Translations under genes and position numbers: made by a program | Part shown: one piece after another, positions 1 to 37,911 of the stretch | Numbering within the stretch: position 1 is the first letter of the stretch | Layout: each line of letters begins with the position of its first letter | Notes under the pieces: model-generated | Told to the model about the DNA's origin: nothing | Seen by the model: the letters and a program-made list of their open reading frames with translations, nothing else | Database searches by the model: none | NCBI GenBank assembly: GCA_030628975.1 | Contig: DAOVPZ010000001.1 | Location: forward strand, 1-37,911 | Length of the DNA: 37,911 nucleotides | DNA from: Candidatus Cloacimonadota bacterium | Lineage (GTDB): Bacteria > Cloacimonadota > Cloacimonadia > JGIOTU-2 | Reading direction: 5' to 3'

Positions 1-744
1 GGAATAGTTTATATTGATGAAATTGATAAGATTGCACGAAAATCTGAAGCTCCTTCAATTACAAGAGATGTTTCAGGAGAAGGTGTACAACAGGCATTAC
101 TAAAAATTTTAGAAGGCGCTATAGTAAATGTTCCACCAAAAGGTGGAAGAAAACATCCACATCAAGAGTTTATTGAAATTGATACAAAAAATATACTATT
201 TATTGTTGGTGGTACTTTCAATGGACTTGAGAAGATTATTGAAAGAAGAATTAATAAGAAAAATATTGGATTTGGTTCGGAACTCATTGGTTTATATTCA
301 GACAAAAAAAGTGAGATACTAAGAAAGGTAGAACCACAAGACCTTTTAAAATATGGCATAATTCCAGAATTAGTTGGACGACTACCTGTTGTAACCACAT
401 TATCAGAATTAAATAAAGAGGCTTTGAAAAAGATACTTACAACACCTAAAAATGCTTTGAGCAAACAGTATGAAGCGTTATTTGCTTTGGAAAATGTTAG
501 CCTAAAATTTAATGATGATGCTTTGGAAGCAATCGCAGAAATTGCTATGAAACGGGAATCTGGAGCAAGGGGACTTCGTGCAATTATGGAGTCGATTATG
601 ACTGATATTATGTATCAATTACCAGATATGAATGATGTAAACGAATGTAATATTACAAAAGATGTAATAATAAATAAAAACAAACCAATCTTTAAGATAA
701 AAACAAGCACAATTTCTGAAGAAAAAAAGCAACTGATCGCATAA
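1..744 (+). CDS. clpX: ATP-dependent Clp protease ATP-binding subunit ClpX, C-terminal part (5' end lies outside the window)
   Basis: Frame 1 is open from base 1 to the TAA at 742-744. The translation [14 protein letters not shown] ... [21 protein letters not shown] ... [12 protein letters not shown] ... [11 protein letters not shown] matches ClpX hallmark blocks. The listed ORF 424..744 is only the part after an internal Met. Confidence 0.95.
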
Positions 745-846
745 GATTTTTTAATAATTTACTTTTTCTTGACAGGAAATTTTAATACTTAAAGAAGATA
801 TTTAAATTAGGTTCCACAGTAGCTCAGCGGTAGAGCAGGTGGCTGT

Positions 847-1403
847 AGGAAAATGAACTGATTGGTGATAAACGTAGTTACAGAGATAGAAGTGAATATT
901 TAATTGATGCTGTCCAGAAAAGAAGAAAGAAAATCCGACAAATGTCAATTGATTATAAAGGTGGACAATGTCAATTATGTGGATATGAAAAATGCCTGCA
1001 AGCTCTTGAATTCCATCATTTGGAATCATCTTGTAAAGATTTTGGGATATCGGATAAAGGTTATACTAGAAGCTGGAAAAAATAAAAGAAGAGCTTGATA
1101 AATGTATTCTACTTTGTGCAAATTGTCACTGTGAGGTTCACTCCGGACTGCAGCTTCCACGAGAAATCGTGGTTGAAAAATTGGGTGAATTCAGGGAAGC
1201 CTGCCCTTCACTTTAAGTGAAGAATGGTAATCCTGAGCCAAGTCCTGACTATATGTCGGGGAAGGTGCAGAGACTAGAGCTTCGGCTCGTACTCCGAACA
1301 GATTTCGGGGGAAGCGCCCAACACCCTACCTTTCTCCTGATAAATATCGGGATGGAACGGGTGATGAGATAGTCCAAGCCCAGGAGAAATTCTGGGGCAC
1401 TTG
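847..1403 (+). mobile_element. Group I (IC3-like) self-splicing intron inserted between anticodon positions 35 and 36
   Basis: The 5' exon ends in U (846) and the intron ends in G (1403). A candidate internal guide GCAGC (1150-1154) pairs with exon GCUGU (842-846), with a U-G wobble at the splice site. Core blocks TGAGCCAAGTC (1234-1244), GAAGGTGCAGAGACTAGAG (1261-1279) and GAGATAGTCCAAGCC (1366-1380) closely resemble conserved core segments of the Azoarcus tRNA-Ile and Anabaena tRNA-Leu introns as I remember them. Confidence 0.8.
849..1216 (+). pseudogene. Intron-encoded HNH homing endonuclease, frameshifted in an A6 run (1077-1082)
   Basis: Frame 0 (849-1085) reads ...RSEYLIDAVQKRRKKIRQMSIDYKGGQCQLCGYEKCLQALEFHHLESSCKDFGISDKGYTRSWKK*. 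Frame 2 continues (1082-1216) as IKEELDKCILLCANCHCEVHSG... Together these give the CxxC...HH...CxxCH HNH/zinc-finger pattern. No obvious ATG lies at the 5' end. The listed ORF 904..1098 is an out-of-frame artefact. Confidence 0.7.
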
Positions 1404-1424
1404 TAACCACTTTGTCGGGGGTTC

Positions 1425-1490
1425 AAATCCCTCCTGTGGAGCCATTTTACTCCTCATCCTTGCGAAGGTTTTAAACCTTCGCAAGGTTTA
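1425..1490 (+). repeat. Direct repeat copy 1 (tRNA-Asn T-arm/3' end plus terminator)
   Basis: aaatccctcc-[tgt]-ggagccattttactcctcatccttgcgaaggttttaaaccttcgcaaggttta recurs at 1883-1955. The only differences are tgt replaced by gccagttggc and one loop base. Confidence 0.9.
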
Positions 1491-1495
1491 TTTAT
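1458..1495 (+). terminator. Rho-independent terminator after tRNA-Asn
   Basis: A perfect 13-bp stem, CCTTGCGAAGGTT (1458-1470) / AACCTTCGCAAGG (1474-1486), has a 3-nt loop and is followed by TTTATTTAT. Confidence 0.65.
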
Positions 1496-1758
1496 GGTTA
1501 ATTTATTCATATTTTACTTATGTTTTATATTCAAAGAAATATGATAAAATTTATATTGGATTTACCTTAAATTTAGATAAAAGGATATATTATCACAATA
1601 AAGGAATTAAGGGTTGGACTGCAAAATATATCCCTTGGAACTTAGTTTATTCAGAAGAATTTTCAACAAAGAAAGAAGCTTTTAAAAGGGAAAAAGAATT
1701 AAAATCATATCAAGGTAGAAAGTTCATAAAAGAAAAGATTTTGTGCGAAATATCATAA
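1494..1758 (+). CDS. Small GIY-YIG nuclease family protein (start uncertain, possible frameshift near 1512-1520)
   Basis: Frame 1 reads ...YVLYSKKYDKIYIGFTLNLDKRIYYHNKGIKGWTAKYIPWNLVYSEEFSTKKEAFKREKELKSYQGRKFIKEKIL* (stop 1756-1758). This contains the GIY / YIG / R..H / E blocks. The only nearby ATG (1494) is in another frame, so the ORF track lists nothing here. Confidence 0.6.
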
Positions 1759-1785
1759 GAACTTAATCATTTGCAGGTGCTTGTA

Positions 1786-1909
1786 TCCGCCAGCACCGAC
1801 TTGTCGGCATCCCGTAAACGGGGCTGGCGGACGGGGGTTCACCTGTTCTCCGAAGTCCCGATTAAGTCGGGACGAAGGATGAAAATCCCTCCGCCAGTTG
1901 GCGGAGCCA
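1786..1909 (+). ncRNA. GC-rich tRNA-like structured element ending in GCCA (function unknown)
   Basis: TCCGCCA (1786-1792) pairs with TGGCGGA (1899-1905), followed by G-CCA. Inside are hairpins CCGAC-TT-GTCGG and CCCG-TAAA-CGGG. A long arm GCTGGCGGA(C)GGG / CCCTCCGCCAGT encloses GGGGGTTCA...AAATCCCTCC, which is the tRNA-Asn T arm split by a ~41-nt hairpin insert. It is a strong GC island in AT-rich DNA. No 7-nt anticodon loop is present. Confidence 0.35.
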
Positions 1910-1955
1910 TTTTACTCCTCATCCTTGCGAAGGTTTTGAACCTTCGCAAGGTTTA
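1883..1955 (+). repeat. Direct repeat copy 2 (see 1425-1490)
   Basis: Near-identical to 1425-1490; includes the second terminator hairpin. Confidence 0.9.
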
Positions 1956-1957
1956 AA
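1923..1957 (+). terminator. Second copy of the terminator hairpin
   Basis: CCTTGCGAAGGTT (1923-1935) / AACCTTCGCAAGG (1939-1951), followed by TTTAAA. Confidence 0.55.
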
Positions 1958-1987
1958 CATTCAAAAAGTAAGCTTCATATAATTTAT

Positions 1988-2008
1988 CAAAATAACTTGA
2001 CTATCAAT
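1988..2008 (+). promoter_or_regulatory. Conserved motif AAAATAACTTGACTATCAA containing the palindrome CTTGA-N3-TCAA(G/T)
   Basis: A 19-nt stretch is identical to 30909-30927. Related copies lie at 21645-21657 and 21703-21715. The motif contains a TTGAC -35-like hexamer. Confidence 0.35.
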
Positions 2009-2160
2009 GATTACACTTTCTTTTGCTTTATATCTATGCATCTTTTTATAAATATAATAACAACATTTATATCCGTAATTTTTTCGGATAAATCCGAAAT
2101 AAATACTTATTTCTTGACAGCAATATTTATTAAACCATTTACTATAAACAAATTACAACT

Positions 2161-2176
2161 TGGCATAATTTTTGTT
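2161..2176 (+). promoter_or_regulatory. Possible sigma54 (-24/-12) promoter upstream of the receiver/liv operon
   Basis: TGGCAT-AATTT-TTGT has the exact -24/-12 spacing of the TGGCAC-N5-TTGC consensus, but reads GT instead of GC at -12. It lies ~40 nt upstream of the ATG at 2214. Confidence 0.3.
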
Positions 2177-2213
2177 ATATAAAAATTAATTAAGTGATTT
2201 AGGGTTCAAAATT

Positions 2214-2582
2214 ATGGAAAAGAAAAAAATCCTTATAGTTGATGATCAAAAAATGTACCTAAAATCTCTTGAGATTGTTTTAAAGAAGAAGTATGATGTA
2301 TTTCTATCTAATTCTTATGATAGCGCAATTGAACAATTAAAAAAGGAAATTAACATTGCACTAATAGATATACGTCTTGATGAAAATGACGATTCTAATA
2401 TTGATGGATTAAAAATTCTTGAATGGATTAAAATGAATAAACCTGAAATCTCTACTTTTGTTATGAGTGCATATCGAGAGTTTAGTTATGCAGAACAGGC
2501 CTTAAACTTGGGTGCAAGGCATTTTTTCAAAAAGCCAATTGATGTGATTAGTTTGATTGCTATTTTAGAAGATAAAAGTTAA
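2214..2582 (+). CDS. Stand-alone response-regulator receiver (CheY-like) protein
   Basis: The REC pattern is present: ILIVDDQ (beta1), ALIDIRLDENDDSNIDGL (phospho-acceptor Asp region), FVMSAY (beta4), FFKKP (beta5 Lys). The stop lies 1 nt before livH. Confidence 0.9.
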   Translation: MEKKKILIVDDQKMYLKSLEIVLKKKYDVFLSNSYDSAIEQLKKEINIALIDIRLDENDDSNIDGLKILEWIKMNKPEISTFVMSAYREFSYAEQALNLGARHFFKKPIDVISLIAILEDKS

Positions 2583-2583
2583 T

Positions 2584-3453
2584 ATGTTACTCCAGTTGCT
2601 CGTAAATGGATTAATTATTGGCTCTATTTATTCTATTGTTGCATTGGGTTATGCACTAATATATAATACTACACATATCTTTCATATTGCTTATGCGTCA
2701 ATCTACATGTTTTCTTCTTATATGTTACTATCTTTTTATATAAATTTAAATATTCCGTTCATTATATCTTTTATTATTGCTATTGGGTTAACAATCCTTT
2801 TGAGCGTTTTGATTGAGATTTTAGTATATCGTCCACTAAATAAAAAAAGAAGTTCTCTTAATGTAGTTTTGATTAGTTCTATTGGCATAATGATTGTTGT
2901 GATTAATATAATAGCTATGTTTTATGGAAATGAAACTCAAATTTTGAATCCAAACATTTCAAAGTCAATATCAATTGGAAATATTATTATTACCTATAGC
3001 CAACTTGCTCAATTTATTGTTAGCTTAGTCTTAATCTTTATATTTCTAATCTTTTTAAAGTTTACTAAGTTTGGAATCAAAACCCGTGCAATGCGAGATG
3101 ATAGTATTTTATGCAAAGTATTTGGTATGGATATTAATAGAATGAGATTGATGTTATTTATGCTAAGTGCATTATTTGCAGCGGTAGGAAGTGGATTAGT
3201 TGCTTTTGATGTGGGAATGGACCCTTATGTTGGAATGCCTATGCTTTTAAATGCTATTGTAGCCCTGATTATAGGTGGAGTTGGACGTTTTGAAGCACCA
3301 ATTCTTGGAGGGTTTATTATTGGAATTCTGCAGTCTTTAACAGTCTGGGTGTTTTCTTCTCGTTGGCAAGATGCAGTTACATTTATTTTATTGATCTTAT
3401 TCTTGCTTTTAAGACCTCAGGGATTATTAGGCGAAAAGAAAAGAGCGGTTTGA
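2584..3453 (+). CDS. livH: Branched-chain amino acid ABC transporter permease (LivH type)
   Basis: A polytopic membrane protein. The N-terminus LLVNGLIIGSIYSIVALGYALIYN and the C-terminal GGVGRFEAPILGGFIIG block are typical of LivH. Confidence 0.9.
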   Translation: MLLQLLVNGLIIGSIYSIVALGYALIYNTTHIFHIAYASIYMFSSYMLLSFYINLNIPFIISFIIAIGLTILLSVLIEILVYRPLNKKRSSLNVVLISSIGIMIVVINIIAMFYGNETQILNPNISKSISIGNIIITYSQLAQFIVSLVLIFIFLIFLKFTKFGIKTRAMRDDSILCKVFGMDINRMRLMLFMLSALFAAVGSGLVAFDVGMDPYVGMPMLLNAIVALIIGGVGRFEAPILGGFIIGILQSLTVWVFSSRWQDAVTFILLILFLLLRPQGLLGEKKRAV

Positions 3454-3540
3454 TAGCCAATAGCCAGTAGCCATTTGCCATTAGCAGGACAGAGACATCC
3501 ACTTTTGGCTAATTGCTATAGGTTGAAGGCAAAAGGCTAT
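3454..3540. repeat. Inverted arrays of degenerate TAGCC/GGCTA-type short tandem repeats (left flank of cassette 1)
   Basis: tagccaatagccagtagccatttgccattagc (3454-3485) faces ggctaattgctataggttgaaggcaaaaggctat (3507-3540). Confidence 0.85.
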
Positions 3541-3545
3541 ATATT

Positions 3546-3923
3546 ATGAGAAAAATTAGAAATTATGAATTATTCAAGGTTGCTCATTCATTAGTTTTAG
3601 ATATTTATAAAATTACTACTTATTTCCCCGATAGCGAAAGATTTGGTATTATTTCTCAAATGAGACGAGCTGCTTATTCAATTCCTGCAAATATCATTGA
3701 AGGGAATACAAAAGGAGAAAAGGAATTTATTCATTTTCTTAAAATATCTTTGGGCTCTTGTGAAGAATTAAGATATTTCCTTTTGCTTTCAAAGGATTTA
3801 CAGTATTTAAAGGAAAAGGATTTTGAAAAACTTGAAGAAAGAGCTTTATATGTAATTAAGATGATAAGATCATTAATAAAAAAAATTACAAAAGAAGATC
3901 TAACCAATGCTAAAAAACGCTAA
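3546..3923 (+). CDS. Four helix bundle protein (23S rRNA intervening-sequence protein family)
   Basis: Family-typical blocks are present: LVLDIYKITTYFP, RFGIISQMRRAAYSIPANIIEG, FIHFLKISLGSCEELRYFLLLSKDL. The size is ~125 aa. Confidence 0.85.
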   Translation: MRKIRNYELFKVAHSLVLDIYKITTYFPDSERFGIISQMRRAAYSIPANIIEGNTKGEKEFIHFLKISLGSCEELRYFLLLSKDLQYLKEKDFEKLEERALYVIKMIRSLIKKITKEDLTNAKKR

Positions 3924-3924
3924 A

Positions 3925-3971
3925 GGCTATAGGCAAAAGGCTATCAGTTAACGGCTATCGGCTAAAGGCTA
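3925..3971. repeat. GGCTA-type degenerate tandem repeat array (right flank of cassette 1)
   Basis: ggctataggcaaaaggctatcagttaacggctatcggctaaaggcta. It is complementary in type to 3454-3485 and direct to 3507-3540. Confidence 0.85.
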
Positions 3972-3973
3972 AA

Positions 3974-4846
3974 ATGAACTACATTTTCCATATAATCATA
4001 ATCATTAATATTTATATTATATTGACTGTTAGTACTAATCTTTTAGTGGGAATGGCTAATTTGATTTCATTAGCCCAAGCAGCATTTTATGGGTTTGGTG
4101 CATATCTTGGAGTATTAGCTTTGATGATATTAAAACTCCCTATGATCCCAACAATCTTTTTTGTAATGTTTTTCACCGCTCTTTTAAGCTTGATTATAGC
4201 TTTTCCATCTCTTAGATTAAAAGGTGACTATTTTATATTAGCTACTTTAGGATTTCAATTAATTGTATTTACAGTTTTATATAATTGGATTTCTGTAACA
4301 AGAGGTCCTTATGGAATTCCTGGAATTCCTGCACCAAAACTTATTGGGATAATACCAGTTTCAGGCATAATTCCATTCTTAGTATTGAGTTCTATTTTAG
4401 CTGGTTTTGTTATATTTATTTTTTATAAATTAGTACATTCTCCTTTCGGTAGAGTATTGAAGGGGTTACGAGATGATGAGATTGCAGTAAAATCTCTGGG
4501 ACGAAATGTAACAAATTACAAAATATTAACATTTGCAATATCAAGTGCTTTTATTGGTATTGCTGGGTTTATTTATGCAAGTTATGTTACTTATATTGAT
4601 CCCACCAGTTTCAATTTAGATGAAGCAATATTTATACTCGCTGCAGTATTAATTGGAGGAACTGGAAATATAAAAGGACCTGTTGTAGGTGCAATTTTTG
4701 TGGTTATTTTACCTGAGCTTCTTCGTTTTGTTGGATTTCCAAGTAGTATCGCAGCTAATTTAAGACAAATTGTGTATGGTTTAGCATTAATAATTCTAAT
4801 GCGTTATAGACCCCAGGGTATAGCTGGAGAATATAAATTACAATGA
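3974..4846 (+). CDS. livM: Branched-chain amino acid ABC transporter permease (LivM type)
   Basis: A polytopic membrane protein. LISLAQAAFYGFGAYLG and GGTGNIKGPVVGAIF blocks are present. There is a 4-nt ATGA overlap with livG. Confidence 0.9.
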   Translation: MNYIFHIIIIINIYIILTVSTNLLVGMANLISLAQAAFYGFGAYLGVLALMILKLPMIPTIFFVMFFTALLSLIIAFPSLRLKGDYFILATLGFQLIVFTVLYNWISVTRGPYGIPGIPAPKLIGIIPVSGIIPFLVLSSILAGFVIFIFYKLVHSPFGRVLKGLRDDEIAVKSLGRNVTNYKILTFAISSAFIGIAGFIYASYVTYIDPTSFNLDEAIFILAAVLIGGTGNIKGPVVGAIFVVILPELLRFVGFPSSIAANLRQIVYGLALIILMRYRPQGIAGEYKLQ

Positions 4847-5673
4847 ATGAAGATATTCTACAAATTAACTCTGTAAAAAAAAGCTTTGTTCGGAATATAA
4901 TTGATGTTCGCGGTAAGGAAGAAAATGAACGATTCTTTATCATTGATGATCTGGATTTACAGATTCCTCGAGAGAAAATTACAGCCTTGATAGGTGGAAA
5001 TGGTGCAGGAAAAACCACACTTTTTAATATTATTTCCGGATTTATGAGTCCTGATTCAGGTGATATTATATATCAAGCAGAAAATAAACAAATGTCTATT
5101 ATCGGTCTATTACCATATAAAATCACTCGTCTTGGAATTGGAAGGATGTTTCAGGATGACCATATTTTTCATGATATGAGTGTATTGGATAATATGCTAT
5201 TGGCAGATGCGGATGATTTTGGAGAATTTCCTTTTATTTCTATAATTTATAATAGGAAGAATAAAATTATTGAACAGGAACGAATTGAAAAGGCAAATAG
5301 TATATTTAAGGAATTATTTGGTGAAGATAATCCTTTCTGGGAAAAAAGGGATGAGCCTGCCAAATCCCTTTCTTATGGACAGCAGCGTTTATTAGGTTTA
5401 GCGCGTCTATTTATGGGTAATTATGATTTGGTTCTGTTAGATGAACCAACCGCGGGTGTGAATCCACAGATAATTAATCAAATATTGATAATTATTCGCA
5501 GTATGGTGGAAGAAAAAGATGTGACAGTTTTTCTTATTGAACATAATATGAAAGTTGTGCTTGATTTAGCTGATTTCTGCAGTTTTATGAGTCATGGAAA
5601 AATTACTGCATTTGGAACACCAGATGATGTTATAGGTAATGATGAGGTTCGGAGAACATATTTGGGGGTATAG
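4843..5673 (+). CDS. livG: Branched-chain amino acid ABC transporter ATP-binding protein (LivG type)
   Basis: Walker A GGNGAGKTTLFN, signature LSYGQQRLLGLAR, Walker B LVLLDEPTAG, H-loop IEHNM. Confidence 0.9.
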   Translation: MNEDILQINSVKKSFVRNIIDVRGKEENERFFIIDDLDLQIPREKITALIGGNGAGKTTLFNIISGFMSPDSGDIIYQAENKQMSIIGLLPYKITRLGIGRMFQDDHIFHDMSVLDNMLLADADDFGEFPFISIIYNRKNKIIEQERIEKANSIFKELFGEDNPFWEKRDEPAKSLSYGQQRLLGLARLFMGNYDLVLLDEPTAGVNPQIINQILIIIRSMVEEKDVTVFLIEHNMKVVLDLADFCSFMSHGKITAFGTPDDVIGNDEVRRTYLGV

Positions 5674-5680
5674 GGTGTAT

Positions 5681-5747
5681 AAGTTACAAGTTGCAGGTTG
5701 CAGGTTGCAGATTAAAGGTTGCAAGTTGCAGGTTACAGGTTGCAAGG
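5681..5747. repeat. Degenerate GTTGCAG-type heptamer tandem array (left flank of cassette 2)
   Basis: aagttacaagttgcaggttgcaggttgcagattaaaggttgcaagttgcaggttacaggttgcaagg. Bases 5722-5736 are the exact reverse complement of 6221-6235. Confidence 0.9.
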
Positions 5748-5817
5748 TTTATGTATGTATGAAAAATTTTATAACCTGAAAACAATTAATTAAGGATTAT
5801 AAGTAAGAGAGACTGAA

Positions 5818-6186
5818 ATGAAATCATACAAAGACTTAGATATTTATAAAGATTCATATTCCTTTGCTATTCAAGTTCACAAATTAAGCTTGGAATTACC
5901 AAAATATGAATTGTATGAAACTGGAAGCCAGGTTAGAAGATCGTCAAAAAGTATTACTGCTAATATTGTTGAGGGATATGGAAGAAAAAGATATAAATTA
6001 GAATTTATCAGATTTTTAGTCTTTTCACATGCCAGTTGTGATGAAACGATTGTTCATTTAAAATTTATCAATGATCTATATGAAAATTTGTGTGAAAAAA
6101 CACAAGAAATGATTAGTAAGTATACTGAACTAAGTAAAAAAATATATAAGTTTATTGAATATGTTGAAAATAATTGGAAAAAATAA
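5818..6186 (+). CDS. Four helix bundle protein (23S rRNA intervening-sequence protein family), second copy
   Basis: FAIQVHKLSLELPKYE, GSQVRRSSKSITANIVEGYGR and FIRFLVFSHASCDETIVHL match the same family blocks as 3546-3923. Confidence 0.85.
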   Translation: MKSYKDLDIYKDSYSFAIQVHKLSLELPKYELYETGSQVRRSSKSITANIVEGYGRKRYKLEFIRFLVFSHASCDETIVHLKFINDLYENLCEKTQEMISKYTELSKKIYKFIEYVENNWKK

Positions 6187-6190
6187 TATT

Positions 6191-6248
6191 CAAGTTGCAT
6201 ATTCGGTTTTACAAATTATTGTAACCTGCAACTTGAAACCTGCAACCT
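6191..6248. repeat. CTGCAAC-type array (right flank of cassette 2), inverted relative to 5681-5747
   Basis: gtaacctgcaacttgaaacctgcaacct (6221-6248), plus one same-sense unit caagttgca (6191-6199). Confidence 0.9.
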
Positions 6249-6259
6249 AATTATAAATT

Positions 6260-6982
6260 ATGCTAAAAATAAAAAATTTAACAGGTGGATATAAAAAAGA
6301 AAATCCCATTCTTAAGGGAATTGATCTCACTGTAGAAGAAAACGAGGTAGTTGCTATTGTTGGCCAGAATGGTGCCGGCAAATCAACTCTTGCAAAAGCA
6401 ATAATGAATATGATTCCTTATACTTCCGGAGAAATATATTTTAATGGAGAATTGATAAATAGTTTACCAACAAACCAAATTGTTAACAAAGGATTGAATT
6501 TCTTTATGCAAGGCGGAAGGATTTTCCCTCATTTAACTATAGAAGAAAACTTGAACTATGCTGGAATGGGATTATCAAAAAAAGAACTAAAAAAAAGAAA
6601 GGAGGAATTAAAAAATGATTTTGATTTATTTAAAACTACCAATAATAAAAGATTTAACCTGAAAGCATCTTACTTAAGTGGTGGTGAACAGCACCAATTG
6701 GCACTCGCAATGGTAATGATGCAAAAACCTGAATTTTTGATTCTGGATGAACCTTCTGCTGGATTATCTCCACAGAATTTAAAAAAACTCTATAAGATTA
6801 TTGACTTCATTAGAAAAGAAAAAAAAATTAGTATTATGTTAATTGAACAAAATGTAGATATTGCAGTTAAATATTCTGATAGAATATGTCTTTTGAAAAA
6901 TGGTGTAATTGAGCGAGAAGAAAACTCAGAAAATATAAAAAATTTAGAAGAACTTAATCAGTTCTTTTTTGGAGATGTTTAA
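6260..6982 (+). CDS. livF: Branched-chain amino acid ABC transporter ATP-binding protein (LivF type)
   Basis: Walker A GQNGAGKSTLAK, signature LSGGEQHQLALA, Walker B LILDEPSAGL. Confidence 0.9.
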   Translation: MLKIKNLTGGYKKENPILKGIDLTVEENEVVAIVGQNGAGKSTLAKAIMNMIPYTSGEIYFNGELINSLPTNQIVNKGLNFFMQGGRIFPHLTIEENLNYAGMGLSKKELKKRKEELKNDFDLFKTTNNKRFNLKASYLSGGEQHQLALAMVMMQKPEFLILDEPSAGLSPQNLKKLYKIIDFIRKEKKISIMLIEQNVDIAVKYSDRICLLKNGVIEREENSENIKNLEELNQFFFGDV

Positions 6983-7019
6983 AAAATAATAAAAAAACAA
7001 AATTAAAAGGAGAATTAAG

Positions 7020-8141
7020 ATGAAAAAGAGAATCATTTCAATCGTAATGTTAATTGCTTTGATAAGCAGTTTGGTTCTAGTAAGTAGTTGTGGAAAGAAG
7101 GAAGAGGAGGTTGTAAAGATAGGGGCGATATTGCCTCTGACAGGGAATCTGGCGTTTTTAGGTAATTCTTTAAAGGTAGGATTACTAGTAGCCCAAGATG
7201 AAATTAATAAAGAAAACAAAAAGACCGATGTTATCTTTGAAGATTCAAAGGGGGAAAGCAAAACAGGATTATCTGTTGCTCAGAAATTGTTAACAGTAGA
7301 TAAGGTTGATGGGATAATAGTCTTTTTGGATGCAGTAATTGAACCAATAATTCCCCTCATCCAAGGAAAAAAATTACCTCAAATAAACTTAACTATGAAT
7401 CCCCTTATGAGTGACAAGAGTGATTGCAGCTTTACAATTTTCCCCACATCTAAATCTGAAGTACCTCCTATGCTGGAAATTATAAAAAATAAACAGCCTA
7501 ATAAAATTGCATGCCTATATAATATGAATACTCCAGGACATGTCTTCGCAATAGAAAGCAAATTATTACCAGAACTTAGGGAAATGGTATATTCTACAAA
7601 AGATCTTCTCATAGAAACTGTAGATATTACTAAAGACAAAAATTTTAGAAATCAGATGAGTAAAATATCAGCGTTTAATCCTGATCTGTTAATAGTATTT
7701 ATGATGCCCCCATTTATAAATCAGTTTTATAAGGATTTTCATACCCTGGGACTGGAAAAGAAGTGTCAGATTTTAGGTAATATGGGCTTTGTTGCAGCAC
7801 CTTCAGTTTCCAATGATTTAACAGAAGGAACAATCTTTACACTTCCTCCGTTTTATATTACAAAGTCAGAGAATATATTAAATTTTGCCAATAAATGTGA
7901 AGAGAAGCTTGGCTCTCCTCCCAGTTTAATTGAAGCAAGTTTTGGATATGATGCCTTAAAGATTTTGACCAAAGCCCTGACTCAATCTACTACTCACGAG
8001 GAAGCAATAAATTACATAGCAAAATTGAAAGGATATGAAGGAATTACAGGTCCAATTGAAACTAAGGGTAGTAATGCAAATATTGAAATGAGGTTAGTTA
8101 TAATTAAAAATGGAAAGTTTGAACAATATGAAACAAAATAG
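7020..8141 (+). CDS. ABC transporter substrate-binding lipoprotein (Leu/Ile/Val-binding protein family)
   Basis: The signal peptide carries the lipobox LVSSC. The mature N-terminus VKIGAILPLTGNLAFLG is typical of type I periplasmic binding proteins of the Liv family. The gene sits at the end of the liv operon. Confidence 0.85.
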   Translation: MKKRIISIVMLIALISSLVLVSSCGKKEEEVVKIGAILPLTGNLAFLGNSLKVGLLVAQDEINKENKKTDVIFEDSKGESKTGLSVAQKLLTVDKVDGIIVFLDAVIEPIIPLIQGKKLPQINLTMNPLMSDKSDCSFTIFPTSKSEVPPMLEIIKNKQPNKIACLYNMNTPGHVFAIESKLLPELREMVYSTKDLLIETVDITKDKNFRNQMSKISAFNPDLLIVFMMPPFINQFYKDFHTLGLEKKCQILGNMGFVAAPSVSNDLTEGTIFTLPPFYITKSENILNFANKCEEKLGSPPSLIEASFGYDALKILTKALTQSTTHEEAINYIAKLKGYEGITGPIETKGSNANIEMRLVIIKNGKFEQYETK

Positions 8142-8433
8142 AAAACCATTTACCTTAATTTCTCATATAGATAACCCTGAGTTATATGAAAAATTAATAA
8201 AGATACCAGATAAATATGAGAAGGAAATATGTAATTTTCTTAAATGTCAAATTGAGAAATTGGATCGCAAAAAAACCTTTTTAATTTTGAGTATTGGAGT
8301 AGGAAATGGTCGGATAGAGGTTCCATTAAGTAAAAAATTAATTGAGAATGGGATAAATTTTAAAGTAGTTGGAGTAGACATAAACGAAAAACAGTTAAAT
8401 TTACTGCAAAAAAAAATAAAAAAAAAACAATGA
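8110..8433 (+). CDS. Class I SAM-dependent methyltransferase-like protein, N-terminal segment (frame broken in the A9-T-A10 run at 8408-8427)
   Basis: FLILSIGVGNGRIEVPL is a motif I-like GxGxG block and FKVVGVDINEKQL is a motif II-like block. The frame ends at the TGA at 8431-8433, immediately after the poly-A run. Confidence 0.6.
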   Translation: MESLNNMKQNRKPFTLISHIDNPELYEKLIKIPDKYEKEICNFLKCQIEKLDRKKTFLILSIGVGNGRIEVPLSKKLIENGINFKVVGVDINEKQLNLLQKKIKKKQ

Positions 8434-9076
8434 AGGTACAGACAGTAACTTTGATTTATATAAAAGTGAATCAGGATTTTTAAAAGAAAAGTTTGTTCCT
8501 GGCAACTATGATGTAATAACATTTTTTAATGTCGTTAACCAATTTAGTAGAGAAAACCAATTTGGATGGAAAGACGCTCTGAATAAAGCAATTGAACTTC
8601 TAAAAGAAGGGGGTTTACTTATATTGAATGATGAAATCGGTACATTTGCATGTTTAGATGGGAATTTCGCTTTCACGAAGATTAAGAAGACACAGATTAA
8701 TTTTATAAAATTGTGCTATGGCTTTGCAAGAGCAATGCGGGTGAAGGGATTGAATAGAAATTTACATTCTCAAAGCACAGATTCAGAGGTGGTATTAAAT
8801 TGGTTAGAGTATGACAAAAAGGAGTTTCTTAAGAAAAAGTTTGAGCAATCATGGGAGTGGACAAAAAACGAGCTGAATTTAGAAGAGATATTCCAAAGCT
8901 ATATAATGTGGTTAAAGGATACTGCCTTAAATGATTTATTTACAAAGGAGAATTTGGAAAATGAATTAACCTCTAACGATAAAAATAAGTGTGAGTTCAC
9001 TCAAGGATTAAGAATTTATGGCTTTATTAAAGCAAAAGTCAAACATCAAACTAATAAAACATTATTAAGGAATTAA
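8420..9076 (+). CDS. Class I SAM-dependent methyltransferase-like protein, C-terminal segment (frame 2 open from 8420; first ATG at 8624)
   Basis: Frame 2 reads ...FLKEKFVPGNYDVITFFNVVNQFSRENQFGWKDALNKAIELLKEGGLLILNDE... This covers the motif III/IV region and the post-motif LKxGG block, continuing the fold begun in 8110-8433. Confidence 0.55.
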   Translation, partial: KKNNEGTDSNFDLYKSESGFLKEKFVPGNYDVITFFNVVNQFSRENQFGWKDALNKAIELLKEGGLLILNDEIGTFACLDGNFAFTKIKKTQINFIKLCYGFARAMRVKGLNRNLHSQSTDSEVVLNWLEYDKKEFLKKKFEQSWEWTKNELNLEEIFQSYIMWLKDTALNDLFTKENLENELTSNDKNKCEFTQGLRIYGFIKAKVKHQTNKTLLRN

Positions 9077-9079
9077 ATT

Positions 9080-10240
9080 ATGGATAAAGTTGAAGAGTTA
9101 ACCAGATTTCGTAAATTTGTGCTTAATAATCTACATCCTCTTACACAATTTAGTATCAACCCAGGAGCAGATATTGTTATAAATACTGAAAGTGATGAGT
9201 ATTTTTATGCTGCCCGAAGTCGTCTTATATCCTTAATTGAGTATGGTGTAATAAAAGATCCTATACTTGTGCTAATGCTGGGATGGTTTGAAAGCCAAAA
9301 AGAAGGGCACTGGGCTAAACGTTCATGTGCAGCAATTAAGGACTCCCCCCAACTCCCATCTTGCCTTAAAGCGATAATTAAACACATTATTAGAGGTGGT
9401 GCGTTAACTAATCTTCTCTTGGGCAAAGAGAAAGGATTCCCCCGTAAATTTAATGTTATCTTTAGATTTAAAGATAATGGAAATAAACCAGTAGAATTTT
9501 TCTTTTGGAAATCTGGAAGGTTGCGGAAGGTTGAAATTTATTTGCCTATAAAGAATACAGATTCTTGCCAAGAAAATAAGCAAAATTCTAATATTATCAA
9601 AAATATTCAAAACCAGGGAAATTACAAGGGCTTCTATTTTTATGATAATATGGATTTTATCAAGAAAGCAGAAGAAAAAAAAGCAAAAAATGAGAAAGAA
9701 GAGTTAAAGGACGATAAATTACAAAATTACCTTAATGAATTACCAGAGGAACTTTGTAATAAGTTTAAAGTTTTCAAAGATATAACTAGTGATGAATTAT
9801 GGGAAGAGTGGAAACCAGACCCAGATTTCTATAAGAATTTAATTAATAACGCAGTTAATTTTTATAAAATAATTAAGTTAACGGGAGTAGATATTTACTG
9901 GTTAGGGTATTACTTACAACCTACTCATATAAGGGAGAAATATCTCAATAGAGATAAAATTAAGAAATATGAACCTACAAATACAGAAATAATTATCTGG
10001 GGTAAGGAAGATACTAAGGTTGATGAGGATATGATTGATACATTTGCATCAATCATTACTAAGAGTGATGGAATATATGATTGGGTGGAGGAAGGCAAAT
10101 TGACAATGCGCCAACATGCTCTACGCTCTGCTGTTGCCGCGATTATGGCAAGAAATATGTCGCATAATATAGGGAGTCATGTGCTGAATTACCTATCAAA
10201 TCCGGAGGAATTAGATAAAATATGGGTAATCAAAAAATGA
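9080..10240 (+). CDS. Histidine-kinase-like protein, N-terminal segment ending in an H-box-like helix (probably the 5' part of one ~1170-codon gene)
   Basis: The segment ends ...RQHALRSAVAAIMARNMSHNIGSHVLNYLSNPEELDKIWVIKK*. The stop directly follows the A6 run at 10232-10237. With one A fewer, the frame reads through into 10284..12614 (..WVIKNEIEKLLSKEFKGITKMDKLKRE..). Confidence 0.6.
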   Translation: MDKVEELTRFRKFVLNNLHPLTQFSINPGADIVINTESDEYFYAARSRLISLIEYGVIKDPILVLMLGWFESQKEGHWAKRSCAAIKDSPQLPSCLKAIIKHIIRGGALTNLLLGKEKGFPRKFNVIFRFKDNGNKPVEFFFWKSGRLRKVEIYLPIKNTDSCQENKQNSNIIKNIQNQGNYKGFYFYDNMDFIKKAEEKKAKNEKEELKDDKLQNYLNELPEELCNKFKVFKDITSDELWEEWKPDPDFYKNLINNAVNFYKIIKLTGVDIYWLGYYLQPTHIREKYLNRDKIKKYEPTNTEIIIWGKEDTKVDEDMIDTFASIITKSDGIYDWVEEGKLTMRQHALRSAVAAIMARNMSHNIGSHVLNYLSNPEELDKIWVIKK

Positions 10241-10283
10241 GATTGAAAAACTGCTATCAAAAGAATTCAAGGGAATTACTAAA

Positions 10284-12614
10284 ATGGATAAACTAAAAAG
10301 AGAACTGATTTCTAACTTACAAGGGTATTTAAGAGAAAGGATGGATTTCATTGCTTCAATTCCAACAATGGATCCTCTCTGGACTGCTCCTCTTGATATT
10401 ATAAACGACATAATAGGACCATTCCTTGGTGGAGTTAAATATAACAGTAATTGCCCTTGTTCCCGCCTTTTTTTACTTCTGGATAATATTCTTCGATCTG
10501 AAAAAATAAGAGCAGGTGGAATAGATTTTGAGATAAAAATTTTCGACTCTGGAGATACTAATGAACCTACCTATAAACTAACTTCCGAATATGAAATACA
10601 AAATGGTGAAGTTTATTACAAATTGAAAAAACTTAAAAGGAAGGATGATAATACTTTTGAAGAAAGTGAAATTGAACCATTTAAAGCTGCGATTTATATG
10701 GGAGTTTCAGGCTGTCAGGCATTTTACGGTATTATTGAGAATATTTTAAGAAATTCTGCCCGCCACTCAAATAAAAAAGAGTTGAAGAAGATTAAAGATT
10801 ATAGTAAAAAAATAGAAAATAAACAATCTGTAAATTCAGAAAGCGAAAAACCACTAAAAATTACAATTGAATTTCATTATGATTATAATGAATACAAAGA
10901 TGATTTTCTTAAAGTAAAAATTTACGACAATATGCTTGGGTGGGAAAATGAAAATGTATGGGTAGTGAAAGAAAAAGATGAAAATGAAAAAGAGAATATA
11001 AAATTAGTATTACTGACTAGAGATAATGTAAATGAAAATGATATTATTAAAAATCTACAGAACAAAGATGAAGATTTTAAAGAAAGCCAAATTTTTAATA
11101 GAATGTTTAATCCTAAATATCCAGAAGGAAGAATTATTGATGAAACAGGAATAGTGATGGAAGGGGGTTGGGGATTGAAAGAAATGAGAATTTGTGCTTC
11201 ATTTTTAAGAGGATTGAAAATAGAAGATTATGAATCTCCTTACAATCCGCCTGTAATAAGACCTTTAATTCAAGAAGATCAAACGGATAAAAAAACTGGT
11301 AGTTTAGGAGTTGAGTTATTTATACCGAAAGTTAAAAAGCTACTCATTATAAGTAAAGAGATATATCATTGTGCTAAAAACGAAATAGAAAACCTAAAAA
11401 ATCAAGGAATTTATATAGAAAAAGACATAAACAAGATATCAGAACTTGTAGAGAAGGGAAGTTTCACACACGAATTTGTTGCAATAAATGTAGATGATAA
11501 TGTTAATACTAAATTTTTATCAGCGAATAAACTACTCCTTCCTTACAAAACAATTCATCTAAGTAGTTCAGAAAATGGTGATTTAGTTATTAACAAAGAT
11601 AAACTTAAAACTTGGCTTTCAGGTAAAAATTTGGAATTTGAAATAAATTCTTACAAATATAAAATCAGATCAATAGATGAAAAAATAATTCTTGAAGTAA
11701 AAAAAATGTGGATTAACTCTTTAAGTCAATCATATTTTCCGACAATTGGAGTTTATCCAACACAACGCACAATGTCAAAACATCCTTATTGGGATAATAA
11801 ACTAACATTTGGATGTGATTCAAACTCAATCAAGGTCAAGAATAAATTTAATATTTGTAATTTAATTAGCAACAATGTTTTTCTTCTGCATAAATTTGTT
11901 AATTTTGATAATTTTATTAAATGTAAACCTATTAGTGTTATCCCCTTTACTCATGGCGTTTCGGACCCCATAACAGTATTTAAAAAATTATTAGACAATA
12001 TTGGAGGTACTAATTATAATTTTTCAGCACTAAACTTATATTTTGATATACTGGAAACTGCTTTAACTAATGTTATCATAATTGATGAAAGGGTATTTGA
12101 AGAATCAAAGAATACCCAAAATATTTTTGTAGATGTAAATTTAGCTTTTTATTGGTATCTTCAAAATGTATTAATATTGAATTTGGATAGAGAAAATAAT
12201 AAATTTATTTTAAGGGGGCACAAAATTATCAACAATGGCGAATTGACTCAACAACCTCAAGAAATACCTATAGAAATCGATAGCAATAATAATCAGTGTA
12301 CAGAATTATCCTCTATAATACCTGACAGTTTTAGAAATAAAGTTCATTTTTTAATAATACATCAAACCATAATCCAGACAAAGATTGGCGGGAAAGCCGA
12401 ATTTGAGAAATTTAAAGATATGCTTCCTAAAGAGTATCAGCCTAAATATATTATTGTAACATCAGGAAGAGGGCATCCACCTAAAGGTGAGATGCCTGAA
12501 AATACTAAGTTTTTTGATTTCTCAAATTTAAGAAAATTTATTATTGATAGACCAAATAAATTTTTATTAACAAAGATACTAAATTCGCTGAAAGAGGAAA
12601 AGGATATAAAATGA
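10284..12614 (+). CDS. GHKL (histidine-kinase-type) ATPase domain protein with a C-terminal receiver-like alpha/beta domain (frame open from 10230)
   Basis: N-box-like IIENILRNSARHS (~10731-10770), G1-like VKIYDNMLG, G2-like EGGWGLKEMRICASFLRG (~11158-11210). The C-terminus has alternating beta-strand-like blocks VIIIDERVFEE, HFLIIHQTII and YIIVTSGRGHPP. Confidence 0.65.
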   Translation: MDKLKRELISNLQGYLRERMDFIASIPTMDPLWTAPLDIINDIIGPFLGGVKYNSNCPCSRLFLLLDNILRSEKIRAGGIDFEIKIFDSGDTNEPTYKLTSEYEIQNGEVYYKLKKLKRKDDNTFEESEIEPFKAAIYMGVSGCQAFYGIIENILRNSARHSNKKELKKIKDYSKKIENKQSVNSESEKPLKITIEFHYDYNEYKDDFLKVKIYDNMLGWENENVWVVKEKDENEKENIKLVLLTRDNVNENDIIKNLQNKDEDFKESQIFNRMFNPKYPEGRIIDETGIVMEGGWGLKEMRICASFLRGLKIEDYESPYNPPVIRPLIQEDQTDKKTGSLGVELFIPKVKKLLIISKEIYHCAKNEIENLKNQGIYIEKDINKISELVEKGSFTHEFVAINVDDNVNTKFLSANKLLLPYKTIHLSSSENGDLVINKDKLKTWLSGKNLEFEINSYKYKIRSIDEKIILEVKKMWINSLSQSYFPTIGVYPTQRTMSKHPYWDNKLTFGCDSNSIKVKNKFNICNLISNNVFLLHKFVNFDNFIKCKPISVIPFTHGVSDPITVFKKLLDNIGGTNYNFSALNLYFDILETALTNVIIIDERVFEESKNTQNIFVDVNLAFYWYLQNVLILNLDRENNKFILRGHKIINNGELTQQPQEIPIEIDSNNNQCTELSSIIPDSFRNKVHFLIIHQTIIQTKIGGKAEFEKFKDMLPKEYQPKYIIVTSGRGHPPKGEMPENTKFFDFSNLRKFIIDRPNKFLLTKILNSLKEEKDIK

Positions 12615-13822
12615 ACGTAAATATTTTTGTTTTTGGAAGAGAAAATTATTTTGAAACATTATTAAATGATGGTGAAAAAGGCGCATTAGGATTACAGACT
12701 TCTGTAATTGATGGAGAAAAAGTAATTTTTAAAAAAAAGGACAATAATTTAATTTATTTTTTACCTTACAATTTAACAAAAGAAGCATTTTTTTCTTACC
12801 TTGAGGGACAATCTGATTTAAATATAACGATTTATATTAATTCTGGCCATCTTCCTAATGACACTACCTGGAGAGAAAAAGGTAGTAGTGAAAGTGTGAA
12901 ATGCCTATCTACTGAAAAGAGGGATGCAATTTTTAGAAAAATGGTAATGGATCCTCTTATTATTATTATGACCCTTGAGAAGACTTCTTTAGCTGGTGAA
13001 GGTGAAGGTGAAATAGTAGGCTATGCTGAATGGGTTGAAATATTGAAGTGTAATAAAGCAAAATTCTATAATGATTCATTAAACCAAATCACAAAAAACC
13101 ATAGTGTTAGAATAGCAGAAATTACCCTTGACAATTACACGGTTTTATTTGTTAAAGAAAATGATTATGAGAACAAAGGAGAGCAGCTCCTTAACAATAT
13201 ATTGATCAATAATAAATGGAAATATATAGAACCTAAATATGTTGCAGTTCATGCCCTTAAACATTATATAAAAGATATATCTCAATTCAAAAATAAAGTA
13301 AAATACATATGCGATTTTCATCATTACACAGAACATGAAAGCAAAATAGATTACGAATTTTGTCAGCTTTTACTGGAATTTTTAAAATATTTTGAAAATA
13401 AACAAAGCGCAGAAGCTAAAAATAATTGTGAAGAAATAATAAAAAAAATAGAGGAATTAAGCAAAAAAATTGTTCTTGAAAGATTAACCCTTCTCAAGCA
13501 CCGCATTATAACACTCTGGCTCCCTCTTGCAATAGATATTCAGGGATTAAGTGAAGTTAATGAAGATAATGCCCAGAATTATTTTGAAAAAATAAAAGAA
13601 GATAATTATTTAAATGAAATTAAATATAGTATTAACAAACAAATTGATGAATTGAATGAAATTTTGAATGGAAAGAAGAAAATAAATAAGGGTGAAAAAG
13701 AATATTTAAACACACTTATTGGTGAATTTAATACTAAAAGCGAGATCAAAGACTTAAACCAAGAGTATTTAAATCAGGGAGACGATCTTTTCCTCCCTAA
13801 ATGGTTAGAAAGATTTGCATAA
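12611..13822 (+). CDS. Hypothetical protein (403 aa, helical/coiled-coil-rich C-terminal half)
   Basis: A long ORF with a 4-nt ATGA overlap with the upstream gene. I recognise no motif. Confidence 0.6.
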   Translation: MNVNIFVFGRENYFETLLNDGEKGALGLQTSVIDGEKVIFKKKDNNLIYFLPYNLTKEAFFSYLEGQSDLNITIYINSGHLPNDTTWREKGSSESVKCLSTEKRDAIFRKMVMDPLIIIMTLEKTSLAGEGEGEIVGYAEWVEILKCNKAKFYNDSLNQITKNHSVRIAEITLDNYTVLFVKENDYENKGEQLLNNILINNKWKYIEPKYVAVHALKHYIKDISQFKNKVKYICDFHHYTEHESKIDYEFCQLLLEFLKYFENKQSAEAKNNCEEIIKKIEELSKKIVLERLTLLKHRIITLWLPLAIDIQGLSEVNEDNAQNYFEKIKEDNYLNEIKYSINKQIDELNEILNGKKKINKGEKEYLNTLIGEFNTKSEIKDLNQEYLNQGDDLFLPKWLERFA

Positions 13823-13855
13823 AACAATTAATGAACATATTGAGCATTATAAAAA

Positions 13856-14602
13856 ATGAATAACCTTGTTTATGCCATCTTGCCAAACAAATTATTTAAT
13901 GCTTTCCAGAGATACTTACATTATATTTTTAAAATAGAAATTAAGAAAGGAATCCCTTCACAATTTAAGCAAAATGGAAAATTTTATCTTTTTATTCATG
14001 AACAAGAATTAGAAAATTGCGATATTTTTAAATACGATATTAAAGTTGTAATTTTGGGATATAATAATAATAAGCAGAAAAATTATATTAACTTACTAGA
14101 TCTTAAAAATTTTAATAGTAATCTATCTCAAATTTTTAGTTCCAATAATATTGATAATCAAGAGACAACTGATATCCGTCATCAAATTCGAGAGAAATTA
14201 GTTACATTTTTTAAAGGACATGGTGAAGAATCGCTTTTGTCATGTTTATATTCAACTCAATATTATTTATCAAATGGACCTGTTCTTTTTCAAAAAGGGA
14301 ATATCAACTATGATGAATACAAAAAAACTTTTCTTTTACCCGGTATTGAAAATTGGGAAATTTTTTCAAATAGATTAAATAAATATAAAAATTATCTGTT
14401 TGTAGCTGGTTTTGAAAATGAAGTAGGGGAAGTAATATTAAAAACAAAGCAGTTTCAAATCTTTGTTGATAAACTGAAAATTATGACTAAATCCCAATTG
14501 GAAGAAACAAGCCTAAATACATTTGTGGAAGAAAATATTTCTATAATAAAAGAAATTGATAATATTTTTTCTAATATTTATAGGAAGTTAGAAAAGAAAT
14601 GA
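13856..14602 (+). CDS. Hypothetical protein (248 aa)
   Basis: A same-strand ORF 33 nt after the previous one. I recognise no motif. Its stop overlaps the ATG of the receiver remnant (ATGA at 14599-14602). Confidence 0.55.
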   Translation: MNNLVYAILPNKLFNAFQRYLHYIFKIEIKKGIPSQFKQNGKFYLFIHEQELENCDIFKYDIKVVILGYNNNKQKNYINLLDLKNFNSNLSQIFSSNNIDNQETTDIRHQIREKLVTFFKGHGEESLLSCLYSTQYYLSNGPVLFQKGNINYDEYKKTFLLPGIENWEIFSNRLNKYKNYLFVAGFENEVGEVILKTKQFQIFVDKLKIMTKSQLEETSLNTFVEENISIIKEIDNIFSNIYRKLEKK

Positions 14603-14727
14603 AGTATAACATTTTAGTAGTAGATGATAATGAACTCAATGTAGAATCAGTCGCAACCTATCTGTTCAATTTCATTGCTCTTTTTTTTCTAAACTATGTT
14701 CTCAGAGTTTTACATGCATTTGAATAA
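14599..14727 (+). pseudogene. Truncated remnant of a response-regulator (REC) gene, paralogous to the 5' end of 16468..17889
   Basis: MKYNILVVDDNELNVESV... compares with MKYNILVVDDNKQFVESI... at 16468. By eye the nucleotide similarity is about three quarters over the first ~52 nt. The sequence then diverges and stops after 42 codons. Confidence 0.6.
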
Positions 14728-14742
14728 CTTAAGATAAAAATT

Positions 14743-16050
14743 ATGAAAAATAATAGATTAACTATTGAGGACATTATAAGGCTTGCTGCTCAGGGAGAAG
14801 GAGAAAATATTGAATTTAAGCTCAAACCTGTAAATATTGCTGAAACTATATGTGCTATGGCAAATACTTCTGGAGGTTATATCATTATAGGTGTAGATAA
14901 TAAAGGTAAGTTGACAGGTATTGCAGAGAAGGAGCAGGAAAGAATACCAGCAGACATTCAAGGTTTGATTCCTACACCCCATATTTCTATAATAAATGTA
15001 AAAGTAAATGAGAAAAATGTTTTAGTTATTAATGTAAAAAAGAGCAAAAGGTTTGTTACTCTTGGTAATAGTGCATACATAAGGATAGGTAGGAGTAATA
15101 AGGCTCTTGATTTAGAAGAACTGGCTATAATTAGTATTGAAGAATTGAAGCTAACCTTTGATTCTCTACCATCATCTGTTTCTAAATCAACTTTAAATCC
15201 ATCTCTTGTCCAGGAATATCTGGAGCTGAGGGAGAAGGTAAGAGGCATACCCATAAGAGGAAATCTTGAAGAAAATATTAAAAAATTGAAAATCATAAAA
15301 GGAGAATATTTGACCATATCTGGTCTTCTCTTTTTCACAGATAAGCCACAAGAACATCTACCCTGGACAGGCATAAGAGTGATTGAAATGTATGCAGATG
15401 GTGAGACAAAAGAGATTCTGGAATTTGACGGTCCTGTATGGAAAGTGATTGATAAAGTCTATGATACACTCATAGTCAAAATTCCAAGAACAGAAATTAG
15501 AACAGGAACCAAAAGAGAGTCCTTTCTTATTTTCCCGGAGGAATCAATAAGGGAAGGAATAATAAACGCAGTTGCGCATAGAAATTACAGAATAAGAGGT
15601 GATATTAGAATTTTCCTATCCCCTGAATCTCTTAGAATAAAAAATCCAGGAAGTTTTCCACCAGGAGTTGACATTGAAGACCCGGAACATATTCCAAGAA
15701 ACCCCATAATTTGCCAATATCTTTATGATATGGGTTATATAGAAAAATATGGATTTGGAATAATAAGAATGAGAAAAGCTGTTGAAGATCATCCAACTGC
15801 ATCAATTGATTTTAATATAGGCGCTTTGAAGACAGAAGTGATATTTGAAAGTAAAAAGAAGGCAACACTAAATGAAAATGAGCGAATAATATTGACACTC
15901 TTAAGAGCAGAACCTCTATCAAGCAGTCAGATTGCTTCACATCTAAAAATGAGCAAAGTAACAATACTTAAGAAACTTGATAGACTGCAGTCAATGAACC
16001 TGATTAAAAAGATAGGCATAGGAAGGAAAACTAAATATACTGTTTCGTAA
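14743..16050 (+). CDS. AlbA_2 (Schlafen-like) / HATPase_c_4 putative DNA-binding protein with C-terminal winged HTH (often annotated RecG-like or 'ATP-binding protein')
   Basis: N-terminal EGENIEFK ... ICAMANTSGGYIIIGVDNKGKLTGI (AlbA_2 pattern); central INAVAHRNY ... IRIKNPGSFP ... RNPIICQYLYDMGYIEKYGFGI; C-terminal ILTLLRAEPLSSSQIASHLKMSKVTILKKLDRL (wHTH). Confidence 0.75.
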   Translation: MKNNRLTIEDIIRLAAQGEGENIEFKLKPVNIAETICAMANTSGGYIIIGVDNKGKLTGIAEKEQERIPADIQGLIPTPHISIINVKVNEKNVLVINVKKSKRFVTLGNSAYIRIGRSNKALDLEELAIISIEELKLTFDSLPSSVSKSTLNPSLVQEYLELREKVRGIPIRGNLEENIKKLKIIKGEYLTISGLLFFTDKPQEHLPWTGIRVIEMYADGETKEILEFDGPVWKVIDKVYDTLIVKIPRTEIRTGTKRESFLIFPEESIREGIINAVAHRNYRIRGDIRIFLSPESLRIKNPGSFPPGVDIEDPEHIPRNPIICQYLYDMGYIEKYGFGIIRMRKAVEDHPTASIDFNIGALKTEVIFESKKKATLNENERIILTLLRAEPLSSSQIASHLKMSKVTILKKLDRLQSMNLIKKIGIGRKTKYTVS

Positions 16051-16204
16051 AGGGCGTATTAACGAAAAATGTTAACGAAAAGGTTTACGAAAAGTTTACA
16101 TTAAAAAACTCGGGACATCCCATTAAATAGGAAAAGATTTAACCCCAGTGAAATAAATAAAGATTTCACAGGGCAGGAGGGGAAGGCAACGGAGCATGAA
16201 AATA

Positions 16205-16308
16205 ACACACCCCACGGCTGAAGCCGTATACCCTCTTGCTAGAGAGGAATTCCAAAAAATCCCCTCTTGAGAGGGGTGGACACCGACTTGTCGGTGGACG
16301 GGGTGTGT
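16205..16308. other. GC-rich multi-hairpin element (candidate structured RNA or miniature repeat element)
   Basis: The closing stem ACACACCCC (16205-16213) / GGGGTGTGT (16300-16308) encloses four hairpins: ACGGC-TGAA-GCCGT, CCTCT-TGCTAG-AGAGG, CCCCTC-TTGA-GAGGGG and CACCGAC-TT-GTCGGTG. It shares CACCGACTTGTCGG and GGACGGGG with 1794-1838. Strand is unknown. Confidence 0.3.
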
Positions 16309-16467
16309 AACCTGCGTGCTATTTACATATGAAACCTACATGTCCTGAAAGAAACTCGGGACACAAAGGAGCATGAAAATTATTAAGGATTTAAAATAGT
16401 TTTATTTTATGAATAAAATATTGTTCGTGTTAGTTCGTGTGGTTCGTGGCAAAAAAAGGATTTTCAG

Positions 16468-17889
16468 ATGAAATATAATATCCTAGTTGTAGATGATAAT
16501 AAACAATTTGTAGAATCTATAAAAATTGCTTTAAAGAAATTTCATATCATAAAAGCATTTTCAATTGAAGAAGCAAAAAATAAGATAAACTCAGAAATAG
16601 ACCTTGTTTTGCTGGATTTAGTATTTGATGAAAACAATCCTGATTATTTGCAAGGGCTGGAATTCTTACCTTATATTCACAAAAATTTTCCGGATTTAAT
16701 TGTAGTAATTATGACAAATTATCCTTCCAAGGACAAAATTGTAGAATCTATTAAATCCGGTGCAGAAGATTTTTTTATTAAAAAAGAATTGGAATGGTCG
16801 GAATGGGAAAAAAGAATAGAAAATTATTGTAGAAATTCACAGAAAATCCGTGAATTAAAAACAAAAAAAAAGGAATTAGAAGAGAAGTATGATGATTCTG
16901 AAATTATTGGAGTTAGTCCTGAAATAGAATTTGTAAAACGGAAACTTCGGGATATAGCACAGCATAGCGATGATATAACTGTCTTTATTCAAGGAGAGAC
17001 CGGAACAGGGAAAAATCTGGCAGTTAAGTATTTCAGAAAATATTCAAAAAGGAAAGAGAAACCATATAAAGAATTTTCTATTTTTGAATTAGCCGATTCT
17101 GTGTTAGAAAGTGAATTATTCGGACATATAAAGGGCTCTTTTACTGGTGCAGATAAAGATAAGATTGGTCTTTTTGAAGCAGCAAATGGAGGCATACTCT
17201 TCCTTGACGAAATTGGTGACTATGATTTAAAAACACAGAAAAAAATTATGAGGTTTATGGAAGATAAGACTATTAGTCCTGTTGGGAGTAACAAAAGTAA
17301 AAAGTTAGACCTCCAATTAATAATGGCAACCAATCAAGATATTCCAGAACTTATCAAAAAAGGTAGATTCAGAGAAGATTTATATCAGAGAATCAATAGG
17401 ATAAAAATTGATTTACCTTCATTAAGAGAAAGAAGAGAGGATATTAAGATTCTAACAGATTACTTTTTTAAACATTTTAGAATAAAAGAAAAAACCAATC
17501 TTAAAGTAATATCAAATGAAGTATATGATATCTTTTACAATTACCAATGGCCTGGTAATGTTAGAGAATTGCAATCAGTTATCTGGGAAGCCTGCACAAA
17601 TGCACGTTTATACAATGATTCAATATTAACTAACAAGCATTTAAGAAAAGAACTAACATCAAAAAATTCTATATTTCAAAACGAAAATGATGATTTAGTA
17701 GTAAAAAAGGCAGAGCTGGAATTAGAAGCGATTGATAAAGCATTAGAAAAAACTTACGGGCGTAAAGCAGAAGCTGCAAAATTGTTGGGAATGAATGCAG
17801 ATCAATTAAGGTATAGGGTATTGAAATTCTATAAAGAAAATAAAATAGATATTAATAAATTTAGAAATATAAGGAAGTATTATGTGTAA
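16468..17889 (+). CDS. Sigma54-dependent response regulator (REC - AAA+ sigma54-interaction domain - Fis-type HTH; NtrC family)
   Basis: REC: ILVVDDN, LVLLDL, VVIMTN, FFIKK. AAA+: Walker A GETGTGKN, GAFTGA-type loop GSFTGA, Walker B ILFLDEIG, FREDLYQRI, WPGNVRELQ. C-terminal GRKAEAAKLLGMNADQLRYRV. Confidence 0.9.
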   Translation: MKYNILVVDDNKQFVESIKIALKKFHIIKAFSIEEAKNKINSEIDLVLLDLVFDENNPDYLQGLEFLPYIHKNFPDLIVVIMTNYPSKDKIVESIKSGAEDFFIKKELEWSEWEKRIENYCRNSQKIRELKTKKKELEEKYDDSEIIGVSPEIEFVKRKLRDIAQHSDDITVFIQGETGTGKNLAVKYFRKYSKRKEKPYKEFSIFELADSVLESELFGHIKGSFTGADKDKIGLFEAANGGILFLDEIGDYDLKTQKKIMRFMEDKTISPVGSNKSKKLDLQLIMATNQDIPELIKKGRFREDLYQRINRIKIDLPSLRERREDIKILTDYFFKHFRIKEKTNLKVISNEVYDIFYNYQWPGNVRELQSVIWEACTNARLYNDSILTNKHLRKELTSKNSIFQNENDDLVVKKAELELEAIDKALEKTYGRKAEAAKLLGMNADQLRYRVLKFYKENKIDINKFRNIRKYYV

Positions 17890-18337
17890 TGCAGACAAAC
17901 TGTTAAAATCGATTATGAACTATGTAAAATATTTAAATACAACTGATAAAAAATTAGATATAAAGATCAATGGAAATAATACTATGACCTTAAATAGTAA
18001 AACTATAAATTTTCAGTATATATTTAATATTGAAGATGATTTATCATTGAGAAAAATAGTTCAAAATTTTGAAGAAAATAATATTACCGATTTTTATGTT
18101 ATAATAGATTTATTCAAAAATATTAATGAATGGATTACAATTGAATATGTTCGTAAATTACAATTAACAATAGATTATTTGGAAAATCATAAAATGGGTA
18201 AAAGACTTTGTCCTTTTGGGGAGAATACGAAAAATTCCTTTGAAATAACCCTGCAATATTTTCATAATCAATCTTTCAAGGATATTTTAGATAAAACCAC
18301 TATAAATAATATAAATATTTATATCTTAAAGGCATAA
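17882..18337 (+). CDS. Hypothetical protein (151 aa)
   Basis: There is an 8-nt overlap with the upstream activator gene, and the next gene starts 3 nt later. I recognise no motif. Confidence 0.55.
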   Translation: MCNADKLLKSIMNYVKYLNTTDKKLDIKINGNNTMTLNSKTINFQYIFNIEDDLSLRKIVQNFEENNITDFYVIIDLFKNINEWITIEYVRKLQLTIDYLENHKMGKRLCPFGENTKNSFEITLQYFHNQSFKDILDKTTINNINIYILKA

Positions 18338-18340
18338 GTA

Positions 18341-21211
18341 ATGGAAAAGATAAAATTTGAGAAATTATTTTTTAAATGTTATAATGTATTAATAAATACT
18401 AAAAAATTAGGTGAATATTTAATAAAAATTGAGAATTATGAAATAACAGAAAAGAATAAAAAAAAGACTAAAAAATCAAAAAAAATTAAATCCAAAGATA
18501 GCAAAAATAATTTTTTAAAAGAACATAAAACAATTATTACTTCAGAAAATTTATCAGATAAGTTATTTGATATTTTAATTAATCATTATAAATCTTCTAG
18601 AGCAGAAAATTATCAAAGTGAATCAACAAGTATAGCTCTCTCTACCTCAACTCATGAAGAGAAGAGAGATTTGGAAGATGAAGAATATAAATGTAATATA
18701 GATGAAGTATTTAAGAACAAAATTTTTCTTTCACTTCATTGGTTTTATGAAGATATGGCTCGTAATCTTGCATGTTCATTTGAAAATTTTAACATAGATA
18801 ATCAAAATAATAAAATTTTAATTATTGATGATAACATTGAGTCAGGTAAATTGAAGAAAAGATATCCACAAATTATCAGAATAATTGAGTACAAGCTCAA
18901 TGAATTAAAAAATTCTAAAAATACAAAAAAAGTAATAAGAGCTGATGTGATAACTGGAGTTAATAATGTAATAGATTTATATGAGCAACTTAATAATTTA
19001 GATAAAATTAAATTAGAAAATGATATTGGGGAAAAGAGAACTTTAAAGTTAAAAGACGTTAAAGTCAAAACTGATGAAAATAGGAGCAATACTACAGATT
19101 TAGAAAAATATCGTTATATCTTTGTTGATCTTTTGATTGGAGAAGAAAATATTGGTTTACAGATTATAAATAGATTAAGGGAACTTCAGGATTATAATTC
19201 CGAACTTAAATATGAAATCATTGCTGTGAGCAGAAGTACCAACACAGAAGATATACAAAAGGCTTTAAATTTTGGTGCTTCTTTTTACATTCCCAAAGAA
19301 CGAATTTTTTCAATTCCTTACCGAATAGCACAATTAGGACCAGAACCGCCTAATTTTATTAATATTGATAAGTCTTTTAAATCTTTGGCAAAATTGCCAA
19401 GAAGAATTCAAAAGTTGCTTCAAACTTCATACTTGAGTTTTAATGGTAAAAAAGATTATAATTGGATTAACTTACTTCCAAAAGCTGATATTCATGTTCA
19501 TTTTGGTGGCTATATGGATGCAAAGATTACTTTGAAACTTTCTTTTTATACAGCTTTACTATCACTTTTAAATTATTTTATTCACGACACTTTTGAAATT
19601 ATTGATAGCAATCTTAGCAAATTGTGGAATGGATTGAATGGGGAAAAGATTAGTGCCGATAATAAGAAGGAATTGCAAAATCTATTGCAAGATATCCAGA
19701 ATCAAGCAAAAATTTATGGAGAATATGCAAAGGATTTATATAAATTATCAAGAATAAAATCAAATACTGGAAATATAGAAATTGAACAAGAACTTAAAAA
19801 TATAAAATCACCTGAGATTTTTTTTGAATATATCGCAGATAAATACAAACACAAATTTTATGGATTAAAACCGTTTCAAGTAATCAGTATTTTTAATGTA
19901 TTCCTCTCTAAAAGTACGGATAGTATTCCAAAAACAGATAACTCTAACCAGAAAGATTTAATGAATATATTAAATTTTGAATTAAATAACAACAATAAGA
20001 AAGACGGGCAAAAAATTATTTTAACGCTTGATAATACTACAAAGGAGATTAAGGAAATTGATGTTAGTAGCCCTAAATTAACAGACAATTTAATAAAGTT
20101 AATTCAGGCAACTCATGGACATAGCATTGATAAGGCTGTTGGAGGTATAACATTAAATTCATTCCTTAAAGGTTGTGATTATACAGGTAGTGATATTCTT
20201 CAAACCAAATATGCAATAAGTGAAGCTGTCCGATATGTTTGCAAGAAAGCTATGAAGGATAATGTTTATTATTTACCATTAAGAGCAACTCCGTTAAATT
20301 TTTGCAGGGGAGGTTTATCAGAAGAGGAAGTTTGGAAAGCAATTAGGACTGGATATAAAGAATTTATAGAAAAAGATATAAATAAAGATGATTATTTTTT
20401 GATTCTCACAATCAAGATAGCTCTAAAACGGCATTATGAAAATAAAGCTATAAAGAAGAATATTAAATTTGGTCTCAAATATAGTTTGGAAAGTCAAATG
20501 AAAGATCATAACCAAAAAAATCAAGATATCAAATATTTTAACTCGAAAGGTTTACCTTCTAAAGATTTTTATAATATTTTGCCTTTTGTTTCTGGATTTG
20601 ATTTAACGGGATTGGAGATAGACTATAATCCTAAAAAATTTAGAGAAGAATTTAAAGAGATATTTGAGCATTGTATACCATTAACAATTCATGCAGGAGA
20701 AGAGACTCCAGCAAAATATATTTGGGAGGCTGCTTATGAACTTCATGCAGATAGAATCGGACATGGTTTATCGTTATCTACCCCTGATGCAAATAAATTG
20801 CGAGACAGATTTAAAGATTTCGATATTTCAATTGAACTGTGTCCTTCAAGCAATTTCTTAACTCAGGAAGGGTTTATGGTTTTTAATCGAGAAACATATT
20901 ATAAATCAAAAAAGGGATCAGAAAGCAACGAACCTAAAGGTGAACAATACCCTTCTTCTGTTTTTCTGGAAAACAATCTTAATTTTGTGGTGTGTACTGA
21001 TGATCCAGCTGTTCAAAATACAGACCTATCTACAGAATATCTGTGGATTTCTGAAATGACATTCAGAGAGCAACAAAAAGGTATAACTAAATGGGAAGCA
21101 TTAAGCTTAATCAGAAATGGGTTTAAATATTGCTTTTTACCTTATGATGTTAAGAGAAAATTACTTAAAATTATTGATCATAAAGTATATAAATTATTAG
21201 AAGGAGAATAA
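18341..21211 (+). CDS. Receiver (REC) domain - adenosine/AMP deaminase family fusion protein (956 aa)
   Basis: REC: ILIIDDN (~18815-18835), YIFVDLLIGEENIG, IIAVSRS, FYIPKE. Deaminase signatures appear in order: ADIHVHFGG (~19484-19510), LTIHAGEE (~20683-20706), ADRIGHG (~20748-20768), VVCTDDPAV (~20987-21013). The N-terminal ~160 aa are unknown and include a Lys-rich tract. Confidence 0.8.
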   Translation: MEKIKFEKLFFKCYNVLINTKKLGEYLIKIENYEITEKNKKKTKKSKKIKSKDSKNNFLKEHKTIITSENLSDKLFDILINHYKSSRAENYQSESTSIALSTSTHEEKRDLEDEEYKCNIDEVFKNKIFLSLHWFYEDMARNLACSFENFNIDNQNNKILIIDDNIESGKLKKRYPQIIRIIEYKLNELKNSKNTKKVIRADVITGVNNVIDLYEQLNNLDKIKLENDIGEKRTLKLKDVKVKTDENRSNTTDLEKYRYIFVDLLIGEENIGLQIINRLRELQDYNSELKYEIIAVSRSTNTEDIQKALNFGASFYIPKERIFSIPYRIAQLGPEPPNFINIDKSFKSLAKLPRRIQKLLQTSYLSFNGKKDYNWINLLPKADIHVHFGGYMDAKITLKLSFYTALLSLLNYFIHDTFEIIDSNLSKLWNGLNGEKISADNKKELQNLLQDIQNQAKIYGEYAKDLYKLSRIKSNTGNIEIEQELKNIKSPEIFFEYIADKYKHKFYGLKPFQVISIFNVFLSKSTDSIPKTDNSNQKDLMNILNFELNNNNKKDGQKIILTLDNTTKEIKEIDVSSPKLTDNLIKLIQATHGHSIDKAVGGITLNSFLKGCDYTGSDILQTKYAISEAVRYVCKKAMKDNVYYLPLRATPLNFCRGGLSEEEVWKAIRTGYKEFIEKDINKDDYFLILTIKIALKRHYENKAIKKNIKFGLKYSLESQMKDHNQKNQDIKYFNSKGLPSKDFYNILPFVSGFDLTGLEIDYNPKKFREEFKEIFEHCIPLTIHAGEETPAKYIWEAAYELHADRIGHGLSLSTPDANKLRDRFKDFDISIELCPSSNFLTQEGFMVFNRETYYKSKKGSESNEPKGEQYPSSVFLENNLNFVVCTDDPAVQNTDLSTEYLWISEMTFREQQKGITKWEALSLIRNGFKYCFLPYDVKRKLLKIIDHKVYKLLEGE

Positions 21212-21216
21212 AATTT

Positions 21217-21582
21217 ATGAAGAAAATGCTTTGGATTTCAATTGTTATAGTTTTTGTTTTTGGATTGGGATTAATTGGCTTGTATGTTTTTCAAAATATC
21301 ACAACAACACCTATATTTGTTACATCAATTGGAAAGATAATTTCTAATCCACGTCCATATGAAGATAAGGTTGTGAAGGTTTATGGTGAAGTAACAAAAC
21401 GAAATTCATTTGTGTTTGTAAAATATTTTTTGCTAAAAGATAAAACAGGTGAGATAGCAATTGTTACAAAAAAGGCTATGCCATCAAAAGGTACGAAATT
21501 AAAAGTAAAGGGTAGAGTAAAAGAGAGCTTTTCTATTGGTGATTATCAATTATTGGTTATAGTACAAGAGGATATAAAATAA
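21217..21582 (+). CDS. Membrane-anchored OB-fold-like small protein
   Basis: An N-terminal TM helix WISIVIVFVFGLGLIGLYVF is followed by a beta-rich region VKVYGEVTKRNSF...KDKTGEIAIVT...KLKVKGRVKE, typical of small OB-fold (BOF/tRNA_anti-like) proteins. Confidence 0.55.
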   Translation: MKKMLWISIVIVFVFGLGLIGLYVFQNITTTPIFVTSIGKIISNPRPYEDKVVKVYGEVTKRNSFVFVKYFLLKDKTGEIAIVTKKAMPSKGTKLKVKGRVKESFSIGDYQLLVIVQEDIK

Positions 21583-21689
21583 CTTGCAGAAATATAAGAT
21601 AATATAAATGCTTAAGTTTATTTTACTTATCATTTATAAAATTACTTGAGTATCAATTAGGAATTGAATCTACTTTTTCATTTTTTAGA

Positions 21690-21893
21690 AAATTTTACCA
21701 ATTATCACTATCAAGAATTTTGGATTCTTTATATATCTTCAAAAATCTTCAATTATTTTTTTAGGATCAATTTCCTGAATCTCAAGTAAATCAATATCTT
21801 CTTGTATAAGATTTGTAAAATATCCTTTGCTTCTTTAAACTTATTATTATTTCCTGTAATGAATGTAATACAATCGTAGTTCATTAAATTCAT
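21690..21893 (-). pseudogene. Decayed 5' remnant of a non-canonical purine NTP pyrophosphatase (ITPase, HAM1/RdgB family)
   Basis: The minus strand reads M(NLM)NYDCITFITGNNNKFKEAKDILQ. After a 1-nt frame slip in a short A run it continues NLIQEDIDLLEIQEIDPKKIIEDF*. This matches the HAM1 N-terminal pattern (xxFxTGNxxKxxEaxxIL ... D.xEiQ...eI), as in human ITPA VFVTGNAKKLEEVVQIL...IDLPEYQGEPDEI. No further HAM1 blocks follow downstream. Confidence 0.45.
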
Positions 21894-21929
21894 TCTTTTC
21901 TATTTAATTCAAACAGTAATTTTTAAATA

Positions 21930-24515
21930 TTACGGTAGTTTATACTCTTCCCACTTCTTTCTTATTTCTTTTTGTTGAGGAGTCCACGAAGCTTCAATCA
22001 ATGAGTTTAGGATGTTCAGATAGCCATCATTATCTTCAACTTCCTGAAGAAATTGAAAGCCGTTAAAGTATTCTTTCGTTTCTTCTGCAGAGGTTCCCAT
22101 AATATCAGTTTCAATTTCATCAATTCTATAATAGTAATTCAAAACTTTAGTTGAAAGCCATTGAGCAGAACCTTCTGTTAAAAACTTATCTTTTCTTGCT
22201 AAAATTCCAACTTGATCCTGCCAATTATGTATATATTCATGTGTTATTACTCCAATTGCATGTTGCTGTCTAAGAGGAATAACCCTTACATTCTTACTAT
22301 TATATATACCTATAGCTCTATCAAGTTTTTTAACGACTTTTAAGGGAACCGGATTTTGAATCCTTATATCCAGATTATTTTTTAATATTTCAGTAATTTT
22401 TCTTTTGATATCATTGTAAAAGTTTGTTAATTTTTTGATATCTTTTATATTTCCTTTTCTAAATTTTATTAGATTTTCATAGCTTTGAATCTCTTTATTT
22501 CCATATATTCTTGCAAAATACATACCGAATTGTTCTTTATTCAAACCCTTAACATCTTGATGATACGCATAATAAATGCATTTACTGCAGCCATTTTCAC
22601 ATGGACATCCTTTTATGGCTTCATAGACAAATTTAAACAATTTTTGGGCTGTACTATTGAAATCAAGATAAAAATTTTTTTCTACAAAATGATATAAACT
22701 ATCCTGATGGGGGAAAATATAGATGTATCTTGAATCATTAATTATAAAGATGAGATTAAAAGGATTTGAAAAAAGTAGGGGTAAAAAATTATACATTGCA
22801 TGTTCAAATTCTTTAGGAAATTTAGTTTCTAATCTTACTCCTCTTACATTTTTTGAAAATATATAGGGATTGCTAAATATTTCAGGAGCATTTCGAGATT
22901 CTTGAGAATAATCTGTAAATAAAATATTTCCATTTTGTTCTAAGTATAATTTAGCTTTTATTGGTGTTACTTTATAATATTTTGTTTCCTTTTCCGTTCC
23001 CATTATTTCAATTTCATCTGTAAATTTAAAATCAATGATTGGGGTAGATCTTGCATAGATTTCACCAGGGGATATAAACTTAATATCTGTTCCTTTTGGA
23101 CTTTCTTCTAAATTGGTTGAAAAACATTTTTCGTTTTCAAAATAGATTTTTCCCTGATATACCTCAAAAGGAAGTAAATCCTTATCAAGTTCTCGATTTC
23201 TTCCAGAAGGATATTGAACATTAATAAAGTTTTTTGAGATAGAACCCCAGTAGGGGATAAAAGTTTCTTTATCCCTTTTGCCACAAATATCTTTCCTAAT
23301 TCTTACAAACATATCTTTTAGTAAATCAGTTTCAGATAGAGGGAAAAGCTTTCGACCAGGTAACTTTTCTATTAGTTTATAATGAGACCACATTAACAAA
23401 TAAGACAATAAATCATCCGGCGGGATAATGAATACACCACCGTTATTTTTAACAAAATTATTAACATTATATTCTAAATCTTTAAAATCTCTAGGCATTC
23501 CAATTATCATTAGATCGTCAAATTTTTTCTGACCGCTTTGGGTAAAACTAGCTAAGTCATCAATTATTGTAATATTTGTTTTTAAAGATAGATGCTGTCG
23601 TATACTGCTTGTTAATCTATCATAAGCAAACCAGATTAATATTTGCACTTCCCCTAAATCCTCTAAAATATTTATTAAGTTACTCACTTCTTCTAAATAA
23701 TTCTCTCTTCTATAACTAAAAGTGTTATTATCGGCTAACAGCTCAACTTTAAACGGAGGAATCCAAAAAAATATATCATTATTATTATTAAATTCTTTTA
23801 TTGAAATGAGCTCAAGAGTTCTATGAATATCTAATATATTACTAAATGATGGAAAATCTTCATCGGAAGAGGAGGTTATAGCAAACCGAGTATTAGAAAA
23901 AAAATCTAATAAGTTGATCAACCGAGTTATAAAGATAATTTCCTTGGGTTTGTATAATTCAATTTTTTCTATTCCAACTAATCCAAGTGAGAATAAAAAA
24001 TCCCTTAGAACTTTATCAGAAGAATATTTCTTTATGCAATTATAAAAAATTTCAGCTGTTGTGATAACAATTTCAGGATAATGTTTTAATTTTTCAATTA
24101 AATGTTCGGATGAGTCTGAAAAGGTAATAGTAAATGGTATAGTTTCTATAATTTTTTGTATACTGGATCTTAACCTTTCACTTTTTTCTTCGAGTTGAGT
24201 TGTATTAGGTAAAAGATAGATAATGGATTGCCCTTGAAAAAAAAGAGTATAAACAGAAAGAATATCAATTGTAGTTGATCTACCTGAACCATATCCACCA
24301 GCAATGAAAATATCTTTATCATCTTGATATGCTAATATAGCTTTTTCCTGAAAGTCAAAAAGTCTTATTCCGATAGCATTCAATACATATTCAAATTGGG
24401 TATTAAGATTATACTTTTCATTTATTTTAGAAGCTTGTATATCTCTATAAAGTAAAAGTTGCCCTTTATATTTTTTATGAGTTTTTATATTTCTAATTAA
24501 CTCGTCATTGCTCAT
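21930..24515 (-). CDS. SF2 helicase-like N-terminal domain / DUF1998-type Cys-cluster domain / HExxH metallopeptidase-like C-terminal domain fusion (861 aa)
   Basis: LFDFQEKAI plus a P-loop-like IAGGYGSGRSTT (~24273-24299), IYLLPNT and VITTAEIF. No clear DExH box is visible (LVGIEKIELY occupies its position). Cys cluster GCPCENGCSKC (22578-22610). HExxH...E block VITHEYIHNWQDQVGILARKDKFLTEGS (~22170-22253). Confidence 0.6.
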   Translation of the reverse strand: MSNDELIRNIKTHKKYKGQLLLYRDIQASKINEKYNLNTQFEYVLNAIGIRLFDFQEKAILAYQDDKDIFIAGGYGSGRSTTIDILSVYTLFFQGQSIIYLLPNTTQLEEKSERLRSSIQKIIETIPFTITFSDSSEHLIEKLKHYPEIVITTAEIFYNCIKKYSSDKVLRDFLFSLGLVGIEKIELYKPKEIIFITRLINLLDFFSNTRFAITSSSDEDFPSFSNILDIHRTLELISIKEFNNNNDIFFWIPPFKVELLADNNTFSYRRENYLEEVSNLINILEDLGEVQILIWFAYDRLTSSIRQHLSLKTNITIIDDLASFTQSGQKKFDDLMIIGMPRDFKDLEYNVNNFVKNNGGVFIIPPDDLLSYLLMWSHYKLIEKLPGRKLFPLSETDLLKDMFVRIRKDICGKRDKETFIPYWGSISKNFINVQYPSGRNRELDKDLLPFEVYQGKIYFENEKCFSTNLEESPKGTDIKFISPGEIYARSTPIIDFKFTDEIEIMGTEKETKYYKVTPIKAKLYLEQNGNILFTDYSQESRNAPEIFSNPYIFSKNVRGVRLETKFPKEFEHAMYNFLPLLFSNPFNLIFIINDSRYIYIFPHQDSLYHFVEKNFYLDFNSTAQKLFKFVYEAIKGCPCENGCSKCIYYAYHQDVKGLNKEQFGMYFARIYGNKEIQSYENLIKFRKGNIKDIKKLTNFYNDIKRKITEILKNNLDIRIQNPVPLKVVKKLDRAIGIYNSKNVRVIPLRQQHAIGVITHEYIHNWQDQVGILARKDKFLTEGSAQWLSTKVLNYYYRIDEIETDIMGTSAEETKEYFNGFQFLQEVEDNDGYLNILNSLIEASWTPQQKEIRKKWEEYKLP

Positions 24516-26323
24516 TGGTTTGCCTTCTTGAATTGAAATAGAGATAATAAAACAATTATGTTGAGTTCTTGATTTTCTGGAAATTCTTTTACAACATTCT
24601 TCTCAATATCTACTCCTTGAGGAATAAAATAATTCTTAGGAATAAAAAGTTTTTTTTGAATAGATAATTCACGATAATCAATCACATCATTAAAATCCCA
24701 TAATAAACCTTTTTCTTGATGTTTATAATAATCATTAAAATACACAGCAATTTCTTGTGTTAGTGAGCCAAGCCTAAAAGATTTGAATTGCTTAAAATAC
24801 TGCTGCGAAAAATAATCATTTAGATCAGATTTATCCAAATTAAGATATATATTAAAATCATCGAGATGAATATTTTCAAAATCATTAGCTGTTGGGATAA
24901 AGAAAATCATCTTCTGTTTGGTAGAGAAAATATTATCTGTTAAATCCTGAGGAGAATTTTCTGTAATTAGCTTTAGACTATCTAAAGATCTTTGTACATA
25001 TTCATATGAGATATTAGTTATCTTTAAGTTAATATAATTAAGATTTCGTTTCCAAATGGAAAGTGGGATTTTCTTATAATCTTGATTAAGGACATTAATT
25101 ATCTTTGCATAACCTTCATCACAAAGATCTTTAATTTCTTTTTTCTTGTTTGATTTTTTCTTTATCCATTTCAATAAAATAACTGTTGATGATATAATTA
25201 ATGCTATTAGAATTGAAGATGGGAGGTCTAATTTTACTTTAAAATGTATTAAAAAGAAAATTATAATTAATAGGATAATGAATAAGTTTAAAATTGTTTT
25301 ATAAGCAAATATGAATTTAAAAAAATTCTTAAATCTCTTATTATATTCATCTAACTCGTCGTTAATTGAATTGGAAAATTTTTGAAATTGTTCTGTAAGA
25401 TTTTCCTTTGCTTCTTCTCTGATTTTTTCAATAAAATTAAAGTTTTGGGACAATGATCTTTTTAATTCTCTAATTTTATGTTTGATATTTTCCTTGAAAT
25501 CGACTAATTTAATCAGTAAGTTTTTGGCACCTTTTATTCTTAACTCTGGTGAAATTGTAGTTATTCTGTTAGATAATTTTTGATTACGAATCGATGTAAG
25601 TATCTTAACTATTTCATACATTTTATTATCATTCAAGTTTTCATCAATTATATTATCAATGGTTCTTTCATCAACTTCAATTTTTAGTTCCTTATCGACA
25701 TCAATATCAAAAGGATTATATAAAAGATAATTAATTTTGAATTGAGTAATATCTAAATCTTCTTTGATAATAGTATATTCAGGAAGAGAAATTCCATTTT
25801 CTTGAGAAATAGTTTTTTGGTAAACCTCATTCATTTTCTGGGGCAATTTAAGAATATTGTCTGGAAGAAAAGTTCTTATTGATAGGACACCATTTAGGTC
25901 GGTTTCTAAATCAGGAAAGATTTGATAAACGGAATAAAGAATCAGCTCTGTTTCTGCATAAGAGATAGGTGTTTTATCAGCTAAATGATAATCATAAAAA
26001 AGAGGACCAGATATCAAACCAGATTTTTTTTTATTACTAATGACATTTTCAATATTTTTATTCCTTTTATGTAAAACGAATAAGACTCTATTATGACTAT
26101 GAACATTGAAAAAATTCCAGAATTTATTGTTTTCATCAGGAAATTCATCTTCATCCTGAATATCTAATATGATAACTATCTCATCTTTTTTTTTAATTTC
26201 TAATTTTAAATTGTTTATTATATCAACTAAATTTCCACAGAAAGCATTAATTCCGAAGTAATTTGAGAACTTAAGATTTCCACCTAAAATCCATAAGATT
26301 TTATTTTTCTTTCTATAATCCAC
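24512..26323 (-). CDS. Hypothetical membrane protein (603 aa, two central TM helices)
   Basis: Central hydrophobic segments are FIFAYKTILNLFIILLIIIFFLIHF and ILIALIISSTVILLKWI. Flanking regions are helical and Lys/Asn-rich. The gene overlaps both neighbours (4 nt and 11 nt). Confidence 0.55.
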   Translation of the reverse strand: MDYRKKNKILWILGGNLKFSNYFGINAFCGNLVDIINNLKLEIKKKDEIVIILDIQDEDEFPDENNKFWNFFNVHSHNRVLFVLHKRNKNIENVISNKKKSGLISGPLFYDYHLADKTPISYAETELILYSVYQIFPDLETDLNGVLSIRTFLPDNILKLPQKMNEVYQKTISQENGISLPEYTIIKEDLDITQFKINYLLYNPFDIDVDKELKIEVDERTIDNIIDENLNDNKMYEIVKILTSIRNQKLSNRITTISPELRIKGAKNLLIKLVDFKENIKHKIRELKRSLSQNFNFIEKIREEAKENLTEQFQKFSNSINDELDEYNKRFKNFFKFIFAYKTILNLFIILLIIIFFLIHFKVKLDLPSSILIALIISSTVILLKWIKKKSNKKKEIKDLCDEGYAKIINVLNQDYKKIPLSIWKRNLNYINLKITNISYEYVQRSLDSLKLITENSPQDLTDNIFSTKQKMIFFIPTANDFENIHLDDFNIYLNLDKSDLNDYFSQQYFKQFKSFRLGSLTQEIAVYFNDYYKHQEKGLLWDFNDVIDYRELSIQKKLFIPKNYFIPQGVDIEKNVVKEFPENQELNIIVLLSLFQFKKANQ

Positions 26324-29300
26324 TTATTCCTGTATGTTCTTTAATTATTGCATCCATATCACTTTTTGAATCACAATAAAATTTTCCATCATAAGAGGAA
26401 ACTTCCCCATTCTTTAATCTTTTTACCTTAACTTTCTCTTTCAAATGTGTCCAAATATTATATGCAGTGATATTTCCTTTTGTTTTAGGTGGTTTTAATG
26501 AATCAAGTTGCTTATCAACATCAACCAATAAACCATTATACTTATTTAATTGATCTGTCCCAGAAAGTGATATATCATAGATTTCTTTTCTTATTTTTAA
26601 TTTTATCTCTTCTTTTATATTATCTGCTATTTTATCTCTTATTTTGTACATTGCTTCAGTGATTCTGCCCAAGTTTGTTTCGCCATAATAATAAGTTTTT
26701 CCTTTGGCTTTCCCCTTTTTTGCACGATGAATAATTCTAAAGCCTAATGCCATCAAGAATAGAAAATCACTAAATGCAAAGCGTGAAGGTTTTTCTATAT
26801 CATCTTTCCATTCATTAAGAAACCTCATATCACCAAAAGGAATAGTACTTGCTTTTCCAGATTTATAAAGTTCATAGGATGAATCTTTCACAGTATTTAA
26901 TAGATATAAGGGGGCACCAAATTGATATGAAAATAGGATAAGACGGAATTGATCGGAATTCATGTCATTTTGGTTATTAAAAACATCTAAAGGAAGATCT
27001 AAATCCGGATGTCGAAAAATTGCGGGAAATTCTTGATTTAATTCAGGAAGACGGAATTCTTTTCTTTTTTCTTCGTTAGAAAATGACCAGAAAGGTTTTA
27101 CTAAATTCCCTAAGGATTTAAAAAATCCTTTGAGAGCAATGTTTATCCATTCTTCTTCACTTAGTTTTTTGTCTTCCAGTGCACCTATTGTCTGAGAACC
27201 AACTTCATAGGAAAGTAATTTAATAAATTTTGCTTTTTCTTCTGGATAACTGAGAAGACCATTATATTCCTTATGTTTTCCTTGGAAATACTTTCTTAAA
27301 GAATGGTCAATCCTAAAATATTTATTTACAGTTTCTTCAATTATTGTATTCAACTTACTCTGGATAATATTATCAAGTTCATCAACAGCATTAATTATGA
27401 TTTTGTCTAAATTTCTGCCTTTGGTTTCAGCTAAGTCTGCATAAATTTCTTGATAATAGAAGTTAATTCCCTTTAATTCTTTATTACTGATAGACATACC
27501 AGACCAAAGAGATAATTTCAACTGATTATCAATATCTTTTTGTTGTAAATCTTTAATAACATTCTTTAAATCATCTACTTCTATTGGGACACTTAGCAAG
27601 AGAGGATACTCTTTCTTTTCAAATTTTTCAGGATCAATAATATTACTTTTATCATAGTGATACCTTGCTTTGAGTTCTTGATATTTACTTTGAAGTTTTT
27701 CATAAATAGCTTTTACTGATTCTACCTGGGAAATCCTGTTTTGCACTATTTCTCGTAGGGTGTGATAAAATGTTTTGAGTTCATCCAATAGGATATCACT
27801 TGTATAAGCATATAAATAAGTATTAGGATTAACTATATTTCTGAAGCCGCTATAAGCAATCCATTCATCAATCAATCCTCTGAATTTATTCCTTTTGAGA
27901 AAAAACTTAGTTGGATTGGTTGGAAATTCACCAAGGTTTTTAATAATATTATTCATGTGTTCAATACGAATGGAATAGGATACTTTAGTTTGATATTTTG
28001 TTTCAACTTTGTTTATTTGAAATTCGATCTTTGTTGTAAGATTTTCAAGATATTGAAGAATGCCTGTAAAATCAAATGTTTGTTGGATATTAGAAGAAAT
28101 TTGAGTCGAAATTTCGTTTCTAAACACATCTTTCTTTGTTAATAAAAATCTATTAATTTCTGATTTCCAGATTGACATTCGATCTCTTATTCCATTTAAT
28201 TCTGTAAGATTGTATTCGGTTAAATTATAATTAAATGTATCTAAATTTCGTGAGCTGCCAACATCGGAAGCAATAGTAGCTGCATAATTTATTAACTCTT
28301 TATAAGATCTATGAGATTTTAATTCATTAGATAATTGACCAGCATCCTCTTCATATATTTTAAGCTGTTTCAAAATTTTTGTGGTATCTTCTAAATCAGT
28401 TCTTTCAAATCCATTGTAAAATTCGTTAATGAATGCCCCTTTAACCCAATTTGAAATTTCTTCATAGGGTACTGTAATTAAAGAAACTGCTGCACTACCG
28501 TAACGTAGTGCTCTTTTAGTTTTTTCCTTCATATGAGTTTCATCTAAATGACCAAAAAACGAAATAATATTTTGCAAACATACTTTGGTGTCTGGAATGG
28601 ATAATGTAAATAATAACCAAGAAGCAAAATCCATGTATTGATCAGGTAAAGCCTGATTGCCAGTAGGTATGAATACGCGCCCATCTAAATTTGTTTCATC
28701 AAGGAGAAATACCATATCAAAAAGTCTGTTAAATTGTTTTTTGGTTGTTGGTAATTTACAATCAAAATATTTCATTTCATATTCTTGGGGCCTTTCCATC
28801 CATCGTTCAAGTTCAGTAAGGGCACCAAAAGCCACAGTTTTGGCTCCTTTATATCCTGCTTTTTCCCAGATATTACCATGAATTAAGACAGAAAATAACT
28901 TATAATTTTCACGAGTACCAATTAAGTTTCTTAGTAAAAAGCCAACATCAATGAACATACCCGCACCAGTTCCCCCACCACTCGAATTTATCAGATATAT
29001 TTTGTGTTCAACTGCTCTGTCGGCTTCTCTAGCTTCTACTCTAGTAGCGCTTCTAAGAACTTTCTCTAATTCATCTCTTAATAAATTGAAATTATGCCAG
29101 AAAATGATCCTACCATTGGCTCTATGCTTCCCAGCCGCATTTCCAGAAACAAGAGCACATTCAGGGTAATAACCTTCTTTCCACCATTTTTTAAATATAT
29201 CATCATCTTTCCAATGTGTATTTATTACATCTTGAGGATTAGAAATACTTACTTGAGTAAAATCAATACTTTGAGTAATTCCAATATTGGGATTATCTAT

Positions 29301-29429
29301 ATCAATACCATGAAATATAACCTCTTTTTCTCCATGTACTTTTGTAAATGTAAAACGACTATATTTTTCTTTGATTCTTGTAACTACATTTACACCTGTG
29401 CCACCAAGACCGATAAATATAGTAGCCAT
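26313..29429 (-). CDS. Large tubulin/FtsZ-superfamily GTPase-like protein (Tubulin_2 / FtsZ-like-1 type, 1038 aa)
   Basis: N-terminal IFIGLGGTGVNVV (T1-like GxGxxG), GNAAGKHRANGRIIFW, and the tubulin signature INSSGGGTGAGMFID (GGGTGAG at 28959-28979). These are followed by a ~800-aa helical extension. Confidence 0.65.
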   Translation of the reverse strand: MATIFIGLGGTGVNVVTRIKEKYSRFTFTKVHGEKEVIFHGIDIDNPNIGITQSIDFTQVSISNPQDVINTHWKDDDIFKKWWKEGYYPECALVSGNAAGKHRANGRIIFWHNFNLLRDELEKVLRSATRVEAREADRAVEHKIYLINSSGGGTGAGMFIDVGFLLRNLIGTRENYKLFSVLIHGNIWEKAGYKGAKTVAFGALTELERWMERPQEYEMKYFDCKLPTTKKQFNRLFDMVFLLDETNLDGRVFIPTGNQALPDQYMDFASWLLFTLSIPDTKVCLQNIISFFGHLDETHMKEKTKRALRYGSAAVSLITVPYEEISNWVKGAFINEFYNGFERTDLEDTTKILKQLKIYEEDAGQLSNELKSHRSYKELINYAATIASDVGSSRNLDTFNYNLTEYNLTELNGIRDRMSIWKSEINRFLLTKKDVFRNEISTQISSNIQQTFDFTGILQYLENLTTKIEFQINKVETKYQTKVSYSIRIEHMNNIIKNLGEFPTNPTKFFLKRNKFRGLIDEWIAYSGFRNIVNPNTYLYAYTSDILLDELKTFYHTLREIVQNRISQVESVKAIYEKLQSKYQELKARYHYDKSNIIDPEKFEKKEYPLLLSVPIEVDDLKNVIKDLQQKDIDNQLKLSLWSGMSISNKELKGINFYYQEIYADLAETKGRNLDKIIINAVDELDNIIQSKLNTIIEETVNKYFRIDHSLRKYFQGKHKEYNGLLSYPEEKAKFIKLLSYEVGSQTIGALEDKKLSEEEWINIALKGFFKSLGNLVKPFWSFSNEEKRKEFRLPELNQEFPAIFRHPDLDLPLDVFNNQNDMNSDQFRLILFSYQFGAPLYLLNTVKDSSYELYKSGKASTIPFGDMRFLNEWKDDIEKPSRFAFSDFLFLMALGFRIIHRAKKGKAKGKTYYYGETNLGRITEAMYKIRDKIADNIKEEIKLKIRKEIYDISLSGTDQLNKYNGLLVDVDKQLDSLKPPKTKGNITAYNIWTHLKEKVKVKRLKNGEVSSYDGKFYCDSKSDMDAIIKEHTGISGL

Positions 29430-29463
29430 AATTAACTCCTTTTGTTTTGATTAATTTTGATAA

Positions 29464-30792
29464 TTATTTTTTATACTGATATCTTACTGTTATTTTTGCA
29501 TATTCTATGCTGTCACCAGACCTTAGAATGATTGGGCTTTTAGATACTGGCATCCCATTTTTGGTAAAATTCTCCTTTTGATTTGGAGAAAGTGAGAATT
29601 TAATCTTTACCTTATTCTTAGATGAATCTGGACAAACCTTAATTGATGGTGGTATTCCCCAACCTTTTCTTAAATCATTAATTGATTTACAGGATTTTCC
29701 ATATAATCTTTTAGGAAACTCATTGCCATCCTTAATAAAAATAAGTTCTCCATGAAAAGATGGAATGGATTTATAAATAATAATAAATATAATAATAGCT
29801 AATAGAATTGCTCCTAAAATATACCAAAAAGTATAATTTGGAATTTTTACAATATATGTAATTACAAATGTATTAGGTTTAATAGTCCCTTTTTTATTAA
29901 GCATTGTAAATTCTATTTTGAATTTATGTTTTCCCTCAGAAAGATCATCAGGTGTATAGGTAATATTGAAATCATTCATTTTTGTTGTTAACAACAGTTC
30001 TTCTTCTTTATTATCAAGTTTTGCTTTTACTTCGCAAGCTTTGGTAATTGATATAATTTTAAAATGTAGACTAAAACTTTCCTTTTTTGCTTGTATTAAT
30101 TTGAACCTCTCCTTTTCTAATTCTAATTTAATTTCTTTTGGTATAATTGGTTCGGGTTCCGGCACTTCGGGTTTGATTACAACTTTTACTCTTTCTGATT
30201 CGCTTTCCATATCACTTATTTCCTCTGGTGCTTCAGTGCCAAAAGAAATATAATAAATATATGAATTCAATGAGTCAATTTTATTCGGACTAAAATATTT
30301 ATTTAATATTTCCTTAAAGTGTTCTGGTTTTTCACCTAAATATGAAGGAGGTTGATTTTTTCCATCTGTAAAAATATAAATATATTTTCTTGTATTAGGA
30401 TATAGTTTGTGTAATTCATTAAGTCTTTTAGCTAATCGATCAAATGCAGCGCTCATATGAGTCCAGTCTTCGTTAAAATCTAAAAAAGAGAATTGGTTAT
30501 ATATTCTTTCTTTATCCTCAACATTATCAATTTTATCATCATAGATTAAACTAATTTTTTCACCAAATCCTATTATCAATAAACTAGAACCAAGTGGAAC
30601 TTCTTTGCTTATAAAGTATTGCAATTCCTTTTTTACTTTTACATCTAAACCTACATCTTTCATACTTCGTGATATATCAACAAGAAAAAAGTAGATATCA
30701 TTATCAGATGATTCAGCCTTAATCTCAATTGTCTGAAATAAAAAAAGAAAGAAGATAATAGCAATTGAAATATAGATATTTTTGTTTGTCAT
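29464..30792 (-). CDS. Secreted/membrane-anchored von Willebrand factor A (vWA) domain protein with a C-terminal cytoplasmic beta-rich domain
   Basis: Signal peptide IAIIFFLFLFQTIEIKA. MIDAS-type FFLVDISRSM (DxSxS) ... THMSAA ... IYIFTDG. TM helix WYILGAILLAIIIFIIIY. The ~100-aa tail (GELIFIKDG...ILRSGDSIEYAKITVRY) could be FHA-like. Confidence 0.65.
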   Translation of the reverse strand: MTNKNIYISIAIIFFLFLFQTIEIKAESSDNDIYFFLVDISRSMKDVGLDVKVKKELQYFISKEVPLGSSLLIIGFGEKISLIYDDKIDNVEDKERIYNQFSFLDFNEDWTHMSAAFDRLAKRLNELHKLYPNTRKYIYIFTDGKNQPPSYLGEKPEHFKEILNKYFSPNKIDSLNSYIYYISFGTEAPEEISDMESESERVKVVIKPEVPEPEPIIPKEIKLELEKERFKLIQAKKESFSLHFKIISITKACEVKAKLDNKEEELLLTTKMNDFNITYTPDDLSEGKHKFKIEFTMLNKKGTIKPNTFVITYIVKIPNYTFWYILGAILLAIIIFIIIYKSIPSFHGELIFIKDGNEFPKRLYGKSCKSINDLRKGWGIPPSIKVCPDSSKNKVKIKFSLSPNQKENFTKNGMPVSKSPIILRSGDSIEYAKITVRYQYKK

Positions 30793-30908
30793 AAAAACTG
30801 CTCCTTTTTATATAAGAATCTTTTTTTCATTTTAATAATTATTAATATTAATTGTCAATAAAAAAAATTATCTATTAACATTCAAAAATAAGAATTGAAA
30901 AATTAATT

Positions 30909-30931
30909 AAAATAACTTGACTATCAAGAAT
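30909..30931 (+). promoter_or_regulatory. Conserved motif AAAATAACTTGACTATCAAGAATT (palindrome CTTGA-CTA-TCAAG at 30916-30928) in the divergent intergenic region
   Basis: It matches 1988-2008. It lies between the divergently transcribed vWA operon (-) and the 31001 gene (+). Confidence 0.35.
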
Positions 30932-31000
30932 TATACATTTTTTTGATGGAAAAAGATTCATAGGATTATTGTCTGCAGAAAAAGTATAAAAGTAGGAAAA

Positions 31001-34000
31001 ATGGCTAATGTAAAGATCACACTAAATGGAAAAGAAACTATTGCGAATGAGAACCAAACTATACTTGAAGTAGCAAGAGAAAATAATATTACGATTCCAA
31101 CTTTATGTTATGATCATTATTTAAAACCCTTTGAAACCTGTTGGCTTTGTTTGGTAGAAATAAAAAGTGAAAAAAGATTTGTGCCTTCCTGCTCAACAAA
31201 AGTTCAAGAAGGAATGGAAATTGAGACTGACAATACTGATGTCCATATCTTGAGAAGAAAGGTTTTAGAACTTTTACTATCAGAACATTATGCAGATTGT
31301 GTAGCACCATGTACATTTAAATGTCCAGCTCATGTTGATATTCAGGGATATATTGCATTAGTGCATAATGGATTATATCATGAAGCTGTGAAATTGATAA
31401 AAGAACGACTTCCTCTCCCCCTTTCTGTTAGTAGAATTTGCTCAGCATTTTGTGAAAAAGAATGTCGGAGACAGCTGGTTGATGAGCCAATTGCTATTCG
31501 TCAGATTCAACGATACACAGCAGATAAAGATATTGAGGATGCTTTTAATACATATATACCTGAAAAAAAACCAAGCACAGGCAAAGAAGTTGTAATTGTA
31601 GGTGCCGGTCCTGCTGGTTTAACTGTTGCTTATTATCTAACTCTTAATGGTCATAAATGTACAATTTTTGAAGCTAATCCAGAAAGTGGGGGTACGCTTC
31701 GTTATGGAATTCCAGAATTTCAATTGCCTAAAAAGATATTGAGAAAAGAAATTGAATTAATTGAAAAATTAGGTGTTGATATAAAAAATAATGAGAGGTT
31801 GGGAAGGGATTTTACACTTCAATTTCTTTTTAAAGAATATGATGCAATTTTCTTAGGGCTTGGTGTACAAAATTCCATAAAGATGAAGATAGAGGGGGAA
31901 GACCTTAATGGGTGTTATTATGGAGTAGAATTTCTGAAAGGAGTAATTGAAGGAAAATCCACCAACAAGCGGATCGGAAATGTTATTGCTGTAATTGGTG
32001 GTGAAAATACAGCTATAGATGTTGCAAGAACTGCTATTCGTCTTGGAGGGGAGAAAGTTATGATAATTTATGATAGATCAGAAAAACTTATGATTGTAGA
32101 AAAAGAGCAAATCGAAATAGCAAAAGAAGAAGGAGTAGAACTACACTGTTTGCTAAGTCCCACCAAAATTCTTGGCAAAGAAGGAAAAGTTGTTGGTATG
32201 CAATGTGTGAAACTGGGATTGAGTGAACCAGACAGAAGTGGATATCAACGTACCATTCCACTCCCAAATTCTGAATTCATAATGAAAGTAGATAATGTTA
32301 TTTTTGCTATTACTCGTATTCCTGATACTCAATTTTTGCTGAATGAAACTTCAGAAATCGAATCTCAATACCTTAAATTAACAAAAGAACATACTTTGAT
32401 AATCAATGAAAAAACCAAGCAAACAAATATTCCAAAGATATTTGCTGGTGGTGATGTAACTCGCGGTCCTTCAACAGCAATTGAAAGTGTTGCAGATGGA
32501 TATATTGCTGCCCAAAGTATGAATAAATTCTTATCAGGTGAGAAAATTAAACCAGAGAAAGATATATTTTATAATAAAAAAGCTGAATCTGTAACTCAAT
32601 TATCTCCAAATGAGTATGAAACATACAATAAGAAACAACGTATCAGAAGTGTCATTACTGATGTTGAAGCAAGAATAGAATGTTTTGAAGAAGTGGAAAA
32701 GGTTTTCACAGAAAAGGAAGTTTTTGATGAGAGTGAAAGATGTTTGGAGTGTGGATGTTCAGTAAATAAAACCTGTTCATTACGAAAGTATGCGGAAGAC
32801 TATAATGCAATAGCAACAAGATTAATAGGAGAAGGAAATAAACATCCAATTGATGATAGTCACCCATTTATTCTTAGAGATCCAAACAAGTGTATCAAAT
32901 GTGGAAGATGTATTCAAACTTGTTTGGAAATTCAAGGTGTTGGTGCGTTAGGGTTTATTTCTGCGGGTTTTCCTACTTTGGTTACTCCGGAGTTTGGAAA
33001 GTCTCTTCTTAAAACATCTTGTGAAAGCTGTGGAAAATGTATTGATGTCTGCCCTGTCGGAGCTTTAACATCAAGAAATACTAAAATCAAAACAGCTCCT
33101 ATTAGTTTTTCAGAAACCGTAACAACTTGTGGATTATGTGGATGTGGCTGTCAGATAAAATTTATGAATGTAGGGAATCGAATTATGAAAGCTGAAGGAG
33201 CAAAAAGTCTCATTACTGATAATAATGTCTGCTTTAATGCACACTTTGGTTATGAGGTATTACAATATAATGATAGATTAGCTTCTCCACTTATTAGAAA
33301 AGAAAACAAATTACAAAAATGTAGTTGGGATGAAGCTTTTGAATTGATATCTGCCAAACTTCCAGAGTTAGACATGAACTGTGCACTTTTCAGCAATGGA
33401 AACTTCACTAATGAGGAGTATTATCTTATTGACCTGATTGCTAAGAAATTTGAAATTACTAAGAGATATTCTTGGGAATTGAATGGCTCAATTATTCAAG
33501 ATACATTAGGAATAAACTATTCTCCAAATCCAACATCTTATTTGTTACAAGCTGATTTAATAGTATTGATTGGTGATATACCTCATACTCTTGGAATAAA
33601 GATTATTCAAGCAGTGAAGGTAGGTAAAAAATTATTATTAATAAATCCAGATGAAAGTAAATTCTCATCCCGCCCCGTTCTCCGTAGTACTACGAAGGGT
33701 GAATATATCGGGACAGATTATCATATAAAATCAGATAATTATATTGAGATATTTAATCAGTTTGCAAAATATTTAGTTAGTAATAGACACCATAATGTTG
33801 AATATATAGTGAAATGTGTTGAAAATTTTGTTGAATATAATCATACTCTCCAAACATCCGTTGTTCAATCTGATGATAATAAATATGCTGAAATAATTGC
33901 AAATGCAGGAAAAATTATTTTTGTTTATTCTGAATCATCATTAGATTATCATACTCAATGTTCAATTTTTAACTTAAGTATGCTAATTGGTAATGTTGGT

Positions 34001-34588
34001 GAAGAAGGTTCAGGAGTTATTACCTGTTCCGAGTTGGCAAATAAACCAACTTTACAGTATTATGGCTTTGTCTCACCGAAAAATCTGAAAAGTATCAACT
34101 CTGCTTTGATTTTTGGTGAAGATCCATTGTATGACAACAAACTTGAAACCTATAATTGGCTTAATGGCTTAGACTTTCTATTAGTTGCTGATAATTATCT
34201 TACAGAGACTGCAAAGATGGCAAATATTGTTTTACCTCTTTCAACATTTGTGGAAACCAATGGCACATTAGTAAATAGCAATAATGTAGTGCAGTCTATC
34301 AATAAAGTGTCTTCTCCTCCTGGTGGTAAGGAAAGTTGGCAAATATTTAATACGATTTTGGATTCCCGGATGAAATTCGAAGATTTAATAGAAGTAACGG
34401 AGAAAAATTATTCAAATAATGAAATGTTACAGGAAAGTAGATTTAATTTATCTGAAACAGGAAAGAAAATAAGTTTAAAATTTGAGGATAAAAAAGCAAT
34501 ATCCAAAGCTGCTATCAATTATAATAGCTGTAGAAAAAGAATAAATGATTTGAAGAAAAATAAATTAAGCATGTTATCCTCAACTTGA
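31001..34588 (+). CDS. Multi-domain Fe-S flavoprotein: 2Fe-2S ferredoxin / GltD-like NAD(P)H-FAD oxidoreductase / 4Fe-4S clusters / molybdopterin-oxidoreductase-like (NuoG or FdhA-like) domain
   Basis: ITIPTLCYDHYLKPFETCWLCLVEI (2Fe-2S). CTFKCPAHVDIQGY...RICSAFCEKECRR (GltD-type clusters). VVIVGAGPAGLTVAYYL and FAGGDV (FAD/NAD folds). CIKCGRCIQTC and CESCGKCIDVCPVGA (4Fe-4S). TTCGLCGCGC (Mo-oxidoreductase Fe4S4 domain). Confidence 0.8.
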   Translation: MANVKITLNGKETIANENQTILEVARENNITIPTLCYDHYLKPFETCWLCLVEIKSEKRFVPSCSTKVQEGMEIETDNTDVHILRRKVLELLLSEHYADCVAPCTFKCPAHVDIQGYIALVHNGLYHEAVKLIKERLPLPLSVSRICSAFCEKECRRQLVDEPIAIRQIQRYTADKDIEDAFNTYIPEKKPSTGKEVVIVGAGPAGLTVAYYLTLNGHKCTIFEANPESGGTLRYGIPEFQLPKKILRKEIELIEKLGVDIKNNERLGRDFTLQFLFKEYDAIFLGLGVQNSIKMKIEGEDLNGCYYGVEFLKGVIEGKSTNKRIGNVIAVIGGENTAIDVARTAIRLGGEKVMIIYDRSEKLMIVEKEQIEIAKEEGVELHCLLSPTKILGKEGKVVGMQCVKLGLSEPDRSGYQRTIPLPNSEFIMKVDNVIFAITRIPDTQFLLNETSEIESQYLKLTKEHTLIINEKTKQTNIPKIFAGGDVTRGPSTAIESVADGYIAAQSMNKFLSGEKIKPEKDIFYNKKAESVTQLSPNEYETYNKKQRIRSVITDVEARIECFEEVEKVFTEKEVFDESERCLECGCSVNKTCSLRKYAEDYNAIATRLIGEGNKHPIDDSHPFILRDPNKCIKCGRCIQTCLEIQGVGALGFISAGFPTLVTPEFGKSLLKTSCESCGKCIDVCPVGALTSRNTKIKTAPISFSETVTTCGLCGCGCQIKFMNVGNRIMKAEGAKSLITDNNVCFNAHFGYEVLQYNDRLASPLIRKENKLQKCSWDEAFELISAKLPELDMNCALFSNGNFTNEEYYLIDLIAKKFEITKRYSWELNGSIIQDTLGINYSPNPTSYLLQADLIVLIGDIPHTLGIKIIQAVKVGKKLLLINPDESKFSSRPVLRSTTKGEYIGTDYHIKSDNYIEIFNQFAKYLVSNRHHNVEYIVKCVENFVEYNHTLQTSVVQSDDNKYAEIIANAGKIIFVYSESSLDYHTQCSIFNLSMLIGNVGEEGSGVITCSELANKPTLQYYGFVSPKNLKSINSALIFGEDPLYDNKLETYNWLNGLDFLLVADNYLTETAKMANIVLPLSTFVETNGTLVNSNNVVQSINKVSSPPGGKESWQIFNTILDSRMKFEDLIEVTEKNYSNNEMLQESRFNLSETGKKISLKFEDKKAISKAAINYNSCRKRINDLKKNKLSMLSST

Positions 34589-34617
34589 TTGGGGATAAGT
34601 AATATTCCTGGATATTA

Positions 34618-34655
34618 TTATGCCCGAGGATGTCCATCCCTGGGCATTATTTTAT
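34618..34655. terminator. Hairpin between convergent genes (possible bidirectional terminator)
   Basis: ATGCCCGAGG (34620-34629) and CCCTGGGCAT (34638-34647) form an imperfect stem. It is flanked by T/A-rich runs on both sides. Confidence 0.4.
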
Positions 34656-34668
34656 ATTTATATTTTAT

Positions 34669-36249
34669 TTAACTTTCAAGAATCTTATCTACTTCATCTC
34701 TGTCAACATCCATTATATAAGTAATTTTACTTATTTCATTGGCTTCTTTTGTGATTGTAGTAATATCATCACGAGTAAGATGTTTTAGCGCAAATTTACG
34801 ACTTCCACACATCAACTGACGCATACCCTGAGCCAAACGATGGTAGTAAGTGTAAACACCGATTGCTCCAGTTGGGATATTATTAAATTTATCACCATAT
34901 TTTTCTTCCAATTCAGGTGCAGTTACAAATATTTCATGTTTAGTTACACCAAAGCGTTCAATATAAACTGGAACCTGTTCTTCATCGATTTTCTTGCCGA
35001 TTGTCTTGCCAACCATAGCAGCAGCGAGAGGTGCTCTTGCCATACCAATCAGTTTAACAAAAGGAGCTCCAAGAGCAAGACCTTTATAAATTTGGTCTTC
35101 AAATGTGAATCCACCGGCAAATGCTAAATCAGGAACAAACTTACCTTTTTTATCCAATCTACAGGCATATTCATAAGACAATGAATGTATTTCAACACAT
35201 GGTACACCCCATTCGTTCATCATTCTCCAGGGACTCATTCCTGTTCCGCCACCAGCACCATCAATGGTTAATAGATCAATTTCTGCTTCTGATGCGAATT
35301 TAATAGCCCTGGCAAGGTCAGCTGGTCTGTATGCTCCTGTTTTCAAGAATATTCTCTTTGCTCCTAATTTACGTAATTCTTCAACTCTTTTCAGGAAACC
35401 ATCTCTGGTGACCATTCCAATGCGTGAATGACGCTCAAATTCTTTGAAAGCACCTTTTTTAAATGCTTCAATAATTTTTGGATCAGTTGGATTGGGAAGA
35501 ACAACATACCCTCTTTTGTAGAGAAGTTGAGCTTTTTCAAGGTCTTTGATCTTAACTTCACCACCAATATCTTTTGCACCCTGTCCCCATTTTAGCTCAA
35601 CTGTAGTAACTCCAAGTTTTGATAATCCAAATTCCTGAACTCCAAGTTTTGTATCCTCAACATTTGCTTGAAGAATGATGTCTCCGTAGTCTTCCTGTTG
35701 CCATTCGCGAAATAGTTTAATTCTCCATTCCAGATCCGGTGCTTTAATAATTTTCTTATTATCGAATTCAGATTCCACATCCATACCAACAACATTTTCT
35801 CCGATAGTAAGTGCTGTTCCTGAAATTGCAGAACCAATGGCAATGCCAGGCCAATTATTCTTTGCAATATTTGTTGAGCCAAGTCCCGGGATGATAAAAG
35901 GCAGTTTGAATTTCATTTTGTTCTTTGTACCAATAGAAGTTTCTAAATCTACATTTGGAAAGATTGCTTTATTACTATCTGCTTCTATTCCTACTGCACC
36001 AACTGCAGTTCCAAGAATATTAAAGTGAGAGTAATCCACAGGATAGTCCTTTTCAGCTGCAGTAGTAATTATGCCAAAAGGTTGGGGGTAGATTACTTCA
36101 TGCCCGCGATATGCGGATTTCCCAATTTCACACATACCAATACATCCATCAACACAGGTAACACACATCCCGCTGAATGGACTTACAGAACCTTCAGTCC
36201 TGTTTTTTGTTAAAGTTGCTGCTGTAGCATTTAATCTTGTTAAACTCAT
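34669..36249 (-). CDS. Glutamate synthase family FMN-binding domain protein (GltB domain-2-like)
   Basis: N-terminal Cys cluster CVTCVDGCIGMCEIG. LLTIDGAGGGTGMSPWRMMNEWGVP is the hallmark GGTG(A/M)SP block. An AGGAG RBS precedes the ATG. Confidence 0.8.
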   Translation of the reverse strand: MSLTRLNATAATLTKNRTEGSVSPFSGMCVTCVDGCIGMCEIGKSAYRGHEVIYPQPFGIITTAAEKDYPVDYSHFNILGTAVGAVGIEADSNKAIFPNVDLETSIGTKNKMKFKLPFIIPGLGSTNIAKNNWPGIAIGSAISGTALTIGENVVGMDVESEFDNKKIIKAPDLEWRIKLFREWQQEDYGDIILQANVEDTKLGVQEFGLSKLGVTTVELKWGQGAKDIGGEVKIKDLEKAQLLYKRGYVVLPNPTDPKIIEAFKKGAFKEFERHSRIGMVTRDGFLKRVEELRKLGAKRIFLKTGAYRPADLARAIKFASEAEIDLLTIDGAGGGTGMSPWRMMNEWGVPCVEIHSLSYEYACRLDKKGKFVPDLAFAGGFTFEDQIYKGLALGAPFVKLIGMARAPLAAAMVGKTIGKKIDEEQVPVYIERFGVTKHEIFVTAPELEEKYGDKFNNIPTGAIGVYTYYHRLAQGMRQLMCGSRKFALKHLTRDDITTITKEANEISKITYIMDVDRDEVDKILES

Positions 36250-36280
36250 TTTATTCTCCTTTTTTCTTTATTTTTTATTT

Positions 36281-36508
36281 TAGCCACAAAGGCACTAAGT
36301 TAAAGAATATATTTTTCCCGTGAAATTTAATACATCCTTTAATCCATCTTATCTTTACCTTTTCTTAATAAATAACTCCAACTTCGTGTCCTGGTGTCTT
36401 TGTGGCGGACAAATCCAAACCACAAAGGCTTCCCGATACAGTTTACCCCGTTGGATTTTTTTATCCAACTGGGGTCATACTTCCCTACGGGGCAGGCAAA
36501 GGCACTAA
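36281..36508. repeat. Intergenic repeat family GCCACAAAGGCAC(TAAG) and its complement, in alternating orientation
   Basis: tagccacaaaggcactaag (36281-36299) faces cttcgtgtcctggtgtctttgtggc (36382-36406). Further units are aaaccacaaaggc (36417-36429) and gcaggcaaaggcactaag (36491-36508). Confidence 0.75.
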
Positions 36509-36794
36509 GTTTAAAGAACTAAAATTGATCGATTCTCGTTCCCACGATAGCCATGCGGCATCGCATGGAAACCTTTTTGGGAACGCAATAAAACAACTAT
36601 TTTGAATAAAACACCAAAAAGTGAAACAGGGTTTCCCATCAAATTGCGTTACTAATCTGGGGATTAGTAACGAGAAGGAATTAACCTTTCCGAAACTTAT
36701 CCTCAAAAATTTCTTCGTAAGAATCCGTCTGAGCCGGACATAATTTCGGAAAGTTCTTAATAAAGGTTTATACTTCATTCCTCTCCTTTGTGTC

Positions 36795-37499
36795 TTAGTG
36801 TTTTCGTGGCAGATTTTTCGGTTTTTCTCTAATGCAAGTCCCACAGTCACCCTTAAGGCCTTCATAGCACATATAATCATCATAATATTCCAAACAGGTT
36901 GGTTGAAGGATATTCAAACAACCACCACATACCAGATTTTCGGGATTTGGACCGTCACACCTGAGCTGGCAGGCTGGACAGATATACATACAGGCACCAC
37001 ATAAGCGACAAACATCAGACCTTCTATCAAAAGGTGTTGTAATTTTCAGCTTTCCACCTCTTTCCACAAATCCTATAGCTTTGGCACCCATCTGTTCTTC
37101 ACACATTCTTACGCATAATCCGCAGTATATACAGTCCTCCCAATCCGGTTTGAATCTAACTTTCTGAACACCAAATTTTGCAGCCAGATCCTGAATTGTT
37201 TTTGAAGTTGGACAGGAAGCAATCAGAAGCTCAATCAACACCTTTCTTGCCCGAACTACTCTTCTTGAAGCAGTTCGGATATTAAGTCCTTCCTCAACAA
37301 GATAGGTACAAGATGAGACAAGTCTTGTATTGTCATCCTTTCCAATTTCCACTACACAAAGTCGGCAACCACCCCAAGCAGTAAGTCCTTCATTATAACA
37401 TAGAGTAGGTATTTCCAATCCCAAGAATTTAGCTGCTTCCAGAATTGTCCACCCTTCTGGTGCTTCAAAATCTATACCATCGACTTTTATGTTTGGCAT
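36795..37499 (-). CDS. 2Fe-2S / 4Fe-4S ferredoxin-type electron-transfer protein (NuoG / HydA N-terminal-like)
   Basis: MPNIKVDGIDFEAPEGWTILEAAKFLGLEIPTLCYNEGLTAWGGCRLCVVEI (2Fe-2S); CIYCGLCVRMC and CRLCGACMYICPA (4Fe-4S). I prefer the ATG at 37499, which is preceded by GAGG, over the listed start at 37535, which lies inside a repeat unit. Confidence 0.8.
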   Translation of the reverse strand: MPNIKVDGIDFEAPEGWTILEAAKFLGLEIPTLCYNEGLTAWGGCRLCVVEIGKDDNTRLVSSCTYLVEEGLNIRTASRRVVRARKVLIELLIASCPTSKTIQDLAAKFGVQKVRFKPDWEDCIYCGLCVRMCEEQMGAKAIGFVERGGKLKITTPFDRRSDVCRLCGACMYICPACQLRCDGPNPENLVCGGCLNILQPTCLEYYDDYMCYEGLKGDCGTCIREKPKNLPRKH

Positions 37500-37520
37500 T
37501 TTACCTCGCTTTTTCTTTTT

Positions 37521-37785
37521 TAGCCACAAAGGCACAAAGGCACTAAGACTATAATAATTTTTAATTTTAATAAAACTCTAAAACTCATATTCCTTCTTCG
37601 TGTCTTGGTGTCTTCGTGGCAGACAAATCTAAACCACCAAGGCTCAAAGACACTAAGTATAAAATAATTTGTTTTCCTAATCTACTTAATTTTGTATAAT
37701 AAACTGAATTCATTTTTAGAATCCATCCTTTTTTAAAATTCTATTTAGAAATAATTTCTTCTTCGTGCCTTCGTGTCTTTGTGGT
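37521..37785. repeat. Two inverted pairs of the GCCACAAAGGCAC / GTGYCTTYGTGGC repeat family
   Basis: tagccacaaaggcacaaaggcactaag (37521-37547) faces cttcttcgtgtcttggtgtcttcgtggc (37594-37620). aaaccaccaaggctcaaagacactaag (37631-37657) faces cttcttcgtgccttcgtgtctttgtgg (37758-37785). Confidence 0.75.
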
Positions 37786-37911
37786 TAGAAATTATTTACA
37801 TATGAAACAATAATATCCTGTCATATTTTTATGACATATATCTTTGATGTGTAATGTTTTTATGACAAAATTTCATCTTAAAAATATATGAAAATTACTA
37901 AAAAATACTTA

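Follow-up and report, generated by a model that had tools for sequence, protein, structure and literature searches.

The tRNA-fMet gene of Synechocystis PCC 6803 reportedly holds a group I intron that encodes the endonuclease I-Ssp6803I. This enzyme targets the intron-less tRNA gene. Among phages, I-HmuI of phage SPO1 is an example of an HNH endonuclease encoded within an intron. The classical IC3 introns of bacterial and plastid tRNA genes comprise those of Azoarcus tRNA-Ile(CAU), Anabaena and plastid tRNA-Leu(UAA) and Agrobacterium tRNA-Arg(CCU) (Reinhold-Hurek and Shub 1992; Xu et al. 1990).

The four classical bacterial cases have been extended to 21 (Williams 2020, bioRxiv 10.1101/2020.01.27.920355). 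The seed alignment of that work includes Pam37.Asn.4Ug, which has the same tRNA, site and core as the intron described here, and models an insertion between P7 and the 3' strand of P3 for Asn.4Ug, Lys.2Ug, Phe.2Ug and Leu.1Ug. In the parts of the work available to us, the sole remark on coding capacity is that introns longer than ~400 bp may contain protein genes, and an HNH gene, its overlap with the ribozyme and its decay are not described there. Apart from the supplement of Williams 2020, our literature search returned no paper directly on tRNA-Asn group I introns. A 2025 preprint, as cited in PMC12641178, concerns group I introns in the tRNA genes of Patescibacteria, a phylum other than that of the host considered here. 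The 22-49 nt 'group I introns' of cyanobacterial tRNA-Arg, -Gly and -Lys genes (PMC5733544) are too short for ribozymes and were set aside as irrelevant.

We analysed a 37,911-nt stretch of DNA (the window) from a Candidatus Cloacimonadota bacterium (assembly GCA_030628975.1, contig DAOVPZ010000001.1, forward strand). Named relatives of its ClpX, at 75-80% identity, come from Cloacimonetes/Cloacimonadota, which makes the AT-rich host a probable member of this phylum. In the single tRNA-Asn(GUU) gene detected, the window very probably carries a mobile group I intron of class Asn.4Ug, which has been inherited vertically and in which the HNH gene is decaying within an intact ribozyme. Judged by its sequence, the intron belongs to a class that is already catalogued and common in uncultured bacteria, not to a new one, and our general knowledge of group I introns is unchanged by it. 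It shares with Pam37.Asn.4Ug the tRNA-Asn host, the site after the fourth anticodon-loop nucleotide (35/36), U at position -1, a terminal G, the guide GCAGC, the core blocks AAAUCGGGUGAAUUCA, CCUGAxCCAAGUC, GCAGAGACUA, AGCGCCCGA and GAUGAGAUAGUCC, and an additional domain inserted between P7 and the 3' strand of P3. Global pairwise identity between the two is only 53% because their peripheral hairpins differ. Unlike the window's intron, Pam37.Asn.4Ug contains no ORF; its length in the seed alignment, counting the exon-side strand of P1, is 276 nt.

The locus resembles the other described systems in part. Like the Synechocystis intron, it is an anticodon-loop group I intron with its own homing-endonuclease gene, but the tRNA and site are different and the Synechocystis endonuclease is of the PD-(D/E)XK type, not HNH. 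With the classical IC3 introns it has in common the anticodon-loop location, a P1 built with anticodon-loop nucleotides and a very similar core in J6/7-P7 and P7-P9 (GUAGAGACUA / AUAGUCC in the Williams seed alignment), whereas those introns, 200-250 nt long, contain neither an ORF nor the pair of hairpins found here between P7 and P3', and they occupy other host tRNAs and sites. The encoded protein is, like the phage HNH homing endonucleases (phrog_2255 and relatives), a small nuclease of the HNH type that has two CxxC pairs. The features of the locus are collected in Table 1.

Table 1. Features of the interrupted tRNA-Asn gene, in window coordinates
Feature	Position	Strand	Evidence
5' exon of tRNA-Asn(GUU): acceptor 5' strand, D arm, anticodon stem 5' strand, loop C U G U, ending in U35	813-846	+	ARAGORN, spliced and unspliced; contiguous with 3' exon in relatives
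P1 5' strand: exon GCUGU and intron AG; 5' splice site 3' of U846	842-848	+	pairs with 1148-1154; intron-side pairs covary in 73 family members
Group I intron, 557 nt, class Asn.4Ug (U-1 / terminal G)	847-1403	+	Rfam, ARAGORN, covariation, Williams seed alignment
HNH ORF, first part: frame 0, open from 849; ATT 861-863 where relatives have ATG; first ATG 942; stop TAA 1083-1085	861-1085	+	ORF reading, alignment of relatives
A6 run, site of frame break (A7 in strain L022)	1077-1082	+	strain comparison
HNH ORF, second part: frame open from 1070, IKEELDKCILLCANCHCEVH...; stop TAA 1214-1216 in P5a loop	1082-1216	+	ORF reading, relatives
Rfam Intron_gpI (RF00028) match, catalytic core	1129-1396	+	80.3 bits, gathering 50, E 1e-20, model positions 1-253
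P1 3' strand / internal guide CU-GCAGC, ~300 nt 3' of splice site	1148-1154	+	guide conservation and pairing in family
P2 hairpin, GAAA tetraloop	1157-1172	+	compensatory changes in 6/6 pairs, 99.8% paired
P3 5' strand, partner 1315-1321	1181-1187	+	compensatory in 4/7 pairs, 98.4% paired
P4 1191-1196/1231-1236; P5 1199-1201/1226-1228; P5a hairpin 1206-1222	1191-1236	+	P4, P5 in covariation count; P5a from sequence reading
P6 1238-1239/1264-1265; P6a 1244-1249/1255-1260	1238-1265	+	P6 CC/GG to CG/CG switch; P6a compensatory 4/4
P7 5' strand GACUA, partner UAGUC 1370-1374	1272-1276	+	4/5 pairs invariant in 75/75 sequences, fifth in 74
Two extra hairpins, P7 to P3 3' strand: 1277-1288 (UUCG loop), 1292-1310	1277-1310	+	sequence reading; position modelled in Williams 2020 seed alignment
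P3 3' strand	1315-1321	+	covariation count
P8 1322-1326/1359-1363, inner hairpin 1335-1352	1322-1363	+	outer pairs compensatory 4/5
P7 3' strand UAGUC	1370-1374	+	covariation count
P9.0 1376-1378/1400-1402 around P9 1379-1385/1390-1396 (GAAA loop)	1376-1402	+	compensatory in 3/3 and 6/7 pairs
Terminal G (omega G); 3' splice site directly after	1403	+	G ahead of TAAC in every mapped family member; adjoining P9.0 covaries
3' exon of tRNA-Asn: U36, remaining loop, anticodon stem 3' strand, variable loop, T arm, acceptor 3' strand, G73, encoded CCA	1404-1444	+	ARAGORN
Intrinsic-terminator-like hairpin 3' of tRNA	1458-1486	+	13-bp stem and T tract

The tRNA-Asn exons and the insertion site

An earlier, sequence-only reading of this DNA had proposed that two exon pieces 557 nt apart form a tRNA-Asn, interrupted between anticodon nucleotides 35 and 36. 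Both proposals were borne out by ARAGORN, which reads the 5' exon (34 nt) joined to the 3' exon (41 nt including the encoded CCA) as a clean tRNA-Asn(GUU) of 75 nt and, with introns allowed, calls tRNA-Asn i(35,557) in the unspliced DNA, placing the intron between U35 and U36. The same clpX-tRNA-Asn locus occurs without the insert in three congeneric species, and the alignment with them breaks exactly at 846/1404. The exons are contiguous in these three genomes and in 15 of 16 further genomes searched from the same family (G016 gave no match), and the order clpX - tRNA-Asn - GIY-YIG ORF of the intron-less relatives is interrupted at precisely this point in the window. A chance origin of the split tRNA is therefore excluded. 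Promoter calling upstream of the tRNA gave no sigma-70-type candidate.

In a default run, ARAGORN does not detect the gene, and the default Rfam scan misses it too, so that genomes of this kind seem to be without tRNA-Asn. A survey for further tRNA-Asn genes, which the earlier reading had suggested, found none among the 28 tRNAs of the source assembly, nor any other tRNA-Asn-like sequence there. This assembly is only about 60% complete (59.65%), and a second, intron-less tRNA-Asn gene is therefore possible; the 96-97%-complete congeners have one tRNA-Asn locus each. If there is only one such gene, it is reasonable to regard splicing as essential, as had been argued before.

Structure and conservation of the ribozyme

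The match to the Rfam model Intron_gpI was obtained with permissive filters, on a short region and in a search of the host's own genome, and agrees with what the sequence-only reading had expected of a covariance model. A scan with the default fast filters gave no match at the gathering threshold, a filter artefact given the 80.3 bits reached with permissive filters.

The splice sites are as first read, i.e., a U closing the 5' exon, a G closing the intron and a GCAGC guide. The guide (1150-1154) pairs with exon GCUGU (842-846) and forms a U846·G1150 wobble at the 5' splice site, and P1 extends into the intron through A847-U1149 and G848-C1148. The first of these intron-side pairs covaries, being A-U in 58, G-C in 7 and G·U in 6 of 73 family members. 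GCAGC is present in 73 of 76 members and paired with an exon GCUGU in 68 of those 73. As the guide lies some 300 nt downstream of the splice site, the ORF falls within the P1 loop. At the other end the pattern G/TAA(C/T)C, with the slash at the 3' splice site, occurs in all family members mapped. A search for P10 pairing with the 3' exon gave nothing convincing: GGUU at 1131-1134, the only complement to the start of this exon, lies 15 nt from the guide, is not conserved and was rejected.

The core blocks GGTGCAGAGACTAGA (1265-1279) and GAGATAGTCCAAG (1366-1378) confirm the likeness to the Azoarcus and Anabaena introns that had been noticed from the letters. In the Williams alignment they are similar to their counterparts in the classical IC3 tRNA introns; the family has, in addition, its two hairpins between P7 and P3'. 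Across 75 family members, 96.6% of the cells of the structure pair, vs 28-45% when the partners are slid, and compensatory change occurs in 32 of 48 pairs; none of 500 shuffles reached the observed values. P7 hardly varies and is as such uninformative for covariation, either way. The loci behind these family statistics were picked by similarity of the HNH protein, and intact ORFs are over-represented among them.

Of the 94 columns with a conservation of 90% or more, the window itself agrees with the family at 93, and all pairs of the drawn structure form in it. Compared with L103, a related locus with 82% identity to the window and the same tig-clpP-clpX synteny, substitutions fall on 6 of 148 paired positions vs 23 of 116 unpaired ones. 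This state of the ribozyme, free of decay and spared by substitutions where it is paired, makes it highly improbable that the interrupted gene is a dead allele with an intron that no longer splices, the cell drawing its tRNA-Asn from a gene located in the 40% of the genome that was not assembled. The incompleteness of the assembly and the decay of the endonuclease gene would suit such an allele. Both exons, however, are perfect and match those of relatives exactly or almost exactly, the nearly complete congeners have a single locus, and the source assembly offers no other tRNA-Asn-like sequence. An assembly chimera is also an unlikely origin of the 557-nt insert because the independent assembly of strain L022 has it.

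A spliced tRNA-Asn would arise from the intact ribozyme as follows. The gene would be transcribed as a 632-nt precursor, in which the guide would pair with the end of the 5' exon across the P1 loop of ~300 nt and place the U·G pair at the splice site. Free guanosine would attack 3' of U846, after which G1403, positioned by P9.0, would take the same site in P7, and ligation of the exons would yield a normal tRNA-Asn.

The HNH endonuclease gene and its decay

The P1-proximal part of the intron encodes the motifs CxxC...HH...CxxCH..H (CQLC, EFHH, CANCH and EVH). Frame 0 and the second frame, with codons from 1070, overlap at the A6 run, so that the frameshifted HNH ORF of the sequence-only reading stands. 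The His...Asn...His residues and the two CxxC pairs are thus split over two frames in the window but lie in a single polypeptide in L022 and L103. Joined across the frameshift, the window's reading scores 14.3 against the Pfam HNH model (PF01844; cut-off 21.4), compared with 22.9 for the closest relative, P0001, and 14 of 20 relatives match this model (E<=0.01). The HNH family phrog_2255 of PHROG matches with E 8e-28 (strain L022 protein) and 1.5e-31 (P0001). The last ~22 codons double as the P1 3' strand, P2, P3 and P4 of the ribozyme, and the false 'proteins' reported by gene callers run through the ribozyme into the 3' exon.

Three changes indicate that the window's HNH gene is decaying while the ribozyme is kept intact: the start codon has gone from ATG to ATT, the A7 run to A6 with a shift of frame, and a private R>C change at 1130 has altered the conserved CANCHREVH. 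Strain L022, which is 98% identical to the window, also has ATT at the family's start position, but it has A7, one open frame, for a 91-aa form of the protein, and R where the window has C.

That the frameshift is not biological, i.e., that A6 arose as a homopolymer error during sequencing or assembly and the actual gene resembles that of L022 with one frame and no ATG start, we regard as doubtful. Within the intron, the window and L022 differ by no indel other than this single A, errors are frequent in homopolymer runs, and the source assembly is a metagenome bin broken into 154 contigs. The R>C change is nevertheless a second private change in the same gene and fits relaxed selection, and the two contigs differ by ~2% overall, which marks them as different strains between which true differences are expected.

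The reading of a decaying gene has also to be weighed against the idea that the endonuclease is still made, with a start at ATT 861 or ATG 942 and the frame restored by a -1 slip of tRNA-Lys on AAA AAA or by transcriptional slippage, as a means of programming a low nuclease level. The frame-0 stop TAA adjoins AAA AAA, a -1 slip would give ...SWKK-IKEEL... with exactly the length and sequence of intact relatives, and the 27 N-terminal codons upstream of ATG 942 are still open and conserved. On the other hand, the A run is not conserved (it is absent at this place in L103 and in the family consensus, and L022 simply has A7), which is why programmed frameshifting was judged unlikely. There is furthermore no downstream stimulatory structure apart from the ribozyme itself, and three other family members sampled also carry the two HNH motifs in different frames, as ordinary decay would be expected to produce. 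Continued production of the enzyme thus seems improbable.

Inheritance within the genus

L103 carries the intron with an intact HNH ORF of 141 aa. Between it and the window, the ORF has a dS of 1.02 and clpX one of 1.05, and dN/dS of the ORF is 0.09. Since the ORF has diverged as far as clpX with so low a dN/dS, the intron has evidently long been inherited vertically in this lineage, and the endonuclease appears to have been kept by selection until recently. A very recent horizontal gain was rejected on the strength of this co-divergence together with the host-like base composition of the ORF part (33% G+C vs 30% in the flanks).

Within one genus-level group, the relatives thereby line up as natural stages in the life cycle of a homing endonuclease, with the ribozyme seemingly under selection throughout: an empty site in G001-G003, an intact nuclease in L103, a lost start in L022, and a lost start plus a frameshift in the window. 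It is quite possible, though not what we favour, that the intron is absent from G001-G003 through loss, or through homing between species, and not because of one gain elsewhere. G001 and G003 (82-83% identity, clpX flank) are about as distant from the window as the intron-bearing L103, and the base composition of the ORF part would suit an old resident. Against this, none of 99 other relatives searched, including 19 same-family genomes, has a match to the intron, and a single gain would be more parsimonious than repeated precise losses.

The low dN/dS in a vertically inherited intron, together with final codons that form P1-P4 strands nearly invariant across phyla, leaves room for roles other than homing. 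The gene might go beyond selfish homing by giving maturase-like help in folding the intron, or its translation through P1-P4 might gate splicing; we consider this unlikely. In the second case, translating ribosomes would gate the splicing of the only tRNA-Asn and tie the supply of tRNA-Asn to translation.

Distribution across genomes and viruses

The sequence-only reading had called a tRNA-Asn host with this insertion site and an HNH ORF unusual, which did not hold. Besides the cataloguing of the class by Williams 2020, a scan of species genomes found 563 stretches that encode relatives of the HNH protein, and 79 of the best 80 loci have the HNH-bearing tRNA-Asn form in the arrangement GGCTGT/...G/TAACC (slashes at the splice sites). 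Introns of Asn.4Ug type thus occur in no fewer than 79 other species, which belong to many phyla. At 17 family loci ARAGORN called Thr, Tyr or Phe; these calls have misplaced intron boundaries or, at a single locus, the wrong 3' partner, and all 17 loci read GGCTGT/...G/TAACC.

The HNH enzyme presumably has a homing function, to judge from the occupation of the same site in many phyla, the presence and absence of the intron within one genus and the low dN/dS of its gene. In relatives it would cut intron-less tRNA-Asn genes and so drive copying of the intron into them. As the target, the anticodon stem-loop of tRNA-Asn, is nearly universal, this would explain the spread over many phyla.

Viral contigs hold at least 574 relatives of the HNH protein. 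Only one of the best 80 viral loci (L104) clearly has the tRNA-Asn intron arrangement, on which ground phages were rejected as the main carriers; most of the viral relatives look free-standing. The C-terminal tail LQLPREIVVEKxGEFREA sets the intron-borne form of the protein apart from these viral relatives, because in the introns this tail is at the same time ribozyme sequence.

Results

A group I intron in the only tRNA-Asn gene found

The two halves of the tRNA gene, with 557 bases between them, join into a 75-nt tRNA-Asn(GUU) with a 7-bp acceptor stem, a discriminator G and an encoded CCA. The sequence-only reading had proposed this product, and ARAGORN called it as tRNA-Asn once the exons were joined; when permitted to consider introns, the program read the unspliced DNA as tRNA-Asn i(35,557). 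With default settings ARAGORN reported zero tRNAs in the whole window, and Rfam, run over the window with its default filters at the gathering threshold, gave no intron match, despite a true score of about 80 bits. When permissive filters were applied to the stretch 700-1560, the entire Intron_gpI model (RF00028) aligned with 1129-1396 and scored 80.3 bits (gathering score 50; E 1e-20), and a search of the genome's own 1.13-Mb assembly returned the same single match. The insert is a group I intron, as the earlier reading had claimed on the basis of its core segments, and would be expected to splice. Its helices were mapped by hand from the RF00028 alignment and the sequence. Standard annotation with ARAGORN and Rfam defaults misses such a split gene, and genomes carrying one would seem to be without tRNA-Asn.

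Coordinates of the split tRNA-Asn gene, its intron and neighbouring features (positions on the window)
Feature	Coordinates	Strand	Remark
tRNA-Asn 5' half	813-846		
Intron	847-1403	+	after U846 (anticodon position 35); last base G1403
HNH ORF, frame 0	849-1085		TAA 1083-1085
HNH ORF, second frame	1070-1216		TAA 1214-1216
A6 run	1077-1082		overlap of both HNH frames
P1	842-848 / 1148-1154		U846·G1150 at splice site
P2	1157-1172		GAAA loop
P3	1181-1187 / 1315-1321		
P4	1191-1196 / 1231-1236		
P5	1199-1201 / 1226-1228		
P5a	1206-1222		
P6	1238-1239 / 1264-1265		
P6a	1244-1260		
P7	1272-1276 / 1370-1374		
Two extra hairpins	1277-1288, 1292-1310		between P7 and P3 3' strand
P8	1322-1326 / 1359-1363		
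P9.0	1376-1378 / 1400-1402		
P9	1379-1396		GAAA loop
Omega G	1403		
tRNA-Asn 3' half	1404-1444		
GIY-YIG nuclease ORF	~1543-1760		directly 3' of tRNA-Asn
GC-rich element	1786-1909		
23S_rRNA_IVP / bAvd ORF	3546-3923		a branched-chain amino-acid ABC permease gene on either side

The assembly is a bin of 154 contigs with 31% G+C, and named ClpX relatives at 75-80% identity are all from Candidatus Cloacimonetes or Cloacimonadota, which makes this the probable phylum of the host. A survey for a second tRNA-Asn gene found none among the 28 tRNAs called by ARAGORN, and BLAST revealed no further tRNA-Asn-like sequence in the assembly. The assembly is 59.65% complete; congeners that are 96-97% complete have one tRNA-Asn locus each (BLAST). 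All tRNA-Asn in the host cell therefore probably depends on splicing.

Covariation across the intron family

A search with the HNH reading brought up many relatives. Pairs of the hand-drawn structure were counted in an alignment of ribozyme halves from 75 members of this family of HNH-encoding tRNA-Asn introns. Standard pairs filled 96.6% of 3567 cells, compared with 28-45% when the 3' partners were slid by 1-3 columns, a comparison that favours a structure taken from one of the aligned sequences. Two-sided changes were seen in 32 of the 48 pairs (556 cells), and none of 500 shuffles reached the observed pairing values, although the aligned sequences are kin and this count is therefore no probability. 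Compensatory pairs occurred in P2 (6/6), P3 (4/7), P8 (4/5), P9.0 (3/3) and P9 (6/7), while P7 was near-invariant and thus uninformative. P1 spans a loop of about 300 nt that holds the ORF. A GCAGC guide was located in 73 of 76 members, and in 68 of them it pairs with the exon sequence GCUGU. On the intron side, the first pair of P1 (n=73) was A-U in 58, G-C in seven and G·U in six, and the second was A-U in 35, G-C in 20, C-G in three, G·U in three and U-A in one. Of the 94 columns with a conservation of 90% or more, the window's ribozyme departs from the family at one, U1243, directly 5' of P6a, and matches it at the other 93. The ribozyme structure is under selection across a large family.

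Decay of the HNH endonuclease

The frameshift previously read in the A6 run was confirmed, as the two open frames meet there. The joined reading, in which one base of the run is used twice, shares 65-85% identity with at least 747 database proteins. The phrog_2255 'HNH endonuclease' profile matched the closest relative (P0001; E 1.5e-31) and the protein of a 98%-identical strain (L022; E 8e-28). Pfam HNH scored 22.9 for P0001 against a cut-off of 21.4 and matched 14 of 20 relatives, whereas the window's own joined reading reached only 14.3. The nearest solved structure, the McrA HNH motif (6ghc), was a weak match (E 0.023).

Judged relative to an 82%-identical relative (L103) and the family, the ORF carries three lesions: ATT at 861 replaces the relatives' ATG start, in both the window and L022, whereas an A6 run in place of A7 and an R to C change in CANCHREVH are confined to the window. 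Both HNH motifs lie in a single frame in 72 of 76 sampled members, a sample picked by protein similarity and so biased to intact HNH genes.

The conserved C-terminal tail, LQLPREIVVEKxGEFREA, is translated from the P1 3' strand, P2, P3 and P4, and in the window the reading stops within the P5a loop. In several database 'proteins' the reading instead crosses the complete ribozyme and enters the 3' exon, where it finishes with ...CNH (UGU|AAC CAC); these ribozyme and exon extensions are gene-calling artefacts. Public collections hold 'proteins' of 150-200 aa (P0015, P0035, P0002, P0006 and others) that consist of the HNH ORF plus translated ribozyme, in which RNA blocks appear as GEFREA, NGNPEPSP, GAETRA and GDEIVQAQ. 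The strong cross-phylum conservation of such tails is conservation of RNA.

History of the intron in the lineage

A BLAST query of 790-1470 matched 96 of 100 relatives. The two exons were contiguous in nearly all of them, including three other species of the genus (G001-G003), and the only intron match was in the window's own genome. The order clpX, tRNA-Asn, small GIY-YIG ORF is retained, and alignment with intron-less loci stops precisely at 846|1404. The intron occurs at the same locus in two metagenome contigs. L022 (ENA ERZ23498683 scaffold_271) differs within the intron at four places (951 G>T, an extra A in the run, 1130 T>C and 1284 G>A). L103 (JGI 3300019850), which shares the tig-clpP-clpX neighbours, has a 559-nt intron and is 82% identical to the window in the tRNA and intron region.

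Between the window and L103 (Nei-Gojobori), dS was 1.02 for the first 96 HNH codons (dN/dS 0.09) and 1.05 for the C-terminal part of clpX (dN/dS 0.07). The intron has thus diverged jointly with its host locus and has not passed between the two lineages in recent times, and the endonuclease was under purifying selection through most of their divergence. The G+C content of the ORF part (33%, host 30%) is host-like, as in other hosts, which points to long residence. The intron-less congeners may reflect one gain in the sub-lineage, or several losses.

A catalogued and widespread class

At least 563 stretches encoding an HNH relative were found in a scan of 185,579 species, with one genome per species. 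The ORF lay within a split tRNA at 79 of the 80 best of these loci. All 79 split loci had CTGT at the 5' exon end, and in nearly all the 3' boundary as called read G|TAA(C/T)C; 74 passed a strict check that splicing yields a sequence called as tRNA-Asn(GUU) with every pair of the anticodon stem formed. Host labels were Nitrospira, Nitrospirae, Acidobacteriota, Elusimicrobia, Omnitrophota, Deltaproteobacteria, Clostridia, Acetothermia, Aerophobetes, Saccharibacteria, Falkowbacteria and others.

With introns allowed, ARAGORN labelled 17 of these loci Thr(UGU/CGU), Tyr(GUA) or Phe(AAA), including L025, L042, L050, L058, L064, L073, L075, L079, L080, L082, L083, L085, L089, L090, L092 and L094. 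These labels are wrong, because the program sets the intron boundaries a few bases off or, in L042, joins the 5' exon to an incorrect 3' partner. The genes are in fact split as GGCTGT|...G|TAACC.

Viral contigs held at least 574 HNH relatives, and among the best 80 the only clear tRNA-Asn intron arrangement was L104 (IMG/VR UViG 3300001199_000352; 22 kb, classed viral), with, at 1468-2012, a tRNA-Asn gene split by a 544-nt intron of this family that includes the HNH ORF. Other viral relatives mostly look free-standing.

Our literature search surfaced no direct description of a tRNA-Asn group I intron. Williams (2020, bioRxiv 10.1101/2020.01.27.920355) added to the four classical types of tRNA intron, bringing the total to 21 cases, and the seed alignment of that work includes 'Pam37.Asn.4Ug', which shares its guide, core blocks and domain between P7 and P3' with the window's intron. 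A 2025 preprint (Nakagawa et al.) on tRNA group I introns of Patescibacteria is cited in PMC12641178. The structural part of the sequence-only reading was therefore correct, but its description of the arrangement as unusual did not hold, given this catalogued class and its many phyla; the window's intron is a further member. New, if minor, are the probable Cloacimonadota host, the finding that some members of one genus-level group have the intron and others do not, and a clean series of endonuclease decay next to an intact ribozyme.

Neighbouring features

The small GIY-YIG ORF occupies the same position in all close relatives (loci L011, L012, L014, L019 and L103). G001 (L014) apparently has two copies, and the 33 nt between them exactly repeat the T arm and the acceptor 3' end of tRNA-Asn, the trace expected of a cassette inserting at the 3' end of the tRNA gene.

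Further downstream, the GC-rich element folds strongly: for 1780-1915 the MFE is -65 kcal/mol, with a z of -5.1 relative to shuffled sequences. A 7-bp stem within it, TCCGCCA/TGGCGGA, resembles an acceptor stem and leads into GCCA, and the element precedes a near-copy of the tRNA-Asn terminator. It gave no Rfam match and no ARAGORN call. Because the syntenic stretch in G001 and G003 is without ~1795-1890, the element looks like a second lineage-specific insertion beside the tRNA gene.

The ORF with 23S_rRNA_IVP and bAvd Pfam matches is arranged identically in L022.

Follow-up and report, generated by a model that had tools for sequence, protein, structure and literature searches.

The window, the whole stretch of 37,911 nucleotides of Candidatus Cloacimonadota DNA that was analysed, contains a signalling locus of about 19 kb (about 2161-21582) with all its features on the forward strand. 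It encodes, in order, a stand-alone receiver, an SBP-dependent ABC importer, a SAM enzyme, a kinase-like protein, a conserved protein Y and receiver-fused outputs. Gene-neighbourhood comparison of relatives showed that this previously undescribed locus, found in many lineages, recurs in many bacterial phyla, so that an earlier view of the kinase region as an orphan operon (hereafter the sequence-only reading) is not borne out. That reading also overlooked the importer and stand-alone receiver (2214-8141), which are part of the same conserved locus.

A candidate σ54 (-24/-12) promoter, TGGCATAATTTTTGTT, lies at 2161-2176, 38 nt upstream of the first gene. With two mismatches it is a weak site, and the count of such sites within the window is not above chance. 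Strict TGGCA[CT]N5TTGC sites (15 matches in 1.38 Mb against about 0.1 expected) are found upstream of the transporter operon in six loci of relatives. The stand-alone receiver (122 aa, 2214-2582; Pfam Response_reg, 5e-17) has intact DD, D52, S and K residues and its stop abuts the start of the first permease gene. In L007, L009, L013, L019, L023, L045 and L056 a similar receiver gene is located within or beside the importer operon, either leading it or directly preceding the SBP gene. The importer is of the HAAT type (2584-8141; Pfam BPD_transp_2, ABC_tran and Peripla_BP_6) and comprises two permeases (2584-3453 and 3974-4846), two ATPases (4843-5673 and 6260-6982) and a lipoprotein solute-binding protein (7020-8141), its genes being interrupted by two small 23S_rRNA_IVP/bAvd-like ORFs (3546-3923 and 5818-6186). 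Of 44 evaluable loci, 36 have an ABC importer ahead of the kinase gene, and the importers fall into three unrelated classes (LivHMGF-like, NMT1/THI5 and Opp-like).

The next gene (8110-9076) encodes a class I SAM-dependent methyltransferase (Pfam Methyltransf_12/25/31, E about 1e-10) which, as had been recognised from the sequence, is broken in a poly-A run. The run is A10 in the window (8418-8427) and A9 in the assembly L003, where the gene is intact and encodes 315 aa. Many relatives have a methyltransferase or radical-SAM enzyme upstream of the kinase, sometimes fused to it; in P0022 the methyltransferase is joined to the entire kinase, in P0097 and L091 to its N-terminal part.

The kinase-like protein is encoded as two subunits. 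Subunit N (386 aa, 9080-10240) begins with a variable region of low conservation, after which comes DHp helix 1 with the H-box RNMSHNIGSH (10151-10180), including His362 and His367. Subunit C (776 aa, 10284-12614) contains DHp helix 2 (YLRERMDFIAS, 10332-10358), a CA/Bergerat-like domain (about 10383-11240), a degenerate pseudo-domain of receiver topology (about 11328-11735) and a C-terminal domain. The N-box (ENILRNSARH, 10737-10766), G1 box (IYDNMLGW, 10920-10943) and G2 box (GGWGLKEMR, 11163-11189) of the CA-like domain, already noticed in the sequence-only reading, are of the histidine-kinase type. Where homologues only 20-50% identical are aligned, the H-box, these three boxes and the C-terminal-domain motifs are conserved more strongly than any other columns, so they are far beyond chance. 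The H-box does not vary among the 16 fused homologues aligned and is present in all 35 fused sequences examined, and E553, N554, R557, N558, D616 and G698 are each at least 90% conserved.

The AF2 model (pTM 0.73) is confident from residue 330 onwards. In it, two long helices (330-372 and 401-426) precede an α/β domain, and the helical hairpin carries the invariant H-box. Foldseek searches of the PDB gave the histidine kinases WalK, LOV-HK, VraS and MprB as top matches. A profile search against PDB sequences found CpxA as best match (E = 0.017), aligned on the N-box, and hhalign aligned HK853 in register over the stretch between N-box and G1 (P = 0.004). The family, which numbers at least 2,400 clusters at 50% identity, has no model in Pfam, NCBIfam or PADLOC and the window protein matched none of the three; HATPase_c is the only recurrent sub-threshold Pfam match, in 7 of 44 family members. 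No formal family threshold was reached, and the structure and profile matches to kinases all have E ≥ 0.004. Together, the sequence comparisons and the model show that the two ORFs encode a predicted, very divergent class-I-like histidine kinase.

The H-box had been thought unlike the HisKA type, yet ARNMSHNIGSHVL resembles the canonical HisKA pattern ANMSHELRTPL. It differs in having Asn after the putative phospho-His, where Glu or Asp is usual, and since two His residues are invariant, either His362 or His367 could be the phospho-acceptor. The missing acidic residue, together with the sub-threshold level of every kinase similarity, would also fit a GHKL ATPase that is no protein histidine kinase (a BCK/PDK or anti-sigma Ser/Thr kinase, a small-molecule kinase or a MORC/MutL-like clamp), with the receivers phosphorylated otherwise, for example by acetyl phosphate or a distant kinase. 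We regard this as improbable. The N-box is NxxxNxxRH, as in histidine kinases, and not the ExxxNxxD of GHL proteins; the Foldseek matches include several histidine kinases and no MORC, MutL, Hsp90 or GyrB; and an invariant SH-containing helix directly preceding helix 2 and the CA domain is the DHp plus CA arrangement.

The C-terminal α/β domain (11733-12611) is family-specific, with invariant DER, His, (S/T)GRG and Lys. The motifs IIIDERV (12075-12095), FLIIHQT (12348-12368) and VTSGRG (12456-12476), which had suggested a receiver, do exist, but a receiver identity is not demonstrable: there is no REC among the top 50 structure matches and the acceptor position is occupied by an invariant His. 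The model of this domain is confident (pLDDT 82.6) and has no significant PDB neighbour. A large conserved domain with such an enzyme-like DER/H/SGRG/K constellation lacks a kinase counterpart, which is a further point for a GHKL protein other than a histidine kinase.

Removal of one A from the A6 run at 10232-10237 merges the two kinase frames into 1177 aa, as the sequence-only reading had stated, but its interpretation as a frameshift did not hold and the split is natural. Two independent Logan assemblies have exactly this A6 junction, three assemblies of the organism carry the break, and the NCBI record annotates two genes. At least four relatives (L001, L002, L011 and L091; 43-50% identity) likewise carry two separate, uninterrupted genes, with the break just past ...NPEEL..LW(V/I)I*. 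The MDELKRKL... helix is encoded by the second gene in each of the four; in L001 and L091 that gene begins at the helix, and in L002 (P0005) its called start is 21 residues upstream, overlapping the first gene. Production as a single 1177-aa protein by programmed +1 frameshifting (AAA-AAA-TGA, 10232-10240), or an A6 run that arose by sequencing error or, in a dead gene, by recent inactivating mutation, is very unlikely. This alternative can draw on the merging frames, on distant homologues that are single polypeptides (P0019, P0022 and P0035) and on the frame-0 codons from the stop to the ATG at 10284, which resemble the N-terminal extension of P0003 and P0005. However, the relative frame of the second gene is +1 in the window and L001 and +2 in L002 and L011, and the spacing ranges from a 13-nt overlap to a 49-nt gap, so a conserved frameshift site is unlikely. 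Furthermore, split Acidobacteriota homologues have an independent break nearby, within the same loop, and the subunit C gene starts at an ATG of its own, 9 nt downstream of a purine-rich AAGGGA. Hence the break between the 386-aa and 776-aa ORFs is a conserved gene boundary and no frameshift error, and of the two breaks only that in the methyltransferase is an artefact or variant.

Protein Y (403 aa, 12611-13822) overlaps the end of the kinase gene in an ATGA (12611-12614). It matched no known family. His297, within the motif KHR..L.LP..ID.QGL, is invariant and His214 nearly so, and homologues of Y (clusters f14, f15 and f16) lie directly 3' of the kinase gene in 17 loci. A 248-aa ORF follows at 13856-14602, with homologues only in the closest relatives L003, L004 and L091. 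Translational coupling had been proposed along this string; ATGA overlaps are indeed present at 12611-12614 and at 14599-14602, where the 248-aa ORF meets a receiver remnant, but the 403-aa and 248-aa ORFs are 33 nt apart.

The remnant (MKYNILVVDDN..., 14599-14648) is the 5' end of a REC-σ54 activator gene, 80% identical to 16468-16517. Because this 50-nt gene start abuts the 248-aa ORF, an insertion interrupted the locus, in agreement with the earlier suggestion that the modules on either side are one system split by an insertion; the remnant marks their original junction. The inserted DNA (14743-16467) consists of a Schlafen AlbA_2/HATPase_c_4/wHTH gene (14743-16050) and a 417-nt spacer holding a GC-rich structured element. 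The scar is also present in L091, which keeps only the last 234 nt of the inserted gene. In other relatives neither scar nor inserted gene is present, and the REC-σ54 gene belongs to the same string as the kinase, 1 to 4 genes further downstream.

Beyond the insertion lies an NtrC-type enhancer-binding protein (16468-17889; Pfam 1e-53) with REC, a σ54-interaction AAA+ domain (GSFTGA) and a Fis-type HTH, which matches NtrC1 structures over its full length; only some of the associated AAA+ proteins in the loci have the canonical GAFTGA loop, which, like the weak σ54-like site of the window, weighs against the phosphorelay proposed below. A 151-aa ORF (17882-18337) overlaps the end of the activator gene and is followed by a receiver-fused adenosine deaminase of the Cad1/CARF-ADA type (956 aa, 18341-21211; REC at about residues 150-320, deaminase at 344-954; Pfam A_deaminase 1e-36 and Response_reg 4.5e-5; PADLOC CARF_ADA 1.8e-81), whose nearest solved structures are CARF-ADA proteins. 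The string ends with a membrane-anchored OB-fold protein (121 aa, 21217-21582). L091 has ORFs of 143 and 120 aa at the positions of the 151-aa ORF and the OB-fold protein.

Four receivers had been counted in the window; three are intact (2214, 16468 and 18341), with their acceptor residues present, and the fourth is only the remnant at 14599. The absence of a canonical HisKA kinase was confirmed, with no HisKA or HATPase_c Pfam match in any window ORF tested, nor among the called genes of L001, L002, L005, L007, L009 and L091. Homologues of the kinase do co-occur with receivers: in the 35 loci flanked on each side by 7 kb or more, at least one REC protein occurs in 31, and one longer than 300 aa, with REC fused to an output domain, in 29, both being raw counts without a matched genomic control. 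This near-universal association with intact receivers, where the window and six Pfam-annotated relative loci have no HisKA or HATPase_c match, argues against a GHKL protein other than a histidine kinase. The co-occurrence supports the reading of the kinase-like protein as putative phosphodonor for the receivers.

We therefore propose that 8110-14602 encodes the processing core of a conserved phosphorelay locus linked to a transporter (about 2161-21582), an explanation that we hold, taken as a whole, to be somewhat better than even. Subunit N would provide the variable sensor region and DHp helix 1, and subunit C helix 2 and the ATP-binding CA domain, the two together forming a four-helix DHp bundle. 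His362 (or His367) would be phosphorylated from ATP in the CA domain, and the phosphoryl group would pass to the intact Asp of the three receivers. The stand-alone receiver may regulate the transporter or serve as a sink; the NtrC-type activator would switch on σ54 promoters, among them probably one ahead of the locus; and the Cad1-like deaminase, once phosphorylated, would deaminate adenosine nucleotides. As most relatives have an importer, from one or another of three unrelated classes, ahead of the kinase gene, the input may come from the co-encoded importer, and the frequent, sometimes kinase-fused, methyltransferase or radical-SAM enzyme suggests a SAM-dependent methylation step. The least secure step is the role, possibly a stress or conflict (defence-like) response ending in nucleotide depletion; an ABC importer is unusual for a defence system and counts against it.

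The same parts and phosphorelay could instead serve ordinary nutrient or metabolite sensing, as a transport-coupled two-component regulon in which the kinase senses either the activity of the importer or a solute that has been taken up and methylated, and switches on σ54-dependent expression of the transporter and purine/nucleoside-handling enzymes, with no defence or conflict role. We consider this a possible but clearly less probable account. Nutrient-type SBP-dependent importers are the most constant neighbours, importer operons are preceded by σ54 sites, and the nucleoside-metabolism genes IU_nuc_hydro and PNP_UDP_1 lie nearby; the PNP_UDP_1 of L002 has no match to defence-type PNP models and could simply recycle SAM by-products. 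PADLOC gave no match for the kinase, Y or most outputs, and the kinase family is essentially absent from viral contigs. However, the REC-fused outputs vary by locus and are typical conflict-system effectors, among them a Cad1-type adenosine deaminase of about 1000 aa, an FtsH-like AAA-protease, a HerA/TraG-like ATPase, an HD-like protein and a protein of about 630 aa with a hydrophobic, probably membrane-spanning C-terminus (cluster f7). σ54 AAA+ proteins and a PLP decarboxylase also occur among the outputs. The interchangeability of three unrelated importer classes argues against one defined nutrient, and the loci adjoin VWA/kinase/FHA, HEPN/NTase, Tubulin_2/VWA and Schlafen-type genes. A nutrient-sensing system would be likened to PhoR-PstSCAB-PhoU or NtrBC-controlled uptake; the possible stress or conflict response would have a logic like that of Detocs.

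The plus strand of the window carries a string of genes with hardly any gaps from 2214 to 21582. Within the flagged interval, and all on this strand, lie an ORF at 8110-9076 for a class I SAM methyltransferase, two ORFs of 386 and 776 aa that together make up the kinase-like protein (subunit N, 9080-10240, and subunit C, 10284-12614), a 403-aa ORF termed Y (12611-13822), whose start overlaps the stop of the 776-aa ORF in an ATGA, and a 248-aa ORF (13856-14602). Every motif quoted for this region by the sequence-only reading was found at its position. An Rfam scan of the window gave no match.

The merged kinase sequence had no match in Pfam, NCBIfam, PADLOC or PDB sequences, and full-text literature searches, one kind on the motif and another on the set of components, found no description of the kinase family or the locus. 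Searched against 1.84 billion representatives, a profile of the C-terminal domain matched 2,908 clusters (50% identity) at E ≤ 1e-3, of which 2,406 reached E ≤ 1e-10; in every case the match was at the C-terminal end of a large protein. When GTDB species genomes were scanned with a pattern, 89 loci came up, in MAGs from many different bacterial phyla and from a small number of archaeal bins, and among 2.9 million viral contigs there was a single match to the family. The kinase-like family and its locus are real, conserved and unannotated.

Across homologues that are 20-50% identical, the conserved columns cluster at a few sites. The H-box R-N-M-S-H-N-I-G-S-H is invariant in the homologue alignment; the canonical HisKA H-box has the pattern ANMSHELRTPL, which the window sequence ARNMSHNIGSHVL resembles closely. 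A second conserved helix reads YLxxRMDFIA, the N-box has the consensus G.QAFY.ILEN.IRNSAKH, G1 and G2 have V.I.DN and G.WG.KEM.I, and the last domain carries conserved DER, His, (S/T)GRG and Lys. The motif residues N554, N558, D616 and G698, numbered in the 1177-aa fused frame, are conserved in the family. An AlphaFold model of the merged protein (pTM 0.73) is confident from residue 330 on, and contains two long helices (330-372, with the H-box, and 401-426) followed by an α/β domain whose lid is disordered, a (βα)5 domain spanning ~750-885 and a final α/β domain. In fused homologues the loop between the two helices is as short as 4 residues. From alignment and model, a conserved H-box His is predicted to lie on the first helix of a hairpin preceding the catalytic domain, as is characteristic of class I histidine kinases.

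The best whole-model Foldseek matches were WalK, LOV-HK chimeras, the CA domain of VraS and MprB, all of them weak (E 0.02-0.6). The kinase profile found CpxA as its best PDB match (E = 0.017), aligned exactly on the N-box, and hhalign against HK853 ran in register from N-box to G1 (P = 0.004), which we treat as a lead. HATPase_c, the sole Pfam family matching several members, was sub-threshold in 7 of 44 homologues (best E 8e-4). These sub-threshold matches, together with the model, are consistent with a central part that is histidine-kinase-like. An alternative would be a non-kinase GHKL ATPase. The N-box of MORC, MutL, Hsp90 and GyrB has the form ExxxNxxD, with a catalytic Glu, whereas the kinase type is NxxxNxxRH. 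In the window the N-box is E-N-I-L-R-N-S-A-R-H, which follows the NxxxNxxRH pattern and not ExxxNxxD, and no GHL ATPase appeared in the top 50 Foldseek matches, which makes this alternative unlikely.

Removal of one A from the A6 run at 10232-10237 merges the 386-aa and 776-aa ORFs into the 1177-aa frame, and the sequence-only reading had regarded them as one protein broken by a frameshift. However, the A6 junction is identical in all three assemblies of the organism, and the same split is present in the related loci L001, L002, L011 and L091, whose C-subunits are only 43-50% identical. In these four relatives the first gene ends ...NMSHNIGSHVLNYLSNPEEL..LW(V/I)I* and the second contains a MDELKRKL... 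helix. The second gene begins with this helix in L001 and in L091. For L002 its called start is 21 residues upstream of the helix, and there is a 13-nt overlap with the first gene. Among relatives the spacing between the kinase genes ranges from this 13-nt overlap to a 49-nt gap, and the second gene is in the +1 frame relative to the first in some and in the +2 frame in others. A conserved programmed frameshift is ruled out by this use of different frames, and a dead gene by the identical junction together with the conserved split. Because the junction is the same in three assemblies and relatives conserve the split, the split is a natural, selectively maintained two-subunit arrangement and not a broken protein.

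The split falls in the loop joining the two DHp helices. In the Acidobacteriota loci L048, L054 and L072 it lies a few residues earlier in the same loop; this is an independent event, and the split has arisen at least twice. Distant members of the family are single polypeptides of 900-1700 aa. DHp and CA do not share one polypeptide in the window lineage, where the split is within the DHp loop; most other members are single chains.

The methyltransferase frame is broken in an A10 run at 8418-8427. The organism was also assembled independently as L003, which agrees with window 1952-16148 at 99.986% identity; the sole gap between the two is A9 for A10 in the methyltransferase, with which the gene is intact (315 aa). 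Since L003 has A9 and an intact gene, the break is, as judged from the two assemblies, an assembly error or a homopolymer length variant. Window 8408-8427 consists of adjacent homopolymers, A9, T and A10, inside the gene, which is switched on or off by one base; the A9/A10 difference could be an assembly error or phase variation. The methyltransferase also matches mad2, and membership of the MADS system was considered and rejected, since the match is confined to the generic methyltransferase fold and none of the remaining Mad proteins was matched.

A receiver-like C-terminus had been proposed from the strand pattern. A dedicated AF2 model of the last 293 residues (pLDDT 82.6, pTM 0.86) was compared with the PDB using Foldseek and gave a best E of 0.04, TM of at most 0.33 and no receiver in the top 50. 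A profile of the domain had no match among PDB sequences, and a jackhmmer REC profile matched no member of the kinase family. The strand-end residues of the domain are the most conserved in the family, and the position of the receiver Asp is occupied by an invariant His. The C-terminal ~290 aa are hence not a receiver by any of these measures; because there is no significant PDB neighbour and the His is invariant, we treat the region as a predicted family-specific α/β domain. The middle domain (merged ~750-885) has receiver topology with degenerate acidic active-site residues, and is most probably the source of the receiver matches in whole-protein searches.

For Y, a profile search of the PDB returned coiled-coil noise only, and a search of a 5.8-billion protein set returned 9 matches, which are unannotated. 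The N-terminal α/β part of Y was compared with the kinase's C-terminal domain as a possible paralogue and rejected (hhalign probability 0.7%). When all locus genes were searched by jackhmmer with the 248-aa ORF and a 151-aa ORF, near-identical copies were the only relatives to be found.

The flagged genes had also been described as an orphan operon. Instead, the neighbourhoods of distant homologues (24-37% identity) follow one recurring plan. First come a stand-alone receiver, seen in several loci, and a substrate-binding-protein (SBP)-dependent ABC importer, then in many loci a SAM enzyme; the single or split kinase-like gene is next, and after it a Y-family protein of 300-480 aa and receiver-containing proteins. 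Among 44 non-redundant loci with at least 7 kb upstream, an importer is found upstream of the kinase in 36. By Pfam these belong to three unrelated classes, namely HAAT importers as in the window (BPD_transp_2/Peripla_BP_6, 18 loci), NMT1/THI5 importers (SBP + BPD_transp_1, 10 loci) and Opp-like importers (SBP_bac_5, 6 loci), with only the importer ATPase in two further loci. A class I methyltransferase or radical-SAM enzyme is present in the upstream block of many loci, usually between importer and kinase or as the leading gene of the Opp-like importer operon, and is fused to the kinase in the homologues P0097, P0022, P0043, P0068 and P0071. 23S_rRNA_IVP/bAvd-like four-helix-bundle ORFs lie between the importer genes of the window at 3546-3923 and 5818-6186 (Pfam 6e-34 and 1e-25). 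L007 has one such ORF at a different operon position (6119-6508 of that locus), against two copies in the window, and these ORFs look like recurrent small insertions into this type of importer operon.

Homologues of the protein co-occur with receiver proteins, as its suggested role as their phosphodonor had anticipated: of the 35 loci flanked by 7 kb or more on each side, 31 have receiver proteins and 29 have a receiver fused to an output domain. The comparison of loci establishes a conserved linkage of the kinase to importers, SAM enzymes and receiver outputs. The outputs are variable and include σ54-type AAA+ proteins, Cad1-like deaminases, HerA/TraG-like ATPases, FtsH-like AAA-proteases, an HD-like protein, a PLP decarboxylase and unknown proteins. 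The window holds three intact receivers, so that candidate cognate receivers are encoded near the kinase. The canonical kinase signature HisKA/HATPase_c had no Pfam match in the window, and none was present among the Pfam-annotated genes of L001, L002, L005, L007, L009 and L091.

The stand-alone receiver at 2214-2582 has all catalytic residues. The 473-aa protein at 16468-17889 combines REC, Sigma54_activat AAA+ and Fis-type HTH domains (Pfam 1e-53, 1.5e-11 and 1.4e-9), its σ54 loop reads GSFTGA and it matches 4l4u and 1ny5 over its full length; its sequence identifies it as a full-length NtrC1-like σ54 enhancer-binding protein. The strict σ54 -24/-12 consensus occurs at 15 sites in 1.38 Mb, where ~0.1 would be expected, and six of these lie just upstream of an importer operon. 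In the window a weaker σ54-like site, at 2161-2176, precedes the first gene of the locus. In several AAA+ proteins of L002, L005, L014, L016, L055 and L071 the σ54-contact loop is GAFTDA or GSFTDA, not GAFTGA. Many Bacteroidota loci have REC-fused proteins of 600-900 aa without a σ54 domain, and the transcriptional arm is therefore not universal. The third receiver forms part of a 956-aa protein (18341-21211), in which it is followed by a deaminase domain (Pfam) closest to Cad1/CARF-ADA (PADLOC 1.8e-81; PDB 9c67, 7e-23).

The kinase module (8110-14602) and the receiver-output module (16468-21582), modules A and B of the sequence-only reading, had been suggested to be one system split by an insertion, and the junction agrees with this. 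Directly after the 248-aa ORF, and overlapping its stop, a 50-nt stretch at 14599-14648 encodes MKYNILVVDDN... and shares 80% identity with the beginning of the REC-σ54 gene (16468). A Schlafen AlbA_2/HATPase_c_4/HTH gene and a 417-nt spacer carrying a GC-rich structured element stand between this remnant and the intact REC-σ54 gene. The same scar is present in L091, where the Schlafen-type gene is reduced to its last 234 nt, and in other relatives the REC-σ54 gene lies 1-4 genes downstream of the kinase in the same string, with no scar or inserted gene. Because of the REC remnant, the L091 scar and the scar-free relatives, a single system cut by an insertion is well supported at the level of sequence. 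The Schlafen-type gene is the cargo of the insertion separating the two modules, and its Schlafen AlbA_2 + HATPase_c_4 + winged-HTH product (14743-16050) gave weak PADLOC matches to pAgo-associated and CasR/Csa3-type models. The GC-rich noncoding stretch at 16050-16467 (especially 16150-16330), in surroundings of 27-30% GC, folds as a multi-hairpin (-66 kcal/mol, z = -4.9), has no Rfam match, is flanked by short direct repeats (16103-16117 and 16349-16363) and is absent from L091. Window position 16148 is where both of the independent assemblies L003 and L004 stop, which points to an element that is repeated or variable.

Beyond the locus, 21930-30792 on the minus strand carries a four-gene cluster. 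Its products are a 442-aa VWA protein, a Tubulin_2-like protein of 1038 aa, an unknown of 603 aa and a DEAD-helicase/terminase-like protein of 861 aa that matches Peptidase_M1 weakly. L091 has counterparts of the helicase-like, unknown and Tubulin_2 genes, the three nearest to the phosphorelay locus, in the same place, its stretch ending within the Tubulin_2 gene, and the cluster may be a separate conflict system. At 31001-34588 there is a 1195-aa fusion of 2Fe-2S, 4Fe-4S, Pyr_redox_2 and molybdopterin-oxidoreductase domains. Glutamate-synthase-like and ferredoxin-like genes come next, on the minus strand; all of this is ordinary redox metabolism and has no relation to the phosphorelay locus.

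Our comparisons establish the locus anatomy and the insertion scar, and they show that the kinase motifs are conserved and that the split is natural. The best-supported reading of these sequences is a non-canonical kinase that would feed the downstream receiver proteins, as originally proposed. Subunits N and C would assemble into a DHp bundle, autophosphorylate on His362 or His367 and pass the phosphoryl group to the three receivers, leading to σ54-dependent feed-forward expression and phosphorylation-activated nucleotide deamination, with the kinase input coming from the importer and a methylation step. The biological role is the weakest step. A role in conflict or defence is favoured by the swappable, effector-like outputs, by the neighbouring VWA/kinase/FHA and HEPN/NTase genes in L002, and by the Tubulin_2/VWA/helicase genes and Schlafen insertion of the window; a role in nutrient sensing is favoured by the importers and by σ54 control of nutrient type.

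A more far-reaching view, which we consider improbable, is that the locus represents importer-gated alarm or immune phosphorelays, a class that is widespread but so far unrecognised. The SBP-dependent ABC importer would take up a cue from outside the cell, the SAM-dependent methylase would process it, and a new kinase family would read it in the cytoplasm. The DHp of this family may be built from two polypeptides, and its C-terminal DER/His/SGRG/Lys domain would be a new catalytic or phosphotransfer domain. The kinase would then start a σ54 feed-forward loop and directly activate receiver-fused toxic effectors, here an ATP deaminase. If true, this would amount to community-level danger sensing feeding an abortive response.

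Apart from that view, at least 2,400 clusters (50% identity) are without a Pfam, NCBIfam or PADLOC model. If the family is one of histidine kinases, present-day censuses miss an entire branch of two-component signalling, and many 'orphan' receiver-effector proteins would gain a partner. The link to three unrelated importer classes and SAM enzymes suggests a route of import, modification, sensing and phosphorylation that is, to our knowledge, absent from textbooks.

Among known systems, Detocs consists of the sensor kinase DtcA, the stand-alone receiver DtcB and the receiver-effector DtcC (10.1101/2023.01.24.525353). The window has a similar architecture, with a cytoplasmic kinase (the kinase-like 9080-12614), a receiver-only protein (2214-2582) and a receiver fused to a putative nucleotide-depleting enzyme (18341-21211). 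In both, the effector domain is swappable between loci, and ATP-directed chemistry is likely here too because the deaminase is of the Cad1 type. The Detocs PADLOC models for DtcA, DtcB and DtcC matched none of the locus proteins, and the PNP of L002, considered as a Detocs-type nucleosidase, likewise had no PADLOC match. In contrast to Detocs, the kinase here belongs to a different, unannotated family, is split and has extra C-terminal domains, the effector is a deaminase rather than a PNP nucleosidase, and the locus has further parts, namely the ABC importer, the SAM enzyme, the σ54 activator and the conserved protein Y.

Two-component systems coupled to transport include PhoR/PhoB with PstSCAB-PhoU and BceRS-BceAB. 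PhoR with PstSCAB-PhoU would be the nearest analogue for the input side: as in both of these systems, a kinase without a periplasmic sensor stands beside an ABC transporter that is its presumed source of input, and Y could act as a PhoU-like adaptor. Unlike in these systems, the kinase here lacks membrane segments, importers of three unrelated classes can replace one another, the module includes a methyltransferase or radical-SAM enzyme, and the outputs are mostly enzymes and not one DNA-binding regulator.

Split kinases are known from CheA3/CheA4 of Rhodobacter sphaeroides and from pairs of HisKA-only and HATPase-only proteins (PMC3591291). As there, the phospho-accepting His and the ATP-binding domain are on separate polypeptides that need to associate. 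The known cases divide whole domains, P1 from P3-P5 or DHp from CA, whereas the break here separates helix 1 from helix 2 within the DHp hairpin; its recurrence offers a natural test of how well a four-helix bundle, and autophosphorylation with it, can bear construction from four chains. The activator at 16468-17889 is NtrC1-like (REC-AAA+-HTH) and σ54 consensus sites occur in the loci, two features shared with NtrB/NtrC-type regulation, but its partner kinase does not resemble NtrB, and the activator is only one output among several that carry a receiver.

CARF-fused Cad1 deaminases convert ATP to ITP (PMC11645235, PMC12669630). The 956-aa protein has a deaminase domain closest to this family, and its N-terminal half contains a receiver and not a CARF. 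With a receiver in place of CARF, the trigger would therefore be phosphorylation and not a cyclic oligoadenylate, and the receiver-fused Cad1-like deaminase would represent a second, phosphorylation-driven control of an ATP-to-ITP effector.

Follow-up and report, generated by a model that had tools for sequence, protein, structure and literature searches.

By sequence and structural model, the third of four tightly packed genes in the stretch of Candidatus Cloacimonadota DNA analysed here (37,911 nt, hereafter the window) encodes a Cad1-type adenine-nucleotide deaminase that carries a phospho-receiver instead of a cyclic-nucleotide sensor. As a receiver replaces the sensor and the cluster is conserved with a σ54 activator and a kinase-like pair, this protein, ORF3, is probably switched by phosphorylation. 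We give a slightly better than even chance to a phosphorylation-switched adenine-nucleotide deaminase of Cad1 sister architecture that acts either in conflict, as an abortive-infection-type defence, or in stress-induced shutdown. No description of a receiver-fused deaminase was found in the searchable literature, in line with an earlier sequence-only reading that assigned the architecture to no described system; that reading had missed the closest relative, Cad1.

The four ORFs lie on the same strand, with an 8-nt overlap between ORF1 and ORF2 and gaps of 3 nt (ORF2-ORF3) and 5 nt (ORF3-ORF4), and a re-check of ORFs and motif positions confirmed their coordinates (Table 1), strand, spacing and every motif quoted beforehand. 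What had been taken for the whole cassette is, however, only the middle of a conserved, modular cluster of ~24 kb (7020-30792) that also carries a vWA/tubulin-like/helicase block, and of which the cassette would be the output stage. The cassette travels in 15 or more related metagenomic loci with an orthologous REC-σ54 activator, a GHKL kinase-like protein and a preceding H-box-like protein, the vWA/tubulin-like (FtsZl1)/helicase block and often an active-type Ham1 ITPase. Since all loci are AT-rich metagenomic contigs of possibly related lineages, part of the conserved gene order may be inherited synteny. The window's own copy may not be fully functional, because its Ham1 gene is decayed and its methyltransferase gene, which fills a "variable enzyme" slot of the cluster, is frameshifted by a single additional A in a homopolymer run (~8418-8427); an intact 315-aa methyltransferase gene is present in locus L025 of the same organism.

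Table 1. Features of the cluster and its surroundings in the window.
Feature	Position	Strand	Evidence
Stand-alone receiver, 122 aa, head of Liv-type ABC operon	2214..2582	+	Pfam Response_reg 5.2e-17
Peripla_BP_6 solute-binding lipoprotein, 373 aa, first conserved cluster gene	7020..8141	+	Pfam 4e-31
SAM-dependent methyltransferase, split into 107-aa and 150-aa ORFs	8110..9076	+	Pfam Methyltransf_25/31
386-aa protein with H-box-like C-terminal helix	9080..10240	+	Tail conserved, 11 loci
776-aa putative GHKL ATPase with two receiver-like α/β domains	10284..12614	+	Motifs, AlphaFold, Foldseek
403-aa conserved partner of kinase-like protein	12611..13822	+	Homologues in L027-L034
Conserved 248-aa protein upstream of activator	13856..14602	+	Conservation in relatives
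435-aa SLFN_AlbA_2 + HATPase_c_4 + wHTH protein	14743..16050	+	Pfam
ORF1, 473 aa, NtrC-type response regulator/σ54 enhancer-binding protein	16468..17889	+	Pfam, NCBIfam, motifs
ORF2, 151 aa, small cassette-specific protein	17882..18337	+	Position-matched homologues
ORF3 residues 1-149, all-helical N-terminal domain	18341..18787	+	AlphaFold, HMM
ORF3 residues ~155-335, REC domain	18803..19345	+	Pfam (below cut-off), AlphaFold topology, alignment
ORF3 residues ~336-956, Cad1-type linker and adenosine-deaminase barrel	19346..21211	+	PADLOC, PDB phmmer, Foldseek
ORF4, 121 aa, TM helix and small β-rich OB-like domain	21217..21582	+	TM prediction, weak profiles
Decayed Ham1/ITPase remnant	21748..21869	-	tblastn with L003 Ham1, synteny
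DEAD-type helicase, 861 aa, MrfA-like Zn cluster and zincin motif	21930..24515	-	Pfam, motifs
603-aa protein, two central TM helices	24512..26323	-	TM prediction
Tubulin/FtsZ-like GTPase, 1038 aa (Tubulin_2, FtsZl1 type)	26313..29429	-	Pfam, signatures
vWA protein, 442 aa, N-terminal signal/TM and second TM	29464..30792	-	Pfam VWA/VWA_2, motifs

ORF3 (956 aa) comprises a helical N-terminal domain, a (βα)5 receiver and an adenosine-deaminase barrel and lacks a CARF domain. It matches Pfam A_deaminase far beyond chance (1.1e-36) and carries the motifs HVHFGG (385-390), IHAGEE (783-788), RIGHG (805-809) and CTDDP (885-889), with H385, H387, H784, E787, H808, D887 and D888 invariant among homologues. 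Fold and profile searches of the C-terminal half returned a deaminase fold with all metal and catalytic residues, and the previously proposed union of a receiver with an adenosine/AMP-deaminase-fold domain proved real. Among PDB sequences the best phmmer match is Cad1 (9c67, 6.9e-23), with the pre-HxH linker also aligned, and this and other CARF-ADA chains outrank housekeeping Add (1e-12 or worse); the top 37 Foldseek matches are all Cad1/CAAD, and genuine Cad1 proteins come directly after the receiver-deaminase (REC-ADA) proteins in an exhaustive profile search. The PADLOC CARF_ADA match (1.8e-81) is confined to model positions 226-602. At the position of mouse-ADA Asp19 all members have a glycine (Gly389), as does Cad1 (PMC12669630). 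The substrate preference of ORF3 may differ from that of Cad1, since the canonical Asp888 is retained in ORF3 but is Asn in Cad1 (PMC12669630).

The receiver scores below the Pfam cut-off (Response_reg, 24 bits against 30.2; 4.5e-5), but the assignment is supported by the (βα)5 topology of the AlphaFold model and the invariance of D263, S297 and K319. In the model, strands at 158-162, 201-204, 257-262, 292-297 and 315-318 alternate with helices at 171-187, 207-226, 271-285, 302-311 and 319-332, and the motifs ILIIDDN (159-165), YIFVDLLIG (259-267), IIAVSRS (293-299) and FYIPKE (315-320) supply the acidic pair D163/D164, the predicted phospho-acceptor D263, S297 and K319. D164 is near-invariant, and the other three are invariant, in 11 homologues that span 41-74% identity (alignment A1). 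Of the receiver "with a large insertion" described earlier, the receiver stood, whereas the insertion shrank to a variable, low-confidence loop of only ~30 residues (222-251); the truly large insertion, helical and ~200 aa long, lies inside the deaminase barrel (~395-600). In front of the receiver, modelled helices span residues 3-144, and an HMM of residues 1-149 matches only 10 close relatives, confining this domain to the close family. The same REC module precedes ADA in 45 further representative clusters; REC-ADA proteins make up at least 50.

Both the sub-threshold receiver score and the canonical TDD motif would suit an ordinary purine-salvage adenosine deaminase standing beside unrelated regulators, its receiver-like region being a degenerate pseudo-receiver. 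We consider this highly improbable. Housekeeping Add has ~340 aa and scores far lower, the phospho-acceptor set is invariant over the identity range given above, gene order is conserved at 28% identity, and domain annotation of the window found no purine-salvage genes nearby, as the sequence-only reading had stated; together these points disfavour a salvage enzyme.

By its domains and motifs, ORF1 is a transcription activator of the usual NtrC type; its GAFTGA-type loop is intact and its HTH is of the Fis type. Far beyond chance, Pfam detects Sigma54_activat (9.9e-54), AAA_lid_14 (1e-18), Response_reg (1.5e-11) and HTH_8 (1.4e-9); the motifs are VVDDN (7-11), LVLLDL (46-51), GETGTGKN (176-183), GSFTGA (223-228) and ILFLDEIG (243-250), and the receiver residues D9/D10, D50, T83 and K105. 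Its NCBIfam matches to the NtrC family (NtrC, ZraR, AtoC and others) all fall under the equivalog cut-offs, and ORF1 is therefore not orthologous to any named regulator. Its own orthologues share 93% identity with it in L001, 61-65% in L003, L004, L005 and L008, 57.5% in L040 and 48.6% in an L007 fragment. The adjacency of activator and deaminase persists in L007 and L040 at only ~28-30% deaminase identity, which bears out the REC-σ54 partner proposed before. A search of the operon starts in the window and 12 related loci brought up no σ54 -24/-12 promoter.

An AAA+ ATPase and an adenosine-deaminase-fold protein sharing one operon is the sole point in favour of the earlier RADAR analogy, in which ORF1 would act like RdrA, forming a complex with the deaminase and activating it. 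We find this scarcely credible, and the domain evidence in effect refutes it: ORF1 bears the whole signature of a σ54 activator, GSFTGA loop and Fis-type HTH included, the deaminase is Cad1-type and not RdrB-type, neither the 29 PDB sequence matches nor the top 50 fold matches of ORF3 include an RdrB chain, PADLOC gave no RADAR model, and REC-ADA occurs without an activator in L030, L031 and L033.

Upstream, a kinase-like gene is likewise conserved in related loci, as the earlier reading had proposed and as family alignment, AlphaFold and Foldseek indicate. Its 776-aa product carries N-box-like (ENILRNS, 152-158), G1-like (YDN..G, 214-219) and G2-like (GxWGxKEM, 294-301) motifs that are invariant in alignment A3, its family has at least 32 members, and its AlphaFold model (pLDDT 83, pTM 0.85) best matches WalK (prob 0.98), HK853, VraS CA, CheB and an NtrC-like receiver protein. 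As it has no Pfam, PADLOC or PDB sequence match and every Foldseek match has E above 1e-3, "histidine kinase" is a reasoned guess for this GHKL-like protein, which may instead be a different GHKL enzyme. The "big" proteins of L003, L005 and L008 likewise have a divergent GHKL N-box. The preceding 386-aa protein joins a family-variable N-terminal part to a near-invariant C-terminal helix, ALRSAVAAIMARNMSHNIGSHVLNYLSNPEEL, in which H362 of the H-box-like motif is a candidate phospho-His. This tail is near-identical in 11 loci on host proteins of 237 to 803 aa, some of them fused to radical-SAM enzymes, and in L004 the H-box-like protein is fused to the kinase-like protein (gene junction also analysed). 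REC-ADA directly follows the kinase module in L030, L031 and L033. Homologues of the 403-aa protein (438-523 aa), which has no family matches, come after the 776-aa family gene in L027-L034.

The solute-binding Peripla_BP_6 protein, with signal and lipobox (..VSSC), heads L003, L005, L006, L008, L027-L033, L036 and L037. The 122-aa stand-alone receiver shares 32% identity with that of ORF1 (E 6e-16) and has counterparts in L030, L031, L033 and L036; it is a possible phosphate sink whose membership in the system is uncertain. Such loci could also encode a solute-responsive physiological switch and not an antiviral defence: the lipoprotein and a Liv-type ABC importer would report an external compound, which the kinase-like pair relays to the receiver-deaminase and the σ54 activator, the output being adenine-nucleotide pools, dormancy or envelope remodelling via the tubulin-like/vWA block in small-genome, AT-rich bacteria. 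We regard this as unlikely, though a serious contender. The lipoprotein heads nearly every locus, a LivHMGF-type transporter precedes in seven of nine informative loci, σ54 activators such as those of the NCBIfam matches classically govern nutrient and stress regulons, an MgtC-family gene follows REC-ADA in L030, L031 and L033, and FtsZl1-vWA operons have a predicted role in membrane remodelling (PMC2875224). The closest characterised relatives of the deaminase are, however, immune effectors, and conversion of ATP to ITP, as by Cad1, is toxic and not a usual form of regulation (PMC11645235); furthermore, the lipoprotein is kept without adjacent permease or ATPase genes in L027 and L028.

Related loci vary in ways that also bear on the solute switch, as slot swapping, recombination, patchy distribution and toxin-antitoxin/integrase insertions are typical of conflict systems. 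The effector slot holds REC-ADA, REC-HD, REC-asparaginase or a PNP-type gene (PNP_UDP_1+HDAC), and modules recombine, Tubulin_2 being 24% identical to that of L001 while ADA is 74% identical. Within or next to related loci there are insertions of toxin-antitoxin, integrase and Schlafen-type genes. These swaps, recombinations and insertions, together with the catalytic Asp kept by Ham1, were counted as conflict-like traits. The defence role suggested by the sequence-only reading is plausible, and only that, because at the head of most loci stand the solute-binding lipoprotein and the ABC importer. Nothing but the deaminase and activator domains matched in PADLOC, nothing turned up on viral contigs, and the window holds no known defence gene besides the SLFN_AlbA_2-type regulator; the first two points also speak for the solute switch.

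That 435-aa regulator is a recurrent, non-universal neighbour, with a 66% identical counterpart at the same relative position in L032 and only a 3′ remnant in L001. All loci of the close family carry the gene of the 248-aa protein upstream of that of the activator, and the protein, with no family or PDB match, is 30-79% identical in L001, L003, L004, L005 and L008 (alignment A6). ORF2, without a match in Pfam, PADLOC, NCBIfam, PHROGs or PDB, is no orphan as had been thought, since transitively homologous small genes occupy its position in the same five loci (transitive BLAST, alignment A5). The earlier description of ORF4, conserved at 52-89% in L001-L004 (alignment A4), as a membrane-anchored OB-like protein has weak support: a predicted N-terminal TM helix, OB models below threshold in three of four family members, and weak CcmE and DUF4131 matches.

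On the minus strand, the Ham1 remnant retains about the N-terminal 46 residues in two frames, the catalytic part being gone; it is 64-67% identical to L003 Ham1 (tblastn) and occupies a place syntenic to that of the intact Ham1 gene that follows the helicase in L003. The 861-aa helicase (DEAD 8.6e-7; MZB and Peptidase_M1 weak) bears a CxCxxxCxxC Zn-binding cluster and a C-terminal HEYIH and is 60% identical to its L003 and 23% to its L001 counterpart. The 603-aa protein has no family matches and is 45% identical to that of L003. The tubulin-like protein (Tubulin_2, 5.9e-28) has GLGGTG and SSGGGTGAGM signatures and a long C-terminal extension; its gene adjoins REC-ADA in L001-L005, L007 and L040. 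The vWA protein (MIDAS motif DISRS) is encoded first in the block, behind a σ70-like TTGACA promoter in upstream sequence conserved with L001.

REC-ADA, Ham1, vWA and Tubulin_2 are linked at three divergence levels (window family, L007 and L040), and ITP closely resembles GTP in structure. Both points, together with the nucleotide-binding signatures of the tubulin-like protein, favour a deaminase that generates a signal: ITP/dITP would act as second messenger or as GTP analogue loading the tubulin-like GTPase or another part of the vWA/helicase block, the block being the true effector and Ham1 ending the signal. Kongming offers a precedent in its use of a deaminase-made inosine nucleotide as immune signal (bioRxiv 10.1101/2024.12.20.629578). 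We judge this quite improbable, as REC-ADA has no tubulin-like module within about 5 kb downstream in L030 or in the visible downstream part of L031, L033 and L041, and the linked Ham1 is active-type, keeping the catalytic Asp (VEDT) in four of four loci, as opposed to the His-substituted Kongming sensor; SIR2 is absent.

Our best reading, by analogy, is a Detocs-like phosphorelay that switches a Cad1-like ATP/dATP deaminase. The split, non-canonical histidine-kinase-like pair (386-aa H-box helix and 776-aa GHKL ATPase) would autophosphorylate on some input, which may arrive through the ABC importer with its Peripla_BP_6 lipoprotein or through the H-box protein's enzyme-like N-terminal part, and pass the phosphoryl group to Asp263 of ORF3 and Asp50 of ORF1. 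The phosphorylated receiver may then reshape the deaminase oligomer, an effect that ligand binding to CARF has in Cad1, whereupon ORF3, given its fold, catalytic residues and Cad1-like Gly at the ribose-5′ position, would turn ATP/dATP into ITP/dITP and cause growth arrest or a replication block. In parallel, ORF1 would switch on a σ54 promoter. Active-type Ham1, present in the four related loci, would hydrolyse ITP to IMP, perhaps as a reset or as self-protection, or so that the drain on ATP cannot be reversed.

Among known systems, RADAR (RdrA ATPase and RdrB deaminase) shares a deaminase of the same superfamily, which makes ITP/dITP, and an adjoining ATPase gene, but ORF3 has no detectable RdrB-specific similarity and the neighbouring ATPase is in this case a transcription activator. 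The REC-AAA+(GAFTGA-type)-HTH_8 architecture of NtrC-family enhancer-binding proteins is complete in ORF1; the AAA+/HTH part of ORF1 also matches PADLOC RtcR_PspF2 (8.6e-87), of the RtcR/PspF-type CARF_AAA_HTH regulators of CRISPR loci, whose CARF sensor is a REC domain in ORF1. The block at 21930-30792 contains the defining pair of FtsZl1 (Tubulin_2)-vWA operons (Makarova and Koonin 2010) and membrane-associated partners, but here a DEAD/MZB/zincin helicase, a Ham1 ITPase and the REC-ADA cassette go with it. Text searches of two papers did not bring up this association: the word helicase is absent from Makarova and Koonin 2010, and in the text of Kaur et al. 2020 Ham1 and sigma-54 are absent and deaminase mentions concern unrelated enzymes. 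With Kongming (KomA deaminase, KomB inactive HAM1 sensor, KomC SIR2) related loci share the co-occurrence of adenosine-deaminase-fold and HAM1-family proteins, inosine nucleotides being the likely common currency. The Kongming-type logic considered earlier did not hold, as the linked Ham1 proteins keep the catalytic Asp and SIR2 is missing; the deaminase also differs in being Cad1-type and receiver-fused.

Detocs consists of the histidine kinase DtcA, the receiver buffer DtcB and the receiver-effector DtcC, and the same logic, as predicted from the genes, appears in the kinase-like sensor, a receiver-fused effector predicted to destroy nucleotides, an exchangeable effector domain and, in several loci, stand-alone receivers. 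The effectors published for Detocs are PNP, REase, TOPRIM and TM, whereas ours is a predicted deaminase; furthermore, the kinase candidate is split, non-canonical GHKL and without HisKA/HATPase_c Pfam match, and a σ54 activator and many extra genes are added. The CARF-fused Cad1/CAAD of type III CRISPR-Cas has the closest barrel and pre-HxH linker by sequence, profile and fold. It differs in its CARF sensor, replaced in ORF3 by a receiver with the D/D/S/K phospho-acceptor set, and in the Asn at Asp888, and ORF3 adds the ~150-aa helical N-terminal domain and the ~200-aa barrel insertion; ORF3 has a σ54 activator, a kinase-like pair and a tubulin-like/vWA block as linked neighbours, and the window contains neither cas genes nor CRISPR arrays. 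Both proteins place an N-terminal Rossmann-like sensor and a linker before the deaminase, share the Gly at mouse-ADA Asp19 and likely yield the same product, ITP/dITP.

The four-gene plus-strand cassette of the window encodes a REC-σ54 activator (ORF1, 473 aa), ORF2 (151 aa), a receiver-fused protein with an adenosine-deaminase-fold domain (ORF3, 956 aa) and ORF4 (121 aa). On re-checking, its coordinates proved exact, as did the spacing of the ORFs (8 nt of overlap, then 3-nt and 5-nt gaps), and all motifs quoted for these ORFs by the sequence-only reading were present. Pfam assigns A_deaminase to ORF3 at 1.1e-36, and its Response_reg match, at 24 bits, stays below the threshold of 30.2. The PADLOC model CARF_ADA also matches (1.8e-81), yet the alignment starts only at model position 226, whereas true Cad1 proteins cover positions 1–603. 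Among PDB sequences (phmmer), the best match is Cad1 (9c67, 6.9e-23), accompanied by other CARF-ADA chains, to which a linker of about 45 residues before the HxH motif also aligns; housekeeping Add chains rank lower at 1e-12 or worse. An AlphaFold model based on an alignment of ORF3 with ten homologues (pLDDT 72, pTM 0.68) comprises a helical N-domain (residues 1–144), a (βα)5 receiver (158–332) and a deaminase barrel with a helical insertion of about 200 residues, and its top 37 Foldseek matches against the PDB are all Cad1/CAAD. The C-terminal half, for which a deaminase had been proposed, thus has both the fold and the metal and catalytic residues, H385, H387, H784, E787, H808, D887 and D888 being invariant in the alignment; the relationship to Cad1, on which sequence, profile and fold searches agree, had been missed. 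In the receiver, D263, S297 and K319 are invariant and D164 nearly so. Given the proximity to Cad1 and the receiver sensor, ORF3 is a Cad1-type deaminase in which the CARF sensor was exchanged for a phospho-receiver.

Cad1 converts ATP to ITP and causes growth arrest (PMC11645235), and Cad1-type enzymes differ from classical (mouse) ADA by exchanges of Asp19 to Gly and Asp296 to Asn (PMC12669630). Every member of the ORF3 family has Gly at the Asp19 position (Gly389) but retains Asp888, not Asn, at the Asp296 position. Gly389 argues for a 5'-phosphorylated substrate of ORF3, an assignment that we infer.

A word-indexed search with ORF3 returned only 12 relatives, and an exhaustive profile search over 1.84 billion representatives gave 448 matches at E ≤ 1e-30. 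Seven representatives form the close ORF3 family, and the same receiver module lies ahead of the deaminase in a further 45 of the best 150 of the 448 matches, mostly proteins of 980–1270 aa. Cad1 proteins come next in the ranking after these receiver-deaminase fusions (REC-ADA); the matches of about 700 aa are genuine full-length Cad1, with PADLOC scores of 614–697 bits over positions 1–603 and Cas_NE0113 CARF matches. With 45 plus seven representatives beside Cad1, REC-ADA therefore represents a sizeable sister architecture that was, as far as we can tell, previously unrecognised. Across GTDB species-representative genomes, the ORF3-family alignment found no REC-ADA and returned only ordinary Add genes of about 340 aa (Bdellovibrionota MAGs). 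Viral contigs contained no match to the deaminase or kinase-like alignments, and searches of PHROGs were likewise negative.

ORF1 is, as had been proposed, a complete NtrC-type protein uniting Response_reg (1.5e-11), Sigma54_activat (9.9e-54), AAA_lid_14 and HTH_8 (1.4e-9) in Pfam, which is the combination of receiver, AAA+ σ54-interaction domain and HTH_8 that characterises the NtrC family, with a GAFTGA-type GSFTGA loop at residues 223–228. As it stays under all NCBIfam equivalog cut-offs, it is not an orthologue of any named regulator. Scans with the strict consensus allowing two mismatches, with GG-N10-GC scoring and with a relaxed pattern over 12 loci found no credible σ54 site (-24 GG/-12 GC) at operon starts in the window or these loci, and consensus counts in the window show no enrichment (13 observed, 9.6 expected). 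Ahead of the 248-aa gene, a TGG…TTGCA string was rejected as a σ54 promoter, since its spacing is wrong and it lies inside coding sequence; a σ70-like TTGACA precedes the vWA operon. ORF2, ORF4 and the 248-aa and 403-aa proteins have no significant match in Pfam, PADLOC, NCBIfam, PHROGs or PDB profiles, ORF2 being without any family match, and the proteins at the ORF2 position in related loci are transitively homologous. ORF4 has a predicted N-terminal TM helix, and its family gives weak but recurrent OB-fold matches (3 of 4 members, plus CcmE and DUF4131). Homology between ORF2 and the 248-aa protein was dismissed, as only a 15-residue N-terminal motif is common to them (hhalign probability 5.5%). 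Besides the 248-aa protein and the ORF2 family, a REC-HD protein of locus L032 has this motif, [LI]xx[AS][FIL]xR[YF][LIV]x[FYH], at its N-terminus; it could be a common docking helix and is not significant as homology.

The four-gene cassette is real, but its borders had been drawn too narrowly, as it is the central part of a more extensive conserved cluster. In the close metagenomic loci L001–L005 and L008, a Peripla_BP_6 (PBP6) lipoprotein is followed by a variable enzyme, one or more kinase-like proteins, proteins of about 260 and 250 aa and the REC-σ54 activator, then by a small ORF2-like protein, REC-ADA and an ORF4-like protein, and finally, on the same or opposite strand, by vWA, Tubulin_2, a 2-TM protein of about 600 aa, a DEAD/MZB helicase and sometimes a Ham1 ITPase. 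Homologues of the deaminase thus have conserved neighbours in the close loci as well as in the two distant loci L007 and L040. The activator is the best-conserved gene (93% to L001, 61–65% to the other close loci), and ADA identities to the close loci range from 41 to 74%. Tubulin_2, the 603-aa protein and the DEAD helicase are 48, 45 and 60% identical to those of L003 yet only about 23% to those of L001, which shows that modules have recombined. With respect to L001, the N-terminal half of vWA (61% identity) and the promoter region are well conserved and the adjoining Tubulin_2 is only 24% identical, placing a recombination breakpoint inside the block. In L007 (ADA 30% identical), the order is activator C-terminal fragment, ADA, AAA, Ham1, vWA, Tubulin_2 and vWA, and in L040 (ADA about 28% identical, found via the deaminase alone) activator, REC-ADA, Ham1, His_Phos_1, vWA, Tubulin_2 and vWA; the L040 activator is 57.5% identical to ORF1 and overlaps the ADA start by 8 nt. 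Judged by these gene orders, the linkage of the cluster genes survives deep divergence. The related contigs are AT-rich and possibly stem from related lineages, and all evidence is comparative. Among the cluster components, PADLOC matches are confined to the deaminase and activator domains.

Coordinates of features in the window and in related loci
Feature	Window	Strand	Related locus
Isolated ClpB_D2-small fragment ORF, near window start	424–744		
Solo receiver	2214–2582		
23S_rRNA_IVP gene, first	3546–3923		
14-mer tandem repeat (×3.8)	3919–3971		
GTTGCAG tandem repeat (×8.4)	5690–5749		
23S_rRNA_IVP gene, second	5818–6186		
Conserved cluster	7020–30792		
PBP6 lipoprotein	7020–8141		
Methyltransferase	8110–9076		
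A-homopolymer	~8418–8427		
386-aa H-box-like protein	9080–10240		
H-box/kinase gene junction	10160–10300		L027, ~9990–10020
776-aa kinase-like protein	10284–12614		
403-aa protein	12611–13822		
248-aa protein	13856–14602		
N-terminal motif, 248-aa protein	13856–13930		
SLFN_AlbA_2/HATPase_c_4/wHTH gene	14743–16050		L032, 8301–9602; L001, ~7072–7460
Non-coding region upstream of ORF1	16051–16467		
TTAACGAAAA (×3)	16061–16096		
Cassette ORF1–ORF4	16468–21582	plus	
N-terminal motif, ORF2 family	17882–17940		
N-terminal motif, in L032			L032, 9650 and 10085
Ham1 N-terminal remnant, frameshifted	21748–21869	minus	
DEAD/MZB helicase	21930–24515	minus	
Tubulin_2 (FtsZl1)	26313–29429	minus	
vWA	29464–30792	minus	
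vWA half and promoter conserved with L001	29464–31001		L001, 20956–22480
REC-HD protein			L032, 10085–12499
PNP_UDP_1 plus histone-deacetylase-family gene			L027, 17949–19717
REC-asparaginase			L041, 1247–2920

Several observations concern the window copy itself. A single additional A in a homopolymer run splits the methyltransferase into ORFs of 107 and 150 aa (A10, where the copy of the same organism in L025 has A9), which is due either to phase variation or to an error in the assembly; with this frameshift and the decayed Ham1, the copy may have lost part of its function. The gene combining SLFN_AlbA_2, HATPase_c_4 and wHTH occupies the same relative position in the distant locus L032 (66% identity), and in L001 it has decayed, leaving a 3' remnant. 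Upstream of ORF1, the non-coding region holds GC-rich hairpins besides TTAACGAAAA and has repeats in common with L001, namely CTCGGGACA…CATTAAATAGGAAAAGATTTAAC and two copies of GGAGCATGAAAA, and GTTCGTG occurs three times with 10-bp phasing immediately before the ORF1 start codon, its L001 counterpart being CTCTGTG ×3; an Rfam search of 13000–22500, including these structured repeats, gave no match. Upstream of the cluster, two 23S_rRNA_IVP genes (bAvd-like four-helix bundle) are interleaved in a LivHMGF-type ABC operon, each abutting one of the short tandem repeats.

Pfam detects no HisKA or HATPase_c domain anywhere in the window, and PADLOC gives no match for the 776-aa kinase-like protein. 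This protein nevertheless has features of a divergent kinase. It belongs to a family of at least 32 full-length members from candidate-phylum bacteria and archaea with the invariant motifs ENIxRNSxRHS (N-box-like), YDNxGG (G1-like) and GxWGxKEM (G2-like). Its AlphaFold model (pLDDT 83, pTM 0.85) finds the histidine kinases WalK (probability 0.98), HK853 and VraS (CA domain) and receiver domains as best PDB fold matches, with no E-value below 1e-3. The preceding gene, encoding 386 aa in the window and 237–803 aa elsewhere, always ends in the near-identical H-box-like helix ALRSAVAAIMARNMSHNIGSHVLNYLSNPEEL, after which comes the N-terminal helix of the 776-aa protein; the protein carrying this tail is sometimes fused to a radical-SAM enzyme, and both genes are fused in L004. 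We infer that the 386-aa and 776-aa proteins are the two parts of one histidine-kinase-like enzyme, divided at the DHp hairpin. A broken pseudogene was rejected for this pair, as the 776-aa family is stand-alone with full-length members and two genes overlapping by 13 nt are the rule. The gene junction contains a conserved dual-coding …TATGGATAATTTAAAAAAA… with this overlap in six loci, which could indicate translational coupling or recoding. Residues ~560–776 of the 776-aa protein make up a C-terminal domain with invariant D601-E602-R603, H688/H693 and T726-S727-G728; it looks like a receiver fold whose acceptor positions are occupied by non-canonical residues. L003, L005 and L008 encode a different large protein having the N-box region in common with the 776-aa family.

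A metagenome scan anchored on the 776-aa family, plus two further locus look-ups, revealed alternative outputs of the kinase module. It is directly followed by a REC-ADA of 1053–1124 aa in L030, L031 and L033 (PADLOC CARF_ADA 9.8e-81 and Pfam A_deaminase 1e-43 for L030), each locus also having an MgtC protein and the latter two a solo receiver directly after REC-ADA; the solo receiver of the window lies about 4.4 kb upstream of PBP6. In L032 the module precedes a Schlafen-type gene, a 141-aa protein and the REC-HD protein, which has the 'YIPKER..S.PY' junction of ORF3, and in L027 a σ54 activator, PNP_UDP_1 and a histone-deacetylase-family gene. In L041, a REC-asparaginase is paired with REC-ADA, and MNT-HEPN, HicAB, an integrase and a vWA/Pkinase/FHA set occur in or beside related loci. 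Most loci are, at the same time, headed by a lipoprotein solute-binding protein, usually after a Liv-type ABC importer, which makes a solute-responsive physiological switch a serious rival to a defence role; even then, the cluster would represent an unusual regulation of the adenylate pool.

On comparison with ITPA and RdgB reference sequences, the catalytic Asp is conserved in the Ham1 proteins of L003, L005, L007 and L040 (VEDT, as in human ITPA), which makes them look like active ITP/dITP pyrophosphatases, in agreement with ITP/dITP as the product of the deaminase. The window retains only the decayed remnant downstream of the helicase, between it and ORF4, at the place that corresponds by synteny to the intact L003 Ham1. 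The minus-strand block has the arrangement that defines the FtsZl1-vWA family (PMC2875224), Tubulin_2 (5.9e-28, GGGTGAG) being adjacent to a VWA_2/VWA gene with an intact MIDAS motif (DISRS). The searchable literature, outside which most subscription papers lie, holds nothing relevant on a defence link of FtsZl1-vWA. An improbable reading of this linkage is that phospho-triggered ITP/dITP is what the FtsZl1 tubulin-like GTPase, together with its vWA membrane partners, specifically binds or uses as fuel, the system being driven by the split kinase-like enzyme and switched off by active Ham1. It would imply an inosine-nucleotide-gated cytoskeletal or membrane effector, whose driver kinase is split at the dimerisation hairpin with the phospho-His helix on interchangeable enzyme-like input proteins.

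With guarded preference, we favour a phosphorelay in which the split histidine-kinase-like pair would pass a phosphoryl signal to the receivers, which would in turn switch on a Cad1-type ATP/dATP deaminase and the σ54 activator, while Ham1 may act as reset or drain, all set in a modular conflict-type cluster including the FtsZl1-vWA-helicase block. If this phosphorelay model holds, ORF3 would be the first nucleotide deaminase under two-component phosphotransfer control and a Cad1-type ATP-to-ITP effector rewired from cyclic-oligoadenylate to phosphorelay sensing, joining CRISPR ancillary effectors with Detocs-like systems as two branches of bacterial immunity. It would furthermore provide a handle on FtsZl1-vWA operons, the function of which has been open since 2010 and which are repeatedly linked here to putative ITP-making and ITP-destroying enzymes, and expose an unannotated kinase-like family whose putative phospho-His helix is carried by another protein that varies widely. 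In practice, a phospho-switchable ATP deaminase would offer a compact means of inducing growth arrest.

The claim that a receiver-deaminase accompanied by a conserved σ54 activator and by a kinase-like gene was undescribed is borne out by the related loci and by the searchable literature, which, with most subscription papers outside it, describes neither a receiver-fused deaminase nor a Detocs system with a deaminase. The suggested RADAR analogy did not hold: no RdrB occurs among the PDB sequence or fold matches, ORF1 is a σ54 activator by its domains, and PADLOC returned no RADAR model, which excludes a pair of RdrB deaminase and RdrA-type ATPase. In Kongming, a His replaces the catalytic Asp of KomB, whereas the Ham1 proteins linked here keep VEDT and were therefore rejected as Kongming-type sensors, and no SIR2 domain matching the Kongming effector was found in related loci. 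ORF3 belongs to the Cad1 deaminase clade, being closer to Cad1, a hexamer (trimer of dimers) with ATP-to-ITP activity, than to housekeeping Add or RdrB; however, it lacks the CARF domain that binds cA4/cA6 and has the (βα)5 receiver with D/D/S/K residues as sensor. Cad1 is encoded with type III CRISPR-Cas, while the window has no cas domain in ORFs of at least 100 aa and no CRISPR-like array. In Detocs, the HisKA/HATPase_c kinase DtcA is not homologous to the GHKL-like 776-aa protein with its conserved H-box-like partner, and the effectors are of the PNP/ATP-nucleosidase type in 80% of systems, the published list being without a deaminase. The Detocs combination of a receiver bearing a phospho-acceptor Asp with a cell-arresting effector is matched by ORF3 (D263, deaminase), and the solo receivers of the window, L031 and L033 are candidates for the stand-alone 'buffer' receiver DtcB. 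Effector swapping, stand-alone receivers and a kinase together make Detocs the closest functional analogue, and we classify the architecture as a Cad1 effector combined with Detocs-like control.

Follow-up and report, generated by a model that had tools for sequence, protein, structure and literature searches.

A conserved operon joining a vWA membrane protein and a tubulin-like GTPase to an MrfA-type helicase–peptidase fusion in Cloacimonadota: a candidate conflict module

Here, we describe a real and conserved four-gene operon (ORF1-4) of a Candidatus Cloacimonadota bacterium that encodes a vWA membrane protein, a tubulin-like GTPase, a hairpin-anchored membrane protein and an MrfA-type helicase homologue fused to a zinc peptidase. 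We infer a defence role for this set of genes. It may represent a conflict module directed against mobile elements, i.e., a membrane-anchored four-protein complex with a peptidase as output, and we put the probability of this reading at roughly one half.

A conserved four-gene operon

The operon lies on the minus strand of the window, the stretch of 37,911 nucleotides that was analysed as a whole, and comprises the following features.

29464-30792, minus: ORF1, 442 aa
26313-29429, minus: ORF2, 1038 aa
24512-26323, minus: ORF3, 603 aa, GTG start
21930-24515, minus: ORF4, 861 aa
30829-30858, minus: best sigma-70-type promoter-like site, just 5' of ORF1 (TTGACA-18-TAAAAT, 11/12 matches; a consensus match only, as such sites are not above shuffles in this AT-rich DNA)

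All four reading frames were recovered at the coordinates and on the strand claimed by the initial annotation, and the tight coupling that it had described (a 34-nt gap followed by overlaps of 11 and 4 nt) was the same when re-measured. No terminator-like site was found on the minus strand within the ORF1-4 block. Lengths of 442-1038 aa in DNA of 25-31% G+C, together with a gene order that recurs in at least 16 independent loci, argue that the four frames are not chance products. The synteny therefore holds in other genomes. These loci range from 28 to 62% G+C and down to ~20% protein identity, and the four-gene architecture is held at this identity across at least four deep types. The distribution is very sparse, with a single match to the type-A pattern among 185,579 species genomes. 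Searches of phages, plasmids and viral contigs gave no copy of the module. At locus L018 an IS (rve) has inserted, and locus L023 has an integrase beside it.

Domain architecture of the four proteins

The domains and motifs of the four proteins map as follows.

30250-30696, minus: ORF1 vWA/MIDAS domain, residues ~33-181
29467-29832, minus: ORF1 TM helix (321-339) and 103-aa cytoplasmic tail (340-442)
28422-29429, minus: ORF2 N-terminal GTPase domain, residues 1-336
25163-25297, minus: ORF3 central TM hairpin, residues 343-387
22578-22607, minus: ORF4 MZB four-Cys Zn cluster (C637, C639, C643, C646), invariant
22173-22241, minus: ORF4 C-terminal gluzincin peptidase motif HEYIH-x17-E (H759-E-Y-I-H763, E781), invariant

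The predicted topology of ORF1 starts with a hydrophobic signal peptide (residues 6-24) and continues with a periplasmic vWA domain with complete MIDAS, a beta-rich stalk, a single TM helix and the cytoplasmic tail, which bears out the earlier description including a tail of about 100 aa. The MIDAS residues D39, S41, S43, T111 and D143 are invariant across seven homologues, and the Pfam scores (VWA_2, 24.4 bits; VWA, 22.1 bits) are slightly under threshold in ORF1 and exceed it in homologues. The profile of the tail aligned in register with the Ki-67 FHA domain at a non-significant E of 0.33, a weak FHA likeness.

ORF2 is a Tubulin_2/FtsZl1 protein (Pfam Tubulin_2, 98.6 bits, E 5.9e-28), in which the GTPase domain is followed by a long helical arm and a C-terminal alpha/beta domain. 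The GLGGTG and GGGTGAG motifs and the tubulin/FtsZ fold proposed from the sequence are in agreement with Pfam, the AF2 model (pLDDT 84.4) and Foldseek, which matched the model to CetZ, FtsZ and tubulin with probability 1.0 (best E 6.9e-5). Residues G7, G9, G10 and G12 as well as G152, G153, T154 and G157 of the T1/T4 motifs are invariant in 16 sequences. The canonical C-terminal activation domain is absent from FtsZl1, as seen in the ORF2 model and in PMC2875224, so that polymerisation cannot be taken for granted.

ORF3 is an orphan with only five cluster representatives among 1.84 billion proteins. Its two hydrophobic segments (343-361 and 369-387) agree with the two central TM helices noted initially, and the K/R-rich flanks suggest that both large flanking domains are cytoplasmic. 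A fold search with a poor model as query returned nothing significant; in PADLOC, ORF3 matched LeoBC weakly (3.7e-4).

Over profile positions 46-697, the family profile of ORF4 matched MrfA/YprA (PDB 6znp) with an E of 2.9e-28, which makes ORF4 a homologue of MrfA/YprA along its full length, including the whole helicase and MZB body. The DEAD domain scored 29.3 bits, and Pfam MZB reached up to 5.5e-12 among family members. CPCxxGCxxC and VI[AT]HEY[AI]H...EG[FS]AQW are invariant across loci of 28-62% G+C. From the initial assignment to an SF2-like P-loop protein with a DUF1998-type cluster and an HExxH motif, the domains, the four cysteines and HEYIH-x17-E were retained, whereas the Walker A lysine is missing from the 'P-loop', which reads GSGRST. 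The DExH glutamate is lost as well in the window's type, and most lineages of the family have decayed ATPase motifs. A working helicase in this lineage was therefore rejected, and the helicase part probably serves at most as a nucleic-acid-binding scaffold, with the peptidase as the invariant part of the protein.

In DNA-dependent proteases, a zinc peptidase is combined with a DNA-binding body, and ORF4 may be reminiscent of this arrangement. Taken with its homology to MrfA/YprA across ~650 positions, this could indicate a DNA-repair or DNA-processing factor that arose from MrfA and is tethered to the membrane, with a crosslink-protease-like peptidase and the tubulin-like protein positioning the complex. 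We regard such a factor as highly improbable. The ATPase motifs are dead in the window and most lineages, and a MrfB-like nuclease partner is absent. Such a factor would not account for the obligatory vWA and TM partners, for the periplasmic domain or for the link to the deaminase (see below), and a repair function would be expected to be far more widely distributed.

Exchange of a cassette between close relatives

Compared with the locus of a close relative (L016), an 8.65-kb block of the window is replaced by a version that is only ~23% identical at the protein level.

21595-30248, no strand assigned: exchangeable cassette with an ITPase remnant, ORF4, ORF3, ORF2 and the stalk, TM helix and tail of ORF1

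The block shares zero nucleotide similarity with L016 (blastn), whereas both flanks are 82-89% identical. The breakpoint coincides with the boundary of the vWA domain in ORF1, so that this periplasmic domain lies outside the cassette and is 90% identical to that of L016, and the cytoplasmic tail is conserved within each cassette type. Joint replacement of ORF2-4 with the stalk, TM helix and tail of ORF1, with the breakpoint at the vWA boundary, argues for physical co-adaptation of these parts. Block replacement in a background of 82-89% identity further argues for turnover as in conflict systems. The deep divergence and block exchange could alternatively reflect old alleles and not an arms race.

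Linked genes

The module does not stand alone here, a point on which the initial annotation is corrected. Its four genes are linked to a receiver-domain, Cad1-type deaminase and an ITPase, the latter as a remnant, and further genes recur nearby.

18341-21211, plus: receiver-domain, Cad1-type adenosine deaminase, 956 aa
21748-21884, minus: Ham1p-like ITPase pseudogene remnant, directly 3' of ORF4 (tblastn E 7.6e-11)
21217-21582, plus: TM-anchored OB-fold-like protein, 121 aa
16468-17889, plus: sigma-54 enhancer-binding response regulator, recurrent upstream gene
17882-18337, plus: 151-aa protein, recurrent upstream gene

In the window the deaminase gene and the operon converge; in most related loci the gene shares the operon's strand and immediately precedes it. 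Its product best matches Cad1 (PDB 9c67, 6.9e-23; PADLOC CARF_ADA, 1.8e-81), an antiviral ATP deaminase (PMC11645235). The deaminase adjoins the module in nine of the 12 informative loci and its subfamily has the module alongside in all nine inspected loci; both counts come from few loci and carry some bias from the way in which these were identified. Frame translations of the ITPase remnant show the N-terminal ~46 codons with one frameshift, followed by stops. An intact gene occupies the same position in five loci (L001, L007, L008, L012, L021); among loci the ITPase takes two different positions and retains the catalytic Asp, and appears to be active. In L001, L004, L016 and L018, the OB-fold-like gene separates the deaminase gene from the vWA gene.

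The island includes three receiver-domain proteins and zero kinases, the sigma-54 activator is recurrent, and the deaminase subfamily adjoins the module in every locus inspected. The module of this lineage could hence do no more than provide sensory input to a signalling island: in place of the missing histidine kinase, it would detect an envelope signal and control the receiver-domain deaminase and the sigma-54 activator, and the deaminase and its regulon would do all the work. This is improbable, as three loci (L022, L023, L028) have the module without an adjacent deaminase or sigma-54 activator and ORF1-4 contain no domain known to phosphorylate receivers. No sigma-54 promoter was found 5' of the operon, and the invariant ORF4 peptidase implies that the module has an output of its own.

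Relation to described systems

As first supposed, PADLOC, NCBIfam and the literature gave no named system for ORF1-4, and no literature description of this partner set (vWA, FtsZl1, hairpin protein, helicase-gluzincin) was found. The pairing of vWA and tubulin-like proteins, on the other hand, is not new, as FtsZl1-vWA operons were already described by comparative genomics in 2010 (Makarova and Koonin, PMC2875224). These operons likewise encode a ~1000-aa protein in which an N-terminal FtsZ-like GTPase domain is followed by a long helical/coiled-coil stretch and a further domain at the C-terminus. The neighbouring vWA protein has an intact MIDAS as well as a signal peptide or TM segments, and the partners are lineage-specific and membrane-associated. 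Those reported in PMC2875224 comprise GTPases, protein kinases, OmpA-like proteins and families A1-A2 and B1-B9, with no helicase, MZB or peptidase among them; a deaminase/ITPase link or cassette exchange was not reported in that study.

Makarova and Koonin predicted a role in membrane remodelling for the FtsZl1-vWA operons, and by this original hypothesis ORF1-4 would form an envelope-maintenance machine with no conflict role, in which the inner membrane is shaped or repaired by the tubulin-like and hairpin proteins, the connection to the periplasm runs through the vWA protein and envelope proteins are substrates of the peptidase. Two of the four proteins have membrane anchors, ORF3 bears a weak resemblance to the stalk and paddle region of the dynamin-like LeoBC, and the flanking genes are mainly housekeeping (liv transporter genes, redox enzymes). 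MlaD-like and CvpA genes directly abut the vWA gene on its 5' side in L022 and L023, neighbours that fit an envelope function equally well, and the TM-anchored OB-fold protein is found there in other loci. We nevertheless consider remodelling rather unlikely. It leaves the whole MrfA-type helicase and its Zn-ribbon body unaccounted for, as well as the close association with a Cad1-type ATP deaminase and an ITPase. Nor would it explain why the cassette was exchanged wholesale between backgrounds that are nearly identical, why the distribution is very sparse or why an IS and an integrase occur nearby.

In 2020, Kaur et al. (PMC7159879) gave other tubulin-vWA systems a new interpretation as conflict systems. 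In these, tubulin homologues with C-terminal helical extensions also stand beside membrane vWA proteins with the vWA domain outward, and the DO-GTPase/GAP1-N2 systems are taken to be conflict systems that set thresholds in an NTP-dependent manner and in some cases include peptidase steps. Among other Tubulin_2 proteins, those nearest to ORF2, although distant, belong to trypsin-tubulin-HSP70 operons that Kaur et al. class as conflict systems. The DO-GTPase and GAP1 pair, FNIII proteins and HSP70 are absent here, and the MrfA-like helicase-gluzincin fusion and the hairpin protein stand in their place.

With MrfA/YprA, ORF4 shares both RecA-like lobes, the intervening domains and the C-terminal four-Cys MZB (DUF1998). 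It differs in its degenerate ATPase motifs, in an additional ~160-aa C-terminal gluzincin domain and in its location in a membrane operon, and the exonuclease of the MrfAB mitomycin repair pair is missing. The defence system DISARM combines an SF2 helicase (DrmA) with a DUF1998-type Zn module (DrmB), and so does ORF4 at the level of domains. Here, however, both reside in one MrfA-like polypeptide, and the methylase and PLD nuclease are absent. The DrmA and DrmB models in PADLOC did not match any of the five proteins (ORF1-4 and the deaminase), among which the sole Drm-family match was that of DrmC to ORF1 at chance level (E 0.027).

The deaminase and HAM1 genes are neighbours and not members of the four-gene module. 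They invite comparison with Cad1, RADAR and Kongming, in which immunity is based on an ATP or dATP deaminase. While the deaminase is closest to Cad1, its sensor domain is receiver-like and not CARF. Pairing of a deaminase with a HAM1-family protein is also seen in Kongming, yet an RdrA ATPase and SIR2 are absent here, and the HAM1 protein keeps the catalytic Asp where KomB has His.

A candidate anti-invader module

It is tempting to propose that the ORF1-4 products act as one membrane-anchored complex. ORF1, a predicted type-I membrane protein, would sense the envelope side through its metal-binding periplasmic vWA domain, and the tubulin-like GTPase ORF2 could serve at the membrane as a nucleotide-dependent switch or a platform for assembly. 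ORF3 would be a hairpin-anchored member of this complex. The helicase-like and Zn-ribbon body of ORF4 might serve as a nucleic acid sensor and its zinc peptidase as the conserved output. In this lineage, the deaminase would be an add-on effector that is expected to convert ATP to ITP, and a catalytically intact ITPase may act as a safeguard or reset that has decayed to a pseudogene in the window.

The deaminase linkage, the ITPase with its catalytic Asp, the IS and integrase neighbours and the sparse distribution are in line with a conflict role. The housekeeping flanks and the lack of copies on phages, plasmids or viral contigs speak against it, as does the fact that ORF1-4 matched no PADLOC defence model save the weak LeoBC hit; defence-flavoured neighbours in the window are only the deaminase and a Schlafen/AlbA_2 protein. 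Swapping of the block between close relatives together with the usual ATP-deaminating neighbour nevertheless points to an undescribed anti-invader module rather than to a housekeeping function.

Operon structure and conservation of the module

The minus strand of the window encodes a compact four-gene block that we read, with a probability of about 0.5, as a membrane-anchored conflict module. It consists of genes for a von Willebrand factor A (vWA) membrane protein, a tubulin-like protein of the FtsZl1/Tubulin_2 family, a protein with a central transmembrane (TM) hairpin, and a helicase-like protein fused to a putative gluzincin.

Genes of the module (ORF calls)
29464-30792, minus strand, ORF1, vWA membrane protein
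26313-29429, minus strand, ORF2, tubulin-like protein
24512-26323, minus strand, ORF3, TM-hairpin protein
21930-24515, minus strand, ORF4, MrfA-like helicase-peptidase fusion

The four ORFs are coupled as the initial annotation had placed them, with the same coordinates, a 34-nt gap after ORF1 and subsequent overlaps of 11 nt and 4 nt. No terminator-like sites were found on the minus strand within the block, and the best promoter-like site, TTGACA-18-TAAAAT at 30829-30858, is located directly 5' of ORF1. A sigma-54 promoter was also looked for 5' of the operon and none was present. The G+C content of the block is 25-31%, and chance therefore does not account for ORFs as long as 442-1038 aa.

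The order of vWA, Tubulin_2, ~600-aa hairpin protein, and helicase-peptidase genes is maintained in every sufficiently long locus of the window's module type (type A; L001-L012 and L020-L021), where the proteins are 35-60% identical to those of the window. The same order is found in the deeply diverged loci L016/L017, L018, L019, L022, L023, L028, and L024 (~20% identity), which share a signal or lipoprotein signal with TM helix and tail, the GGGTG[AS]G motif, and the position of the hairpin. The four genes are thus syntenic in other genomes, at close as well as at large evolutionary distance. The scans of genomes and metagenomes for the module were pattern-limited, and no match was obtained on plasmids, phages, or viral contigs. 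Nothing convincing was detected at the module in terms of tRNA genes, Rfam families, or border repeats. An imperfect 24-nt direct repeat (20/24; 21707-21730 and 30920-30943) flanks the inverted block from an ITPase remnant to the vWA promoter and may be a chance product of AT-rich DNA.

A divergent tubulin-like protein with two membrane partners

Residues 4-336 of ORF2 matched Pfam Tubulin_2 (PF13809) with 98.6 bits (cutoff 27, E 5.9e-28). ORF2 is also 100% identical to its counterpart in a metagenome-assembled genome of Candidatus Cloacimonetes. The glycines of the T1 (GLGGTG, residues 7-12) and T4 (GGGTGAG, residues 151-157) motifs and T154 are invariant in 16 sequences and are retained in the deeply diverged module types B-D. 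An AlphaFold2 model of ORF2 had a mean pLDDT of 84.4, and its top Foldseek matches were CetZ2, CetZ1, tubulins, and FtsZ (probability 1.0, best E 6.9e-5, TM-score relative to target 0.45-0.54). Profile and model searches hence both predict a tubulin/FtsZ GTPase fold, as had been proposed for this 1038-aa protein from its nucleotide-binding motifs. The model comprises strands S1-S6 and helix H7, followed by one strand and one helix, and beyond these a long helical arm and a C-terminal alpha/beta domain. The canonical C-terminal activation domain is absent from the model, which agrees with the absence already noted for FtsZl1 (PMC2875224).

ORF1 has an N-terminal signal sequence, a single TM helix (residues 321-339), and a 103-aa tail with K/R flanks, in line with the topology of the initial annotation (signal peptide, one TM helix, ~100-aa tail); the K/R flanks are compatible with a cytoplasmic location of the tail. 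Matches of ORF1 to Pfam were just sub-threshold (VWA_2, 24.4 bits, cutoff 27; VWA, 22.1 bits, cutoff 23.8), and its homologues exceed the vWA threshold with 28.6 to 42.7 bits. The metal-ion-dependent adhesion site DxSxS...T...D (MIDAS) is complete in ORF1 (D39, S41, S43, T111, and D143) and invariant among homologues, which confirms the previous assignment to vWA proteins with a DxSxS MIDAS. A profile of the tail aligned in register with the Ki-67 FHA domain (E 0.33), with Trp in place of the phosphothreonine-binding Arg; a putative FHA-like nature of the tail is a lead only.

The central TM hairpin of ORF3 (residues 343-387) has K/R-rich flanks and both large domains are therefore probably cytoplasmic. 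An exhaustive HMMER search against 1.84 billion representatives retrieved only five ORF3 matches, all from this operon family, and neither single-sequence nor profile searches against PDB gave a match. The AlphaFold2 model of ORF3 was poor (pLDDT 60), and Foldseek returned just generic long-helix matches with E >0.1 (ClyA-type toxins, BAR domains, dynamin stalks). The sole hint on ORF3 is a weak match (3.7e-4) to the stalk and paddle region of the dynamin-like PADLOC model LeoBC. Kinship of ORF3 with ORF2, or with the 587-aa partner (in locus L014) of HSP70-type tubulin operons, was negative by hhalign.

A pseudo-helicase with a conserved peptidase motif

ORF4 had been described as a fusion of an SF2-like domain, a four-Cys DUF1998-type cluster, and an HExxH-x17-E domain. 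Homology, Cys cluster, and peptidase motif held up on closer analysis; the catalytic ATPase motifs did not. A family profile built from nine members aligned with Bacillus subtilis YprA/MrfA (PDB 6znp) at E 2.9e-28 (positions 46-697 vs. chain residues 42-732), an alignment that includes the two RecA-like lobes and extends across the MZB zinc domain. Pfam matches in the family included DEAD in six and MZB in five of nine members (best 5.5e-12), with the window ORF4 alone sub-threshold for MZB (17 bits, cutoff 24.2). The window protein has GSGRST at the Walker A GxGK[ST] site and IEKIE at the motif II DExH site. Throughout type A, the Walker A lysine is replaced by R, I, or L (GSGRST, GTGIST) and motif II reads E[KRDH][IV]E; among the diverged loci, the lysine is retained in L016, L018, L023, and L028, and DE only in L023. 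The motifs CPCxxGCxxC and VI[AT]HEY[AI]H...EG[FS]AQW, on the other hand, are invariant in loci of 28 to 62% G+C. In the window, they correspond to the invariant cysteines C637, C639, C643, and C646 and to H759-E-Y-I-H763, 17 residues, and E781-G-S-A, the latter arrangement being invariant in nine members. The ATPase motifs of ORF4 decayed repeatedly, and the peptidase stayed fixed.

By motif, HExxH with a downstream Glu, the C-terminal domain is a predicted gluzincin (clan MA, M1-like). Peptidase_M1 scored 20.3-23.7 bits (cutoff 27.7), with a weak match in 7/9 members, and M1 aminopeptidase chains reached E 0.1-0.2 against the family profile. Decayed ATPase motifs combined with invariant Cys4 cluster and HExxH mark ORF4 as an MrfA-derived scaffold, ATPase-dead here, with a conserved gluzincin. 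Judged from its sequence, ORF4 is a MrfA/YprA homologue and not an active member of these helicases.

A linked Cad1-type deaminase and other neighbours

Linked genes next to the module
18341-21211, plus strand, receiver-like and Cad1-type adenosine deaminase, 956 aa, with HxH, HAGE, and TDDP motifs intact
21748-21884, minus strand, ITPase remnant directly downstream of ORF4, frameshifted and truncated, first ~46 codons

The catalytic domain of the deaminase is closest to Cad1 (PDB 9c67, 6.9e-23; PADLOC CARF_ADA, 1.8e-81, residues 344-954 only), an antiviral deaminase that converts ATP to ITP (PMC11645235). While the deaminase domains are homologous, the sensor of Cad1 is a CARF domain and that of the linked deaminase is receiver-like: its N-terminal part yielded a receiver-domain match only (Pfam Response_reg, 4.5e-5; receiver-type residues DD, D, S, and K) and no CARF. 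The very N-terminus is K-rich and of low complexity, within a stretch of 21% G+C. The island encodes three receiver-domain proteins and no histidine kinase.

In each of the five type-A loci whose upstream sequence is available, a deaminase of ~860-1030 aa immediately precedes the module in the same orientation. In the window and in L016/L017, the deaminase gene and the module converge, and further copies are found in L019 and, separated from the module by an inserted rve IS, in L018. L022, L023, and L028 have the module without a deaminase in the available flanks, which rules out the deaminase as an obligate component. All nine inspected members of the deaminase subfamily adjoin the module, and 9/12 modules have the deaminase. 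These numbers, which are small and carry some bias from the way the loci were identified, suggest that the module forms the core, with the deaminase as an add-on. A Ham1p-like ITPase with intact catalytic Asp is encoded after ORF4 in L001, L007, L008, L012, and L021; in L019, it is located ahead of the deaminase.

Neighbours in L022, L023, and L028 are MlaD-like, CvpA, and liv transporter genes, in L023 also metallo-beta-lactamase and integrase genes. MlaD/CvpA and housekeeping neighbours favour the main rival explanation, that the module serves remodelling or maintenance of the cell envelope. We regard this as rather unlikely, as it leaves both the MrfA body and the link to deaminase and ITPase unexplained. 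OB121, a 121-aa TM-anchored OB-fold-like protein (21217-21582, plus strand), showed no similarity to the MlaD-like proteins at the same position elsewhere.

In the window, two genes for 23S_rRNA_IVP/bAvd-like four-helix-bundle proteins (3546-3923 and 5818-6186, plus strand) are interspersed between the permease and ATPase genes of a branched-chain amino-acid ABC transporter operon of the liv type (2584-8141). In L022 and L028, too, the module is flanked by liv genes, and L019 begins with a gene for a periplasmic binding protein of the liv type. A sigma-54-type -24/-12 match, TGGCATAATTTTTGT (2161-2175, plus strand), precedes by 39 nt a gene for a stand-alone receiver domain (2214-2582); the pattern shows no enrichment over shuffles. 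Four plus-strand genes at 9080-14602 (386, 776, 403, and 248 aa) had no Pfam or PADLOC match. Of these, the 776-, 403-, and 248-aa proteins are encoded again 5' of the deaminase in L016 and L018, and L001 and L019 share the 248-aa protein. These genes may be part of the same island or may be the other candidate system of the initial annotation. A Schlafen/AlbA_2, HATPase_c_4, and HTH protein (14743-16050, plus strand) matched pAgo-associated PADLOC models; the stretch 14649-15868 has no counterpart in L016, where only the last ~180 nt of the gene are kept. An rve-family IS transposase has inserted in L018 (13494-14489), separating the vWA gene from the deaminase block, and in L023 a phage-type integrase (15027-16181) is encoded 2.4 kb downstream of the module. 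A zinc-ribbon protein encoded in L012 two genes past the end of the module (6044-6997) probably contains, judged by sequence alone, a formylglycine-generating-enzyme (FGE-sulfatase) domain, a domain type highlighted in related conflict systems (Kaur et al., PMC7159879).

Exchange of the module behind a constant vWA domain

L016 is closely related to the window, with protein identities of 93% for the sigma-54 activator, 74% for the deaminase, and 79% for the 248-aa protein, and nucleotide identities of 82% over 16456-21594 and 89% over 30249-30941. Across 21595-30248 of the window, no nucleotide similarity to L016 was detectable. L016 has the same four-gene architecture in this gap, with ORF2 24% and ORF4 23% identical and ORF3 unrecognisable. 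The breakpoint coincides with the end of the vWA domain, as ORF1 residues 27-181 are 90% and residues 182-442 only 23% identical to L016. The C-terminal part of ORF1 is ~50% identical to type-A loci, that of the L016 vWA protein 45% identical to L023 of type B. Breakpoint position and C-terminal affinities therefore indicate that vWA stalk, TM helix, and tail travel with ORF2-4 as one unit, and this co-travel is the best evidence at hand for a putative interaction among them. The block replacement also shows turnover like that of conflict systems, which a function in envelope remodelling or maintenance also leaves unexplained. The exchange of cassette types of ~20% identity behind a constant periplasmic vWA domain is a natural experiment and therefore predicts which parts contact each other.

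Comparison with known systems

An association of FtsZl1 with vWA proteins was described in 2010 together with a membrane-remodelling hypothesis (Makarova and Koonin, PMC2875224). The partner families listed for these operons include no helicase, MZB, or peptidase. Tubulin-plus-vWA neighbourhoods were placed in DO-GTPase/GAP1-N2 conflict systems (Kaur et al. 2020, PMC7159879), and the nearest other Tubulin_2 proteins to ORF2 sit in such trypsin-tubulin-HSP70 operons. The core pair of DO-GTPase and GAP1 is missing from the module, with no match of ORF1-4 to GTPase or GAP1 families in Pfam and NCBIfam, and PMC7159879 does not mention DUF1998 or adenosine deaminase. A paper of 2023 mentioned in passing that vWA-tubulin associations occur close to CRISPR loci.

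The module also differs from named defence systems. DrmA/DrmB models of DISARM were matched by none of ORF1-4 and the deaminase (PADLOC); ORF1 as DrmC was rejected at chance level (E 0.027). The SIR2 effector of Kongming (KomABC) is absent here, and the HAM1 proteins of related loci keep the catalytic Asp, where the Kongming HAM1 sensor has His; the ITPase is therefore not KomB-like and a dead-HAM1 sensor was rejected. The HAM1 gene of the window is a pseudogene. No named defence system matched ORF1-4 in PADLOC, NCBIfam, or Pfam, PADLOC containing no model for any of them, and full-text searches found no publication that combines the parts of the module. Database and literature searches thus bear out the initial view that the cluster does not match an already described system.

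Proposed function and significance

From the observed parts list, predicted topology, operon structure, co-inheritance, and linkage, we infer all functional steps of a membrane-anchored conflict module. The tubulin-like GTPase would act as a platform or switch that depends on nucleotide, sensing surfaces would be provided by the periplasmic vWA/MIDAS domain and by the helicase-like/Zn-ribbon body, and the invariant zinc peptidase would deliver the output. A coupled effector in this lineage may be the Cad1-type deaminase, with the ITPase as a safeguard.

An intriguing, if very improbable, proposal is that the module senses a base-modified nucleotide and acts as a tubulin-based immune receptor. 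The Cad1-type deaminase would flood the cell with ITP, a GTP analogue, which FtsZl1 would take as membrane assembly ligand and thereby license the zinc peptidase. Active ITPase would set the threshold and reset the system, and deaminase-less modules would run on GTP. If true, this would be the first cytoskeletal-fold NTPase serving as a second-messenger-driven switch in prokaryotic immunity.

FtsZl1/Tubulin_2 is the most divergent branch of the tubulin superfamily, and our literature searches found no experimental function for it 15 years after its description. The locus is a compact four-gene FtsZl1 version with mutable motifs (MIDAS, GGGTGAG, Cys4 cluster, HEYIH), and its linkage to an ITPase and an ATP deaminase of the Cad1 type provides an output that can be measured. 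If the membrane-anchored module is a defence system, a tubulin-fold switch and a pseudo-helicase-gated protease would join the mechanisms known from bacterial immunity; otherwise, the locus is still a tractable way into FtsZl1 biology.
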